From assembly GCA_050084515.1 (NCBI GenBank), contig CM114271.1, forward strand, positions 36,270,001 to 36,334,000: a stretch of DNA of 64,000 bases, read 5' to 3'. Position 1 is the stretch's first letter. Each line of letters opens with the position of its first letter. Below, piece by piece: positions 1 through 64,000 of the stretch. The stretch comes from Blasia pusilla. Taxonomy: Eukaryota. Under the pieces are notes generated by a model, which was given only the letters and a program-made list of their open reading frames with translations, did no database searches and had not been told where the DNA came from. The position numbers and the translations under genes are program-made.

Positions 1-2435
1 CCAATATCTTGGATGATCTTCTATCTTGCTTTTGAAAAGAAAATCTAACTTGTTTTCCAAATTGGCAGCAGGACATACCTCTAATGTAGCAGGGCTCGCT
101 AATTTAGGAAGTCATATTACTATATTAGATGATAAAAGACTATGTAATCTTTGAAGATTCATATGTCTAATTCTCTTATGCCAGACATTTAGATCTGTGA
201 CTTGTTGGTCGGTTAGACCATACATTGCTGTTTGAATCTCTAGCATAGAAACATCTAATTTGAACATTGTGCCAGATCTAGTTCCTTTGGCTATCGCAGT
301 CTGGTCATCCATTGTTTTAATGAAACAACCATCTATGTTAAACTTCACTTGATAACCCTGTTCTTCTATTTGTTCTACAGAGATCAAGTTTCTTGCAATG
401 GTAGGAACATAGAGAACATTTCCAAGAGCACAAAGACCATCTGATGCTATTGGAACTTTACTGGTATGCGTGATATGATGGTGAGTGTCATCTCTTGTGA
501 GCACAATTGCAGGATCTTTCTCTAGCTCCATACTACTCAACCATTTAGCTTGAAAGGTCATGTGATTTGATGCACCACAGTCAATATACCAATTTGTTTT
601 CGAGTCTTTCTTGACCATTGCTCCCATATGATAAGTCATCACCAAGAGATACTCAGTTTGTGAATGTTGTTGTTCTTGGTACTGTCCTTGGTGTTGTTGC
701 TCCACATAGTTTTTTTGTTGTAAGGCTCATATTCTCATATCTGCCTTCTTCTTGAAGCAAAATTTTGCATAGTGATCCTTTATCCCATAGTATTTGTAAG
801 ATCCAAGGACTCTCTGTTGTTGACCTTGATCCCAATGGTTTCCACCATGACCACCTTGTGATTGTGTCTGGTACTGATTCGTAGTTGATTGAGTGACATT
901 GTATTGAGTGCCTCTTCCTCCATATCTTTGATATCCATCACGACCACCAAAGCTTCTACCACGACCCCTACCTCTATTTGATCCACAACCTGCAAATAGC
1001 GCATTCTCTTGTAGGCTAGACAAGCTACCACTGCCTACTAGGCACATCTCTTCACTGATTAATAGTGGGACTTACTCTTGAAAGATTGGATACTTCTCTC
1101 TCAAATAAATAGAGGTCTCAAAGGATTTATAATCCTTTGGAAGGCCTTAAAGAGTGAAAAAAATCATATCATCATCTTCCATTATCACTCCAATGCTATT
1201 CAATTGATCAACAATATGTCAGATGCTCAAAATATAATCATTGATGCTCTACGATCCTTTCCTCACTTCGTTCAATTATTGTTTCATTTGAAGATTTTAG
1301 CCTTCTTAGATCTCTGGAACAGCTTTTCCAATGCATCCGAGGCTTCTTTTGGAGTATCAAAATCTTGAATATAACCTATCATTGGTGAACTCATCGTTAT
1401 TGAAATGTAGTGGATTACTTGCCTTGCACGTTTGTTCCAAGCGCGAACATTCAAGTTTGTTGAGTGACCTTCTAGCTTGGCCTCATCTCCTGTGACAAGC
1501 TCCCATAGTTCTTGACCCATGCAAAATTTTTTCAAACAAAACTTCTAAACATTGTAATTCTGCTTATCTAGCTTCTCGCTTTTGATTGTTGTTGAGGAAC
1601 ACTCCAAAACAAACGATTTCACTCACAAAAACGTAATTTCAGATTCCCCACTGCTCCAATTGAAGCATAGACCGCACCTACATAGAAATCGACCTAAAAT
1701 TTGCCAAAATTGATCAATTGTATGAAAGAACTAGTCGACATTGGCCCATAGAGAGCAAACTGCACAACTTTTCTTCACTAATTGCACTTTCTTACAGTGA
1801 AACTACTACTGCATGAACTCAGAATGTCATAATCAAGCGATTTTGGATACGTTGGAAAGCTCTCGACGAGCTCTAGAAGATGGATTTTAAAGACTTTGAC
1901 ATCATTTTGACATATACGGACCCAAATGGCTAAATCGACCGGGAAAGCCCTCAAAAATGCCTCCAAAGTTTTATCATCGTCAAGGCTCCACCTAAAATCT
2001 GCACCCACTGATCTCTGAATAAAATTTCCTTCACCTAAACTGAAAATTTTCCTTCTCTTGCCTCTCTTCTCTCTTCAAACGCCAAGAATTTCAAGTGATG
2101 TTCTCTTATCGCTTTGATACCATGTAGAAAACTGCTAAAGAAGCATAACTCGTGGAAAACGACTCTCACACTCACACACCACCATGGAGAATGAAAGTTT
2201 GCAATGAGAGAATGAGTGGAGGCTAGTCCCCTTCTCAATTATATAGGGTATGTACAAGCAACTCTAACCCTAATCTTAACCATAGTCTCAAGTTAGACTA
2301 ACTGTGATTAACTAACCCTAGTTAAGATAATCGCGTTTAACTGACTAACCAAGATTAAGCTTCCCTACTTCGTATGAGTACCAAATATAGCAGTTCATGT
2401 GTCTCATAAGCTTGACTGTAACTCATTCTTCAACA
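1..2435 (-). mobile_element. Ty1/copia LTR retrotransposon, 5' half, degenerate (5' LTR, PBS, gag, protease, pre-integrase); runs off the window start
   Basis: Minus-strand PBS TGGTATCAAAGC (2122-2111, tRNA-iMet type) abuts an LTR ending in CA. gag-like WELVTG...WNKRARQ (1535-1284); RG-rich linker with a decayed CCHC knuckle (1047-727); copia protease WYIDCGASNHMT and pre-integrase VWHKRIRHMN (705-112). Contains frameshifts and stops. Confidence 0.9.
2123..2435 (-). repeat. 5' LTR of the copia element
   Basis: On the minus strand it begins TGTTGAAG and ends TTCTACA directly before the PBS. It contains TATA-like CCTATATAA near 2240. Confidence 0.75.
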
Positions 2436-5400
2436 TTTGACATCGACTTCTCAATTCCATGCCTTTGAAACAATCATACAAAATCTTTGCAATTCCAAGG
2501 TCTTGTCATGGAAACCATCCATACGGACCATATCCATCGAAATGTAGGATCATCTCTTCTCTAATGTAAGCTGGAAAAACCATGCCTCTCTTATAGCCAT
2601 GTTAAAGTCGTTCGTGGAATTGAATCTTTGCCTCCCAAAACTATTACTCAAGTCCATTCAGCTATTTCCCGTCCCCGATGACTTAGATCCTCTAAACATA
2701 TAGCTCTAAGGAAGAAGATAGGAAGATATCTACACAACCAACGAAAGAAATCTAAAGGTGGAGACTGGGTAGTGCCAAAAAGATAACAACTGTGAATGAT
2801 GGAATGTGGGAATATGTGCACTCAAATGAGTTTCCTTGACCACCTCTACATCTCCAATGTGTTGGGAAAGCCAATTAAACAAATCTAAACTCGAGACCGT
2901 GAATCGGAAATCCCAAAATCACCAAACAAGAGAATTCCACACTTGCAACCTCTCATCTAATATGGAATAAATTAGAATTTTTTTAAGACATAATAAGAAG
3001 TGCAAATATCCAAGTTGGTCATGAACAAAATTTAACTGTCCCCAAAGGCATACACCGGATTTTCCCAAAATTCCTAGCAATCTTGAAAGCCCTAAGCTCT
3101 CAAGGCACCATGCTAATAGAATTTGGGGGCTAATCCAAAACTATTATGCTCTCAAAAAAATTTGTGAAAAAATAAGAAGGAAATGGTGAAAATGTGAGTT
3201 ATCTAGCCCTATTCACCCAGTTAAGAGCATTTTGGGCCCCACTTGTAAACCTTTCCTTATGTATTTTTGTTTCAAACCCATTTTGGGAGTTAGGAAGGAA
3301 GGAGGTGAATTTGCACTTAGCCTCCAGCAGTGAAATTCCGCCATATGTCCTCACGGGGTTGTTAGACTCAATCCAAACGCAGGTTGAGTACGTGTCTGGG
3401 GGTGCAAGGCCTCACATGGCATTCGTAGATTGGACGTTGGACGTAGGCCATGAGCGCGAGCTTCTAGGCACATGCCTCTTGCGGGCCCGACGTGGACGTT
3501 TAAGCATGCAAGCTTGATGCGGGATCCAACGGGCTATAAATCGAGCGACAAAAGTGGGCATTGGGTTGTTGGGACAAGCTATGGGCTACCCGAACAAGGG
3601 CTCAAGTGCGAGCCACAAGTACCCTAGCCCGTGTGGCCCGTACAGACTTGTCCATCCTCGGGACGGATAAAACTCCGTGGACATTGACTTTGTCCATGTC
3701 CAACCTTACCGCTTCTTCCTCCCCCACCTTCATTCCCCTCCCCTCTTATTGTCGTGCTACTCCACCTTACTTTCCAACATAAGCTATAAGTGTGGGTTTC
3801 ACCTCTTGTAATCCATGCATGTGGACATATCTAGACTTATCCGTCCATCTTCCTCTTAGGAACACACTTGTCCGTTTTTGTGCAAGCATGGCCTTCCATC
3901 ATGAACTATAAGTTTAGGCCCCACGTCTTGCAATTCATATCCATGGACATGTCTAAAGTCCGTTTATTTCCATCCTAAGGATGGAAATAAACGGACTTGT
4001 CCATTTTTGTGTAACCATTATTAGAATGGACGACCATATGGATACAATCAAACAAAATAGTGGGATAATACAACAAAATAGCAAAAAGTTTGCAGTTTTG
4101 TTCCTTGATTCAAATTGATGGGAAGGACGATGAATTTTAATGGAAGAGGAAAATAATTTTATTGACTAGAATTAATTATTGAGTGTTGTTCTTATGGGAG
4201 GACTAGATGGGGAGGACTTAGTTTTGTTTAAATGTTATGTAAGGGTGGAATTGTTTAGGGTAGTAGGGTATTATTTAAATGTTAGCTAAAGAGTGGAATT
4301 ACTTAGAAGAGTGGAATGTTATTACTCGTTTGAAATTTAAGAAAGTAAAAAAATAGATTTAGATATAGAAATAAAAATAGGATTCTTTTTAGAATAAATT
4401 AATAAATAATTATGTTAAGTCATATTTTTTATTTTGTATTTTGGAAGAGGAAAATGAAATTAAATGGAAAATGGAAACTATTTCATTAATTATAATTAAT
4501 TAATGGTGAAGTTAATGGATATTATTTTTGGTGGGAAGAGTAGGTGTAGTTTAAATTTTTATGGAGAGGTGAAATTATTCACCAGATTTGATTATTATTA
4601 AAATTTTAGTTGAAGAGTAGAATCATTTTAAAAAGTGAAATATTCTTATCTTTTAAGTTTTGAGAAACTAGAAATTATATTTAAATTTTGAAATGAAAAA
4701 TATTTCCACATTATAAAAGAATCATTTTCGTGTGCAAGCACAGGAGTGGTAAGTAGAACTTTTTAAGCATTCCTTATTGAACGTGTAACCTTGTAGGTCC
4801 AATCCTATAAGGTTTCCCATCTTCCTGTTAAGTTATCTAATTAAAAATAACAATAAAATAAGAAAACGAGAAAGAAAGTACCCACCATTCCTTCTAGAAT
4901 TTTCCTAATAGTCTATGATACATGTTAAGAGAATTATAACATTCTATGCACACCGTTTGTCTTGGTTGGGATTTTCAAAATTGATTCATGTCAATTGTCT
5001 TAAGATTTTCGTTTCTTTAAGTTAAATTCAATTTGAAAAAAAAAATTGGGTCATTAAAAAGACATCATTATATGAAGAAAATTTCGTATTTTTAATTTCA
5101 AAATAAGCTCATATATTAGTCTTTAGGTTAGTATTTTCTTACGTTTCTTTCCATCAATTATTTAACATATTTTTCAAGTATATTTTTGCATGTTTTAGTA
5201 TCATTGGTGTCTGTGCATCCCATTGGGGATATTGCATGAAAAATTAGACCAAAATTTGTACTCTAACCAAATATACGTAATTTAAAATATATAATTCTCT
5301 ATGAACACCGCGTGCCTTTATGTTTCAGATGTAAAATTAATGTATTTTTTAAAATATTTTCTATTTTAGTTAAAATGTATAATTAAAAACCTATGATCAT

Positions 5401-8183
5401 ACATTTTTTTTTATGATCGGACATAAATTTGACGATCCTATTGTGAAAATACACAATTTGGAAGGAAAGAACTTTCTCCATAAGGATGAAAATGGATGAA
5501 TCCTCTCTCATAAGGAGTTTGCGAGGCTCATGTGAAGCACATAAACTATTAACATGTAAAATATATTATTGACAAAAATACTAGTGACATGTAAAAAAGT
5601 TTGGAAAAATTTTAAACTTATTGTTTTTTCATCTATATTATTAAGACGGTATGCCTTAAGGCTCTTTGAAATGTCTTTTTGAGGCTGAAAGTTAACTCAC
5701 GAAAAAAGATGAGGTCCTCTTATAGAGGAAAAAGCTACCTAATGGAATTTTCTCCAAAATAGAAATTCCCATTAGATTGCATTTTCTTCTTTTAGGGATA
5801 GAGTACATGTATTAGTAGCATAGATTAGGGTCCAAGTCATAAAGGAACATGACCAGTGACACATCTTTAAAAGCCACGCAAAAGAATTAATAAACCCCCA
5901 CCAGAGTAACGGAGTTTTCTATTGACATACTCTCATTTTCATGTAATCATGACATTTTCCGTGGTTAAAAAGTGAGAAGGTGTTCATTTGTGGGTTAATG
6001 AAAGTTCATCTACCGCTCCTTTATAAAATCAAGAGTGGAAGGTCTAAAAAAAAGGCAACGGGAATCGATGTCCAAAAGAGGGAGACTCATAGAGTTGAGT
6101 GCATGAAGACCCCAACCACTAGAAAAGGGGACTCCACCCTACCCGCTAAACTCACCAACATCAAAAACCACAATGTAGAAAAGTGGCCAAGATTACCAAG
6201 CCCTCAAAAATAACCAAATGAGTGCAATGATGAGCACCTCTTATTACACAAACATGGCTCTTCACGAAATTGGTTACTTGCATGATAATCTCTTCATGAA
6301 ATTAGTTGCATTTTCCTTATTCCACCGGTAAGAAGAAACATTTTCCTTATCACACCAGTAAGAAGAAAACTTAAGAGAGTCATTTGAAGGTATGCTCATC
6401 AACTCTTTGTGAATGATAATGTTTACAAACCCTGAAATAAGCACTTTCTTAATAATTAATATTAGAATTGAAATGTTGGTCTTTGTGACACAAAGAGGAC
6501 AAGATGCAACAATCAAGCTAATTTTTTTGTTGAAGGGTAAGGCACTTGATCTTAGAAAGGAGAGAAGCCTCATAGGAAACAAACAAGTTTTCATAGTCAG
6601 CAGGAAGAAATCTAAACAAAAACCACTCACAAAATTGGGTGACTGAGTGACACACCATCATTGTCTCTCTTAAAGTTTGGGTAACAATGCAATTATCTTT
6701 GGTTCCTAGTTCCATGCAACCTACTCTCCAAAAAAGTGAGACTCAGTCAGCTAAAAGGGGATTGACTCTCATTGTATGCAAGGTGTGGTGAAGACATGTG
6801 AACACAACTTTCGAACATCTACCCAAGTGAGGAAGAGTTCACTAATTGGTTGTACTCGGAGAAGCAAGAAACAAGCTCTATGGCACATAATACATAGATA
6901 ATATCCTCATAAATACCTAGAAACTATGTATTTATAAGGATGCCCACCACATAGACATAGCAAGAAACCCTTAAACAAGATCACATGTCATGACTTTTGT
7001 ACAAGAAAGTAGACCGCATCCAAAGGTGACGCACTAAATCATACTAGGTTGACATGATGTTCTTAAGAGGTGAAAGAAGATTCACTTTGCGGCCTTGAGC
7101 AGTTCGTTAGTGTAGCCACACCCTACTAAGTTTCCACATAACAAGGAAGTCCCAAAGAAACCATCACAGGAGGAGCCATGATCACATTAAGACTGGACTG
7201 TTGTTAAAAACAAACTGAAGGGGTTAACGTTGAAGATTCCTCGTTGGAACTGCCTTGATCACTAAACTCACTCCACTGACGTACCCCACAGCTTCATCAC
7301 GTCGTGACTGCTGATTATGAGAAGAAGAGCCACAGCACTGAGCTGAAATAGTTAGAACTGGATAGGTGGATTATCAGAATATCACTCTTAGAAATTAAAT
7401 CTCATCCCAACAGAAACTTTTTGTCAATCACATTGGCTCTCCTGAGTAATGGCAGGTAGAAATTATCCAGGTAACCAGACACCGCCTTTGGAAAAGGGAC
7501 TAGTGTCAACTTCAGGCACAGGCCTTGTTTGTGAATACAACTCTTATATTTCTAGTTCTTAACAATTCATAGAACATCTGATCACCATGTTCCACTCGTA
7601 TATACAGCAAACATAAACAGGTCGTTGAGATTCTTCCCAACTTCAAGAGTACACTTCACAAGCTATTGACCAAAGTACATTTCCTTCCCCCCACGAGAGT
7701 TACTCCAAAACACTACTTTTGAAAGGCAAAACCAAAGTGGGCATTATCCAAGGGGCACTTCCTTCAAGCATTATCCTGTTCTACTATTTTCTTAGAAAGA
7801 TAGACCCACACTAAGGATACCTATAAATAAATATTTGATCACTTTCTGTAGATTTTCCTGAAGCTCACAACACTTTATCTGAGAATTGAAGTTGTTTATA
7901 TACGGAAAAAACGCATCCCAATTAAGCAATACACATGCATTGGCCTATGTCAGCCACGCTATACAGCAATGTTGATCAATTGATGCTACTAGAAAATTGT
8001 GGGAAACTTGAAAAGCTATTTTTTTCTTGTCGGGAAGAACTAGCTCTGTTATACAATACTGATGTGCAGTTACTCTTATGACGCATTCAACTGCCTTCCA
8101 TATAGCTGACACCATCTTCCTGTCTTGTGGTTTCCTGATTTCTTTTTTGTGCTTGTCATTGACCCCTGAAATATGCCCTACCG

Positions 8184-11100
8184 TTAAGAAGCGCTCTCCA
8201 TACTTACCTTCTCCCTATCTGCATCAATCATGTTTTTGATGAAATACTCGCCAGCTTTGTAAGATGATCTCACCATAGGTCCTGCTGCGACATAGCGAAA
8301 GCCCTGGGACACCAGACATTTATTAGATTGCAAATTCTTAAGTAGTCCATGAGATGACAAACGTCAGGCCCGTCAACCTGTATTGGCTACCACCATATCT
8401 GTGAGGGTATATTGTGCATGGGAAGACAATCAGTTGAATTCATGACCGTAACATATGCATACGCATCAAAGTTTCAGAGAATCAATAATGGACGACCTTT
8501 AAGCGCTAGGGACACCAGGGATCAAGAAAACAGGACTGAGGGAGTGAGGAACACCAGCAGAGACCAGTTCAGAGCAAACTTTAAGGTACGGCAAGAGAAA
8601 AGCAGAGCAGATGGCAAGTTCTTCAGATACCCAACCTGAGTTGAAATCCCATGATAGCATGCCTTAGAGGTAGCTGTTGGCTAACTATCAGTCATGCTGA
8701 AACATGAGATAAGATTTAATTTACATTTGTGCTTTGCACTCCAGGAGAGGATCTATTGAGAGTCCCGGAAGTTAACCTCTTTCTTGAATCTACCACCTCA
8801 TGGTAGAAGACTTGACCATATGCATTATGATGAGCGTCTGTAGTTACTTCACCTTGCCCTAATCCTCAGGAGTACCATAGTCGAATCACTCTCATGGTTT
8901 TCAGGTGTTTGGATAACATACCCTTTACACACTGGGGAGAAAAGAAAACTTATCACCCATGGCAGCAGTCTAAGGAGGAGGCTGTCCAGGCATATCAATA
9001 ATAGATCCCACAACTAGGAAGTATGGACCAATGACAAAGATTAGAAACAGAAGGAGTACTTCATACGGCCCTTAAACCTCGTCAACTACATAGAAGGAGT
9101 TTTCCCCAGCATATGTACTCACCAAGGCATCCATCTTATCTGACGAGTCATTTCGATAGTCTAGAACTGAAGAACATAATCACTCCAAAAAGTGGACAAA
9201 ATCACTTTTCTAGAGGTTATCCTTATGTCCTGGCAATTTGTCCAAGACGGTCTATCAGGTATAGGATAAGTCTCACACCCAACCACTTTGTCCAAGGCTT
9301 GCAGAGTACAATCTTGTCATAGGACACATCATGACTTTGAGATGGATACAGGACCAGCACACTGAGAATACACCATATACAAAATACTCAGGGTGGGACA
9401 GATCATTATAGTGGCATTATGATGGGAAGATCTCCAGATTTATCAAAAGAAACTCGATAAGGAGCAACTGCGTATCAATACTACCCAAAAGGACACTGCA
9501 TCCCCAAAACATGTTGTCAAGAAAGGAAAGGCAATAAGTGTGATATCATATGTGCATATTTCAAGCATTGCAGCGAATAGAACAAAACACTAAAACTTGC
9601 TCCTCAATCCAAGTAATTTCATGGATAGGACAGACACTGGACTAGAACTTGAATGCAACCACACATATTTCTCAGATGTCAACTCTGGAATACCAGAGAG
9701 AACTTCATTTTCTGTTTAGCATGACTGAAACTACCTCCCCGACCTGCAAATTTTTTATGGATCGGAGGGATCCTGGGATAGAAACTCATGAGAAAGCGGA
9801 GAGTGGAGCAACTGCTGAACTGAAGTTGTGATAACCTTCCGAAACGGAAGCTAAATGAGGGCAGGTCAGAGGAGGCTGGTTACCAGATGGTTCTTCACCC
9901 AGTCAATAAAAGTACCAGTCGCAAGGAATATGGAGCAAGCAATTGCAAGACATGAGGCGACATGACCTCACTACAACATGACGGAAGGGAACATTACATT
10001 GGGTAATAGGAAAGACTATGGACATTCTTGAGGGTAGCCAATATGCAGTTTTCCTCCCCATATGCTTGTAAGAAATACTATCAACAAAGTAATGGATAAG
10101 TTCTATGTAATGTATAAGTTCCCCCAGAACCGTTGACACAATTCACAAGACAGAACTAATAGACGAAAGGTGGTGAAAGATCTTACCAGCTCTTCACCTA
10201 GTTGTCGGTATTTGTCAAAGGCCTCTGGAGTTACATACTCTGAAACAGGCATGTGCCTTTTAGTGGGACGCATATACTGGCCAAATGTCATTACGTCCAC
10301 ACCAGCTGCTCGTACATTTTCCATTGTCTTGATCACCTGAGAAGGTGTCTCTCCACAACCAAGCATGATGGACGTTTTGGTCAAAGTGCCTGCTGGAGCT
10401 ATAGACTTGGCCATTCTCAAGACATCTAAAGACTGTTTGAAATTTGCGCGACGGTCACGAACATCCCGTTGGAGCTCTTCTACAGTTTCGATGTTGTGAG
10501 CAAAGACGTCCAACCCTGACATGGCCACCCTTTCAACACACTCTGCATCCCCACGAAAGTCTGGGACTGCATCAGCAGGAACAAAAAATCAAGCCAGATC
10601 AGTATCCTTTCAAACCTAGTAAGATATGTGCAACATCAACATCATTATCTTTTACAACCTCTATTAGCAGTTAAGAGAGATAGAAAACACTATAAGCTCC
10701 AAATCCAATCAAGGGCTGAAGAACAGAAATTGTACTAGAAACCCAGGGCTTCAAAACTGAGGAAAATACACAGGACCCCAAAGAGCCTAGCAAGAACTAT
10801 GATTAAGTCACATCAGAAGTCTAGTGAACAGTGGAACTCCTGATGCAGGAAATGGAGGAATCCATGAAAGGCGCACGAGACCTCAAGCAGCTCCTGTCCA
10901 GCATTTAAACATTAACCCTGAATTCTCATCAACGTGATAATTGATCCATAAACCCCAGCACCAGTCCATGTTCTTACCAAGAGCCTCCACTAGCATACTC
11001 GGCTTGCGAGCTTTCAGAAGCTTCACTGTCTCAGCGAAATGATTGCTCCCTTGGTCAGGGAGATCGTCCCTGTCTACACTGGTAAGAACCACATAATCCA

Positions 11101-12392
11101 AACCCCATGCCACAATTGCCTCTGCCACTTTCCTGGGCTCCTGCGGATCAGGTGGAGGTGGTGCACGCGATGTCTTCACAGCACAAAACCTACCCAAATC
11201 GAAAAGTCAGTGGCCTCCCTCGTTTCCCAAAGCGCAGCCGTTCTAAAGCGCGAAGGACTTCACATTCCCGCAAACTACATCAATACCTCTAGCATCTGCC
11301 TGGCAATGACTCAGGAGGGGAAAAAATACAAAAAAACCATGTCCCATAAAAACAGGAGAGGTGGAAGCTCTCTTCCTCACAGTGCGAACGAATTGCACAC
11401 GCTGTGTTCACCTTAGACGGAACGGGAAGGCGACCCAAACTGAAATGCGGGAGAAAGAAAGATAGAAAAGGGGGCCATTGGTTGGGCGATGGCCGACACC
11501 ATCTCGAAGTTTGAAACCACTTATCCGCTCTAGAATCTTCAGAGCCGCTAATAAACGCAGAAGAGGGACCGATTTCTGACCGACCAGTTCTCTCATGAGC
11601 GCAGAATTCCAGTCTAAGGAAATTCCCCACATCAGCACTCTTGCGCGGTTCATGCCCAATTGAGCATCCCCCAGTTCTCTCAATGTCGACTCGAGACCCA
11701 CCGACGCCACCTGCTCGATCTAACTCTCAACCCAAGATTCGCTCTCATTCCTACTCTTGAAGAAAGAATGAGCAGAGGCACGCAACAAACGAAATGATCA
11801 CGGCTGCAAAGGCTTGCAAATGCATCCCAATCGGGACCCAGACTAGACTGGTCTCTCAATCCTACTCTTGAAGAAAAAATGAGCAGAAGCAAGCCTCTTA
11901 GGACATCATCATGGTTGCAAACGCTTCTCAATCAAGACCCGGACTCGACTGGACTCAAGTAAACGAAACGAAACGAACCGAAACTGACCTGCAACCCCTC
12001 GTACAAGTGTCGCCCAGAATCATAATGGTTGCAGTGGCAGTGCCCGTCTCGCCTCCACTCCAACACTCCCCAATGTTGGGGCATTTCGCCTCCTCGCACA
12101 CGGTGTTCAGGTTAAGCTCTCTCAATTTGGCCTTGATGTTGGTGTACTTGTCCCCACCCGGAATTACTCGCTTCATCCATCCGGGCTTCGGTTTGGGGGC
12201 CTTCTTCGTGCCCACTTCGACGGAGTAGTCCGACACATCGTACGCGGAGAGGAAGTCCTTGAGAGATGGGCCTTCGTCTTTCGCGAGTTGCTCTTGCAGC
12301 GCGGCCAATTGAGGACGAGCGGCACCGGATTGCGCTGCGCTTGCGAACCTTCTCAGCAACCATTGCACACCCGGACGCATGGAAGGCTGCAT
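8184..12392 (-). CDS. LIP1: Lipoyl synthase (radical SAM), probably mitochondrial; exons 12392-11989, 11189-10978, 10566-10187, 8303-8184
   Basis: [15 protein letters not shown] and [10 protein letters not shown] (CxxxCxxC split by intron 1), [41 protein letters not shown]. All three introns are GT-AG and keep the frame. The Arg/Ala/Ser-rich N-terminus resembles a transit peptide; the start ATG could be 12392 or 12380. Confidence 0.93.
11740..11955. repeat. Degenerate ~110-bp tandem duplication in LIP1 intron 1
   Basis: TCCTACTCTTGAAGAAA(G/A)AATGAGCAGA occurs near 11749 and 11860; GACCC(A/G)GACT(A/C)GACTGG occurs near 11836 and 11936. Confidence 0.65.
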
Positions 12393-13864
12393 CGTCCTCA
12401 ACCCAATTGGAAGGGGATTTATTCCCGCGCTGACTCTGCGGCAGAATTGTGAGATCCCACCGGAAGGAAACAAGTCAGGTCACGACATCGACAGGGCAAA
12501 TTGGCTCCGCGCTCCGGCCATAGACGGAAGAATGCGGTGCATGGAGCGTGAGAGCATGCAGCTATGCTGTAAGGAATTCAACCTCCTGTTAATCTTTTTT
12601 CCTCTCGCGAACGTGCATCCATCCTGCCTCGCTCTCCCTTTCTTGCCTTTACTACATTCATCGGCACTTACATCTTGAGCAGACTCTAAAAGTAGCCAGG
12701 TATGTCTAGAATCTCGATGCACGAACCCGCCACCTCTGTGAGCAATGGCAACACCCGAAGCAGGTGCGATCGCGCGATGGTGCGACCACCCTCTGAAATC
12801 AATGAAACAACCTTCTGCTTCACCGGCCCACCAGCTTCTACCTTGTGTCCTTCTCTGTGCTCACCCCCAGATCTTGCTAGTCCAGGATAAATGACGCATG
12901 CGACCCTCAGTTGCAAAGGGTGAGGGCATAGCTCCTCTCACACTTCAGAGATTGCGAGGAATGTCTCCGCCCGCGCAGGAGTGGTCACAACCATTGAAGG
13001 GCGTCCGCCAAATATGGAAAAGTATGGAATGAACTGGGGTTTGGGGAAGAATTGGAATCTGCCGAAAAGGTAGAGAGATGGGAGTTCGAACGGGAGTCGA
13101 CTAACTGTAACCATCATCTCCAGCGCTGCGACGTACAGATTGCAGGAGAGTGTGGACCGCGCAAATCAGTGACAGGAAGAGTGGGGCCGGCGTTCGCTCG
13201 GGTTGTTGCGAGGGTGGGAGAGGATAGCGCGACAGATGATGTGGTTGAGGTTCCGGCAGAAGATGGCGCGACGGATGTGGTTAGAGGTGCGGCTGTGTAG
13301 TTATGACGCAGTGTGGGATGGCGATCAGTATGCACCGGCGTCCTTATGCGTCACTTGTGCGCCTGGAAGCTGGAAGCATCGAAAATCCATAGCTGCAGAT
13401 GGCAAAATAAGAGTTCGTCCAACTGCAGACGAACTCAAACGCGAACACTGACGATTAAAGAGAAGGGATGCCACCTCATGACGGGCAGGGAAACGGTTGA
13501 CACAAATGGTAGAGAAGCCAAGACCATTCGGCGGTACCGGCGAACTCGCAGAGCCCTCTCCTGAAACTGCTGGCAGTAGTGCGAATGCGACTTCAACGAA
13601 GTCGTCATTCGCACTAGTACGAGGCAGCAGACGGCACACATTTTATGCGCTTTGCTTCAAAGTCAGGAGCTGGATGCTTTCGGATGAAACCACTAGCCTA
13701 CGATCAGATACCATCGATAGTAGAGAAGCCCTATGGATGGCGCTAGCTCTTAGAAGTGTAACTGTACGTAAAAGCACGTTATAGATGTCGAGACAGTCAG
13801 GCTATTACGTTCATCCTCCACGAATTAGGATTAGCTTATGATTCCTGATTGATGAATAAGTGCT

Positions 13865-14105
13865 ACCTGCCATAGCCTTCCATTGCGGAATTCCTGGGAG
13901 ATGAAGCAGAACCTGCCATAGCCTTCCATTGCAAAATTATGACAACCGATTCTGTATTGTGGGAGATGAAGCAGAACCTGCCATAGCCTTCCATTGCAAA
14001 ATTATGACAACGGATTCTGTATCGTGGGAGATGAAGCAGAACCTGGAAAAACCTTCCATTGCAAAATTATGACAACCGATTCTGCATCGTGGGAGATGAA
14101 GCAGA
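13865..14105. repeat. Minisatellite with a 65-bp unit (three full copies plus one 46-bp deleted copy)
   Basis: Unit ACCTGCCATAGCCTTCCATTGCAAAATTATGACAACCGATTCTGTATTGTGGGAGATGAAGCAGA starts at 13911, 13976 and 14041; a shorter copy starts at 13865. Confidence 0.9.
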
Positions 14106-16711
14106 ACAAAATTGTGGACTAACCGCTTTCAATAAGACAAGAATCAAAAGCATAGACGTGTTTGTAGCAACCCGGATAGGACGAAACTACAAATTTTATC
14201 TAGAGCCAACAGAATGTGTCATCAGACATCACTATTGATACTCTGAAAGAGAAGCACATATCTCTGTGGCCGGGCAACAACCGTACATGTCACCAACCTG
14301 CCGATTAACACAGATATTACAGCCACACGCCCTTGCAGTAGAACTTCTATCTGAAGAAGGTTTGTGAAGTCTAATACTCTCAGAAACAGGTGGATGGGAG
14401 CTGATAGGAAATAGAAACTGCACCAGACAGGAGCAGGGAAAACAGGGCATCAAGGAGTCAATTACACACGGAGTTGGATAATCAGGTTGAAATAGAGAGA
14501 TCAGTTTAGAAGTGGTCATTATAAGCATGCATGAATAGTCCCTACAAAAGCAGGGCATTGAGAGCGCAATATGACATTACAGAAGAGCATCTAACTCGGC
14601 AAGTAAGTGAAGCGAGATAGGGAGACTTGGAAGACATGAAGGGAAGATCTGATAGATGGTTGGAAGGTTTGAAGTGGATGTCAGTATTCAGGAACCATCG
14701 TGGAAGTGCACTCATAGCAAGAACCGCCGGAAACTGTGAGAATGAAATAAAGTGCAGCACCAGAAATCAAGATAGAGATACAATCACCCATGGCAAGTCT
14801 CTAGTGCTTACAGCAACTGACTCTCGAATTTCAGTAAAGGTCTGGTAGTGGAAAAGAGATGGACAATGGTTTAAGAACTCATTCTCAAAACTCAAGCCAG
14901 ACTAGGTCATTGATCCATCCACAATCAGTTGAGAATACTTCCCAGAGCATCAACACATACACATTTCTGAGAGAACATCTCATTGTAAAAATCCATAGAC
15001 ATGAGAATATCTCATGTTGAAAAACCATTAGGAAATATGGTTCCTCAACAACAATCTTAACAGTGCGCACAAGCACAAAATCTTATCCAGAGAGACTAAT
15101 GGAACAGCACACCACTGAACAGAACTCAAAGGCAGAATCCAATGATAAATCAGGCATATCAGGCATTGCAGCAAGAGGACTGAGTGACAGACCCCAGGAA
15201 TCCAGAATAATAGGACAGAGACTCCTGCCAAATCTGTTTTTAACCAGAATAAATTCAATAGCTTCTCAAGAGCAGGCTAGGGTACAAGGACTGTTGACCT
15301 AAGAGTAAAAGCAACCATAGATAATCCTCAACAATCAGTAATTGCAAGAGCTATTATCAACCTAGACACTATGCCTAAATTATGAGCAATCCAACTTCTA
15401 GTGACATAAATTCGCCCAAACAAAGCAACCGTTTGCAAACATTTCCCCTCCATTCCACACCACTCCTGCTCAACCTACCAAGAAATATACAGGCACAGGG
15501 CTCTAATCGACATACCTGCAAACTATGACCAGGTTTGCCCTTGAAAAGTAAACCTGCAACCCAGGAGAGTGTGTAATCAGATCTCCAAAAGATGGTGACC
15601 TAGAGACGCAATCTACTTATTCACTGCCTGCCTTAGCCAATGGACCCTGCCCACATTACGACCAAAATGGAAGAGTCCAAACCAAGAGAATAAAATGCAG
15701 AAATACAAAGGCACAATACTCGGAGTATGCCCTACTGGAAATCTCAGTTTAAATTTCATTCAGGTGCAAGGTCCTTACCCAATTGACCATATACACACTA
15801 CAACCTAGGTGGAAGAGGGTGCAAGACATGACAGTCGGACGAAAAGGAGATATACACAGGTAGAATACTAACTCAAATATGCACCTCTGCAAAACTCAGA
15901 TAAAGTTTCATCCAGGTCAGTCTTCAAAGGATTGTCTGTGTAATCAAAACAAATGACAGCTTTATGTTTCAAAAAAGGTTGTAAAACATGTGACAGAGAT
16001 CATCTGCCATATATGTCAATATCCCTTTATCTCTTATTTGTGCACATACAGCAAGTAGCAACCAGATAAGCCTTTCTTTTAACGTGCTCCGTGGAGACAA
16101 TACAAATAATAGCCTCATGGTCGAATCTAGATCATCAGAATTGATTTTTGGAAAAATTGATCCAAAGTAGGACAGTCCGAAGTGCTGATGACAACGGTTC
16201 AAGGACAAGGCCTACGTTTGAAGAGCAAATTGATGAAGACAATACCAGTCCTACATTGATAAACACAACCATTCAGGAATCGGAACTCATCATTAATAGT
16301 TAAGGATTAGGGCTGAAGCCTTTCTTCGTTTCATCCTCGAGAGCACATTCTCTACACTGCAAACCTGTGCTAGAAATTTACAACACGGACTCTCCGAAAA
16401 GCTTGGGTTCTTGGGCGTAGTAGAAGTAGAATGGACATGTACGTATGGCACTATAAGTTGTGTAAGCTGCCTTCAACACACCGAAGACGTTATTAGGTTC
16501 ACATTTCTTGAACCTTGCAATCTTCGAGGCATCCCAAGCCCATTCAGTGGGCACAAATGGTATGGAGAATATACACAAGATTTCCACCTGCTTTGCTTTC
16601 GTGCACAAATTCGTAGAAGATTTTTCAATGCTGACTCAAATCTAGCTACTATGCTCATAAACCCGGAGGCAATAGCAGCTACAAGTCAAAAGTATTATAA
16701 TGGCCCAATCT

Positions 16712-18025
16712 CTAAGGGCCACGATATCTTACACACGGTAGACAACCTCGAGGTTGAGAATCAGTGGGAATCATGCCACCTCCTTTGCTAGTGTCAATTG
16801 CCTCTATCAAAGCAACCACTTGCGCCATCTCCGGCCGTTTATCTGGATTCGGATCCCAGCACTTCCTCATCACATGTGCCAATGCGGTTGGACAACACCT
16901 CGGGATCGTCGGTCTCAAATTCTGGTGCACGACCGCATGTGTCATTTCCGTGAAGCTGAGGTCTGGATAGGGCATGTCACAGCAGTAGATCTCCCACAGA
17001 CATATTCCGAAGCTGTACACATCACATTTCCGATTGTAGGGTTTACCATCGAGAACCTCTGGGGCCATGTAGCCCAGGGTCCCCGTTTCACCGGTCATGT
17101 CTTTGGGATTGGATGCTTCTACCCGCGCTACACCAAAGTCAGCTATCTTCACATTCCTCTTGGTGTCCAGCAGCATGTTCTCACTCTTCACATCTCTGTG
17201 CACAATCTTCTGCGAGTGCAGGTACTCGAGCCCACGGGAGAGGTCTAGCGCCAGCTGAATGACGACTTTGAATGTCAGTTTCCTTCGCCGATGCCGGATC
17301 AAATAATCCTTCAGAGTACCTCCGGCAAGGTACTCCACAACCACGCAGCATATGTTGGATGCGACATGAACAAAGCCATCGCTGCCTCTCTCGAAGCTGG
17401 GAATTTGCAAGTTGGAACTTCCAATGGAGGCTCCGACGAATTTCGTCACATTGGGATGATCCAGCTTGTGCCAGACCTCGACTTCCTGCTTGAAGGCATT
17501 CCGGTAGGAATCAATTTGGACTTTGGACATGGTATCCTCCTCACCCCAATCCAGTAATTTGACTGCCACGTCCTGCCCATCGTACACTCCCTTGTGGACA
17601 GTACCGTACGTCCCGTGGGCTATCACATTCTTCAGGATCAGCTTGCTAGGATCGATTTCCCAGTCCTTCAATTTTCTACCAGAGACGGCACCCGTGCGGT
17701 TGTTCCGACTCCGATGCTTCTCCAGGGCCGCATCCAAATCCGCAAGATTCAACAGATCTGCTCTTACGTACAAACCCTGTGACTTCTTCGAGCTCTCGGA
17801 TCGTGAATGATCCAACACTTTCTCAGCCCCCGCAATCGATTCGGAACTCGCTGCTTCACCCTCTCCTCCATTCTCAGCTACAACCTTCTTCTCCATCTCA
17901 ATTCCCCTTTCTCTTGAAGGTGCAGGGCCAGCGCTTGCGCCCACCTCCTCCTTATTGTCTTCGACCCGCACCTCTTCTCGCTCATCTTTACCTTTCACCT
18001 CTGACTCATCCCCTTCTGCCACCAT
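16712..18025 (-). CDS. Raf-like (subgroup C) Ser/Thr/Tyr protein kinase resembling Arabidopsis CBC1/CBC2; intronless CDS, 437 aa
   Basis: Complete kinase domain: WEIDPSKL, GTYGTVHKG, VAVKLLDWGE, HRDVKSENMLL, DFGVAR, GTLGYMAPE. Subfamily-typical WEIYCCDMPYPDLSF and C-terminal AIDTSKGGGMIP...RGP*. Confidence 0.95.
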   Translation of the reverse strand: MVAEGDESEVKGKDEREEVRVEDNKEEVGASAGPAPSRERGIEMEKKVVAENGGEGEAASSESIAGAEKVLDHSRSESSKKSQGLYVRADLLNLADLDAALEKHRSRNNRTGAVSGRKLKDWEIDPSKLILKNVIAHGTYGTVHKGVYDGQDVAVKLLDWGEEDTMSKVQIDSYRNAFKQEVEVWHKLDHPNVTKFVGASIGSSNLQIPSFERGSDGFVHVASNICCVVVEYLAGGTLKDYLIRHRRRKLTFKVVIQLALDLSRGLEYLHSQKIVHRDVKSENMLLDTKRNVKIADFGVARVEASNPKDMTGETGTLGYMAPEVLDGKPYNRKCDVYSFGICLWEIYCCDMPYPDLSFTEMTHAVVHQNLRPTIPRCCPTALAHVMRKCWDPNPDKRPEMAQVVALIEAIDTSKGGGMIPTDSQPRGCLPCVRYRGP

Positions 18026-20005
18026 ATTTATCGACCGTTTGAGTTCCTCCCGCTATGTTTCTCAACAACCTGGCTAGCTAGCACTTGTTCCTATTCCAAC
18101 TTTGTCCCTTCCTTTCCTCCCCTATCACTTCGGTGGGCAAAAGACAGGAAAGACCCCTTTTTGAAAGAGAGGGACAGAGGGCACCTCGTCTCTTCTCCCT
18201 GCCTGGGAATGGGAATATTTATCCCTGCCCCACCTGGGGGGGCCTGTTCTCTCTCTCTCCCTCTAGGCCAATCTTAAGCAGAGCGGCAACAACCACGGCC
18301 ACAGTTGCACTGAATTTTTGCAATGCCTCGCCCCCACGATACTTGCTTCTCTCCTCTCCTTTCGCAGGGCATCAGCAGGGGGAGGTTTTCTCTCTCGTTC
18401 TCTCTCTCCTAATGCAGCTGCTGTCTGCAGCACTGCACCGATTCGTCCTGTCTATACTCCACTCCAGCCATCATAATCTAATTCGGCCTCCCGAGTCGGC
18501 AAACTCTACCACTCGGACGAACTCTAGCCGTGGACAAAACACTCCTGATTGTGGGGAGACCGCTGGGTTAGGGTTTTCAATTCTCTGACCACACTCCCAT
18601 CGCAACTCCTGCTCGTCGGTATCCTACACCTCCATCATCATCGCCTCCGCCACTCGGACTGCAGCGAATGCGAACTCCCGTCTCCCCTTCTCCTTCTCTT
18701 CTGTTTCCCGCGCTCGCATACTCTCGCTCATCCCACCCCGGCCCAGCTCCCCTCCGTCCCCCACACTCTGCATAAACATACGCAAGCTGGACGCAGCAGA
18801 TACGAGTGGCAGTAATCTCACCACCGCCACAACTGCACTGCACTACACAGTGAGCAGCACCTCCCGATCCCAAATGTTGTTCGACCGAGTCTGTCACTCG
18901 CCCACTCTCTCCGTCTCTCTGCCCCTCTCTCTCGCTCGCCTCCTCTCCGCCCGAGTCACCAACAATTGCGCAATTTCGCTCGCCAAACCCATTCACAGAT
19001 CACACGCACTGTGGAGGGAGCCCCCAACGGGGCCGGTTTTGGCCCGCGGGTTTTTTGGATCTCTATACCCCTCCCTTTGTATCCCGATGGGTTTTCCATC
19101 CAAGTTTCTATTAAAGTCGATAGATCCTGTGGCGCACAGCAGATTACAGAGCCCCTCCCGGAGCTTTTGTAGGGGACGGGTTAATTACTGTGATTTGCAG
19201 TGACCTTGAGGCCCGCCACCGATTGACGAAGCTCCGGTGAGGGAGGGAGGCTTGTCCCTGCCTGACGTGGAGCCCGACCAACACCATTCTTTCTTCCTCC
19301 AGCGGCTGCCCTCACCCCACCACCGCACGCGCCACCCGGCCCGCATTTCCTCGGCCGGGATTCTTTTCGTTTCGGCTCTTCTTTCTCCAGGTCCTGTCCT
19401 CCTCTCCCCTCCCTCCCAGCTCCGCCACCCACGGTTGAGTAAGCGAATTCAACCACAGGTCAGAAACCACACCAGATCCATCCCCGCTAACCCATCCCCT
19501 GCCCTCCCTGAGGCGGTCACGGCCCAAGATGTGTCCCCCGGCTGAACCCATCGGTCGGTCGGTCCGTGGCTCTGTGGTTACGGCCGTCGAGAGTTGGACG
19601 GTGGCGACGATGTACCGTGTCCATCCAGATCGTACATGGCGGACGGAAAGAACTGTTGCAGTCGCCTCCCCGATGAGGTGTCTGCAGTACGGGTCGATGG
19701 AGCTGTCGTTGCCTTCAACGGACGGATATTCACCGTCACGTCTCGTTGCCACGTCGTCACCCCCATCCATTTGTGGCGAATGGATGGGGGTGGATGGAAA
19801 GCAACGTACATATATCTAAACTTTCTCTTCTTTGTTAAATTCTTCATTCATGCTTCAAAGATTTTGTATCTTTAGAAGACCAAGAAAGATTTTCTTTTCA
19901 TTATGGGAAGAGACATACTTCTCATTTTCAACGGGGCATATGAGGAGAAAGGGCAAATTTTGAACAAGAGAGGGTTTGGGGAGGGGAGGACTTCTTAGAA
20001 AAAAA

Positions 20006-20179
20006 TCTATATTATGATTGGAGAGTGCGTTCTTGATGTGCAAACACCTTGTGTGCTTGACATGTTGCAATTGGACAATAAGAAAATGTTTCCCATAGAC
20101 AACAAGAATTTTTTTTGAATTGGTGTAGAACATGATTAGTCCTCCTTCACTCTAGTGCATGGCACCGGATGTACACTAG
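20006..20179 (+). mobile_element. Non-autonomous mini-Helitron (174 bp)
   Basis: A|TCTATATTAT start, subterminal hairpin GTGC-ATG-GCAC (20155-20165), and CTAG|T end, so it is inserted between A and T. Similar to the copies at 45076-45447. Confidence 0.7.
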
Positions 20180-20496
20180 TTTAATATTAAGTTTGAGCAC
20201 ATCTATCTATTCTATCAATGAAAGATGCTCCTCATGATGATGGGTTCATTGGATGAGATTTGCTAAAAAAAATCTCTTCAAATAAAATCATTCAACGTCG
20301 GTGAGATCTAGTAGAGTGCCTTCGTGAGTAGTGGAAGACAGGCTCAGTAGGTCGAGGATGACCTGTTGAGGCCCCGGGAAACCTGAAAGAGCAGGTTTAG
20401 AGCCAAAACGAAGGGGAAACCTGCTCTCTCAAGTTTCCCCTTCGTTTTGGCTCATTTGGAGCCATATTGAGAAAACGTACTATTTTAGATAAGAAC

Positions 20497-20832
20497 CATT
20501 TTGAGTATATGATCGACTTTCTATTTTTGGTAAGTGGCCTTGATCTCTTACATCAGGTCAAGAGCCAAGGAGGTGACTTGGGAGCATAGGTTACCATGGA
20601 GAGAGCTTGGGAGAGGGGAGGGGTATATCTCAAGGAGAGAGAGCTTGAGAGCTCATTCTCTCTTTGTTGAACCTCTTGGCACGAGGCCTCGGAGCTATGG
20701 TCCTGCTTGCCTTGTGTGTGTAACCCAAGCCTCTCATTAGGAGAGTAGGTTTGGTTTGACTTTGAGAGAGACATGTGAGAGTGTACACATGTGAGAACTA
20801 TGGTGTTGTGAGAGAGATTGGATCTTATTTTA
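20497..20832 (+). repeat. LTR segment of the gypsy element (the 5' LTR probably begins near 20235)
   Basis: 336 bp matching the reverse complement of 29257-29592, with about 22 differences counted by eye. 20300-20520 also resembles 38985-39170. Confidence 0.85.
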
Positions 20833-23800
20833 CAAAGAGAGAATGAGTGAGTGATAGAGCTTCATGGGGGAGCTCACTGGTTTTGCAAGTTGGGGATCGT
20901 ATTCCCCGTTTAGCGCCGGCATGGGGCAACCTATCCCCATACTCAATCCCTATCAAAAATTATGCAGCGCTTCCGTGCGCCACTCTTCCACACGAAAAAT
21001 CGGCAAAGGAAACATCACAAGTAAGCGGCTCTTGCTCCGGTGAGCACTCCCATGAACCGCTAAACGGGAAATACGATCCCCAACCTCCAAAACCTGATCA
21101 AAAAGCTACCATGTAGCTTTCTGATTTGTGTTCTCACATGTTTTACATTTTCGTTGGGAGAAATCAGCGCGGAAGCGTTGCCAAATTTTGTGTAGGAGAA
21201 AGAGATATTGGGCTTTACGACAGTCCCTATCACTTTTTACTGGAATTTTTTGTTCCAAATATTTTTTTACGCTGTTGTAGATCGTGAATCTGCGCACGTT
21301 GTACAACAAATAGTGCATAATTTGGAGTTGCGAGCAAAAAGTTATGGTCAATCTTGCAAAACTGCCATTGCTAGGCGATTTTTTGGGTTAAATTGTTCAA
21401 ACCCTAAACCAACCGCCGAGCCAGCAGCGGCCGTCGCCATCATAGTCACTGTCAACGGTCGGCCATCACCATCAACGGTCCATCGTCCACTGCCACCGCC
21501 GCCTAGCGCTACTCAGAGCCGCGTTCGTCTGTTGTCCACCCTTTGGTTGCCATTGCCGCCATTACAAAGTGGAGGGTCTTCCACAACCACCGTTGATTCT
21601 CTGACTTGCGCCGCCACCACGTACTTTGGGTTGGCCGCCACCGTCATCTTAGTTTCGTCATCAACCAGTGATGGCAGGTGACCCCGGGTTATGGTGTTTG
21701 AGTTTTCATTTCATGTTGCTATGTTGTGATTGGTAGTCGCTCGACGACGATCGAGTACCGTGCCGTGACGCCCGTAGCCGCAATGCACCGCCGATTGCCG
21801 CGTCGTGCCGCTTGTGGCCGCACCGCTTCATCTCGATTGCGGAGCCGCTTCTTCACTAAGGAGTAGAGCGTGTGAATTTCTGATGAAGGAGGTATGCCCC
21901 CGAGTGCCACACCCCATTCGTGAGTGCCGTCCCGTGTCGGCAGTGCTGCACCAGACCGCTAGACCTGCACCGCACATCGAGGAGGTTTAAGCAGCTTCAA
22001 TACGAGAGGAGTACGACTTGCTAATCGGAGGAGTTGTCTTCACGACCAAGTTGGGGTCGAGATTTGCAGTTGCTGAGGAGCGACATCGACATTATTGTCA
22101 GGTTACCCATTCTGGTCTCTTACCCTACATGTGTGAGGGATTTTCGGATATTGGGAAATTATTTGGGATATTGGGTTCCATGCTAATGCTACGAGCATCG
22201 ATGATGTATGGGTTTAGGGGACATAGACTTGTCTGGGATGTCCAGAGTTGAGGATGGTTTATCGATGAGACAATAGATCGGTTGATTTGCCGCACCACGC
22301 TGGTTGTTACTGCAAAGCACATGTCTCAGTGAGAGAGTGTAGATTGACTGCCGCATGTTTAGTTTGAGTGATTGAGGGATTACTCACGAGATTGAGAGTG
22401 ATCGTGTGAGAGGGGTACGAGGGCCATCACGACGTCCTTTCGAGATTTTGAGAGGCAACGTAGTGGACCTGAGAATAGCTCTGGAGGGTTTACGCGGAGT
22501 GGTGCGAGGTTTCGAGGGTGAGAGACCACCTTGATCTCCTTCTATGTCGTCTTCAGATGAGGGGGAGCGTATAGAGGAGTGTGTTAGTGATCCACCGTAC
22601 ACATTGAGTGATCCTACCAGTTGGGCGTACGAGATGGACGACCGGGATAGAGGACCGCGTAGGTTTTTGGGTGTTGTAGGCACTATAGAGCTACACGACT
22701 TCATTGCGGAGTTTAGGAGTTGGTGTGATTCACAGTGGGCTAGGAACTCTAGAGAGTTCAACCCGTTTACATCATGGAACAGTATGTTCCAGCATTTAGA
22801 GGGGGCGCCTATGGACGATTACCATGAGTTCTCCAACAGATCTGCCCAAGAGATTGAGGCATGGCCACTCTACTATGACCCACATTATGTGTCATGGATG
22901 GAGCCGTTCCCAGATGAGGAGGAGGAGTGAGGAGAGGCTAATTCCTCTTCCACTAGTGATGTTTTAGGAGGGGTCACTTGCACTGGAGCAGTTGCACCGT
23001 CTAGTCGGGTTCGTCCCAGGTTCAACCCTGTGGTTGAGTTCTTTGCTAAGTTGAGGGCGAGTTATCAGGGATTACGGAGCATCCATGACTTCCAGAGGTG
23101 CCTGGGTGAGAGTTTGCGTGAGGCTTACACTCGCTTGCGCCGGTTGATCAACGTCACTCAGGGGGTGACAGAGGCTCAGGCTATCCAATCATGGTACGCG
23201 ATGCTGGACCGGACCCTGTGGACACGGGTGCGGGAGGGGTGCGTCTTATGAACACCTCCCCTACATTGAGAGATGTTTTTAGGACCGCCGAGAACATTGA
23301 GCGCAACATGGCGGAGGAGAGCGTAGCCACCATGGGTTCTGGGCGAGAACAGTCATGATTGTCTGCACCATCAGTGAGCAATGTGGACTCCGAGATAGGT
23401 CGACTATGGCACCACGAGCTTAGGGAGGATACCGGAAGGCCATGCCACAGAGACCTGCGCCTTCATATACGGCTCAATAGCAGCCGCCTACGACTACTTG
23501 TTGGTCATGTGATGGAGCCCATCATCAACGCGATTGCACTCGTCAGGGTCATGGACGTGTGCCTCAGCATGGAGGAGGAGATCGTACTGCGCCAGGAGGT
23601 TATCAATGTGACTATTATCAGAGGTATGGTCATACACGCGCTAGGTGTTTCAGTTTACATCCTGAATTACGTCTGGACCAAGGGCCAGAGAGGGCACTAG
23701 AGGGAGTAGCTGATCCAGGTGGGCCTAGAGATCGTGCACCAGATGGTCCCGTTGGGGGATGAGGAGCTGGAGTTTCCCGACAGGGTGGTGGAGCTTCCCA

Positions 23801-25337
23801 TGGAGGAGGTAGAGTCCCACCACCTAGACGCGTCGAGGGAGACGCCAAACGTGAGGCTGCGATGGCTGCTCACATACAGTAGCTACAGGAGCATATTGTC
23901 GGTATGGCATAGAGGTTACCCGATGCCGGATCCGTGGCATCGACATCATATGGAGCAGCTAGAGATATAGAGGATCCTGGTTGGATGTGCAAGGTTGCCC
24001 ATATGGAGGCCGCCGCTGTTGTGACGCATGGAGCAACCGCAGAGTTGGATCCACAGCGAGGGAAATCCAGGAAAGAGACTAGGCTTCCTCAATCTTTCAG
24101 GTTGTCCAAGGCAATGAGGACCCCATCGATGGGTCTTGATCAGAGTTCCTGGAGAGTTGGTGATGTTGTTGGTATGCAGGCACGGAGGGCGATGGGAGAA
24201 ACGAGCGCGAAAACTCCTATTGTTGATGCTCACGAGGGGCATGTGTCGAGCACGTTGTTGGGGACGGCCACCGTTGTGTACCGCGCTCCTTTATTTTCTG
24301 CTTCTGATGTTATGACGTTGGGAGGTACGCCCGCGGAGGTTTTTTGGTTGGCCGCTACGCTATGTGAGCGTGGAGTTGGAGTTCTTACATCACGTTTAGA
24401 GGTGATTACAGAGGAGGTGATGGACCTGCCCTTGGAGCGGATGTTGGGACCATCCACGTCAGATTCATGGCAGGCTGCTGCTTCTAGGATGGCGGAGATG
24501 CCCGCTAGACCCGCGATAGAGTAGGCCATGGTTTCTCCTGGTGTTGTGTTGCTGGATAACCATGGAGAGGTCTTCCACTTGGTGAGTCCCGGAGGTAGAG
24601 CTTTTAGTCCGCAGCGCGTCTTGTTGGATTCAGGAGCGCAACCCCTCATGTTGGGGAAAGCGTCATTCAGAGGATTGGGCTTGACAAGAGCCAATGTGGA
24701 GCGTTTTCCATTCCGGATACAGACATCCTTGGATGGAGTGAGGACCACACAGTATATCACCCAATAGGAGGTCGTGGTGAGGATTTTCCCGGGATATCCT
24801 ACAGATGAGTCCGTGGTGTGAGCCAAAGCGATAGTGACTCATGCAGAGTCCTACAATGTCTTGGTTGTTGGAGCAGTGTTATACCCGATGGGGTTTTCCC
24901 TCGATTACTAGGAGGAGTCAGCGTCCTACAGACCAAGATGGGAGTCAGGTGATGAGCTCCTTAGCTCATTACCCGTTCGATTCACAAGTGTAGTGATCGA
25001 GCAACGGCAAGGAGAGATGGCGACCTTAGCAGCATTGAGTAGTGCCATCACTTGGCCTAGTGATTTGATTGAGGGACATGTTCATGCAGAGGATACTCTC
25101 CTTCTTGACATTTCTATGGAGAGGGGTGTCATGGTAGCCGCATCAGTTCGTGGAGGAGAGGTGCGGCTTTGGGGCTTGACTGAGGAGCTTCGACGCTTAG
25201 CCATTGAGCATGTGCAGACCGCGTGGTGCGAGACATTTGGAGTTGAGTAAGACGGGTCAGAGGAACCCCAGGTAGGCAGGAGTGCTGCTATGATACCTTT
25301 GGACACCACCTCGATTGTGTGGTGCATCCCAGAGAAG

Positions 25338-26290
25338 GGTATTTGGGTGTTGGATCTCTTTGGAGGGATCAGCACTGGGTTAGCTGTTGTTTTGCACGTT
25401 GGAGTGCGCGTGCCGCAGTACCTGTATGTGGAGATTGATGATGTTGCAAGGCGCGCTTCACTTCACCATGTGGCGCTGTTATGCTTCCATTTTCCCGACT
25501 TGTTGTCTACGTCCGCCATTCAGAGTTACTAGAGTTCCCTACCAAGGGACATTTCATTCTTGGGGGCGTAGGACTCGGAGCGGGTAGGGACCATAGACTT
25601 GGTCATTGCTGGTTGGTCGTGTCAGGGCCAATCGAATGTTGGACCAGATAGCGGGTTGGCTGATACTCAGTCTAGGTTGTTTAGGGAGATGATGCGAATC
25701 TTGCGACATTTACATGAGCATCGGTCTTGTTCTCCAGCATACATTTTGGAGAATGTGCCAGTTTTGGGCCATTCTAGGTCCTGCATGATGACGAGTGCAC
25801 ATCAGGTGCGCGCATGGATCAGCCCGGCAGTGTTGTTAGATGCAGCGAGTGTGGGTTCACGAGCACATTGCCTGCGTCTTTGGTTGACCAACTTGGTACC
25901 ACATGAGGTATTGCGGAGGGCTTATGCGAGAGTGGAGCATCCCTCTGATTTGTTGGTGGATTCTATATTGGATTCGGGCCATCGATCACAAGCAATGAGG
26001 CACGATGATCGACCGCCGTTGAATGTGGTCAACCGGATTGGCAGGCCACCAGCCGCCTTTCCCACATTGGTGAGTTTTCCTGCTTCCTATGCATTCAAGG
26101 AGGCCAGACCGGGCTTGGTTTGGGATGACCAGGTACAGAGGTTGGTGGAATTCAACGCCGATGAGCGAGAGCGAGCGATGGGATTCCCCACAGGAGTGAC
26201 AGTAGTACCGTCACTATCAGAGGCATCACGACGTCATGTCTTGGGTCAAGCGATGGACCTAAACTGCTTGACATGGATTTTTAGCTTAGG
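25338..26290 (+). pseudogene. DNMT3-like C5-cytosine DNA methyltransferase domain inside the gypsy pol frame
   Basis: Motif I VLDLFGGISTG, II YVEID, III RDI, IV DLVIAGWSCQG, VI YILENV, VIII RAHCLRLWLTNL, IX ERERAMGFPTGVT, X RRHVLGQAM, in canonical order. Two in-frame TAG stops (25530, 25569). Confidence 0.88.
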
Positions 26291-26597
26291 AGTAGCTGAG
26301 CAGCGTCATTTGAGGATACGACAGATCACAGTTGTTGCGTTGGTGAGCCCCATGCCTATCGAGACGGTTGAGGCAGTGGCTGGGGGCGAGACTCGAGGAG
26401 ATTGACACACTAGGGGTGATCGGGAGAGACATCCTTGGACTTCTTGGGATGTTTTGCAGGTACGCCAGGAGATGATAGCCACAACATTGAGCGTGGTTCC
26501 GGATACTACACGTGGAGATGGGAGTTCAATTTTCCGAGATGGGGTTGCACCATAGCAACCACTGACATCCGCGCCGAAGAGTCCTATCGTAGTCACA

Positions 26598-28900
26598 ATG
26601 GAGACTTGGGAGCCAGATATGGGCCCGAAGTTGACAGGAGGAGAGCGGCGTTGGATACACCAGTTCCTTAGGAGTTATAGGAGTTGTTTTATATTTAGTA
26701 TGCATGATTTGGATACAGTGAAGGGTCCAAGGATCCGCATTGAGTTGTCGAGTGACACGCTGATCTTCCCAGGACCCTACAGGTACAGTGACATGGAGAG
26801 GGCTCTGATTCAGAGTAGGAGCCAAGACTTGGTGGGAGCAAGACTAGTGGAGATGTCGCATGGAGAGTATGCATTTCCGATTGTCATGCCCGCCAAGAAG
26901 GATGTGCATGGCAACAGGAAGGATAGGCGAATGTGTGGAGATTACTGACCTATCAATCGGCAGACGAAGTCCAATAGATATGTCATGCCCACCCCTGAGG
27001 AGATGTTTGATGCGATTGGGCATGCAAAGATCTTCAGTTCATTGGATTTGCGAGCCCAATACCATCAACTGCATATCAAATTGGAGGACATGCAGAATAC
27101 GATATTTTGGGGCATCGATCCTCACGGGAAGGATTGTTTGTACCAGTGGCGGTTCTTACCATTCACGTTAAAGAACGCCCCGGATGAGTTTCAGAGGGTC
27201 ATGGATAGGATCTTGGCAAGTCTGGATTTTGCTAGATGTTATATTGATGACATAGTAGTCTTTAGCGCCACGGTTGAGGAGCATGAACGACATCTAGAGG
27301 AGGTATTTGGACGATTGCAGTTACATGGGCTGAAGCTACATCCAAGCAAGTGCAAGTTCTTCTACAACCAGATTGAGTACTTGGGTCATACGATATACCC
27401 AGAGGGCCTTGGTGTGCAACACACGAAGGCAGAGGCTATTTCACGCATTCCACGCCCTACAGATGTGAGTCAAGTTTGTGCATTCATGGGATTGGCAAAC
27501 TTCTATTGACGGTACGTCAAGGATTTCAGTTTGATTGCGAAGCCGCTAACCTTGATGACCTAGGTGGATCAGGAGTGGCACTGGGGGGATGAGCAAGAGA
27601 GAGCATTTTAGATGCTCAAGGAAAGATTGATGTCCGCGCCCATATTGAGGAGACCGATAAGGGGACGTCCTTTCCAGTTGCATACTGATTGGAGCATGTT
27701 GTGGCTTGGAGCCTTGCTCACCCAACATGAAGATGATGGTAGAGAGTTCATGGTGGCTTATGCTAGTCGCTCGAACAATGCTGCACAGGCAAAGTATAGC
27801 TCGTATGAGGGTGAATGCTTGGCTGCAGTGTGGGCTGTCATACATTTCAGATGTTATCTATTTGGCAATCCCTTTACTAGAGAGCAAGATTGGATCTTAC
27901 AACGAGCCAGACGGTTCGGATGGGAGGGGACACATGTGGTGCGAGTTTGGAAGGATGGTAGAGTGTGTGTGGTGCCTCATCCTTCGTAGAGAGCAGGTTT
28001 GGTGCGTCATGCCCACGAGGAGTTGGGTCATTTTGGAGTAAAGCGGACGTATAGCTTGCTCTAGATACAGTATTGGTGGCAAGGCATAAGATTGACGTTC
28101 AGCAGTTTGTTGCTAGGTGCATGGTGTGTGATTGAGTTTGAGCATCGTTCAATGCTCCAACTCCATAGTTGCATGCACTTACGATCATGGGCTTATGTTA
28201 TAGATGGAGTTTGGATTTTGCAGAACCTTTGCCTTTGACGGAGCGTCATAGTCGTTATGTGTTGGTGATGGTCGAGGCAGGAAATGCAACCAACTCTATC
28301 GAAGTGGATAGAGTTGGTTGCATTGCCAGATAAAGCGAGTGAGGGAGTAGCGTATGCCTTCCTAGATCGAGTGCTGAGTCATTACGGTGCACCAGCTGAG
28401 GTGTTGACAGACCAGGGTACAGAGTTCCGCGGGGAGTTTCAGGCCTTGTGTGATCAGGCACTAATCGACCTCTGCACTACTTCGCGAGATCATCTTGAGG
28501 TGGATGGACTAGCGGAGCGGGTTGTGCGCACGGTGGAGAGAAGACTACGCAAGTATGGCTTGCAGAGAGGTCACCTAAGAGATTGGGACCTTCAGTTGCC
28601 GTGGTTGGCGATGGGATACAGATTCAGCACGCAGGCATACTTTGCGTTTTTATGGCCGTGAGCCAGATTTACCTGCGGCCATTCATCGAGATAGTGGTGA
28701 CGTGTTGAACCTTGATGACCCTGATGTATGGATGCGAGCATGTTCTGAGAGGGCTGAGTTGTTTTGGAGAGTAATACCCATGGCGTTTGAAAACTTGGCG
28801 ATTGCGTGACATCGGGATACATAGAGGTAAGCAACTACTCGAGAAGGTGGTTATCGGCCTACTATCTAGAGGTTTCATCAGAGAGAATATGTCTATTTGC
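26598..28900 (+). pseudogene. Gypsy RT, RNase H (internally deleted) and integrase
   Basis: ORF pieces 26598-26948, 26985-27509, 27612-27989 and 28284-28661 share one frame and carry RT, RNase H and integrase motifs. The tail GYRPTI*RFHQREYVYL ends at 28899. Confidence 0.92.
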
Positions 28901-29128
28901 CCAAACATGTCCAAACCCGACATTCCAGAAGAAAGTTATGAAAGAAATTGGAAACACCAAGAAAGAGGATGTGAGGAGTAAGTGAGCCACCCACCAATGA
29001 CCGCTATGGGAGAATGAGTTCGTAATGTTGGGCCCAGCCCGTATCAAAAGATCCAGAATAGAAAGAGGAATCCCTTAAATCGATGGTAACCCGGTATCAC
29101 TCTATAAGGAGAGCGCTATGTTTGAAAT

Positions 29129-29592
29129 TGTCGTGTGCATACACATCGCTACACAACATACATCGCTGTCACCGAACACACACAAAAACACGCACGATCC
29201 CATGCTAACTCATGGTGTCCAAACAACGAGACAAGAAGTAACAAAATATCTCCAATTAAAATAAGATCCAATCTCTCTCACAACACCACAGTTCTCACAT
29301 GTGTGCACTCTCACACGTCTCTCTTAATGTCAAACCAAACCCACTCTCCTAATGAGAGGCTTGGATTACAACACAAGGCAAGCAAAACCATAGCTCCGCA
29401 GCCTCATGCCAAGAGGTTCAACAAAGATAGAATGAGCTCTCAAGCTCTCTCTCCTTGAGGTATACCCCTCCCCTCTCCCAAGCTCTCTCCATGGTAACCT
29501 ATGCTCCCAAGTCATCTCCTTGGCTCTTGACCTGATGTAGGAGGTCAAGGGCCACTTACCAAAAATAGAAATTTGATCATATTCTCAAAATG
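29129..29592 (-). repeat. 3' LTR (5'-truncated) of the gypsy element, lying in the inverted segment
   Basis: Reverse-complement match to 20497-20832. It ends ...AGCGATGTGTATGCACACGACA, like the LTR-like end at ~41246. Confidence 0.8.
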
Positions 29593-29593
29593 T

Positions 29594-29934
29594 ACATATG
29601 GGATACATCCATCGTCTCTAAGGAACCATAGTGAGAGGTGGCGTTAAACATGCCATATGCGATCATCTTGAACATCCATCACACACTAGCATAGTGGCTG
29701 CACCACGGGCGGAACCACACAACATACACCGCAAGCCTGCAAGAACTATTGCTAAGCTCGGATCAATTGTACCGTCAATATTTGGAAGATGGCATGGCGC
29801 ACAGTTACGCACATGGTCCTTCCAAACCATACCATCACATTCCTCCAATAAGAGAACAACGGATGGCAAAACCTCACGCACTCTCAAGATGGTGCGCCCT
29901 GTAGTCACATCCAAGGTTGTGGGTGTCGTATTTC
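29594..29934 (-). pseudogene. Integrase C-terminal extension with a PHD finger (inverted 3' end of pol)
   Basis: TTPTTLDVTTGRTILRVRE...CMLCGSARGAATMLVCDGCSR*SHMACLTPPLTMVP*RRWMYPIC fits the C4-H-C3 PHD pattern with one Cys>Tyr change and two stops. Confidence 0.82.
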
Positions 29935-29935
29935 G

Positions 29936-32900
29936 ATTGTTTTAACAAGCTCATTCTTTTCATATCAAGTAGGTTTTCTAGTTTTTCTTCCTTCTCTGTA
30001 AGCGCCTATTTTTGTGTACAGGTTTGTTTATGTCAATTCCTCCCAAAAGTCTTCCTTGCTCTTTCAACTCCTTACCTTACTGTTTCGCCCCTACATACAT
30101 TTGCCATCTCCTTAAGGACATGAGAATTTCATATTCTTGAGCCACCTCTTCCGATACCATATAGATCACTTTTCCTTTTCAATTTCTTTTTATATTTTTC
30201 TTATAATAACTTTCAATCATAAATTTGGTGTTGCCTAATCTTCATCTCTCCATCTAAATTTCTTTTGAACGTATTCCACTACTTTTGCTTTGCTCCTTAT
30301 CCTCATGCTTTCTCCAAACCACGTTTTATATGTCTTTCCTTGTCTTCGATAACTTGCCTATTTTTACTTCTATGTCATCAGAGATGGAGTTAGATTTTCC
30401 ATCTACTCGCTTATGTGGTTTTACACCCCCTCCTACAGCCGCAACCTCTCCCCCTAGTTCACCTCCTCATCGTAGATCTCGCCATTTTCCTCCAGATTTT
30501 CCACCCATTACACTCGCTATATTTCTTCTGAATTCTCCTCTTCTCCCTTCTTCGCCTTGTCCTATTGACCCTAATCTTGATCCATTATTACCGAATCCTT
30601 CTACTTTGCCATCTCCACATATCTCATCTATGCCCTTGCTTCCAACTCCCATCTATTCTACCCAAATCTCCCCTCTTCCTCCTCCTCCTTCCCCAACCTA
30701 CTTACCCCCTCATCGTTGGCCATCACCATCTCTTGCACCTCCCACCTCCTCTCCTTGTAACCCTTCTACTTCTCCATTTGTACCAAAGGTTCGTTGCATA
30801 CCTTGTGGTAAGGAGTTTGCTCCTAATGGGATCAAAAGACACCAGCGGTAGTGTCGATCCATGCATAGGCCTTCAATCCCTAACCCGATACCATCTCCTA
30901 CTGCACTCCCCACAACAATTGCTTGGACCTAGTTAAGCCAAATTGATCTCCTTTGCTCTTTCCATCTAGGTCTTCCTCATCCTAGACTCTGCACTCGCAT
31001 TCCTATTGCTCTTCGCCCCATCACCCAACAAGCTTTGCTTTTCCCACAAGAAATGTTAGCTCGTGATCCCACAGATATCAATGCTTGGTATCTCCTATTA
31101 CTCTTCCCACAATGGGTTTTAGTCCTCCCTCCAAGGGATGGTGCAACGGGTCATCGTGAAACCTCCACATGTATTCAACTCTTTATGTATGGGGATTGGG
31201 AGAATCTTCAGAATAAGCATGTATTTCGATTAGAGGCCTTAGATGTGGCTCATCCCACTGAACATGCCAATCATGGGAGGCCTTCAATACAACAACGCCT
31301 TCGACAAAGTCTACTTTTGGGGCATATTGGTGAGTTTTCATGTGCAGCTCAAGCATTGGGTCCTCTTTCTCCGGCGGTTCCAAGTGTGGAAATAGTGGCT
31401 CTCTTAGAAGCTCTTCATCCTCCTTCAAGTGGCGATGCTCCACCTTTTGTGGAAGACTATACAACGGACCTTGACTTGGAGCTTGACTTGGAGGTTTCCA
31501 CAAGGGCTTTTCTGCATACTCCTCGCTTATCAGCAAGCGGGCTATCAAGGATGGTTTTTAAGCATCTCCGCGATTGCTTTATCCCAACAGATTTAGGAAG
31601 TGGCTTTGTCTCTCTATATAAGGTGTGTGCACATATGGCGGCAGGTCGTCTCCCATTCTCTATCTCTAGGCTCTTAGGGGCTTGTCTTTTGTTGGCTATG
31701 GATAAGCCTCCTTAAGGTGTGCGCCCTTTGGCTATTGGAGAGGTTTTATACCGCTTGGTTAGTCGATCCCTATGCTTGCAATTTCATCCACACTTTAGTG
31801 CCCACTTATTTCCTCATCAATTAGGAGTGGCAACTCCTGGAGGTTGTGAGGTTGTGGTGCATGGGATTCGCTCCACTCTTGATATTCATCCAAAGTGGGT
31901 AGCAATTCAAGTCGATGTGGCTAACGCATTCCATTCAATTTCTCATGCGGCCATCTTTGAGGAGTTACGTTGTGCAAGAGGACAACTCGCGAGCCTCATT
32001 CCATTTGTTTGCTCCTTCTATGCCTATGATATGCCCATTTTCTATTCCCATCATGCTACTTCTGGGGAATATAGTATTCTACAATTGGCTTGTAGCACAC
32101 ATCAAGGTGATGCCATGGGTGGCCCACTCTTTGCCATTGCCCATTTTTGTGCCCTTCAAGCATCACCGCAAGCATTTCCATCTTGTCTTTTCCCTTCTAT
32201 TGTTGATGACACTCACATTATAGGTCCTCCTTCTGAAGTGGTTCTTGCTTATACCCATTTCGTGGAGCAACTCTCTTTCTTAAACCTTAAAGTCCAACCT
32301 AGTAAATGTGGAGTATGGTCTCCTTCATGTCTTCCCTCATCATTCACCCCACCTACTCCTGATTTTCCCATCTACATTGAAGGGGTTAGAGTTCTTGGGG
32401 TCCCATTTGGCTTCATTGACTATGTCTCAAAGTTCTTGGATGAGGCCCTTTTGAAAGACATCGAATGGCTTCATTTGTTACCTCATCTAGGGGATCCCCA
32501 AGTGGCTTATGGGATTCTCTCCCAATGTTTTCTACAACATCTTTCTTACCTTTTCGCACTTGTCCTCCCACTTCAAGGTTCTTACATTGGTTGGCCTCTT
32601 TTGATGCTTTTATCTTGGCAACTTTTGGTCAACTTCTTGGCCCGAATACCTTTGAGGGAGAGGATGGTGTCTTTGCTTTATGACAAGCTATCTTGGCTAC
32701 TTCTTTTGGAGGGGTGGGACTGTCCTCCATAGTCGCATCTGCTCCCGCAGCCTTTTTGGGGAGTTGGGCGTTGGTAGCATCGATTATGGTTTCTCCAAGG
32801 AGATACACCTATCTTGATGGATGATATCGCCCATGTAGAGGAGAGGGACTTCTTATTTCAACAAAAATTGAGATCTGCACGAGCTCTTCTTCCTCTTGCT

Positions 32901-33655
32901 ACACAAGCAATTCTACCCCATTTTAGTCAACTGATTATGGAAGGGATTGATCGACTTCAAGAGCATATCTCCGAGAATTTGCATCAAATCAACTTTTCCA
33001 ACATTCTCTCCGAGGCATCATTTAACGCTAATCGAGCTCGTCTAGGTTCATGTGCGGGTACCAGAGCGGGGGCGTGGCTTAATCCAAATCCTCTTATTCT
33101 TCCATTTCGTCTTCCTCAAAGTATATTCTTGACAGCTTTGCGGTTACGTCTTGGACTTCCCCATCCTTCTCTCTTAGGTGTGTCGAATTGTGTATGCGGG
33201 GATGCCATTGATGCCAAGGGTATCCATATTCTCCGATGTGCACATGGTGGAGAATGAACGGCCACACATGATGTCATTAGAGAGGCGGTAGCATCGGTGG
33301 CTCATACTGCAGGATACGCCGTTGGGCAAGAGCAACTCCATGTCCTACCTTCAACCATACAAGCAACCTCTCATCGGAGAGTGGATCTTGTTATGTCTTG
33401 AAGTGGATTTTGGACACTAGGTGATGTGGTGGTTGCTGATCCAACACATTATGACTTGGTATGTCGAGCCGTACATACCAAAGGTTTGGCGGCCAAAGCT
33501 GCAGCAAGAATCGAGGAGTTAAGTTATGTTGTGAGACATGCAACTGATGGATTTATTCCTTTTGCAGTGGAAGTATTCAGTCATTTACATGTGTCTTTTG
33601 ATACTTTCTTGAAAACATGTGTTCACCACTCCCTCGAGAATCATCATCTGGCCCC
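29936..33655 (+). mobile_element. Non-LTR retrotransposon with a restriction-like endonuclease (CRE/R2-type architecture), degenerate, 3'-truncated
   Basis: Pro-rich N-terminus with zinc finger CIPCGKEFAPNGIKRHQR*C; RT motifs RPLAIGEVLYRL, QVDVANAF, HQGDAMGG, IVDDTHI; CCHC CVCGDAIDAKGIHILRC followed by HD and RRVDLV...DVVVADP. No APE-like domain seen. Confidence 0.82.
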
Positions 33656-33659
33656 TTCG

Positions 33660-34130
33660 TGTAGTCCTTCTGCTGAACACCTAACCCACTCGGGTATATG
33701 GTGTGTCCTAAGTACTCAATCTGCTCCTAAAAGAATCTACACTTGCCTGGATGTAACTTGAGTCCATGTAACTGCAATCTCCAAAATATGTCCTCTAGGT
33801 GTCGCTCATGCTCCTCAACCATGGAATTGAAGATAAGAATATCATCTGTGTAACATCATACAAAATCCAAGCCAGTCATAATCCTATCCATCACTCTTTG
33901 AAACTCCGCAGGCGCGTTCTTCAACCCAAATGATAAGAACCGCCACTAATACAAGCAATCTCTCCCAAACCGATCTATCCTCGAGAATGTTGTCTTCTCC
34001 CTATCCTCCAACCTGATAGGAAGCTGATCATAGCTAGCACGGAGATCTAAAGTACTGAATATCTTTGCATGCCCTACCGCATCAAAGATCTCCTCACGAG
34101 TAGGCATGACATACCGATCTAACCTCGTAT
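33660..34130 (-). pseudogene. RT fragment of the same gypsy family as 26950-27430
   Basis: DRYVMPTREEIFDAVGHAKIFSTLDLRA...GLKNAPAEFQRVMDRI...EEHERHLED...LHGLKLHPGKC...IEYLGHTIYP closely parallels ORF 26985-27509. Confidence 0.88.
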
Positions 34131-36499
34131 GTGGGATGGCCATTCGGCATTAACTCGCAGCGAGGCTTTAAATTCTGCTCCTTGCGAGCACATACATCCC
34201 GTGTCCATAAATCTCATTTCATACAACTCCTCCTTTCTCCTATTTGAAGTCCAACCAGTCAATAAAAATGAAAATTTGTGTTAGATTTGTGGAGAAAAAA
34301 CTATGTTATTGATGCAAGACAACAAATGTGCGCATAAATAATAGAGAACTGTACCATTTGTTTCATCTATTTGGAACGATATCTATTGATGAAATTGCTG
34401 GCGGGGTAACATCTTCGCTTGGGCTTGGTGTTGCACATGATTGTGTCCTACTACGGTGTACATTTGCATTGTCGACTCCATTTCCTTGAACTAGTTGAGG
34501 CAGAGCGGACAGGAATGGTACTCCTCCCTTGCATGAGTGAAAACAAACATATTTGATTTAGTATTGTCCTCTCCCACACAAAAAGAAATCTCAATCACAA
34601 CTAACTCAATTGAAAACTTACCCATGGTGGTTGCTGGGAGGTTTGCCCAACCGGAGGCCATTGAGGTTGAAATTGATTTTGGTAACCCATTGGACTTTGC
34701 ATCATCACGGGAAGCAACCATGGCATCTGGTTTGTTGACCATGATGGAGGGGGATATGGCTGTTGTCCAACGTGTGAAATAGACGGAGGCTTCCCTTTTG
34801 GCTGCTATTGTGAATGAACTTATTAGGGTATACTTTAAAAAACTTAATGCCAATCATCAAACTCTATAGAAACTATTGTACACAATACTACAAGCATGGA
34901 ACTTCCATCTGGTTTACGTGTTCCTCCCCTGAATTCGGAGGCTACATAGTTGATTGAAGGAGAACTTCAGATCTTGGGGGAAAAGACACTGGATCCATCG
35001 TTGTAGGCTGCCAACAAGCAACCAACAAATGAGTATAGATCAACTCTTCGGCAAATGAATGTCAGTGGCATGAAGGAATGCCAAAATAACTCAAATGAAA
35101 TGAATTTACCCTCCCATCTTCTAGCCAATTCTCATCATCATCATCTGATGTATAGTGTCACATATCGGATATTGGCTTGTAATCCTGGTCTTTTGATTTG
35201 GTGTCTTGGCTGCATTCAGCTTCAAATATAAGTATTTGAAGATTCCCTTTCCCTTCCAACCGCACACTCCGCCCTGGTTGAAGACATGGATTACATTCAT
35301 GAAGGGACTTGCGAGGCTTCACAACCCTCGGCTTGTTGAACCTTTCAATTATACAAACAACCATATTAGGAGAGAGAGAGATAGAGAGGCATCGGGAACT
35401 ATAATAAGAGACATATGTACAAGGTCCTCATCAAAGTAACAGAGATCAGATCAGAAAAGCAATAATTTCCAATTGCAAATTGCACTCAAGCTGTTTTTGT
35501 AAGTATGCAGCGGATGACTTCATCGCTATACCTACCTCGGTTTCTCCCAAAGGCTACTAGAATTTCTAATAAGCTCCATCGGATATGATTGGAAATTTTT
35601 GGACACTTCACTGGTGTGCAACTTCCCTCCTACACTCGGCTTCACCTTGAGAATGATCCGAGGCTCATGATTATCCTATGAGGCCAACTGACTAGAACAA
35701 CTGGGAAAAATACACAAGTTGAAGTGTCCATCTCACCTGATGTACAACGTTTACGTGAAATGTGCCAACGACTTTCCGCAACACAACTGAATATGGAGCT
35801 ACGAGCTCTTCGCCACTCACATAGCGCTTCTTGCCAATGGACATGTGAAAGCTTTGGTTCATATTCCACTACAGAGGTTCTATTTCTCTCGAAGGAATCG
35901 ATGGCTTCTTGTTCACGGGTGGAAACAAAAAAGCGGAAAAACAAGGGCGCCGAGCAGTCGATGCAATGCGGGTTGAGTTCAGGTTTCTCACCTGAAGTTC
36001 ACTTGGAGTCTGAGTTGACGACAATGATACCAATCCCTAAGGCACATACATTCCCTTTTGCATTTCCAGCTTGCTCGCCAATGTGCCACAAACATTAGCA
36101 TTCCCTTCCCCCGGTGCAAACCTTCACGGCCCTCTGTTCCTCACTACTCTCGAGCTCCCTGCCTGCAACGCCCACGCAATGTCTCCCTCCATTGCAAGTC
36201 GACTCGAAACTGGACCCAAACCTCCGGTCACGTCAACATGGTTCGAAATGCCTTGTCACGATGGACCATGTGCCACTTCAGCAAGGTGAGAATGCCCCGT
36301 CACTCTTCTTAGCAGCAAAGTGGGGGGGTTGGACTTCAACTTATTTACTTACCAAGAAAGATTTGCACATGGAAAAACAACATCTACCAACGGCTCTCAC
36401 CAATCCACCATAAGCAACGAGTTCTTACCAACACCTTTTGATAAACACTAAGCCACTACCCAATAGTCTTCTCAACTGTAATTTTTTTCCGGGGTCATC

Positions 36500-37300
36500 C
36501 CAAGCCCATGAACACAAGGGAAAAGAAAAAAATCCTAAATGACCACTCACACATGAAATTAAATTAAAAACCACAAACCCTGAAGAAGGTCTCTGATTTT
36601 TGGCATGAGAATGGGAGCAGAAAAAGAAGATCTGAACCGTTGGCATTTTGGAGGGCGGTATTGCAAAGAGATGTGCCAAGTTTCATCACCATCTAATGGT
36701 TGTTTCAAATGATAGCTCCATGTTAACATGAAAATGACTCTTTGACTTGGAACACTCTTAGAAGACTCTCCTTCTAGACCTCCATTTTCCTTCCCCCACC
36801 CTCAACCAGGGATCCCGAAATCAGGAGACTCCACCCATAGGGGAAACCCAACATAAGGAACACAGGGGAAAAGAAAAATCTACAAATGAACACTCACACA
36901 TGGAATTAAAAATCAGAAACCCTAAAAAAGGTCTCCCATTTTTAGTGTGGGCCTGAATAAAAATATGACATATCTCAACCATTGAGATGGTGAAAAATCG
37001 TTAATACAAAACCTTCAGCCAAGTTTTATGACCATCTAATGGTTGGATGAAAAGATAGATCCATGTGAACATCAAAATGACACTTCGACTTGGAACATTC
37101 CTACTCAAACTCCTCATCCTCCTTCTAGAATCTTTTCCTAGGGGGGCACCCCTAGCCCAGGAAAAATGGGGAAGAGAAAAATCTCCAAATGACCACTCAC
37201 ACATGAAATAAAAAATCGTTAACCCTAAAATTGGTCTTTCATTTTTGGCTTGGCCATCAGCCTGAGGTCCAAACGACAAGAATCTTTTCCCAAAGGGGCA
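36500..37300. repeat. Degenerate tandem repeat, three units of ~300-350 bp
   Basis: GG(A)AA(A)GA..AAATC..CAAATGA(C/A)CACTCACACATG(A/G)AAT...AACCCT recurs near 36520, 36865 and 37168; CCATCTAATGGTTG and GACTTGGAACA recur in register. Confidence 0.65.
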
Positions 37301-37589
37301 CCCCTAGCCCAGGAGTCTTGAGGAAATTTTCACCCTTATCTAATGGTGGGATAAAAAAATATAAGGACTTGGAACAATCCTATTCAAATCTCGTGAGGGT
37401 CAATGGGAACATGGACCCTAAACCTTGCAGGGGACAAAAATCAAGATGTGATACCCAGTGGGGAACCTCAACACCAAGAACTCGGAGAAAATATTAGTGT
37501 TGAAAATTAGGGTGAGAAATTATATCCCTACAGCAATATAAAACGTGATAACATTGGAGCATGAAATCATTTAAACATACCAGTCGTTG

Positions 37590-37792
37590 TTTATGACTCA
37601 CTTTTACTAAGCGAGTTAAACAAGTATGACTCATCTTGACTAAAGAGTATTGATAACCCTAGTAGTCATAAGCAGATGACTAGGTGAGTTGTGCGACCCA
37701 AAATTTTATGACTAAACCATTCAAATCATAATTTGAGTCATTCTTTCGGTAAGTCATTTAAAGTCTAGTCATAAAAACCACCCATTTCTTGT
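37590..37792. repeat. TGACT/AGTCA-rich subterminal-repeat block, probable decayed CACTA end
   Basis: Many ATGACT/AGTCAT motifs ending in ATTTCTTGTCG; same character as 41575-41818. Confidence 0.4.
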
Positions 37793-38984
37793 CGGCAATT
37801 TCTAACACCTTCACGAGGCAATTAACTCTCCAAGTCCCAATCCCAAATTTTTTGCATTCATTTGCATCATTCCTTGAAGTATTTTTTAGATGCTTATTGA
37901 AGTCTGCATCCCTTCTTCTACCCAACTCCTCAAGAAATTTAAGGGGAAGAAACTTGGAGTGATTCTATAGGATTATAAGGTCAAAGTGCCAAATATCAAG
38001 AGGAGAGAAGTTTGCAAATGAAAGGGAACTCTCTAATAATAATATTGATTTACTTGAAATGATTATTCTTAAAATTAAAATTAAAATTTATTCTTATAAG
38101 AATAAGCATATATTCAAAATTTTATCGTAACCTCAATTAAGAGTCTTCTTAGGTACCCATTTGGATGATAAAAGTTCACCGCAACTATGGGTTAAATTAA
38201 TGAGTTTGCAAGGAAAGTGTCCAGGTAGCTCTAATGAAATCCGAATGTGGCTATGTAATATGCATACATTATGAGAGTGATATGGAAATTAACATGTGAA
38301 ATTTCATACAAAGATGCCTCTAAAGATACCCTTTTTATTTATTTTCATGCGAAAAACGGATGGTAAAACTATGATATGTCCAAAAAAATCCTATTAGCAC
38401 TTAAAGCAAACCTATGTCTCGGTCATAAAAGTGAATAAAAGAGAACAAACTCATGACCACAATGAGTCAAGAGACAAAAAGGTGCATTATTTGCAAAGTC
38501 AACCCTTGAGATGTGAATTTTTAGGAATCTAGTCTTGATTATATGATATTTACACATAGAATCATAAGAAAAACCAACCATAGGTTTTTTCAATTAAAAA
38601 AGGAAAATATGAGAGGAAAAATTAGATCTAGGAACCTTTAGGAGAAGAGAGTAGGGAGGGATAAGACCTTTTATAGGTCTTGTAAATAATCTATTATCCA
38701 TCAAAAAAGGAGGAGATATCACGAAGTTACACTGTTTATCCTCTCCCTTTTCTCTAAGATAAAATTTGAATCTAGATGCTACACAACAAATAATATGTCA
38801 CGACTCATGTTATGGAAACGATAATGTATTGACTTGTCAAATTTCATTTCATAGAGGCCAAATGTTAGCTTGTGAATTTATGCCTAATGAAAAAGTGGAT
38901 AACATGAAACATCACATCCAAGTTATCTAACCATTGAGATCATTCAACGTTTTAGATGTCACATGTTTTAGGATGGATTAACGA

Positions 38985-39200
38985 GATTATGATAGAGCGC
39001 CTTCAAGGATAGTGTAGGACAACCTCTTGAGGTCAAGGATGACATTATGAGGCCTCGGTTAACCTAAGAGAGTGGATTTCCCTTTCATTTCCGTTCATTT
39101 GGAGTTATGTAGAGAAACTTACTATTTTGGATAAGTTATTGTTATGAGTAGAGTTGACTTACCAATTTAGAAAGAAGAAAGTCAACTCTTGGCCCTTTGA
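38985..39200 (+). repeat. Diverged LTR-like fragment related to 20300-20520
   Basis: TAGAG(C/T)GCCTTC, GGTC(A/G)AGGATGAC, TCATTTGGAG and ACTATTTT(G/A)GATAAG occur in the same order at both sites. Confidence 0.5.
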
Positions 39201-40656
39201 GAGGTAGAAATATAGTGTTTGATGAAATGAAGTCATAGTATGAGAAACCGGATTTAGTTCATATTTTTAGAATGCTGAGTGAGCTAAATTTGGAAGGAAT
39301 GATCAAGGAGCATCACCCAACAGTACCAATAAAACACCAAGAGAGGTCATAAACTCTTAGAAGTTTGGGAGTCCATGATTTTTCTAGTTAAGATTAGAAG
39401 CAATTCCACCTAATGAAGTAAGTGAAACTTTAGATGGAAGGAACAATCCATCAATCACATGTTCCAAGAAATAATATAATAGAGCATAGGATCCTAGTCC
39501 TTATTCAACTTCCAAACTCATAATATCTCATAAGGTAAGAAATCTTTTGTAGCGATTCATACATAATGGCCTCTTGGCTATTTATCATGTATACATGATG
39601 AAGACTCTCATTTGCATGCTCATTCTTGCACTTGTAAGGTTGGGTTGAAGTAAAAGGGCTCAATGCTAGGAATCAAGCAATCATAAGGTGCAAGGTGCAT
39701 ACAAATATCCAAAAATTCTTACGAATAAGTTTCATGTACATAGATAGCTTCATTCTAGATAGAGAGCTTATCAGTAGTTGATACAATTGGTGTCTCTTTT
39801 AGTAGGTAGCATGCCACTTATCGATGTTCTTGTGGTTGAGAAGTTTCAATCTTGCCCTCTATTGTGATTATGTTTTCCTTCTTCACTGCAATCAGTTAAA
39901 ACTAGCACATCCGTCATCTCACCAAAGCTTCCATACAGCTACAAACTACAGCAATGCGCCTACAAAATGAAGAACATACTAATGAATGTTTTCCAATGGC
40001 CTTTTCGTCTTCCAAATAAGCTCATACCTTTCTCTCAACTTTGGAAAACTTGGTGATTGCTACAACATTGCTTTCTAATCCGGATATTATCTCCATGCTT
40101 TCAAGTTCAATCTACAAAAAAGAAACACTTGCATTCTCTCCCACCCACGTACACCAAGTCCTACCCAAGGTTGAATCAAGACACCCTCCCTAATTTCAAT
40201 CTCAGTCGGAAGTCAATATGCTCTTGCGGTGTCTTGCCTCACTTGTATAGTACCTTCATACAACAATGTGCATCCTCGGCCGCTCTTGCATCTCTGTAGA
40301 TCTCTCTTGCGCCCTAGACCGCTCTTGCATCTCCATCGATCTCTCTTGCGCCCTTGGCCGCTCTTTGCAGCTACAACTGGAAGCGAAAGATCTCTCTATT
40401 GCGCCCTCTATAGCTGCACTTTACTATTGTGTCCTCCATCTCTAGGCTCTTGTGCTAGGTCTCTGCATATTATCTTCTCTCCTCTCTTGTTCCCCTTACT
40501 CCCACGGTCTTCTGCACACATATGACTCATATACTTAAACATGCCAAGTCACTTTTCTTCTCCTATGTGTTTCCCCCTTCCACACTCTCCTCAAATCCCT
40601 CCTATATGCATTAACTATTGTATAATGCCTTCAACTCCTTTCAGGGTCTCAATCGC

Positions 40657-41246
40657 TGTCACATCTTAGTAGCCTAAAGGTAGAGATCTATCGTGGCGAC
40701 GACATAGAGAGCCAACGGACTATCTCGAACGTAACCTCATCCCAAGATGTCGGATGAGGGTGGTGACAAGTCTCCTACGTCAAGAAAATTATTTATGGAA
40801 ATTTTCCTATTTTGGTTTTAGTCTTGTAATCTGTGCACACACGTTACCGTTGGGAGGGCTATTTTTGGGGTAAGAGCCTTTTGGCTCTTCTCAAGGATAT
40901 AAGAGTGAGGGAGATGGCTTCCTCAAGCCATCTTTCTCATGTTGAGCCTTAGGAGCACCTTTCTTGCACGTGTGTGTGTGGGTGTGTAGGAGCTAGGGTG
41001 CTAACGTCCGGATTCCTTCATAGCAGAGGGTGGATGTGGCTCAATATGCCGATGTAGATTCAGAAGTGGAGTTTTAGGCCAGGTGAGCCGTTTTTACTAT
41101 TGTGATTTTTTGTGGGGCTTGGATGTATATGCATGAGTTTGTTTTTTTATGGATGGATTGACCCGTGTATTGGGAAGATTGGTGTTGTGTGGTGTGTAGA
41201 TGTGACCAGCGATGTGGGTTCTATAGCGATGTGTATGCGCACAATA
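40657..41246 (+). repeat. Probable solo LTR (gypsy-type), diverged
   Basis: Begins TGTCAC; ends CAGCGATGTG...TAGCGATGTGTATGCGCACAATA, matching the LTR end at 29129-29170 on the minus strand. No TSD confirmed. Confidence 0.45.
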
Positions 41247-41574
41247 CGTTGTCTAAACCCTTCCGTGTTACCTTAGTATGGTCTATTAAGGGTCTCTACA
41301 CTCAAGGAGAATTGCTTCTCCAAAATTTTCCAAACCCTAAATATTTCCAAGGGTTTGGGAGGAAGGGTCTAATCTATACATTCTTTCATAAACCTGACAA
41401 GGGCCTGTAAATATCCTAAAGTCCGTTAGGTTTGAGTGAATCTAATTTTTCTATATCATTGAATTGGAAAATCATGCTTTGTGACTCTTTTGGGAATATA
41501 ATTTTTTGATGATTACGTCTTTTTATAAATGAAAGATTAAGGATATGATTTTTTTTGCAATATTTGCATAATTT

Positions 41575-41818
41575 ATTATGACTCAGTCATAATGAGTTAA
41601 AATTACTCATTATTGAATAAGTCATTCATGTATATGACTAAGTCATGTCATAAAATGAGTCAATGACTTAGTCATATTGGTATAAGACTAAAATATTGTT
41701 AGTTTTTGGAAAGATACAACTACCATATGATTAAGGGAGATTTTAGTCATAAGTCCTAGTCATGAAGAACCCTAGTCATTTGGATCCTAGTCATACAAAT
41801 CATGACTTTCTTCTAGTG
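41575..41818. mobile_element. CACTA (En/Spm) transposon end
   Basis: Ends ...CTTTCTTCTAGTG (reverse complement CACTAGAAGAAAG), preceded by dense TAGTCAT/ATGACT subterminal repeats. Confidence 0.65.
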
Positions 41819-42959
41819 GTAGAGGCCTAAGCATCATCCCATCCCACTAAAGGTGCAAATACATCAATTGTTTTGATGTAGCCTAATTTTGGGGTAAATT
41901 GGTGAGTTTTCAGGTGCGGCTTGAGCATTGGGACTTTTCTCTCTAGTTATTTTTCATAGAGTCCAACCTCTACTTCACCTAGCTTCACCAAAAAAGACTC
42001 CCAAACTTTAGGTTTGCGAGTGGAAGACTCAAGTGATTGTGTGTTCCGTAAGTAGTCGAGAAGCCACCAAACACTAATCGGGTTGAGTCTCCCCAAATGC
42101 GTATTGTCTCCCTAGGAAGCCTCTTCCCCAAATCTTGGCCAATCTCCCCAAGTTACTCGTCTACACCAAAGCACGTTGGTTAATTCTTCAAGGTGTGTCC
42201 TCTAGCTTAAACATGAAACTCGGCCAAACACACATTATGGTTAGTTCCTAGTTCAAAGACTTGAGTGAGTAGGGAGGGAGAGTGTTCCCCCCTCCCCCCA
42301 ACAAGAGTTACTTCTAGGGTTCTATGGAGAAACCCCATCTTCCCTATTATCCCCCTTGGACCCTTGATTTTGCCCTCAACCCAAATGTAGTTTACAACTT
42401 ACGGACCCGCATTTGACTAGTTATCCATGAAGATGGCTTGGTGAAAGCTTTCTGCCAATTATGCAACTCTCGACTCCCTAAACACCTCTTGGAGCTTGGA
42501 CGTGCGTGTCATGTGTCTCATATCTAGTATCCGTCTTGACTCATTGTTTTGATTTTGATGGTTATCTTGCCGCCCTTTGCATTTTGTGATTAGTCTTATG
42601 GCGTCTCGCCCATCTTGACTCATATGTTCCTTGCTTCTTGCCCTTGACTAAGCACTCAACTCCAAGATTTAGTGTTTGAAATCTTTCTTGCCTTGCTTTT
42701 GTCCTGCGAGTAGCCACACGCCTTTCTCGCATGAGATTAGTTACAAGACACGTGCACGTTTTGCTTAGCGTTAGTCGTGTGGCCGGTTCCGCCGCCCTTC
42801 CTAGTCTTGTGACTACTTATTCTAGGTTCTGAATTTGGTGGGTCATACCAAGGTCTTTTCTCCTTGGACTTGTGATAATGAATTGCTTCCCGGATCCCCG
42901 CTAGCGCACATGGGATAGACTTAGCTATTTGTGAGGCTATTCTAAATGAGGACATAGAG

Positions 42960-45065
42960 GAAATCTTAGAAGATTTTCACCCCCCTTCAATTCAAGTGGA
43001 AATGCTTCATCTTTTATTAAAGACTATACAACACATATTAACTTAGGATTTGACTTGGAAATTTTCATAGTAGTGTTTCTTCATACTCCTTGCTTATGAG
43101 AAGGTAAATTATTAGAAATGGTTTTTTAGCATCTCGGCTTTTGCTTTATTCATGACCAGCAAATGACTTATCTTTATGTAAGGTTTGTGTACATATTATG
43201 ATACATCATGTGTCGTACTCAATCTCTAGGCTTTTAGATGCTTATCGTTTATTGAATATGGATAAGCCTCCTTATCTTGTTTGCCCATTGGCTATTGGAG
43301 AGGTATTATACAACTAGGTAGGTAGATGTAATTATTGCATTTTCATTCCTACTTAAGTGTCCAATAATCCTCATCAATTTGGAGTGGCCATCATTAGTGA
43401 TTGTAAGGCAATAGTTCCTGGGATATGCTTCACTCTTAATGTTTATCTTGATTGAGTGGCTATTCTAGTCGATGTAGCTAACATATTCAATCTAGTTTCT
43501 TGTGTGTCCATGTTGGAGGAGTAGCATTATGCAAGAAGAGGTTTGAGTTCTAGGTGTCCTAATTGGTTTTATGGACTATGTATCTACATTATTGGATGAA
43601 GCTCTTCTCAAAGATATAGACTAGCATCATATGTTGTCTCATCTAGGGGATCCCCAAGTTGCTTACGGAACTCACTCCCAATGTTTTCTTTAATGCCCTT
43701 TCTACATTCTTCCCACTTGTCCTCCCACCTCATAATTCTTACATTAGTTATTTTTTTTCGACACTTTTCTAATGACAACATTTGGTAAACTTCTTTGTCC
43801 TCATACTTTTAATGGAGATGATTATATCTTGACTTTTTGACAAATTATCTCTCGTTTTTCTTTTAGAGATGTGGGGCATTCTTTCATAGTGATATATAAA
43901 CCAAGAACATTTTTGGGGAGTTGAGTTTTTCTCCAACCCTATTATGACTTCAAGGTTTCTAGAAGGAGATACAACTATCTTGATGGATCATGTGGCCAAT
44001 GTAGAGGAAGGGGATATATTATTCCAACCACAAATGAGATCTATCTGTGCTCTTCTTCCATTTGCTACACATGAAATTATATCCCCTTTTAACCAATTGA
44101 TTATATAAGGGCTTGATTGACTTCTAGAGCGTATCCCCGAGAATTTGCACCAAATCAACTTTTATAGCATTTTGTCTAAGAAAACCTTTGACACTCATCG
44201 AGTTTTTCTGAATTCATGTGTAAATGCATGATGAGGGTCTGGGGGGGATAGACTTATTGCAAATCTTATTCTTAAATATAATATATTCTTGAAAACTCTA
44301 TGGTCACGCCTTGGAGTTCCTCATCCTTATCTTCTAGATATGCCTAATTGTGTACGTAGAAAACCCATTGATGCGAAGAATATCCACATTCAGTGATGTG
44401 AACATGTATGGTGGAAAAGGAACAACGATCCATAATGTGATTAAAGAGGCAATGGTGGCTTATACTGCATGACACACCATTGGATAAGAGCAACTACATG
44501 TCCCATCTTCTACTACAAAGTAATCTCTCTTCGATGAGTTGACCTTATAATGCCTTTAGTTGATTTTCATCTATTGGGTGATATGGTGGTTATTGATCCA
44601 ACACAATCTGACTTGGTGTGTTGGGTTGTATATACTAAAGGTTTTGCAACTAAACCTTTAGTTAAGTTATATGGTGAGACATGTGACCACTGGATTTATT
44701 CTTTTTGTAATGGAATTTTTTGGGCACTTACATGTGTCTTCTGATACTTTCATGAAAACAGATGATCACCATTCTCTTGTGGACTCACCTCTTCTCATAC
44801 TCCTCTCTCTAGAGTCACTACTTTTTTTTTACATTGTAGCTCGGTGGCATTACTAGGTGCACAAGAATTGACATTGATATGCTATTCCGAAATGGTTAGT
44901 AGCTAGTCATCTCTTCGTTCATTCACTAATGTTATCAGATTTTTTTTCAAATTATTGAGTTTTATGTTGATTTATTACCATTTTCTTTTTGCATTTTTTT
45001 AACCTCTTGCTACCTTCCCTTCTTTAGATATTGTTAAATCCATTTGTGTTTTTTTTGTTTTTATA
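42960..45065 (+). mobile_element. Second, more decayed and 5'-truncated copy of the RLE-type non-LTR element
   Basis: Colinear with 31400-33650, e.g. GGATAAGCCTCCTTA, TGGCTATTGGAGAGGT, CATCTAGGGGATCCCCAAGT, GAGAATTTGCA.CAAATCAACTTT, TGATCCAACACA. It has an internal deletion near 43540 and a T-rich 3' end. Confidence 0.85.
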
Positions 45066-45075
45066 TATAATACAA

Positions 45076-45447
45076 CTAGTGTGTAGCCCGTGCCATACAT
45101 GCGATTGTAGGGACTAATTGTGGTACACGCAATTTTTTCTCTTCATGCCCGTAGAATGAAAATATTTTCTTACTTCCCATAGAGTAGGAAACATTTTTTT
45201 GATGTCCGGTTGCCACAAATTGAACATAGAGGTTTTTACAAATAAAAATAGTACTCTCCAATAATAATTTACTAGTGTGAAGCCCGTCTATGCATAGGAG
45301 TGAAAGACTAATCATGTTGCACACAAAAATTTTGTGGAATATAAATTATGTTTTCACTCCCATACAATAAAAAACATTTTCTTGCTCCCGATGTAAAGCA
45401 AAGAGGTGTTTCCAAATAAAGAAATCACTCTCTAATAATAATATAGA
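45076..45447 (-). mobile_element. Two tandem mini-Helitron copies (45447-45272 and ~45270-45076)
   Basis: Minus-strand start TCTATATTATTATTAGAGAG; both units end in a hairpin remnant plus ACGGGCT(A/T)CACACTAG|T; similar to 20006-20179. Confidence 0.65.
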
Positions 45448-45889
45448 AAATGTATAGAAGATGATTTCTATTATGCCAACTATAATAGTCCATGGACACA
45501 GCTTATTTGTCCATCTCCAGTTACTACAAGACATATCTCATCTGTCTACCTTCTCCCATGCTTTAGCAGCCTGGGTAATCCCTCTCCGAGACCATTGCGA
45601 TTTCGCCAATTCTCTTTTTGGGAGTTCGTACACCATCCGGTAATTTTCCTGCTCGATGCAAAGAAGAAAGAATGCGGCCTTTTATCTCGGAACATTCCTT
45701 CGAAGTACCTCGAAAGTTGAAAAACCTCATCTGTGCGGGGTTGAAAGGCTCACCCATATAGTCAGTCCCCCGCTCACCGCTCCTGTTACGGATGATGAGA
45801 AAAGGAAATTCACAACACGAAAAAGTGAGGAGGACGGAAGCCATGATGAACGTGTGGGAGGTAGCTGCCGTACTGGTTCGTTCGTTCGT

Positions 45890-45925
45890 TCGTTCGTCCA
45901 TGAGCCCGGGCTCATGGACGAACGA
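45890..45925. repeat. Perfect 36-bp palindrome next to a (TTCG)n run
   Basis: TCGTTCGTCCATGAGCCC|GGGCTCATGGACGAACGA. Confidence 0.95.
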
Positions 45926-48900
45926 TCTGATCACGCTTCGCATCTGAACATGAACATGTTCAGATCCGAAGAGTGATCTCGTGATGCGAGAGGTGTTTTC
46001 GTGCGTCCACTTTGTGGCTGCACGAGACATTGAGGGGAGATCAGGATTCCCATCGGATAACGTAAGAATCCTTCATTTAATAATCGAGGAAATGGAGATT
46101 CCTCCCCAAATGCGGAGGTTGGAACAATACGGAGAAACTTGGCATGGCCCCCCCCATGCGCAAGAATGACACGCACTAATCCAGAAATTCTGCAAAAGCC
46201 CTCCCGAGTCCATACTCCCGGGACTCCTCCGCACTCGGGATCCAGAGAGGAAGGCGTTCACTCCACGCGCAATCTCGTCGGGTACAGCAGACGGTCGCTC
46301 ATGGATATTATAATACTTGACGTGATTCATCACCTGGCCAGTGTTCTGGGCTCGGTCTACGAGAGGTGCCCCAGGGCTCGACCCAACTGATTGGAGCTGA
46401 GGACTTCAGGTCTCGCGCACGAACTGGTGAGCCAGCCCCTTGGAATGTGGACAACACAACAAGCTACGGTCTAACATAGGACATAAGCAGATAAGAAGAG
46501 ATAAACTTCAATAAAAACGCTTGACGGAAAGAAGCTAGGAACCCATTCCGAAGTAATACCAAGGTCACACCTCGAAGAAGAAAAATGGAGGAACTTCCTG
46601 AAACTTATGAGTCTATGGAGATTTTTAGGGCCGGTGAAAAATATGGGCTTTGGGTAGGGAGAAAGAATTGGGTACATCTTAGGTTTTTACTTAGGAAAAA
46701 TATGGGCTTTGGGTAGGAAGGAAGAAATAAGAAGAGAGTTTGGGAGGTTGATTTTAAAGAAGTGATTTCTTTGTAAGAATATTTCTGTTAGAATTAATTT
46801 CTTTCGCAATAAAAGCCGCTCATTATGGTAACCTCAGAACTAAGTTTTCTTACTAGTAATTAAGCAGGTCTCCGACCAGATTTGGTGGAACATTGACACC
46901 CCTATTGTCCATGAAAACCGTGTGGGACACTTCACAGTAAACAGTTTTCGCTTACTTACACGAAGGATGAGGTAAATCTAATCCATCTATGAAGCCATCT
47001 ATGATCCTTCGGTGAACGGGATGACCAGGCCAGGAACTCGCGCGCCTGAACAAACTCGGGTTAGTCCAAGAAGGGTTGAAAGTATGTTAGAGCAGGATGA
47101 AAACAATAAAGTTTTTTTATTTTCTTTTCACCCACAACCCGTGGTTAAACTGACTCAACCACAAGTCAGAAAACAAGATGCATGGGCGTTTAGGGTTCAT
47201 GACCCTCTCCCCCCTCACCATTCTACCTGAGACTTTGTTGCTATGAGGAAGCTTGTTAGAAGATTCAGGAACCATGGGAAACAGAGAGGGAGGACTTAGA
47301 GAGTCGGGTAAATGAGGGCACCCCTTAAAGCCAGAGGTTCTCATGAAAATTGCAATATCAATGCAGGTAGAACCCACCTACAAACTGAGGTTTGCAAGTT
47401 TGATTCCGACTGCTCAGAAATTCCAGCACTTCGTCCTCTCCTCTGGACGCTGACTGCGTTGAGAGCGAATCTAAAAGAGTGGCCAACAGAAGACACGATG
47501 TGGTGATTGTCAAGGCAGTTGAAGGCACGCATCGGCATAATTGTTTGGACATATTAAAGGAAGACGGTGAAACTAGGAGGTGACTTGCAACTCTCTCTCC
47601 ACTCCACCTGCAGCAGTGCAGGTGGGATGCAGGCGGGGAGCCCCGAGACCAATGGATCCACAGATCCAGCCTCCTCCTCTTTACGGAGGACTACTGATTT
47701 CATCAGATTTCATTTCACTAACAAATGAAACGAAGAATTTCTTCCTCATTCGCTCCGTACCCAGATTCTGCCTCACCTCGGTTTCCCACAGCACAACTAC
47801 TAAAAAGAGGAAGACCTAATCATGGTATTTCTGGTTAGAGCCTCCCCTGCTGGTCCCATCCAGCTAGTAGATTGAACTGGTCAGAACACGACCTTGGCCC
47901 TAGCCAAGAACTCCACACAGTTTAATTTATTTGTTTCAACAGTAATGCCACCCATTGACACTCGGATGTTTGAGGAAGAGGAACATCCAACGCGAAGGAC
48001 GGGTTAGTTTTCGCGTTATTCTCTTCAATTAAAGTCTGGTTTGCCAGACAAAACAGTAGATTTGGTCTAAGTATTCGTTGAGAAGCTCAACCGATCGACA
48101 TTTGTTTTCTTCGGATGAAAAAGTTTCAATCACAGGTGTTCTCTTTTCTCTCTATCCGTACAGGTTATTGTTTATATATTTCCCATTTGAAGTCATCTTG
48201 CCACATGATTATAGCGTTCCTTTAGATGCTTTCAATATTACAAGATGCTTATATTTCAGCGGCTACTGAAAGATGTGAAGCTTTAGAAATTCGTAGTAAA
48301 CTCATCAATGCTCCTACATCAAAGCAGCTGTGAGCAAAAGGCCTGACAATATCTAATCCAAATGTATACCATTTATTCTTCCTGAAGAAATGAAGTCTTT
48401 TAAAAGAAGAATAGGGGGTTTTCTGCAAATGTATTGTAGTACTAGTAAGTCAAAAGAAAGTGTCCCCATTCCCATTATTAGAAGCTTCTGTTACGTAAGA
48501 GACATGTAAACAAAATACTCTGCCGTGGGTTTAATAAAAGAGGCACTGTGAGACTATGAAAATGATGACCCTATTAGCTGCTGGACGTCCTCGATACTCA
48601 TCACAAACATGCAATGAAAAGGATGCATTATGGACAACCCACACAAGCACCGGATAAAGTACAGTTGCACATAGAGCTACAAACATATTTGGAACGAACC
48701 ATATGACAAGAAGGGAGAAGTTAATCAAGACGGAGAGTCTAATGGAATCCTATGAGGACGTTGCAGAGAGCAAGGCATCGTTCGGTTTCCGAAGATGGAT
48801 ATAAGCGTGTGACAAATTACCTGCAAAAAGGAAGACTCGCCCAAGTGCACATTCGGGTGTGCAAAACCCTCAGACCAGAGTACTCTAGTTGCTTTCGCAA

Positions 48901-51667
48901 ACTTCTACAGCCGAACCACCCTGCCTAAAACTGACGTTTTGAGTGTGAGTTGCTTCACGTCTAATATGTGGGTGACAACATATGATATTCACTTGAGAAC
49001 ATTTGACGAATTGGATGACCTTCTGTAGAGTATTTGGTGGTGCTCCCACATCCCAGTCGTGAAATTGTGATGAAAGAAGTATTTCCCAAGTGCTTCTCGT
49101 ACTCGTGACCTAGACTATATCATAAAACATTGAATACTCAAGCATAGAGTTGTTGATCGGAACTGGACAGATCTTCGCGTTCAACGAGATTTTCTTCTCC
49201 CCTCCATGGCAGGGAGGCTTTCGTTTTATTGAATTTTATTGACGTGGATCTTGTTTTGAGCAATGTGAAAAAGAGACAATTAACAGAATAAATTGATAAT
49301 TTTCTTGACAATGTTCTTCTTTTGGACAACGTAAGAAAAGAGGAAAAAAAAAAGAAAAAAGAAGAAGAAGAAGAGAAGGAAACGGAGCGATTATAACCCA
49401 CTCTGAATTAGAATACGACATAGCATAACGAGTTCAGTCCATCGCTAAAGTACAACACGAAGAACTGTTTGAAGTACAGGATCTAATCAACAAACCTTGT
49501 TCTTCTGTCTGCTTTTTGTAAATGGATGAAAGTTGGCCCACTTTCTTTCACATTGCTATTCTCGCTTGATCACCGATTTTACAAAAGAAGAAGAAGAAGA
49601 GAGAACGGATTGTACAAGAAAGTACTTCCATCCGGCAAGATTTACCTGATCTGATTGCCCGTCCTAGAGAAAAACCAGAGCAGTTCGGAGACAATGTGGC
49701 CCGCGTGCAACCAACAGCGGTATCGGGCATATTCCTCTCGTATAGGTACCAGTCACATCAAGGCTCGATCCCCACGCCCACTCAAATCCCTTCCGGCTGC
49801 AAATGACACCGTGAAGGTCGCTTCGATTTACTGTTTGTGGTTTGTCCAGTCACGACTTAGCTGGTATCGGCAAATGTGAAAGTTGTACAACATCTGTTGG
49901 GTAAAGATGGGCGAGTTGCCTCGTTTGTTCAAGAGGTACACGCATTCAGAGACGTACAGAAATGCCCTGTTAGAATGGACTGTTGTAAGAACCGTCCTCG
50001 CTACTGGTCAACGTTTTTGTCCGAAAGCTACGAAAGTAAACAACTCTGGGATGTTCCACGTGTGTCGCATCTCATGTGTTGAGCTGATTTAATATGTGCT
50101 CCTTGTCCTCTCCTCTGTCGCATTCCAACGTAGATCCAACCTATACCGACCATTCGGTTGATGCATACAGTAGCCACGGGTTTAAAGTAAGATGTGCCTG
50201 TTAAGGTCATGCCTCAGTGTGCCAGACAAAAGACGGTGAAAGTGAAAGATCTTGTCAGGTTGCTGAGATTGTATCACTTACAGTACTCGATATGAGGATT
50301 TCTACGTATGAGAAGGTTTCATATGAGCGCAAGGACTCATTATCAAGAAAAGTCGGCAAAAGGGACTACCCTATCTTTCCTAGTTGGGAGTCAATTTCAC
50401 CAGGATATGTATGCATTTGACTCTATGAAGTTGAGTGACACCTCAAGGTGCTCGGATGGCAGCATGACATTGGTAGCGATGTGCTTTCAAAATTCTACTT
50501 CCTACGCGAATATCCACACTCTGATTAGTGGTTGAGGAGAAGAACGACATCTTTGATCTCTCAACAAGTTCATGGCATTACTGGCCCTGTCTGTGTAATG
50601 GCCTCAGATATTCTCGCAGATTGCTCTTCAAAGGACGCCGGACAATTCATACGCACAGTGCCACGCTCTTGTCGATAAGCTCTTCTTTGCAGTGGCCCAC
50701 GTGAAATGAGGAGAGCTTGACGGTGTCACCATCAGCCTCTCTCGCTCTAGCAGCTCATATGAATTTCCCTATGACCTTAACGATTGCTTTATCTTCTGGA
50801 CACAGGAATTCTTAATATATTACTTTCATTGTTAGCTTTGCAAACAACTCCAGGCGACGATTGGTTAGAGGTATCCCCATAAACGGAATGTTAGGTGCGA
50901 GAGACATTAGCCTAAGTCTGCGGGAGATCAGAACACGACCAGGTAATTGGTGGAGCTGAGTTCGTGGTAAGTTGCTGCATTCGCCAATGTGGAGATGTGA
51001 AACAAGGGTAAGAGGAAACGAAATTTTAAGGATTATGGGACTCACGTATTAAGGCAAGACTGAACGAACGTAACCATATGGAACAATCGCCTCCATCGTA
51101 GCAGCCCAAAAGGGAAAATTATGCCATACTCACCGTCGTGTGCCTACGTGCAGGTGAAAATAGAGCAATTTTCTACTGCTCATCGTTCGAGTCACGACCA
51201 GTTCAGGGTATGGGACACTTCTGTCAAATAAACATTCCCATCATGGGGATCAAGGAGGAACCTCGACTGAGTGATTCTCCAGCGACCGTGGCGGAACTTG
51301 GTCTTGTGAAATACCGTTTCAGCCACACATAATGTCTCGAATACTGCTCACAGTCTATAAGCTGGATCTTTCTTTTGCCGCTTTGACATGTCCGGAACGT
51401 TGGAGTTCCTGTTAATCCAAACTAGACGTTGTTGGCTGTCACTGCCTCGTTTAGTCAGTCCTAATAGCTGGCAAAGAAAACACACAAGATATGTCAACAC
51501 TTGGTGGAGTCCGGGTCGTGGGATCACAATCAAACATTCTAGCGGTCGACGAGAAAGCTCTGCACTTGGAACATCAAGGTTAGCGTGTGGTCAATCTACA
51601 ATTTTGAGAAGCTCGGTAGTGTCATCTACAGTACCAAATAGCTTCGATCATTCTGAGCCAGAGTACT

Positions 51668-54600
51668 TTATGTGTAAGAGCACAGTACCTTCTTGGACTT
51701 TTTGTCAGCTGGAATCGAGCTGGTCATAATGGATGACTGTATCCTGTTGGTTCGAGGAAAGATTTTGGGAAACTGTAATGTCGTCTGCAAACTGGTAGAC
51801 CCGGCTGCCGCTTTCAAACGCTTGGGCTGGTGGCGAAATCGGTCGAGACATGACGCTTGCAACGTCGTTTTCTTTTGGGACCTGTATGCGTTGGGTGAGG
51901 AGACCGTGTTGGTTTGAGTTGCAACAACAGGCTTGCGCCCTACGTCCCTGGGAACAAAAAACTCACTAAAAGAGGTTGGAAGAGGAGCCTTCGCTTGAAA
52001 ACTCCCGTAGGGAACCTCAAACCTGCAGCTTACTAGACCTTTTTTATCTGCTCCGCCGTCGTTGTGCTCACCCCTGCGAGGAAGAGAAGTAACCAAACTT
52101 ACTCCTCTACGGTGTTGCATCACAGGGGTTGGGAAAGAGAAATTTGTATCATACTGCCTGGGGAGCAATTGCATGGACTTATTTGATGCCGAATTTTTCT
52201 TGGGCCAGAATATCCTGTCCTCTGGAGACACATCCGATGAGTGCTCGAATATTTCATGCACTGCTGACGAATTATTTGCAAAGAAATCCCGATTTTCTGA
52301 ATCCTCCCGGTTTGAATCCCCGGTGATTTCAGAAGCAGGAGGAAATTCAGGAAAGCAAATCGAATGCGAGTCACCACTGGCTTGAATGGCAGAAGATTCT
52401 GAATCAGCGCTTAATTCAGAAGCAGGAGGAAAGTCAGGAAATCTGTTCCACATTTCCAGTAGTGGTCTTTGACTAGACATGTGGGTAGGTAGGTTCAAAT
52501 CCTCATATTTTTCTTCGTCAATCATTCCCAGATTACATTCTGGAATATTGGTCTCAGAGAGATTGGGCTGACGAGCAGATATGACAGCGCTACCCATCTC
52601 TCTAAAAGTGCATTGAGCCCTGAAAAGCTCCAAGCAATGTTTCGGAACATTGTAACCCTCGACAAAGGTTCTTTGTTGCTCATGAGAGAGTGCAATAAAC
52701 GTAGCGAGTGGACAACCCGACGACAGTATAGCGTGTGCGGTGAGGGAGTTGATCGAGGGAAACTCTGTCAAGAAAGCTTCTGCAATTGTTGGTCCTTCCG
52801 CCATCGTTGCATATAACGCCATCTTCTTTGACTTTCTAGCCTCCTCTATGCACTTCATAACGATGTTGTCTGTGACCTCCATCAGCTCCGAGATGAAGCA
52901 TTGAATTTGCACGTCCAGCACAACTGCCACAGCGTTGATGTGACCGAACGCATCCAGAGCAACAGATATGAAACCCGGTGGTCCTTCAAAGATCTAAAGA
53001 GACACCAGAGGAACGTTTTGTTTAAAATTAAGTACCATCAAACGAACCTACGTTAACCATAGACTGTTACAGAGAAAAAAACTTCTCTTCATTCACGTAT
53101 AACTGAATTCCTTACCATTAGAATATCCAATCTAATCAATTATGCTCACCTGGAAAATTGATGGAGGATTTCAACACCTTACCATTATGCAGTTACGGAA
53201 AGAAAAGCTGATTGCCTTCATTAGGATTTCGACTTCATTTTCCAACAGTTTCTGATGATCTTTTCCATCTTGACGCTCGAGTTTGAGCTTTTCCGGGTTA
53301 TAAATCACGAGACAAGTGGCAGGACTCAGTAGAAGATCAGTAGGAATCCGCAGCTCTCTCTCCACAACTTGCAAGTTCTCTTTCTCGAGACTTAGGATCT
53401 TCTGGTAGGAGCTTCTTCTGCCTGTTATGCGGTGATGATTTGGAAGAGAAACATTGGCAACAATTATCATCTCACATCGCCTTTCTGAATAGTGATTATC
53501 CTCTTCTTTACCTTGCCGCTCTTTCAGCCTGCCGCCGTCAGATGCAGACGGTAAAACAATAGTATATCTCTCCTTATGTGACAGAGGCTCGTTTGCATCT
53601 GGAATAGTAGTAGCAGCGTTTTTATTTATTGCAGAGAGACACTGTTGTTCTCTTAAGTTGGCTACCGCTTGTTTTGGCGATTCGTCAGAAACTGTACTTT
53701 CTTCGAGAAGTTTAAAAACCCGATCAGAAGGATGATCCTGGTGAAGATCACATATACAAAATTAAATCCCAGAGTCTCTCGAACGAAGCAATAATTTAGA
53801 GAACTACATCCACACAGCTCTAGGATTTGACATGATAATATGGCATGCTAGAAGTGACTACTATAATCCGATCTATTACGGATTGGAGTTAAAAATTTTA
53901 ACTCTAAAGAACCCAATCACCTCTTAAAAATTCTGCAGAAACGAAGTAAATTGGGCCTCCGATTACATGAATAAATATGCAACATCAGCCTGTCACGACT
54001 GGACGATAACGGCCACTGACGCAGTTAAAATAAACGATAATGGACTAAACTTCCTCAATACGAACGCTTGTAGCACGCAGGGCAAATGTTTCTGCCTGAC
54101 GAGTTTGCGTTGAAGTATAGGTTAACCTCGCAGATCAAACAAATCTTTGGGGAAGACATTTATCTATGGGAGCAAAGCACGAGACCTCTTGGATACTCGT
54201 CGAATGGTTAGACATTCCTGTGACTATGTGAACACGAGGATCCATAACCAATATAGGATTAATGAACTTCCAGACACTGACCCCTCGAAAGTAGTAGACT
54301 CTTTGAAATAAAATAGGCTAGACTCGTGCTATTGTTTATCTCATCGGTTAGGAAAAAAGTTGGAATAAAGATTGAGGCTAGAGAGAGAGTTTACCAATTC
54401 TTGCTGATGATCACTCGCCTCTACAGAATTTGTCTTGCTTTCCTCGCTATTCATGGAAACTTTGAAGACATGTCGTTCACATCTTCCTTTTCTTAAAAAC
54501 TCGTCCACTTTGCAATCTTCTTGACAAAATGAGTATTGTATGATAGCTGTGAACGCTTCTACAGGAAAAGAGCTTGTAATATACCTGCAGATAACATAGA

Positions 54601-57600
54601 TCGAACTGTTAGCTCAAATAAAGGCCTCACGATTACTAGAACGAATTTTGGTCCCTTTCAACTGGTACATCAACTTGATGAATAATGCTCCAACCGGACT
54701 TTGATCTTTAACGAATGAAATCATATTTTCTTCATGCTGACGCTTGAAAACCAGAATCTGATATGATGTCTTTCAAACATCTCACAAAGTAGGGCTCTTA
54801 ATATAAAAGAGAAGAGCAATCAGTAAATGAGAACTTTTCTTTTTAAAAAACGGAATCAAATGAACAAATCTTTCAAAATGATTATTTAAGGTGCAGCCAC
54901 CTTAAACAAATGAGCGAGGTTACCACCTCCGATGTGGTAACCTTTATCAACAGAAACTCGAAGCTAGGCAATGTAAGGTGGACCGCTATGAATAAAAGTG
55001 AGCATTACGAGGTTATTTTGCATGGAAGACTTACGCGTGAGAGACAAGAAGGCAATTTGAAAAGGCTAACGCATCAGAAATCTCCTGCTTTAAGCTTTCC
55101 GTGGAGCCTTCTAGTAAAATTCCTCTCTGGAGGTAATGCTCCTTGCGATCGACCTGATATGGGTTCATGCCTAAAGACGCGAGATCTTTGAAAAGAGTGA
55201 AAAACGCTTTCCTGTCAGCTACCAGGAGTAACTTCTTTGATGCGTTTTTGGGATCCTTTCCTTTCATCTGCATAGATCGGAGAAGCTTCTTCATGAACTG
55301 TAACTTTGGATGATCCTCCAAGGTCCCTCCCTCCACCTGGTTGTAGGCCTCCTCAAGCTCAATTCGTGAATTCACAATCCATCCCTCTAAAAAGTCTATT
55401 CTTTCGAATAGGTTTTCTAGGTAAAGATGAGCAACTCGTATTCCATAGATGCACAAGTTCATGGCTGTGTGCCGCAAGACATGCAATGCGGTGAGACCTC
55501 TCATCACTACTTGTCTTTGTTGAGTGGGCTGCTCAGACGCGACCCTCGATATGAGAGATTGCATGACGCTATTGCCGTTACTGTCGAATCCGAACACCCT
55601 TGGAACTTTCAGCTTTTCTACTGTTTTTTTGCCAAATATTTCATCAACGGTGAGCAGTCCATAATAATCTGATGCAAGTGAGTCCATGAGCGACCTTATC
55701 TCCACAGATAACACAATGAGATGCTCGCAGAACGTGACATTATTTCCCCCCTCGTCATGGTCAGTTGGAAGTGTATTCAACGACATTGAATCTCCACGAG
55801 GAGCGTCTGCGAAGGCGGTTCTCCTGTCTATGATCTTATCGGTTTCGTCTGCAGTCGAGCCAATAACTTTTGTATCTTGAACGATACCTTTCCTCGCCTG
55901 GACAAAGCATGTGAGATGATCGAATAAAGACTTAGAGTTACGTCTTCTTTTGCCGAACTTCTCCGTGTCTTGGAAGCCAAGTCCCTTCGAATCTAAATCA
56001 TTTCCATTAGCTGCTTCGGTCGCACAAATGGTCGCCTGGATTACATGATGCCTTTGTCCACCTGGCACACTGCCGCTGCAGTAAGTCCCAGAAAACTTAG
56101 ACAAGGAAGGACTGGTCTGGCACTCCTTCACTTCCGCTAGTTTCGAGACCGGATGAACTTTAGCTGATGTACTGAAATGAATATGACATTTGGATACTGT
56201 CCCACTCGCTGCTTCAGTGCGTTCAAGTTTCTCAGGCACACCTTCATCTTGATATGAGTTTAGAGACTGGTTTTGTGACAACTTTGGCAAAGAAGAAGGC
56301 CGTAGACAGACATTATCTTCCACGTTTGTCGGAATCACATAAGAACCAAATCCTGTCCTTCGATGAAGATCATCTTCCACTCCAAGCAGATTCATGACCA
56401 AATCATAGGATGTTTTAGGAGATACCAAGTCTGTAGAAAGATAGGAGGACTGAATTGGTTCACATTTCATTTCTAAGTTCAGATGACTTTGCAGACTGAA
56501 GCAAGCAGTATTCCTGCATGTCGTGCTTTGAGCGAAGTGCCAATCTAGATAGAGAGAGTTAGTTGCAGTCATAGTGGTAGGCTTACAATCCAGAGACATC
56601 AACCTCCCAAGAGCCGCAAGTAGCTCTTCGCTCTGGGTATTGTTCAGCACAGGGACAGGAAGGGATTTGAACTGGCTATCATCAAGCCTCAATTCCCGCA
56701 AGATTACCAAACCTTCAAAGCACTCTGGTGGATGTTTTTCTGGAAAGCTTCCCACAGGAACAGGTACGGCACGGATGTCAGTGGCACAATTCGGAGGACC
56801 TACGCATGCAAAGCACCCAGTCAAGAAGTCCGCGCATATCGTTGTTTCCAAATTAAAATATGTCCCAAACCATGGATTAACACATTCGCTTATGTCAGCG
56901 TTGCCGGTTGCAGACGTTTTAGGTGGCTCCTCCAAGAATTCAGAGGTTAGTGTCATCGGCTGCTCAAAATTTTCATCGAGCTTGTTTGCCAAGGTAAAGT
57001 ACTTCGCCAACATGAATTGAGCACTTAACTCTGTGTGTAAAGTGCGGTCCACCTCTTTCTCAACTAAGACCTGTTGTAGCTCAATACATCCAGACAACCA
57101 TCCAGGCATCACCTTGCTTAAACTTAGAGAAGAAAAGTGTAGTTCGCCTTTGATCTCGAACAATTCAAGAGGTTTAAGAATTGTAGGGTTTGAACCATCC
57201 GTCTCGTCAGGAGTCAGCAGAGGATCATCACAAGAGGATTCGTAAATCCAGCTAACTTCAGGGATGATTTTCCATTCCTGATCCATCAGAGTTGACCAAA
57301 AAGTTGATTGTTGAGCCTGTGGCAAGGACATGATGAAGTCGAACGGATATACTTAGAATTCAGCTACCAGTTTCAGAAAGGCACGATTTCCGAATTTTGA
57401 CGACTTGAAAGAGAAAGTTAGGGCATTCGTGATCACAAAGTCTACCTCCACTGCAGATGCTGGATTGTCTTCACATTCTTGTAAAGAGCTTGGAAGAAAT
57501 ATGTCGAGCCACTTCTGTAAGAAACTAGAACAGAGCTGTCAAGGCGGAGAGCTGTATTGAGCAAACTACATCTAGAATAAAACCCTTAAGAGCCTATAGG

Positions 57601-58988
57601 GTTTTATTCTAGATGCAATCGTTGTACAATTACTGTACAGCATACAAAAACGTTCTCCGATTTGAATCAACTTTCGCATTAAGCAAACTACGTTTTATGT
57701 AAAAACTCTGCTAAACACATTTATATTTCTATTTACTAGTGCTTTCAAAAATGTGAGAGCCAGTGTAACGTAATGGTGTAAGAAGGCGACGAGTAGTGCG
57801 GACCTTCGGAATGTTGATTTCAATCTGTTCTTTTTCAACAGCTCTCGGTGCTGGGCAACCGAAGTCGGAGAGGATGCTCAGCCAATACTGACATGAGACG
57901 ATGTGCAGGAAAGTTCATGATAGCGTCAGTTGATCTATAAGTGCATACGACCTGTTATCCAGGTGAGAAGACAACAGGTTGACTTCAAGCTGAATTACTA
58001 CTACCTGAAAACAGCAGAGACGGCATTTTCGTAAGCCGCAGCCTAACCTGCTTAACTAGTGAAGAGAAAGCATGACAGGAACTTTCAATGTCATTGCTTA
58101 ATATTGGGTTTGTGAGGAACCAGTACAGCGAAAGGAGTAAGGGAACAGGGAAAAGGCCGTAGAATGAGATTCGGACCAACCTGAGTAAATTTCCTTTGCA
58201 ATGTATCATAAAAGATCAAGGGACTAAATGGTTTCAAATTAGTATAGATGCCTTGCGAAAGAACAAGCAGTCGTTTGTTCGTTTGAAAATATTAAGAGGG
58301 AACCAATGCACTGGGAAGTAACCTGAGAGCCTTCTAGAGATTGAAACCGTTGGTATAGAGATAGGTGGAGATTTTAAGAGCGAATCGCTACTGACGAAGA
58401 TGCCACAGGTAAGAAGTGTGTAATTCATACGTGGTTCGCAAAAGTCTCTTCCAGCACTGGCGGTTCGATGGCTGAATAATTTAACATTCGAGACGTGCTT
58501 GGATCCTTCAGTCGTTGGTGACGATCGGAAGTCAGATCGAGCTGCTCAGATATTCGTACGTCTTGAATTGCGTCGCAGCTGATGACCTTAGGATCGATAG
58601 GATATTCTCCATTATGAAAGTTTTTGCGATTCTCATCGTCCTGACTACCAATGGTCTGACCAGGTATCAGCTTCAACACTACTCCTACTCCCGTTAAGTC
58701 GAGAATACTTGGTTGGTCTACCTTTCGCGGGACAAAGTCTGCTAGAAAACGCTCGTTTCTGTTCCAAGAGTCTTTGACGCAAGGTAAGTTCGCAAGACTC
58801 TCAGACGTAGTAATTGGAAATGATAATTCGTTGCAAAAGATCTCAAAAAAACTATGCAAGGAATATTTTGTCTCTATAGTTCTCAGGGAAGGAACATGCG
58901 GAAGAGGCATAAGGTTTCTCAAACACTCTTCTCTAGACAATATCGAAGCTTCCGCAAAATAATCAACTTCTAAATATCTGATGCGCAT
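51668..58988 (-). CDS. SHOC1: SHORTAGE IN CHIASMATA 1 (ZIP2/XPF-like meiotic crossover protein); proposed exons 58988-58431, 57887-57804, 57514-57446, 57316-55035, 54584-54395, 53737-53183, 52993-51668 (~1687 aa)
   Basis: N-terminus MRIRYLEVDYF resembles plant SHOC1 MRTRFLNIDYF. Conserved-looking blocks SLYLDWH, YGIRVAHLYL, SSFPVEAF, RRSSYQKILSLEK..QVVER..PTDLLLSPATCL, IFEG, FLTEFPSINSLTAHAILSSG. All six proposed introns are GT-AG and keep the frame. Small exons 2-3 are less certain. Confidence 0.88.
57569..57615. repeat. Perfect 18-bp inverted repeat with an 11-nt loop in a SHOC1 intron
   Basis: CATCTAGAATAAAACCCT-taagagcctat-AGGGTTTTATTCTAGATG. Confidence 0.9.
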
Positions 58989-60849
58989 TTTGGCAGCGGT
59001 TCAGTTTCAGACAACGAGTTTTATGCGTGATCTATCCAGGTGCTGCACTCCTCTCAGTTTTGATAACTGTATTGCATCGATTGTTAGCTTTAATAATTAA
59101 TGACGTGCAAATGGAGGATAGGTTCACTCATGTCTCACTTTTGTCTGCACATCAACGCAAATATTCAAGATAGTCGACGGATCAGACGCATGAAATCAGA
59201 AACGTGCATTCTGCACCATCAGATGATATGCCACATGGAATAACACTGCGCTCTGCTTTTATGATGATGATGCAGCATAGATGACTAGAGTCCCCCCGGG
59301 TTCAGAACGTCTACGAATATTTCCAGGGATAAAATACTGAGCCGTATCACTACAAATTGGCTCAAGGGGGGTGACTACGTAAATCATATTCTCTGAATAG
59401 CGGAGATCAAGTCATTGAAACAACGGTTTCATAACGTGGTTTCCATGACGACCTGACATCGACAGGCTATGACGAACCAGTCAGCAACGACCTTGTCGAT
59501 GTTAAACCCGCCACAACTTGATGACATACGAAGACCAGTTTTAATTTCCAGGCGACAAGATCCACCAATAAAAATCACAAAAGAAACGTGGTGTTTGTTA
59601 GGGTTTCTTTCTCTTGTGGTGACTGCTGTTCCACAAACAAACACCACGTTGGAAAGAAACAAACACCACGTGAGGAAGCTTTTACCATCTATACAATTCT
59701 CTCCGTCGTAGGAAAACAACGAAAGAAACTGCTTGATCGCAAGACACTGGAGCGTAATAGACGAGACGAACTCGTGTCAGTCCTTGGTTTAAACTGCGTC
59801 GGTGCGTGTGACACCTCCAGATCCGTAGCATATCTGGAGACCTCTCCTCTTGCCCTTGTGAGAGGGGGTGGTCTCAACCGGAGGGCAATGGAGTCCCTTA
59901 TCAATCATTCCGAAAAAAATTTCGTGTTTTCATTTTAAAAAACCAAATATCTCGAGGATCCGATGTCAAAATCACATATATGGATGGGGTCCCATAAGCC
60001 AAGTCCGCTTCCGGTGGACTTGGCTTATTACTTCTTCTCTTGAAATTTTTGGCTTGGGTGAATATATGGGGGACTTCTCTAGAACTCACGGGAATGTCCA
60101 CCATTGGATGCACATAACGATGCATCATTTTCGTTACCCATAATAATCCTAATTTGTGTCAGCCCCATCATTATCCTAAAATGTGGAATCCCAAAATGAC
60201 ACGTGTGAGGTGCTAGAAAATCAAGAGAATATTTTCTAATAATACTATAAGGGTAATGAGAAGGGTTCCTATATTGTTTTTAGACATCCTTCTCCATAAT
60301 CCTACTAGACTTCTTTGGCTATTTATCATGCCTTTAATTTTTTCCCCGTAATTCCATCTAAGGGCCCATACATTAGGAGCGGTAAGAGGAGAGGAGAGAG
60401 GAAACTATTATGAACCCAAAGAGATCATTTTTTGAAGGGAGGTTCCCGTGATTTGAAGAGAGATTCCTATGATTGGAAGAGAGGGAGTAAATTTTTTTCA
60501 TATTCTACATTTATGTTCCATTTTCTTAGTCACTTCCTCAACATGGTTTCTTCCTCTTCCCCACTATGACAACCTGTTTGAGTTCAATAGGTTGCACCAT
60601 ACATGAAACAATCTTGTATCGAATGATTACTCAGTACATAGTTACAAAATTGGAAACTTCATTGGAAGTACAAATATGGAACAATTCACTTTTTCAGACC
60701 TTGGATGGAAAAAGTGAAAAAGAGATCATTTAAGCACATTGATGAAAGTTCAAGTTCATAGTGAACACTTTGGCATTTCCAAACTACACTCTGAGACTTG
60801 ATGTTGCATCCTTATAGTGGCTTGTTTAGGATACTACACACTTCCTTCA

Positions 60850-62300
60850 TGGAAAATTTTTAGGTTGGTGGATTCCTACTCCTAGGGCTGAGTCTCTTAA
60901 CGCTAAGAACTAAACATAATACATGTGCTTACAAGGGAAGTACCCTTTCCCACTTATCTCTCTTTGGACAAAGATATCATACGAACACGTGGGAAAGCGA
61001 CAGATGTTGAAAATGTATACCCAAGAAACACTTGAATTCGTGGTGTTGTTCCTCACCCGATATGTTCTTCCTATTTCATTCCCACTATGCACAACTTTTG
61101 TGGCAATGACTTCCATGTTAGCCTTCCAAGATGATGCGATTTGCTTTGCACTCTCCTCCGATCGCCTAAACATTCTATTCCTCTTCACCTCATTTCTAGA
61201 TTGAAAGAGAAATAGCGGATTGAGATCATCCATCTTTTCAAGATACAAGTTGGCATCAATCTTAGGTTGGATCCGAAATGCAAATGACTTTATAATGTGA
61301 ACGTGTTTGAAATTCCCCCCGTCTCCCAGCCTAAACCTTGAGCTTGTTAAATTGTGCACTTCATCATGAGTATAGTTGGTACCTTCATAAATGGGTCAAT
61401 TCGTGAGGGTATTCCTTGGAGCTCCAATGAAAGCTGGGTATGATTTTCTAAACGCACATGATTCATTTGGACATAAGAAGTAATTCAATTGATCGCATGT
61501 CCTTGTAAATCGATCAAAGGATTTTAGCCTCCAGAACTCTGGAAGTGGTCGACTTGTCCTTGTATAGTTCATATTTAGGGATATGCCGCACACTCTCCTT
61601 ATTCCATCAAATCCTGCCCTATAGGTAGGTCCACATCCAAGGTTGCTTCGAGAAATATGCCAACTTTTGAGATTGCAATCCGCCTCTATGACAGGACTCC
61701 CATATTGTTGAACAACCCTCAAGCTAGGATAACGGGAATCCCCAAGAATAGAAGAATTCATAAATAAGACATTCATGAATTTTGCGGAAGACACTCCAAC
61801 TCAAACTTGGGAGCTATTCTGGTGTTTTTGAATACCTTGGTTGGGTGATTTCATTTTCCAGATCAATCATTGGATTTGTTCCTCGTGTTGATGCTTGACT
61901 TGTCTAAAGTCAAAGTACTTACATGGTCTCAAGGGGTCTCTCTCAAATTGCTCTACCACCATTTGAATGGAACATCTTGAAACACGCCCACAAATGCCCC
62001 CACCACTATGGACTTCTCTCTCGAGAAGAGTTATGGCAACGCATCAATTCAAGGCTCCGACATACATTTTCTCATTTCCTGATCTCACAATGGCCCTAAT
62101 TTAGAGCTCATAAATTGAAGGGCATTTTCCTTTGATGATACCCTTTGTGAGAAAGATATGGGAATGCTTTTGATTGTAATATTACCCTAGCCTAGTCTTG
62201 TTGGCATGCTTGAACAAGGTAGATTCTTTAGCATGATTGTGATGACCTCCAAGATGAATGGACACTCTTGGATCCAATTATCTTTGGGCAAAGGGAATTT
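60850..62300 (-). pseudogene. Decayed SWIM zinc-finger-containing ORF, probably transposon-derived
   Basis: YIFNICRFPTCSYDIF...PCKHMYYV is a SWIM CxC..CxH motif with the second Cys replaced by Tyr. The upstream Cys-containing ORF 61794-61396 is in the same frame. Multiple stops. Confidence 0.5.
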
Positions 62301-62739
62301 CCATGAATGTTGAATCCTTGCAAATAGTATTTTTTTAAGTGAGGGCGAAGCACAGAACGTTAAGATGTCAAATTGAGGGGATTGCAACCCGTGGGAATTC
62401 GACAAGTTGAAACATGTTGCAACCTATTTAAAGTCAATGAGTTACAGAGGAGAAATATTTGCAACCTTTTGGATTGAGACAAGTTGCAATAACATATTAC
62501 GAACATAATTTTCTTGCAATACGTCAAAATTTGATAAGTTGGAAACTTATGCACCATGTCTAAAACCGATGGGTAACACAAGACTAAGATTTGCAACTCG
62601 TCAGATTTAGATAAGTTGCACCAACATATCCAAACACAATTTTATTGCAACCCATTCAAAATCAACAAGTTGAAAACTTATGCAACATGTCTATATCTGA
62701 CAAGTTGTACAAGACAATTTTGTACGGACAAAGGATAAC

Positions 62740-63253
62740 TTCTTACAGAATTTGACTTGCATCAACCACGTCTGCTGCAGTTAGAAGATCCGTCCTTACT
62801 CGAAGAAAGACTCTCAACACGAGAACGTGAAGATTCTCTTCGTAGATAGGCACTGGTTTACTAGCTATCTAGTTTACCACTTTGGGAAGACATTCATGAA
62901 ACAGGTCATACAATCTCCAACTCCGATAATTCACCTATTGTCACATATGGAAGGATAAGGGATTGTACGTTATATGTTCTTGTATAGCGATCCATGGATG
63001 TTAAGAGGCCTGCTTGAGTAGGATTTAACACTAGTTGTGTTATTTTTCTTTTATACAAATTTTGGGGTTCCATGTTATGAAGAAGTGATTGCCTCGGCAC
63101 TACCTTTCGTGATTCCTGTCGTGAGAGAATGAAAGGTTTACATAATAATTTTATACTGAAAAAGGAGAAATTCTTATAGACTTCAACTTGCATCAACCAC
63201 ATCTACTGCAGCTAGAGGGTCCGCCCTTACTCAATGAAAGGCTCTCGACACGA
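62740..63253. repeat. ~85-bp dispersed direct repeat (62740-62823 and 63170-63253)
   Basis: ACTTGCATCAACCAC(G/A)TCT(G/A)CTGCAG(T/C)TAGA..(A/G)TCCG(T/C)CCTTACTC...GAAAG(A/G)CTCTC(A/G)ACACGA occurs twice. Confidence 0.75.
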
Positions 63254-63255
63254 TA

Positions 63256-64000
63256 ATGGACCCCTACGCGGTTCAACCCTTTTATGGCATGGAAGGGATT
63301 ATTCTAGTACTTTGAGGGTCCGTCGATGGATGATTACATGGAGTTCTGATCTCTATACTCTGTAGAGATTGATGCCTGTAGGGTGTATTGGGCTCCAAGG
63401 TATGTGTCCATTAGTGGCCGTGAGGCGTATGATGGGATAGTGAGAGCGGAGAGACCTTCACCATCAGCCTGGGGACTAGATGGAGAGGATGGTAGTGAGA
63501 GTGGTGAGGTGGCAGAGACCTCTCGTGGTAGATGACCACCAAGTTTTAGTCCTACAATGGAGTTCTTCCGACAATTGGGGAGGAGCTACCAGGGCGTGCG
63601 GACCGACAAACTGAAGAGTCTACAAGATTTCCATAGGAGATCGAGTGAGAGTCCAAGGGATGCATTCACGCACATGCGACAGTTGATCGTTGTCACATAT
63701 GGGGTGATTGAGGCGTAGTCAATACAGTATTGGTACGTGGTGCTAGACGAGGAGCTACGGAGGAGAGTTTGCATTGCGATGTTGCTTCACATGGCAAAGT
63801 CCACATTGAAGGTGGTCTTTGAGTTGTCTGAGCGCGTAGAGCTCAACATGAGGGAGGAGTAGGTGGTGACCACAGGATTTTCGTAGGATTCAACGGGTCG
63901 CTGAGTAGGAGTAGACCCATAGATATCCCAATATGCATTTGTACCATGAGAGCGGGCCGGTGGGCCTAAAGAGCAGGGCCGGTATTGTAAGCTGATGAGG
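63256..64000 (+). pseudogene. gag fragment of a diverged relative of the gypsy element at 22544-23350; runs off the window end
   Basis: WKGLF*YFEGPSMDDYMEF versus WNSMFQHLEGAPMDDYHEF; EFFRQLGRSYQG..LQDFHRRSSESPRDAFTHMRQLI..EA*SIQYWY versus EFFAKLRASYQG..IHDFQRCLGESLREAYTRLRRLI..EAQAIQSWY. Confidence 0.85.

Follow-up and report, generated by a model that had tools for sequence, protein, structure and literature searches.

A decayed Ty3/gypsy-type insertion in the liverwort Blasia pusilla and its family with a predicted DNMT3-like cytosine methyltransferase

The sequence from 20497 to approximately 29915 of the window, i.e. of the whole 64,000-nucleotide stretch of Blasia pusilla DNA analysed here (GCA_050084515.1 CM114271.1:36270001-36334000), very likely represents one old, dead Ty3/gypsy-type insertion, the family of which encodes a DNMT3-like C5 cytosine methyltransferase (MTase) and presumably expresses it as outlined below. 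The element exceeds the 23559-28661 assigned to it in an earlier interpretation made without database searches (the sequence-only reading). On the plus strand between 22544 and 28917 it comprises, in this order, gag with two CCHC-like knuckles, protease (PR), C5 MTase, reverse transcriptase (RT), RNase H and integrase. The following features were assigned:

20497..20832, plus strand: terminal repeat A1 of 337 bp, matching the minus strand at 29592-29257 with 93.5% identity
20833..22543, plus strand: untranslated leader or unassigned sequence of 1.7 kb that separates A1 from the start of gag, without similarity to the 3' end region
22544..23251, plus strand: N-terminal gag part of ORF1, starting with MSSSDEGE, in a frame differing from the remaining ORF1, 2 stops
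23481..24524, plus strand: C-terminal gag part with two CCHC-like zinc knuckles (23499-23537, 23607-23648), read from the translation
24525..24910, plus strand: aspartic protease, DSG at 24627-24635, read from the translation
25290..26330, plus strand: predicted DNMT3-like C5 cytosine methyltransferase with two internal stops (Pfam PF00145, PDB phmmer, family alignment, codon check)
26553..26561, plus strand: conserved in-frame stop and context, TAG CAA CCA, at the ORF1/ORF2 junction (comparison of 55 copies)
26600..27510, plus strand: reverse transcriptase, YIDD present (Pfam RVT_1 9e-24, match 26916-27395)
27560..27980, plus strand: RNase H (Pfam RT_RNaseH_2 3.4e-29, match 27582-27878; RT_RNaseH 3.2e-18)
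27981..28917, plus strand: integrase with H2C2 zinc domain, DDE core and C-terminal region, frameshift near 28650 (Pfam)
28918..29915, strand not assigned: inverted segment of about 1 kb with PHD, A2, B2 and roughly 210 bp of flanking DNA; protein coordinates contiguous across the strand switch
29129..29256, minus strand: probable repeat B2, 3' terminus of the element, inverted (similarity to B1 of locus L056)
29257..29592, minus strand: terminal repeat A2, inverted (match to A1)
29591..29899, minus strand: PHD finger of the integrase C-terminus, inverted (residues 934-1035 of L059 ORF2 align with 57% identity)

The pol domains follow the Ty3/gypsy order. In a Pfam scan of the read-through translation, with stops as X, RVT_1, RT_RNaseH_2, RT_RNaseH, Integrase_H2C2 (34 bits at 27981-28091) and rve were recognised in succession, rve reaching 26.4 bits at 28296-28484 and thus remaining under its cut-off of 32.6, and the translation places the DSG protease upstream of them. 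The protease and the knuckles of the window copy received no Pfam call in this translation; at the corresponding places of relatives, zf-CCHC was detected in locus L034 and Asp_protease_2 was found below its cut-off of 24.3 bits (22.4 bits in L059, 23.0 bits in P0147). In the second knuckle (23607-23648) a tyrosine stands in place of an expected cysteine. Residues 9-215 of the Marchantia protein P0125 match 22649-23248 at 50% identity (tblastn), the window RT is 58% identical to L059 ORF2, and residues 581-834 and 838-927 of this ORF align to the integrase in two frames. A DIRS identity was rejected since the DDE integrase (Integrase_H2C2 and rve) is present and the tyrosine recombinase of DIRS elements (Phage_integrase) had no Pfam match in the window or in L059.

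The sequence-only reading had placed all coding pieces in one frame, separated through the PR-MTase-RT region only by point stops. A common frame was found from 23481 to 28661, whereas the gag N-terminus (22544-23251) lies in another one, the frameshift being located near 23250-23460, and a second frameshift occurs near 28650. Among the 1727 codons of the shared frame 21 are stops (12 TAG, 8 TGA and 1 TAA), of which the TAG at 26553 is conserved family-wide and does not appear to result from decay. Due to the other 20, unprogrammed stops, the two frameshifts, a Pro-to-Ser exchange in the catalytic PC dipeptide and the inverted 3' end, the window copy is incapable of the expression and methylation proposed below. 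As the sequence-only reading had already stated, this copy is dead.

The last 1 kb or so is read as an inverted part of the same element because residue 927 of L059 ORF2, aligned at 28917 on the plus strand, is continued by residue 934 on the minus strand, and because A1 and A2 are 93.5% identical, differing by 15 transitions, 5 transversions and 2 gaps, whereas the RT fragment lying on the minus strand at 33670-34131 reaches only 75% identity with the RT of the element. The PHD finger was recognised by Pfam in L059 ORF2. A1 agrees in length (337 bp) with A1 and A2 of locus L056, and positions 51-115 of the L056 repeat B1 match 29191-29129 (74%, E 1e-5). A B1 partner was not found in the window, nor was a polypurine tract or a target-site duplication identified there, and the coding region in the window is not surrounded by a simple pair of identical direct LTRs, there being one 337-bp pair that is now inverted. 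Corresponding repeats were detected in three of 11 loci examined (A-coding-B-A-B in L056 and L053, B-337 bp-B in L029), and L059 showed no terminal repeat within its contig. With A1, A2 and a B2-like end seen and B1 not found in the window, the repeats appear to follow the DIRS-like A-coding-B-A-B plan as described for KnitGypsy-Dnmt3 (PMC5890265). Visual inspection of 20833-22543, a region that may hold an unrelated insertion, revealed no primer-binding site.

The host is classed as a complex thalloid liverwort (Marchantiopsida). One of its kinase genes was also noted, the product of which shares 92% identity with a protein of Marchantia paleacea and 76-79% with those of other liverworts.

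Relatives, spread and selection

The intact relative L059 encodes an ORF1 of 1369 aa and an ORF2 of 1047 aa in the same frame, and the junction stop, the sole interruption between them, is the only defect in 2416 codons. Its DNA_methylase, RVT_1, RNase H, integrase and PHD domains score above the Pfam cut-offs, the protease weakly and below threshold. The homologues found include 197 near-length and 49 longer ones, among them Mp_4g09160 and MARPO_0091s0058 of Marchantia polymorpha and proteins of Calypogeia fissa and Sphagnum. Of the clusters formed at 50% identity, 439 reach E<=1e-30 with the family profile, the best 150 representatives all being family members, and 269 stretches of metagenome contigs encode a relative, 80 of which were taken for analysis.

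The same MTase domain was detected in proteins of Marchantia, Calypogeia, Riccia, Sphagnum and Closterium as well as in the 80 metagenome loci, and its position is constant wherever neighbouring domains are present; the order PR-MTase or MTase-RT was found in 55 of 332 related proteins. As judged from these comparisons, the MTase is an integral, family-wide part of the polyprotein between protease and RT and not a nested insertion, which agrees with the position claimed by the sequence-only reading. Among mosses and liverworts, the laboratory model Marchantia polymorpha included, gypsy-DNMT3 elements proved to be common. The PR-MTase-RT arrangement is shared by other liverworts, by Sphagnum mosses and by Closterium, a zygnematophyte alga, and a sister arrangement, RT-RH-MTase-IN-PHD, is found in the chlorophyte Scenedesmus (one named case) and in many metagenome proteins. 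Both architectures are split by a single branch in the trees of the MTase (58 rows, SH-aLRT 96) and of RT-RNase H (33 rows, SH-aLRT 99), which were built from family members and in which the window groups with the Marchantia copies. Mp_4g09160 has an intact Gag-PR-MTase ORF and 18 near-identical member sequences.

In the three pairs whose dS is unsaturated or nearly so, the MTase has a dN/dS of 0.143 (L059/L058), 0.125 (L059/L060) and 0.104 (L058/L060), and the RT one of 0.039 (L059/L060), showing that the domain has been under purifying selection between lineages. Three recent, decaying Sphagnum-like copies show values of 0.62-0.91, and only seven of 49 MTase stretches are free of stops, most copies being in decay.

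KnitGypsy-Dnmt3 of Klebsormidium nitens has been described as a gypsy-type element with a DNMT3-like domain, A-coding-B-A-B repeats and a DNMT Ka/Ks<0.2 (de Mendoza et al. 2018, PMC5890265). As far as this description reaches, the Blasia element is a land-plant (liverwort) member of a kind already published for a streptophyte alga. The bryophyte family and KnitGypsy-Dnmt3 might instead go back to separate DNMT3 acquisitions by different gypsy lineages, a convergence that we regard as rather unlikely but deserving serious consideration: recurrent acquisition is the theme of PMC5890265, and the likeness to the Klebsormidium element was judged from its published description. Klebsormidium was absent among the 20 representatives given names, Closterium and Scenedesmus being present. 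A common origin is favoured by the DNMT3-like domain inside a gypsy polyprotein, the A-coding-B-A-B repeats and the Ka/Ks below 0.2 in both, as given in that description, and by the PR-MTase-RT clade already reaching the charophyte Closterium.

The stop at the ORF1/ORF2 junction

At the homologous place 46 of 55 copies (54 loci and the window) carry an in-frame stop followed by CAR-YY, and it is on account of this retention that the TAG at 26553 does not seem to be one of the decay stops with which the sequence-only reading had grouped it. The conserved stop lies downstream of the MTase, so that the enzyme would end ORF1 (Gag-PR-MTase). It would hence belong to this product and not to the part gained by read-through into RT and integrase, and the proposal of the sequence-only reading that an integral pol domain is packaged with RT and integrase, itself only inferred, would need to be modified in this respect. 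Three annotated liverwort proteins end 90-94 residues past motif X, where the junction stop lies. Four copies of one subfamily (L070, L071, L076 and L079) have no stop at the junction.

The leaky UAG stops of plant viruses stand in the context CAR-YYA, and murine leukaemia virus has a UAG between gag and pol. The family resembles these in that an in-frame UAG followed by CAR-YY(A) would part an abundant upstream product from the polymerase, and differs from them in that read-through is deduced here from sequence and most copies have CAA-CCC (38 of the 46, YYA being found in only 8). The junction stop is probably leaky as well.

It is unlikely, in our view, that the conserved stop is no read-through signal and that ORF2 is reached by splicing, re-initiation or a subgenomic RNA, or that the stop was inherited from a defective but still-copied master. 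Such scenarios would fit the 38 contexts departing from CAR-YYA, the dead state of most copies examined and those gene models that bridge MTase and RT (the annotated proteins P0130, P0314 and P0348 run from one into the other unbroken, possibly by splicing over a stop). Against them, the stop is common to lineages with mutually saturated synonymous sites (L059/L060, L034/L067, the Sphagnum-like group and the liverwort window), ORF2 always keeps the frame of ORF1, conservation extends to the two codons that follow the stop, and L059 is free of other defects.

Retaining the leaky stop, the family plan derived from the intact relatives would be A1, leader, ORF1 (Gag with CCHC knuckles, aspartic protease and MTase), one in-frame UAG, ORF2 (RT, RNase H, DDE integrase and PHD finger) and B1-A2-B2, which is still traceable in the window copy. 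From the sequence comparisons we infer that the element RNA would mostly yield the Gag-PR-MTase product, to which occasional read-through of the UAG would add RT-RH-IN-PHD. The protease would then free the MTase, made in the same excess as Gag, and the freed enzyme might methylate the element's own cDNA or the new insertion, as has been proposed for KnitGypsy-Dnmt3 and SymbioDIRS-Dnmt3 (PMC5890265).

Identity and presumed role of the methyltransferase

Between protease and RVT_1, where the sequence-only reading had expected it, the Pfam scan detected DNA_methylase PF00145 with 26.8 bits against a cut-off of 22 (residues 701-766, window 25581-25778); the intact L059 ORF1 reaches 51.1 bits. In a single-sequence search against the PDB (phmmer) the best match was DNMT3A (7.1e-10), followed at a distance by DRM2 (0.009) and HhaI (0.028), and the family profile gave DNMT3A 9.1e-16, DNMT3B 2.3e-14, HaeIII 5.4e-7 and the plant DRM-type chain 4onj 3.4e-6, the DNMT2 tRNA methylases being far weaker (4e-4 to 2e-3). 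An AF2 model of the domain (pLDDT 78.5, pTM 0.83) retrieved exclusively DNMT3A, DNMT3B or DNMT3C among the 33 matches listed in a fold search, with a target-normalised TM of up to 0.81. Based on these sequence and model comparisons the enzyme seems to be nearest to DNMT3, ahead of DNMT1, DNMT2, DRM and bacterial enzymes, in what is a ranking against the PDB and not a phylogeny. The canonical motif order noted in the sequence-only reading was confirmed by the co-linear alignment with DNMT3A (29-215 to 5-171 and 304-344 to 235-275), and a DRM identity was rejected for lack of the circular permutation that places VI-X before I-IV. PWWP or ADD reader domains of animal DNMT3 were not detected by Pfam in the window read-through or in L059; a PHD finger ends the integrase instead.

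The codons at 25611-25628 (ggt tgg TCG tgt cag ggc) confirm that motif IV reads GWSCQG, i.e. that the cysteine is kept and that the catalytic Pro-Cys of the window copy has become Ser-Cys (TCG TGT). As the proline is present in at least 90% of the rows in an alignment of the window and 20 relatives, this defect is particular to the window copy. Across three family alignments the residues of PC(Q) in motif IV, ENV in motif VI and motifs IX/X are invariant or at least 90% conserved.

That the domain is kept for a purpose other than DNA methylation, as an RNA methyltransferase, a nucleic-acid-binding module or a structural pseudo-enzyme of the particle, appears improbable given this conservation of catalytic residues and given that the nearest structures are the DNA-acting DNMT3 enzymes, DNMT2 scoring far lower. 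Such a role would nonetheless accord with the fusion to Gag-PR, which binds RNA, and with the dinoflagellate SymbioLINE-Dnmt, for which PMC5890265 reports a failure to methylate DNA in yeast and suggests an RNA target. A one-off capture, in which a single gypsy copy took up a host DNMT3 gene or pseudogene by copying or nesting, the shared frame being accidental, found nothing in its favour and is practically refuted by the recurrence of the domain at this position in 55 of 332 related proteins, in the intact L059 and in Marchantia, Calypogeia, Sphagnum and Closterium, by MTase and RT trees congruent for architecture, by the dN/dS of 0.10-0.14 and by an identity to DNMT3A/B of only about 20%. 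Capture was the null hypothesis of the sequence-only reading, and none of the refuting conditions that it had named applies: a C5-MTase HMM match was obtained, further copies have the domain at the expected place, and the domain is neither close to DNMT3 in identity nor neutral in dN/dS.

Taking DNA methylation as the preferred reading, we tentatively propose, as a possibility with the odds somewhat against it, a single ancient PHD-bearing gypsy clade that has carried a DNMT3-like enzyme from chlorophytes through zygnematophytes to bryophytes. In its streptophyte branch the enzyme might have moved once, leaving the gap between RNase H and integrase and coming to lie at the end of the Gag-protease ORF, just upstream of a programmed leaky UAG and hence in Gag-like excess over RT and integrase, and intact copies in Marchantia polymorpha (e.g. 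Mp_4g09160) may be active and methylate their own cDNA or insertions de novo. If this is true, genetics could be used to test what benefit a transposon derives from carrying a silencing enzyme, a question of long standing.

Comparison with known systems

Compared by description, KnitGypsy-Dnmt3 shares with the family a non-permuted DNMT3-like domain in a gypsy polyprotein, the A-coding-B-A-B repeats, a streptophyte host and a DNMT subject to purifying selection, with a Ka/Ks<0.2 in Klebsormidium (PMC5890265) and of 0.10-0.14 in the present family. The element analysed here differs in residing in a land plant, namely a liverwort, and its relatives occur in mosses and in Closterium. In the account given by the same source, SymbioDIRS-Dnmt3 of Symbiodinium likewise has A-coding-B-A-B repeats and encodes a retrotransposon polyprotein that includes a DNMT3-like domain, but is a DIRS element with a tyrosine recombinase, in contrast to the DDE integrase and gypsy-type RT-RNase H found here.

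The structures of host DNMT3A, DNMT3B and DNMT3C provide the best sequence and fold match and have the same motif order and a short VIII-IX region. The element's enzyme differs from them in its low identity, in the lack of PWWP/ADD, in its fusion to Gag-protease and in being intronless within a transposon. Elements of the RT-RH-MTase-IN-PHD type, as represented by the "pol" protein KAF8056149.1 of Scenedesmus sp. PABB004, possess a homologous MTase (260 bits with the family profile), a homologous RT and an integrase-terminal PHD; their MTase lies between RNase H and integrase, whereas in the family described here it is located between protease and RT.

Domain order and kind of methyltransferase in the Blasia copy

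An ORF scan of the window placed all stop-to-stop ORFs from 23481 to 28661 in one frame of the forward strand, as the sequence-only reading had claimed for the pieces of its polyprotein, and tblastn with Marchantia proteins located the gag N-terminus (22544-23251) in another frame. The read-through translation, in which each stop was written as X, contained the following Pfam domains on the forward strand, with PF00145 lying ahead of RVT_1 as had been expected:

DNA_methylase (PF00145), read-through residues 701-766: 26.8 bits, curated cut-off 22
RVT_1, after DNA_methylase: 9e-24
RT_RNaseH_2, after RVT_1: 3.4e-29
Integrase_H2C2, after RT_RNaseH_2: 34 bits
rve, after Integrase_H2C2: 26.4 bits, under its cut-off of 32.6

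Upstream of these domains the translation contains the DSG motif of a protease and two knuckles of CCHC-like form, and NCBIfam gave only a sub-threshold match to dcm (27.4 bits versus 100.65). Motif IV reads GWSCQG, and the codon check confirmed TCG as the codon of its Ser, a position occupied by Pro in at least 90% of the rows of a 21-row family alignment. Since the frame, the order of the Pfam domains and the TCG-encoded Ser of motif IV were all confirmed, the original observation is correct in each detail checked.

The best match of the window methyltransferase domain among all PDB sequences was DNMT3A (7.1e-10), further matches being DNMT3B (5e-8), DRM2 (0.009) and M.HhaI (0.028). Its N- and C-terminal halves are co-linear with DNMT3A; the motif order is therefore not the permutation of the DRMs, in agreement with the earlier reading of the motifs. 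A sharper ranking was obtained by running a profile built from 15 relatives against the PDB, which gave DNMT3A (9.1e-16), DNMT3B (2.3e-14) and DNMT3C (4.9e-14), then M.HaeIII (5.4e-7), a plant DRM-type chain (4onj; 3.4e-6) and a DNMT2-type protein (4e-4). When the AlphaFold2 model of the methyltransferase domain of L059, an intact related element from a metagenome contig, was submitted to Foldseek (pLDDT 78.5, pTM 0.83), all 33 matches listed were DNMT3A, DNMT3B or DNMT3C, with a target-normalised TM of at most 0.81 and an identity of about 20%. The claimed likeness to DNMT3 thus holds by sequence as well as by fold, as a ranking and not as a phylogeny.

Ends, decay and surroundings of the copy

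For the element, self-comparison of the window (blastn) gave one repeat pair of 337 bp, A1 at 20497-20832 and A2 at 29592-29257 on the opposite strand, which are 93.5% identical and differ by 15 transitions, 5 transversions and 2 gaps. No ordinary LTRs were detected in 15000-36000 (repeat search, 12-base seed), the 3' end region showed no similarity to 20000-23000 beyond the 337-bp pair, and no primer-binding site, polypurine tract or target-site duplication was recognised by eye. ORF2 of L059 matches the forward strand through residue 927, at 28917, and the match resumes at residue 934 on the reverse strand, from 29899 down to 29591, spanning the PHD finger. Since this match runs on across the strand switch, the terminal ~1 kb of the element is inverted. 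The alternative, that the reverse-strand PHD finger and A2 derive from another, oppositely oriented element, was judged less fitting than an inversion and rejected, because the coordinates in the protein are contiguous (927 to 934) and because the identity of A1 and A2 compares with 75% for the other RT fragment in the window.

The repeat order A1 ... B1-A2-B2 was found in three of the 11 related loci examined, in one of them in part:

L056: A1 6141-6477; B1 14775-14889; A2 14894-15230; B2 15230-15344
L053: same arrangement as L056
L029: B-338 bp-B; A1 would lie outside the contig

Just past A2, window positions 29191-29129 match the B repeat of L056 (74%, E 1e-5); a search for a B1 copy in the window found none. 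No terminal repeats were found inside the 9317-bp contig of L059, which carries little weight as assemblers often break at repeats. Several related loci have inverted duplications (320-650 bp) within or next to the region of the methyltransferase:

L054: 7656-8630 / 10084-11056
L063: 2190-2510 / 4608-4929
L041: 8846-9313 / 12911-13378

The shared frame (23481-28661) holds 21 stops in 1727 codons (12 TAG, 8 TGA and 1 TAA). Between 23481 and 28661 there are 20 in-frame stops besides a conserved one, the N-terminal part of gag carries two, and frameshifts are located near 23250-23460 and near 28650. According to the family alignment, the catalytic-loop Pro is replaced by Ser and the Arg-Pro of motif VIII by Cys-Leu. 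The copy is dead, as had been stated, on the evidence of its stops, frameshifts, motif changes and inverted 3' end. With regard to a C-to-T or G-to-A origin of the stops, Gln, Arg or Trp is the commonest residue of the relatives at 11 of 26 alignable stops; the CpG observed/expected ratio is 0.69 in the window copy versus 0.55-0.70 in intact relatives. A1 and A2 differ by only 6.5%, while the coding region has 20 unprogrammed stops in 1727 codons, which seems many for the age implied by the divergence of the repeats. The copy may have been defective already at insertion, or A1 and A2 may have been homogenised.

The remainder of the window contains the following features:

16712-18052, reverse strand: protein kinase gene, intact and in a single exon (Pfam PK_Tyr_Ser-Thr 1e-59)
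33670-34131, reverse strand: RT fragment (460 bp) from a related element, identical to the main copy at 75% of nucleotides and 71% of residues
63260-63895, forward strand: second gag of the family, 50% identical to the Marchantia protein P0125, cut by the window end
30933-33257 and 41880-44777, forward strand: LINE-like ORFs, with Pfam RVT_1 (1.5e-10) at 31716-32732
112-726, reverse strand: Copia-type fragment (Pfam Pol_BBD and gag_pre-integrs)

The kinase gene lies about 2.4 kb from the A1 repeat, and its best matches are a Marchantia paleacea protein (92% over 79% of the length) and proteins of Calypogeia fissa (79%) and Riccia fluitans (78%) as well as MpMAPKKK21 (76%). These matches place the host of the window among the complex thalloid liverworts, close to Marchantia. 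The LINE-like sequence is repeated within the window (31378-33634 and 42940-44777, 70-71% nucleotide identity). For the reverse-strand open frames at 55031-57352 (773 aa) and 51668-52993 (441 aa) no Pfam family was detected at E<=0.01. The GC content of 4001-6000 is low (0.28 versus a window average of about 0.43).

Conserved stop, domain arrangements and selection in the family

The intact element L059 consists of two ORFs:

976-5082: ORF1, 1369 aa, with gag, a weak sub-threshold aspartic-protease match and DNA_methylase (51 bits)
5086-8226: ORF2, 1047 aa, with RVT_1, RNase H, Integrase_H2C2, rve and PHD

Both share one frame and are separated only by a TAG, which is followed by CAG TTA. In all loci with an ORF2 match we walked upstream from this match in frame, and in 46 of 55 copies (54 loci and the window) the first stop was followed by CAR-YY. 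The stop in these 46 copies is TAG (33) or TAA (13) and its context CAA-CCC (38) or CAR-YYA (8), the window junction being TAG CAA CCA at 26553-26561. Four loci of one divergent subfamily lack a stop at the junction and five loci have another context. The annotated liverwort proteins P0123, P0125 and P0128 stop 90-94 residues past motif X, which is the site of the conserved stop. In plant viruses, the classic context of a leaky stop is UAG with CAR-YYA directly after it. On this pattern, the simplest reading is that the conserved stop would be programmed: Gag-PR-MTase would be the main translation product, and RT, RNase H, integrase and PHD finger would be added through occasional read-through. 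The position of the stop after the methyltransferase suggests a dosage logic, in which the enzyme would be made with Gag and not with RT and integrase, and models of its methylation target would therefore be constrained.

With the 277-aa ORF as query, a word-index search gave 197 near-length relatives, including proteins of Sphagnum troendelagicum, Calypogeia fissa, Marchantia paleacea, M. polymorpha and Riccia sorocarpa, and 49 longer ones. Among the latter are Sphagnum fallax BDL97_09G086500 and M. polymorpha Mp_8g17980, Mp_4g09160 and MARPO_0091s0058, which combines PF00145, RVT_1 and RNase H in one protein. An exhaustive profile search of 50%-identity clusters retrieved 439 at E<=1e-30 and 1646 at E<=1e-10; 20 representatives looked up by name include Closterium sp. 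NIES-53/54 proteins and a Scenedesmus sp. PABB004 'pol', and no Klebsormidium copy. The L001-L056 group of metagenome loci shares 88-91% identity over 269 residues with a Sphagnum troendelagicum protein.

Locating the six L059 domains in 332 family proteins revealed two arrangements. Type 1, the order of the window (PR-MT or MT-RT...), was found in 55 proteins, with Marchantia, Calypogeia, Sphagnum and Closterium among the hosts, which supports the earlier view of the methyltransferase as an integral and not a nested domain. Type 2 (RT-RH-MT-IN-PHD or parts thereof) was found in 96 proteins, of one named chlorophyte, Scenedesmus, and many unnamed metagenome proteins; its polyproteins of 1649-3225 aa include P0341 (Scenedesmus sp. 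PABB004 'pol', KAF8056149.1), P0305 and P0296. Of the remainder, 179 contain the methyltransferase alone and two show other orders. In a methyltransferase tree of 58 rows (27 of type 1, window and L059 included, and 31 of type 2, randomly subsampled from 137 typed candidates) a single branch splits the types (SH-aLRT 96; none of 500 label shuffles as low), and the window and the M. polymorpha copies form a fully supported group. The RT-RNase H tree (33 rows: nine of type 1 and 24 of 48 of type 2) has the same single split (SH-aLRT 99). Both were quick searches without outgroup and hence give no order of age between the arrangements.

Seven of 49 methyltransferase stretches (48 loci and the window, each under one tblastn alignment) are stop-free, and dN/dS was calculated among these seven (Nei-Gojobori):

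L059/L058: 0.143 (dS 0.25)
L059/L060: 0.125 (dS 1.35); for comparison, RT-RNase H of this pair 0.039
L058/L060: 0.104
L004, L012 and L056 (three pairs), near-identical copies of the Sphagnum-like group: 0.62-0.91

The last values are as expected of copies that decay after insertion; deeper pairs are saturated.

Relation to known elements

Cytosine methylation is the main route of transposon silencing in plants, and a transposon carrying a silencing enzyme is therefore a paradox. To our knowledge, the documented cases of methyltransferase-carrying transposons come from dinoflagellates and a single charophyte alga, and their function is not established. If liverworts and mosses widely carry the family and ORF1 is intact in Marchantia polymorpha, the paradox enters a tractable model that offers knock-outs, methylomes and reporter assays. 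In public proteomes these domains are labelled 'DNA (cytosine-5-)-methyltransferase' or hypothetical proteins, and such labels can inflate host DNMT gene counts in bryophytes.

Full-text literature searches gave no paper in which copies from liverworts or mosses are named; supplements, figures and subscription papers (e.g. on the Marchantia genome) may list them. Gypsy elements with a DNMT3-like domain have already been published from Klebsormidium nitens, according to the passages on these elements in PMC5890265, and gypsy-DNMT3 elements were later mentioned in passing as a streptophyte feature (PMC12344493; bioRxiv 10.64898/2026.05.21.726589). The window element is a land-plant member of this published kind. 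The conserved stop, the two arrangements and the PHD finger may be new, the Klebsormidium element being compared by description only. In their passages on repeats, de Mendoza et al. (2018, PMC5890265) give the structure of SymbioDIRS-Dnmt3 as 'A-coding region-B-A-B' and state that KnitGypsy-Dnmt3, an element with gypsy domains, has its repeats in 'the same' structure; L056 and L053, relatives of the liverwort element, have exactly that order.

What the first reader, a model, noticed from the sequence alone, without database searches (positions are those of the whole stretch)
29594..29934. The same element ends in a PHD finger: a possible chromatin reader-plus-writer retroelement
Seen: a C4-H-C3 PHD finger (29728-29594) lies immediately before the 3' LTR and, after undoing the inversion, follows the integrase tail. 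Known: chromoviruses carry a chromodomain at this position that guides integration; PHD fingers read histone H3 tails; animal DNMT3 pairs its catalytic domain with the PHD-like ADD domain. Inference: this family may combine histone-mark-guided targeting with its own de novo methyltransferase.
Basis: partly seen in the sequence, partly recalled or inferred. Interest (0 to 1): 0.75.

Follow-up and report, generated by a model that had tools for sequence, protein, structure and literature searches.

The report
Histone-reading finger on retrotransposon integrase
This is a real but broken histone-reading zinc finger at the tail of the integrase of a dead plant jumping gene whose family also carries a DNA methyltransferase; the two sit on opposite sides of a conserved stop codon, so they probably work as separate tools (choosing where to land, and marking the new DNA) rather than as one reader-writer enzyme.

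Summary
The PHD finger at 29728-29594 (minus strand) is real (Pfam E 1.3e-8) but dead here: two stops and one lost Cys. It lies in an inverted, deleted 3' end, so its contact with the repeat is a scar. In other copies it ends the integrase frame. 28 of 37 methyltransferase-picked loci carry it downstream.

The family is a Ty3/Gypsy lineage with a DNMT3-like domain and A-coding-B-A-B split repeats, like KnitGypsy-Dnmt3 of Klebsormidium. Named relatives occur in Marchantia, Calypogeia, Sphagnum and Coleochaete.

The DNMT3-ADD analogy fails. A conserved in-frame TAG-CAACCA (stop in 42 of 47 and 14 of 14 alignments; TMV-type readthrough context) ends Gag-protease-methyltransferase, so RT-integrase-PHD needs readthrough. 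The finger lacks the H3K4me3 cage and keeps the H3 A1/R2 pocket residues. It most likely tethers integration to chromatin; binding is untested.

Copies end TG...CA with 4-bp target duplications and hold an internal palindromic B|A joint, hinting at an unusual integration route. PHD-bearing Gypsy elements, and chromodomain-plus-methyltransferase LTR elements, are in print. This scan noted the lineage before in moss genomes. New variant of a known kind.

The parts
20298..20832 (+). 5' repeat A (first about 19 nt missing in this copy)
   Evidence: Matches the A repeat at both ends of other copies; 94% inverted match to 29257-29550
20912..21094 (-). Small inversion in the 5' leader, relative to other copies
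   Evidence: Opposite orientation in L012, L014, L019, L024, L030
22600..24000 (+). Gag-like region, frameshifted, with two decayed zinc-knuckle-like motifs; limits approximate
   Evidence: Read from translation; no Pfam hit; colinear with other copies
24610..24910 (+). Aspartic protease (LDSGA motif at about 24627); limits approximate
   Evidence: Motif; no Pfam hit here; relatives hit Asp_protease_2 and gag-asp_proteas
25341..26300 (+). DNMT3-like C5 cytosine methyltransferase, broken by stops; motif IV reads SC here, PC in most copies
   Evidence: PF00145 E 3.5e-7; a sister-family copy matches DNMT3A best in the PDB, E 5.8e-8; motif tallies
26553..26561 (+). Conserved in-frame stop TAG followed by CAACCA: end of ORF1 and probable readthrough site
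   Evidence: Stop in 42 of 47 family-1 and 14 of 14 family-2 alignments; neighbouring codons 10 of 1034 and 0 of 308; consensus UAG-CAR-YYA in PMC3542737
26916..27395 (+). Reverse transcriptase
   Evidence: RVT_1 E 2.9e-24
27582..27878 (+). RNase H; about 420 nt deleted right after it in this copy
   Evidence: RT_RNaseH_2 E 7.2e-30; gap at 27877 against other copies
27981..28900 (+). Integrase: zinc-binding domain, core and start of the tail, cut by the inversion at 28900
   Evidence: Integrase_H2C2 E 1.6e-8; rve E 1.4e-6, below its curated cut-off
28901..29128 (-). Probably the former right flank, carried along in the inversion (inferred)
   Evidence: No match to other copies; begins right after the element's end
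29129..29256 (-). Terminal repeat B2; the element ends in ...GACA
29257..29592 (-). 3' part of repeat A2; joined to the PHD by a deletion of about 480-505 nt (polypurine tract, B1, start of A2)
29594..29728 (-). PHD finger, last domain of Pol; two stops and one lost Cys in this copy
   Evidence: PF00628 E 1.3e-8; ligand positions; PDB matches
29729..29929 (-). Integrase C-terminal stretch that links the core to the PHD
   Evidence: Follows window position 28900 directly in other copies and is in frame with the integrase

Best explanation
The stretch is the inverted, decayed 3' end of a Ty3/Gypsy retrotransposon of the KnitGypsy-Dnmt3 kind in what is probably a liverwort genome.

Shown: gene order Gag-PR-DNMT3-[conserved TAG-CAACCA]-RT-RNaseH-IN-PHD-stop; split repeats A...B-A-B; TG...CA ends; 4-bp target duplications; PHD kept under purifying selection between families.

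Inferred: (1) Ribosomes mostly stop after the methyltransferase, so Gag-PR-MTase is the abundant product and RT-IN-PHD is made by occasional readthrough (about 0.8). (2) After protease processing the PHD stays on integrase and binds the free histone H3 N-terminus (A1, R2), not H3K4me3, tethering the integration complex to chromatin as chromodomains do in chromoviruses (about 0.6). (3) The methyltransferase acts separately, most likely in the particle on the element's own cDNA (about 0.5). Reader and writer are two tools of one element, not one histone-guided enzyme.
For: PHD hit. IN and PHD share one open frame of 410 codons that ends one residue after the last Cys, in a natural sister-family copy (Pfam rve plus PHD, no chromodomain). 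28 of 37 methyltransferase-picked loci have the PHD downstream on the same strand, 27 of 31 among those with an integrase core. In 80 metagenome loci, 31 of 35 with enough upstream DNA have the methyltransferase before RT. pN/pS of the PHD is 0.19 between the two families (49 pairs), against 0.86 among dead family-1 copies (21 pairs). The stop is conserved, and many database ORF1 proteins end shortly after the methyltransferase while Pol proteins begin just before RT. The nearest solved fingers include PHF12, Lid/KDM5 PHD1, DPF3, CHD4, BHC80, AIRE and UHRF1; none of the H3K4me3 readers ING, BPTF or TAF3 is among the best 60 of 68. Gly, not Trp, stands two places before the His ligand (43 of 48, 17 of 17, 69 of 69); Asp after the third Cys and the P-x-G-x-W motif are kept. 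These match KDM5B D328, P347, G349 and W351 (PMC4225485 passages). A PHD-bearing Chlamydomonas Gypsy inserts in intergenic DNA 2.6 times more often than expected (PMC9940879 passages).
Against: No binding, targeting, readthrough or methylation was measured. The acidic residues just before the first Cys that define H3K4me0 readers (PMC3241642) are missing here (the residues read A-G-L-R), so K4 selectivity is open. In the metagenome loci only 3 of 36 frames have a strict stop-CARYYA; 20 have stop-CAACCC, one base off, 2 have stop-TAACCC, and 11 show no such site in frame. An AUG lies 3 to 27 codons after the stop in most families, so reinitiation is possible. Some relatives have one unbroken ORF (P0172, P0221, P0228, P0239). 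Readthrough would still give a transient polyprotein holding both domains. The K. nitens domain was inactive in yeast. The Chlamydomonas bias may reflect selection, as its authors say.
Confidence: 0.65

Rival explanations
1. Coupled reader-writer: the PHD guides the methyltransferase to chromatin, as ADD does for DNMT3, through an unprocessed readthrough product or through contact in the integration complex, so that new copies or their flanks are methylated on landing.
For: The two domains co-occur across the lineage. In a sister clade (45 proteins RT-RH-MT-IN-PHD) the methyltransferase sits about 95-145 residues before the integrase zinc motif and may share a mature protein with the PHD; P0033 and P0079 keep PC and EN motifs. 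DNMT3A and DNMT3L fingers also belong to the unmodified-H3K4 class (PMC3241642).
Against: In this family a conserved stop plus RT and RNase H separate the domains. Five proteins have MT-RT-RH-IN without a PHD, and two (P0071, P0075) have RT-RH-IN-PHD with no methyltransferase hit. In the named volvocine relatives the methyltransferase has lost PC and ENV while the PHD is kept.
Confidence: 0.2
2. The PHD is not a targeting device. It serves particle assembly, integrase folding, nuclear import or binding of a non-histone host protein.
For: The K4-binding acidic residues are absent. A review title and abstract list atypical PHD targets (PMC10124903, search listing only). PHD fingers occur at unrelated positions in several element types (PMC8557442 passages).
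Against: Residues of the H3 A1 and R2 pockets are kept across families and in 87 of 92 database fingers for the Asp. The position is the one chromodomains take.
Confidence: 0.2
3. The finger is a chance neighbour: a host-gene fragment or another element brought next to the repeat by the inversion.
For: In this copy it is on the opposite strand from pol and abuts the repeat through a deletion.
Against: The same order IN-PHD-PPT-B-A-B recurs in many copies, in a second family and in other species.
Confidence: 0.01

Closest known systems
KnitGypsy-Dnmt3 of Klebsormidium nitens (de Mendoza et al. 2018, PMC5890265; read: abstract, first of seven parts, passages, sections 10 and 11; three supplementary files searched by term; main supplementary PDF and figures not seen)
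   Same: Gypsy domain set, DNMT3-related domain, repeats arranged as in DIRS elements (Fig. 4c legend; A-coding-B-A-B defined in Fig. 1e legend). K. nitens proteins KFL_015960010 and KFL_005000010 are IN-PHD relatives at 54% identity.
   Different: Here in a land plant, in thousands of first-look candidates (not a copy count). The paper's text has no 'PHD' (0 occurrences) and places the DNMT inside the Pol ORF, whereas here a conserved stop follows it. Target duplications and the palindromic joint are not in the passages read. I could not show that the two K. nitens IN-PHD proteins come from KnitGypsy-Dnmt3 copies.
Gypsy-7a_cRei and other PHD-bearing elements of Chlamydomonas (PMC9940879, PMC8557442, PMC6673714; passages read; REM1 seen only as a citation)
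   Same: Gypsy polyprotein with a PHD finger, already proposed to steer or soften insertions.
   Different: No methyltransferase is listed for Gypsy-7a; kinship with this lineage was not tested.
EpiLTRs (bioRxiv 10.64898/2026.05.21.726589; passages read; supplements closed)
   Same: One LTR element with a chromatin reader and a cytosine methyltransferase.
   Different: Reader is a chromodomain, the DNMT is sister to DNMT4, and a DAM domain is also present; found in Cymbomonas and Euglena. The authors treat streptophyte Gypsy-DNMT3 as a separate capture.
Chromoviruses (chromodomain on the integrase C-terminus; role taken from passages)
   Same: Reader domain at the end of integrase.
   Different: No chromodomain here; split repeats; methyltransferase present.
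Animal DNMT3A/B with ADD domain
   Same: Catalytic domain is the best PDB match; both fingers fall among readers without an aromatic cage.
   Different: The finger here is a canonical PHD at the far end of Pol, behind a stop codon, RT, RNase H and integrase.
Type I stop-codon readthrough of tobamoviruses (PMC3542737; passages read)
   Same: A-UAG-CAA-YYA context ahead of a polymerase frame.
   Different: Here it follows Gag-protease-methyltransferase in a retrotransposon. Its use by the SIRE1 retroelement is recalled, not from a call.

Membership tests
PHD finger (PF00628) | C4-H-C3 zinc ligands and Pfam score above cut-off | tested here: met
   35.1 bits against 24. This copy has 7 of 8 ligands. 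In the younger family each ligand is kept in 15-17 of 17 alignments.
H3K4me3-reading PHD fingers | Aromatic cage with invariant Trp | tested here: not met
   Gly two places before His in 43 of 48, 17 of 17 and 69 of 69 alignments; no Trp there in 92 database fingers. The position of the cage Trp in the sequence is recalled; its invariance is from PMC3241642.
Unmodified-H3 (H3K4me0) reading PHD fingers | H3 A1 pocket (P-x-G-x-W), hydrophobic residues before Cys3, Asp for R2 | tested here: met
   mapped on KDM5B residues through the alignment and passages
Unmodified-H3 (H3K4me0) reading PHD fingers | Acidic residues just before Cys1 that bind K4 | tested here: not met
   A-G-L-R precedes Cys1; 57 of 92 database relatives do have an acid within six residues
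Unmodified-H3 (H3K4me0) reading PHD fingers | Measured binding to H3 peptides | not testable with these tools
   Needs a binding assay
Ty3/Gypsy retrotransposon | Order PR-RT-RH-IN with a DDE integrase | tested here: met
Ty3/Gypsy retrotransposon | Two equal LTRs at the ends and a tRNA primer site | tested here: not met
   A-coding-B-A-B. No TGG-type primer site is visible after A1 (read by eye). TG...CA ends, polypurine tract and target duplication are present.
Chromovirus | Chromodomain at the integrase C-terminus | tested here: not met
   ORF ends one residue after the PHD; no Chromo hit
KnitGypsy-Dnmt3 lineage | DNMT3-related domain with catalytic motifs | tested here: met
   Best PDB matches DNMT3A/B, then DRM2 and M.HhaI. 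Family 1: Cys 47 of 53, Glu 47 of 49, Asn 47 of 49. No DNMT tree was built.
KnitGypsy-Dnmt3 lineage | DIRS-like split repeats on a Gypsy domain set | tested here: met
   PHD-B-A-B in 18 of 37 loci; both ends in L011/L012, L013/L014, L162, and metagenome loci L103, L126
KnitGypsy-Dnmt3 lineage | Phylogenetic grouping with the published K. nitens copies | tested here: inconclusive
   Published copies were not retrieved; only IN-PHD fragments from K. nitens at 54%. The RT-RH tree (quick method) holds neither those nor this genome's copies.
DNMT3-ADD-like reader-writer enzyme | Reader and catalytic domain on one mature protein | tested here: not met
   Conserved stop, RT, RNase H and integrase lie between them. 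Processing sites were not mapped.
DIRS/PAT tyrosine-recombinase elements | Tyrosine recombinase instead of DDE integrase | tested here: not met
   rve and Integrase_H2C2 hits, no recombinase hit in full-length relatives; 4-bp target duplications

The most novel reading that the evidence does not exclude
A Gypsy lineage, old in green plants and present in the model liverwort Marchantia, runs a life cycle unlike textbook LTR elements. It makes a DNMT3 at capsid-protein levels ahead of a leaky stop, to methylate its own cDNA. Its DDE integrase does not use the ends left by reverse transcription but cuts an internal palindrome (GACA-GC-TGTC at the B|A joint) of an end-joined or circular cDNA, giving A...B-A-B copies with 4-bp duplications. 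Its PHD finger steers that complex to chromatin with free H3 tails. In the sister clade, where the methyltransferase abuts IN-PHD, reader, writer and integrase may be one protein.
Probability: 0.3. Interest if true: 0.78.

Novelty: new variant of a known kind. Interest (0 to 1): 0.5.

Why it matters
Retrotransposon DNMT3s are in print for algae and dinoflagellates. Here the lineage is abundant in a land plant and has close relatives annotated as hypothetical genes in Marchantia polymorpha (59-75% identity in the methyltransferase), where chromatin and methylation maps can test targeting directly. The conserved stop gives a concrete prediction on how much enzyme is made and where it acts. The split repeats with an internal palindromic joint bear on the old question whether a DDE integrase can use a circular or end-joined substrate. 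The PHD on its own is ordinary: PHD fingers on retrotransposons are called widespread in print.

Tried and rejected
Chance neighbour or host-gene fragment: rejected.

Hidden chromodomain in the deleted 490 nt: rejected; intact copies stop right after the PHD and the lost DNA holds the polypurine tract and repeats.

Simple two-LTR circle opened at either of two equal joints: not enough. It predicts A-B-A at the 5' end of half the long copies, and 0 of 23 5' ends with an A repeat show it.

Several Pfam scans used the wrong frame and found nothing; they were redone. Gag and protease of this copy gave no Pfam hit.

The RT-RH tree is the quick version; the careful search did not finish, and it holds database proteins only.

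Paper searches for prior description. None of the listings or passages read described DNMT3 plus PHD in a land-plant Gypsy, a split-repeat Gypsy other than KnitGypsy-Dnmt3, or this readthrough site (0 papers). The library lacks most subscription journals and Repbase reports. The main supplement and Fig. 4c of PMC5890265 could not be seen and may show the PHD.

No structure or complex prediction was run: a PHD with an H3 tail would pass by likeness to solved structures. No expression data were looked up. CpG depletion of the element (0.70) is no stronger than in the rest of the window (0.63), which says nothing about self-methylation.

Full report
Observation. Read on the minus strand with stops as X, 29570-29938 matches Pfam PHD over the whole profile (E 1.3e-8, 35.1 bits, cut-off 24). 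The ligands run from Cys 29728 to Cys 29596. The seventh is Tyr, and stops at 29665 and 29620 break the finger. The feature is real and this copy is dead.

Setting. On the plus strand the window holds repeat A (20298-20832), a decayed gag, a protease motif, a C5 methyltransferase (PF00145 E 3.5e-7), RT, RNase H and integrase. The integrase breaks off at 28900. Of the 17 copies covered by the 20 stretches fetched, most continue from that point within a few bases into the sequence that is inverted here (29929 down to 29590), in the integrase frame. A natural copy of a second family has IN and PHD in one open frame of 410 codons, ending one residue after the last Cys; Pfam finds no chromodomain. 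The contact with the repeat is not native: about 480-505 nt are deleted at 29590. The host has nine large contigs, and the closest named proteins are from Calypogeia, Riccia and Marchantia, so it is probably a liverwort (inference).

Co-occurrence. One search gave 41 methyltransferase matches (40 of 5,871 first-look candidates scored). I left out the window, one partial duplicate, and two copies already held (L011, L013; both have the PHD), and fetched 6 kb for the other 37. The PHD lies downstream on the same strand in 28 of 37, and in 27 of 31 with an integrase core. In 80 metagenome loci picked by IN-PHD, 31 of 35 with at least 2.5 kb before RT have the methyltransferase within 2.6 kb; two of the four misses have it at another distance or were scored against a second RT.

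Selection. Pairwise pN/pS for the PHD is 0.19 between the two families (49 pairs), 0.25 against metagenome copies (35 pairs) and 0.86 among family-1 copies (21 pairs). For the methyltransferase it is 0.35, 0.34 and 0.61 (synonymous sites near saturation, pairs not independent). Both domains were kept by selection while the families were active.

The methyltransferase. A family-2 domain matches DNMT3A best in the PDB (E 5.8e-8), then DNMT3B, DRM2 and M.HhaI. In family 1 the catalytic Cys is kept in 47 of 53 alignments, and Glu and Asn of motif VI in 47 of 49 each. Close relatives are Marchantia polymorpha hypothetical proteins at 59-75%, with Sphagnum fallax and Closterium further off. Activity is untested; the K. 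nitens domain gave none in yeast, which the authors call inconclusive (PMC5890265 section 10).

A stop between writer and reader. At 26553 an in-frame TAG is followed by CAACCA. A stop stands there in 42 of 47 family-1 and 14 of 14 family-2 alignments, and CARYYA follows in 42 of 47 and 13 of 14. Neighbouring codons are stops in 10 of 1034 and 0 of 308. UAG-CAR-YYA is the type I readthrough consensus (PMC3542737 passages). In metagenome loci 3 of 36 frames fit strictly (CAGTTA, CAATCA, CAACCA), 20 have stop-CAACCC, 2 stop-TAACCC, and 11 show no site in frame. Database proteins agree: many of 1,230-1,450 residues end shortly after the methyltransferase, and many of 1,010-1,170 begin just before RT and end in the PHD. 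A few relatives have one unbroken ORF. Reinitiation at a nearby AUG is a rival, though L106 shows no Met in the roughly 95 codons printed after the stop. Either way the methyltransferase belongs to the Gag ORF and the PHD to integrase. This is the main reason to reject the DNMT3-ADD likeness for this family.

What the finger could read. The best PDB matches include PHF12, Lid and KDM5 PHD1, DPF3, CHD4, KAT6A, BHC80, AIRE and UHRF1 (68 sequences, 60 shown). Two places before the His ligand, where H3K4me3 readers have their cage Trp (position recalled), Gly stands in 43 of 48, 17 of 17 and 69 of 69 alignments. The Asp after Cys3, the Met-Leu before it and P-x-G-x-W are kept; in KDM5B these bind H3 R2 and A1 (PMC4225485 passages). 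The acidic residues before Cys1 that bind unmodified K4 (PMC3241642 passages) are absent. Prediction: a binder of the free H3 N-terminus, not of H3K4me3, with uncertain K4 selectivity.

The ends. Full copies read A-coding-PPT-B-A-B (PHD-B-A-B in 18 of 37 loci). They start TG and end CA. A 4-bp target duplication is exact in 10 of 10 family-2 copies with both ends (12 examined). Of 14 family-1 copies it is exact in 8, one base off in 3 and absent in 3. The inner B|A joint holds both termini with a 2-nt spacer in 35 of 39 genome joints and 22 of 22 metagenome joints; with GC it is the palindrome GACA-GC-TGTC, and AC, GT and AT are what deamination of GC would give (inference). The A|B joint varies in 4 of 10 long family-2 copies, twice with letters like those that follow A1. 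This fits a route in which the reverse-transcription ends (B start at the PPT, A end) are joined and integrase cuts the inner palindrome. Against the simplest circle model, none of 23 5' ends shows A-B-A. The route stays open.

Spread. IN-PHD relatives are named from Calypogeia, Marchantia, Riccia, Sphagnum, Klebsormidium, Coleochaete, Haematococcus, Volvox, Pleodorina, Tetrabaena, Astrephomene and Chromochloris. Among 172 database proteins, 45 read RT-RH-MT-IN-PHD, 6 MT-RT-RH-IN-PHD, 5 MT-RT-RH-IN, and 18 RT-RH-IN-PHD (mostly ORF2 products). A quick RT-RH tree of 77 of them splits the two methyltransferase positions into two groups (SH-aLRT 100, midpoint root). In the named volvocine proteins the methyltransferase has lost its catalytic motifs; two unnamed ones keep them about 95-125 residues before the integrase zinc motif. 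A true one-protein reader-writer is more likely there than here.

What is known. KnitGypsy-Dnmt3 has a DNMT3 in a Gypsy with DIRS-like repeats (PMC5890265); its text does not mention a PHD, but Fig. 4c and the main supplement were not visible. PHD fingers on retrotransposons are called widespread (PMC6673714 passages; bioRxiv 2021.11.30.470311 passages). Gypsy-7a_cRei carries one and shows an intergenic bias (PMC9940879 passages). EpiLTRs join a chromodomain with two methyltransferases (bioRxiv 2026.05.21.726589 passages). PMC12344493 (passages) repeats that DNMT3 elements are known from streptophytes and dinoflagellates. Nine searches showed no description of this combination in land plants or of the readthrough site. 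Earlier notes of this scan report the same lineage, its PHD and its split repeats in moss-like genomes; I saw them after reaching my reading and take them as leads only. A look-up for the readthrough site found no note.

Verdict. Real domain, real family, ordinary as a single part. The package (land-plant DNMT3 Gypsy, PHD-tipped integrase, leaky stop, split repeats with a palindromic joint) is a new variant of a known kind. Interest 0.5.

Noticed in passing
window 30258-33761 (+) and about 41850-44780 (+): Two decayed copies (70-81% alike) of a non-LTR retrotransposon: RT (RVT_1 E 1.5e-10) followed by a cysteine-histidine motif and a stretch that looks like a restriction-like endonuclease (label recalled, not tested).
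   Followed up: partly
window 33671-34131 (-): RT fragment of another member of the same Gypsy lineage, 74% alike to 26961-27421.
   Followed up: partly
window 10106-12479 (-) and 16715-18052 (-): Host genes: lipoyl synthase (LIAS_N, Radical_SAM) and a protein kinase ending about 2 kb or less before the element.
   Followed up: no
window 112-723 (-): Copia-type pol fragment (Pol_BBD, gag_pre-integrs).
   Followed up: no
window 51668-57352 (-): Long open frames of 441, 196 and 773 codons with no Pfam hit; unexplained.
   Followed up: no
window 13892-14107: Three or more tandem copies of a 65-nt unit between the two host genes.
   Followed up: no
L025 1-4303 and L148-L163: A second, younger family of the same design (copies 96-97% alike, 67-76% to family 1). 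No copy among the 16 fetched has an unbroken pol.
   Followed up: yes
L148, L151, L154: Short form A-coding-B with a perfect 4-bp duplication in 3 of 10 family-2 copies with both ends; may come from B-B recombination or from a one-repeat intermediate.
   Followed up: partly
L155: A family-2 copy sits in a tandem array that looks like 5S rDNA (recognised by eye, not tested).
   Followed up: no
L015, L016, L018, L021, L024, L025, L026, L027, L029, L030: Many copies are nested in or inverted against other copies of the lineage; could reflect targeting or retention. No control was run.
   Followed up: no
P0020, P0021, P0025, P0095: Volvocine relatives keep the methyltransferase-like domain before IN-PHD but have lost PC and ENV motifs: candidate pseudo-enzymes.
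   Followed up: partly
P0052: Chromochloris-labelled IN-PHD protein with a weak adenine-methyltransferase hit in its tail (PF02086 E 0.0027, below cut-off).
   Followed up: no
P0193-P0203, P0206, P0217, P0222, P0223: Marchantia polymorpha 'hypothetical proteins' with a DNA_methylase domain (e.g. Mp_4g09160, Mp_8g17980) look like ORF1 of this lineage; they could inflate counts of host methyltransferases.
   Followed up: partly
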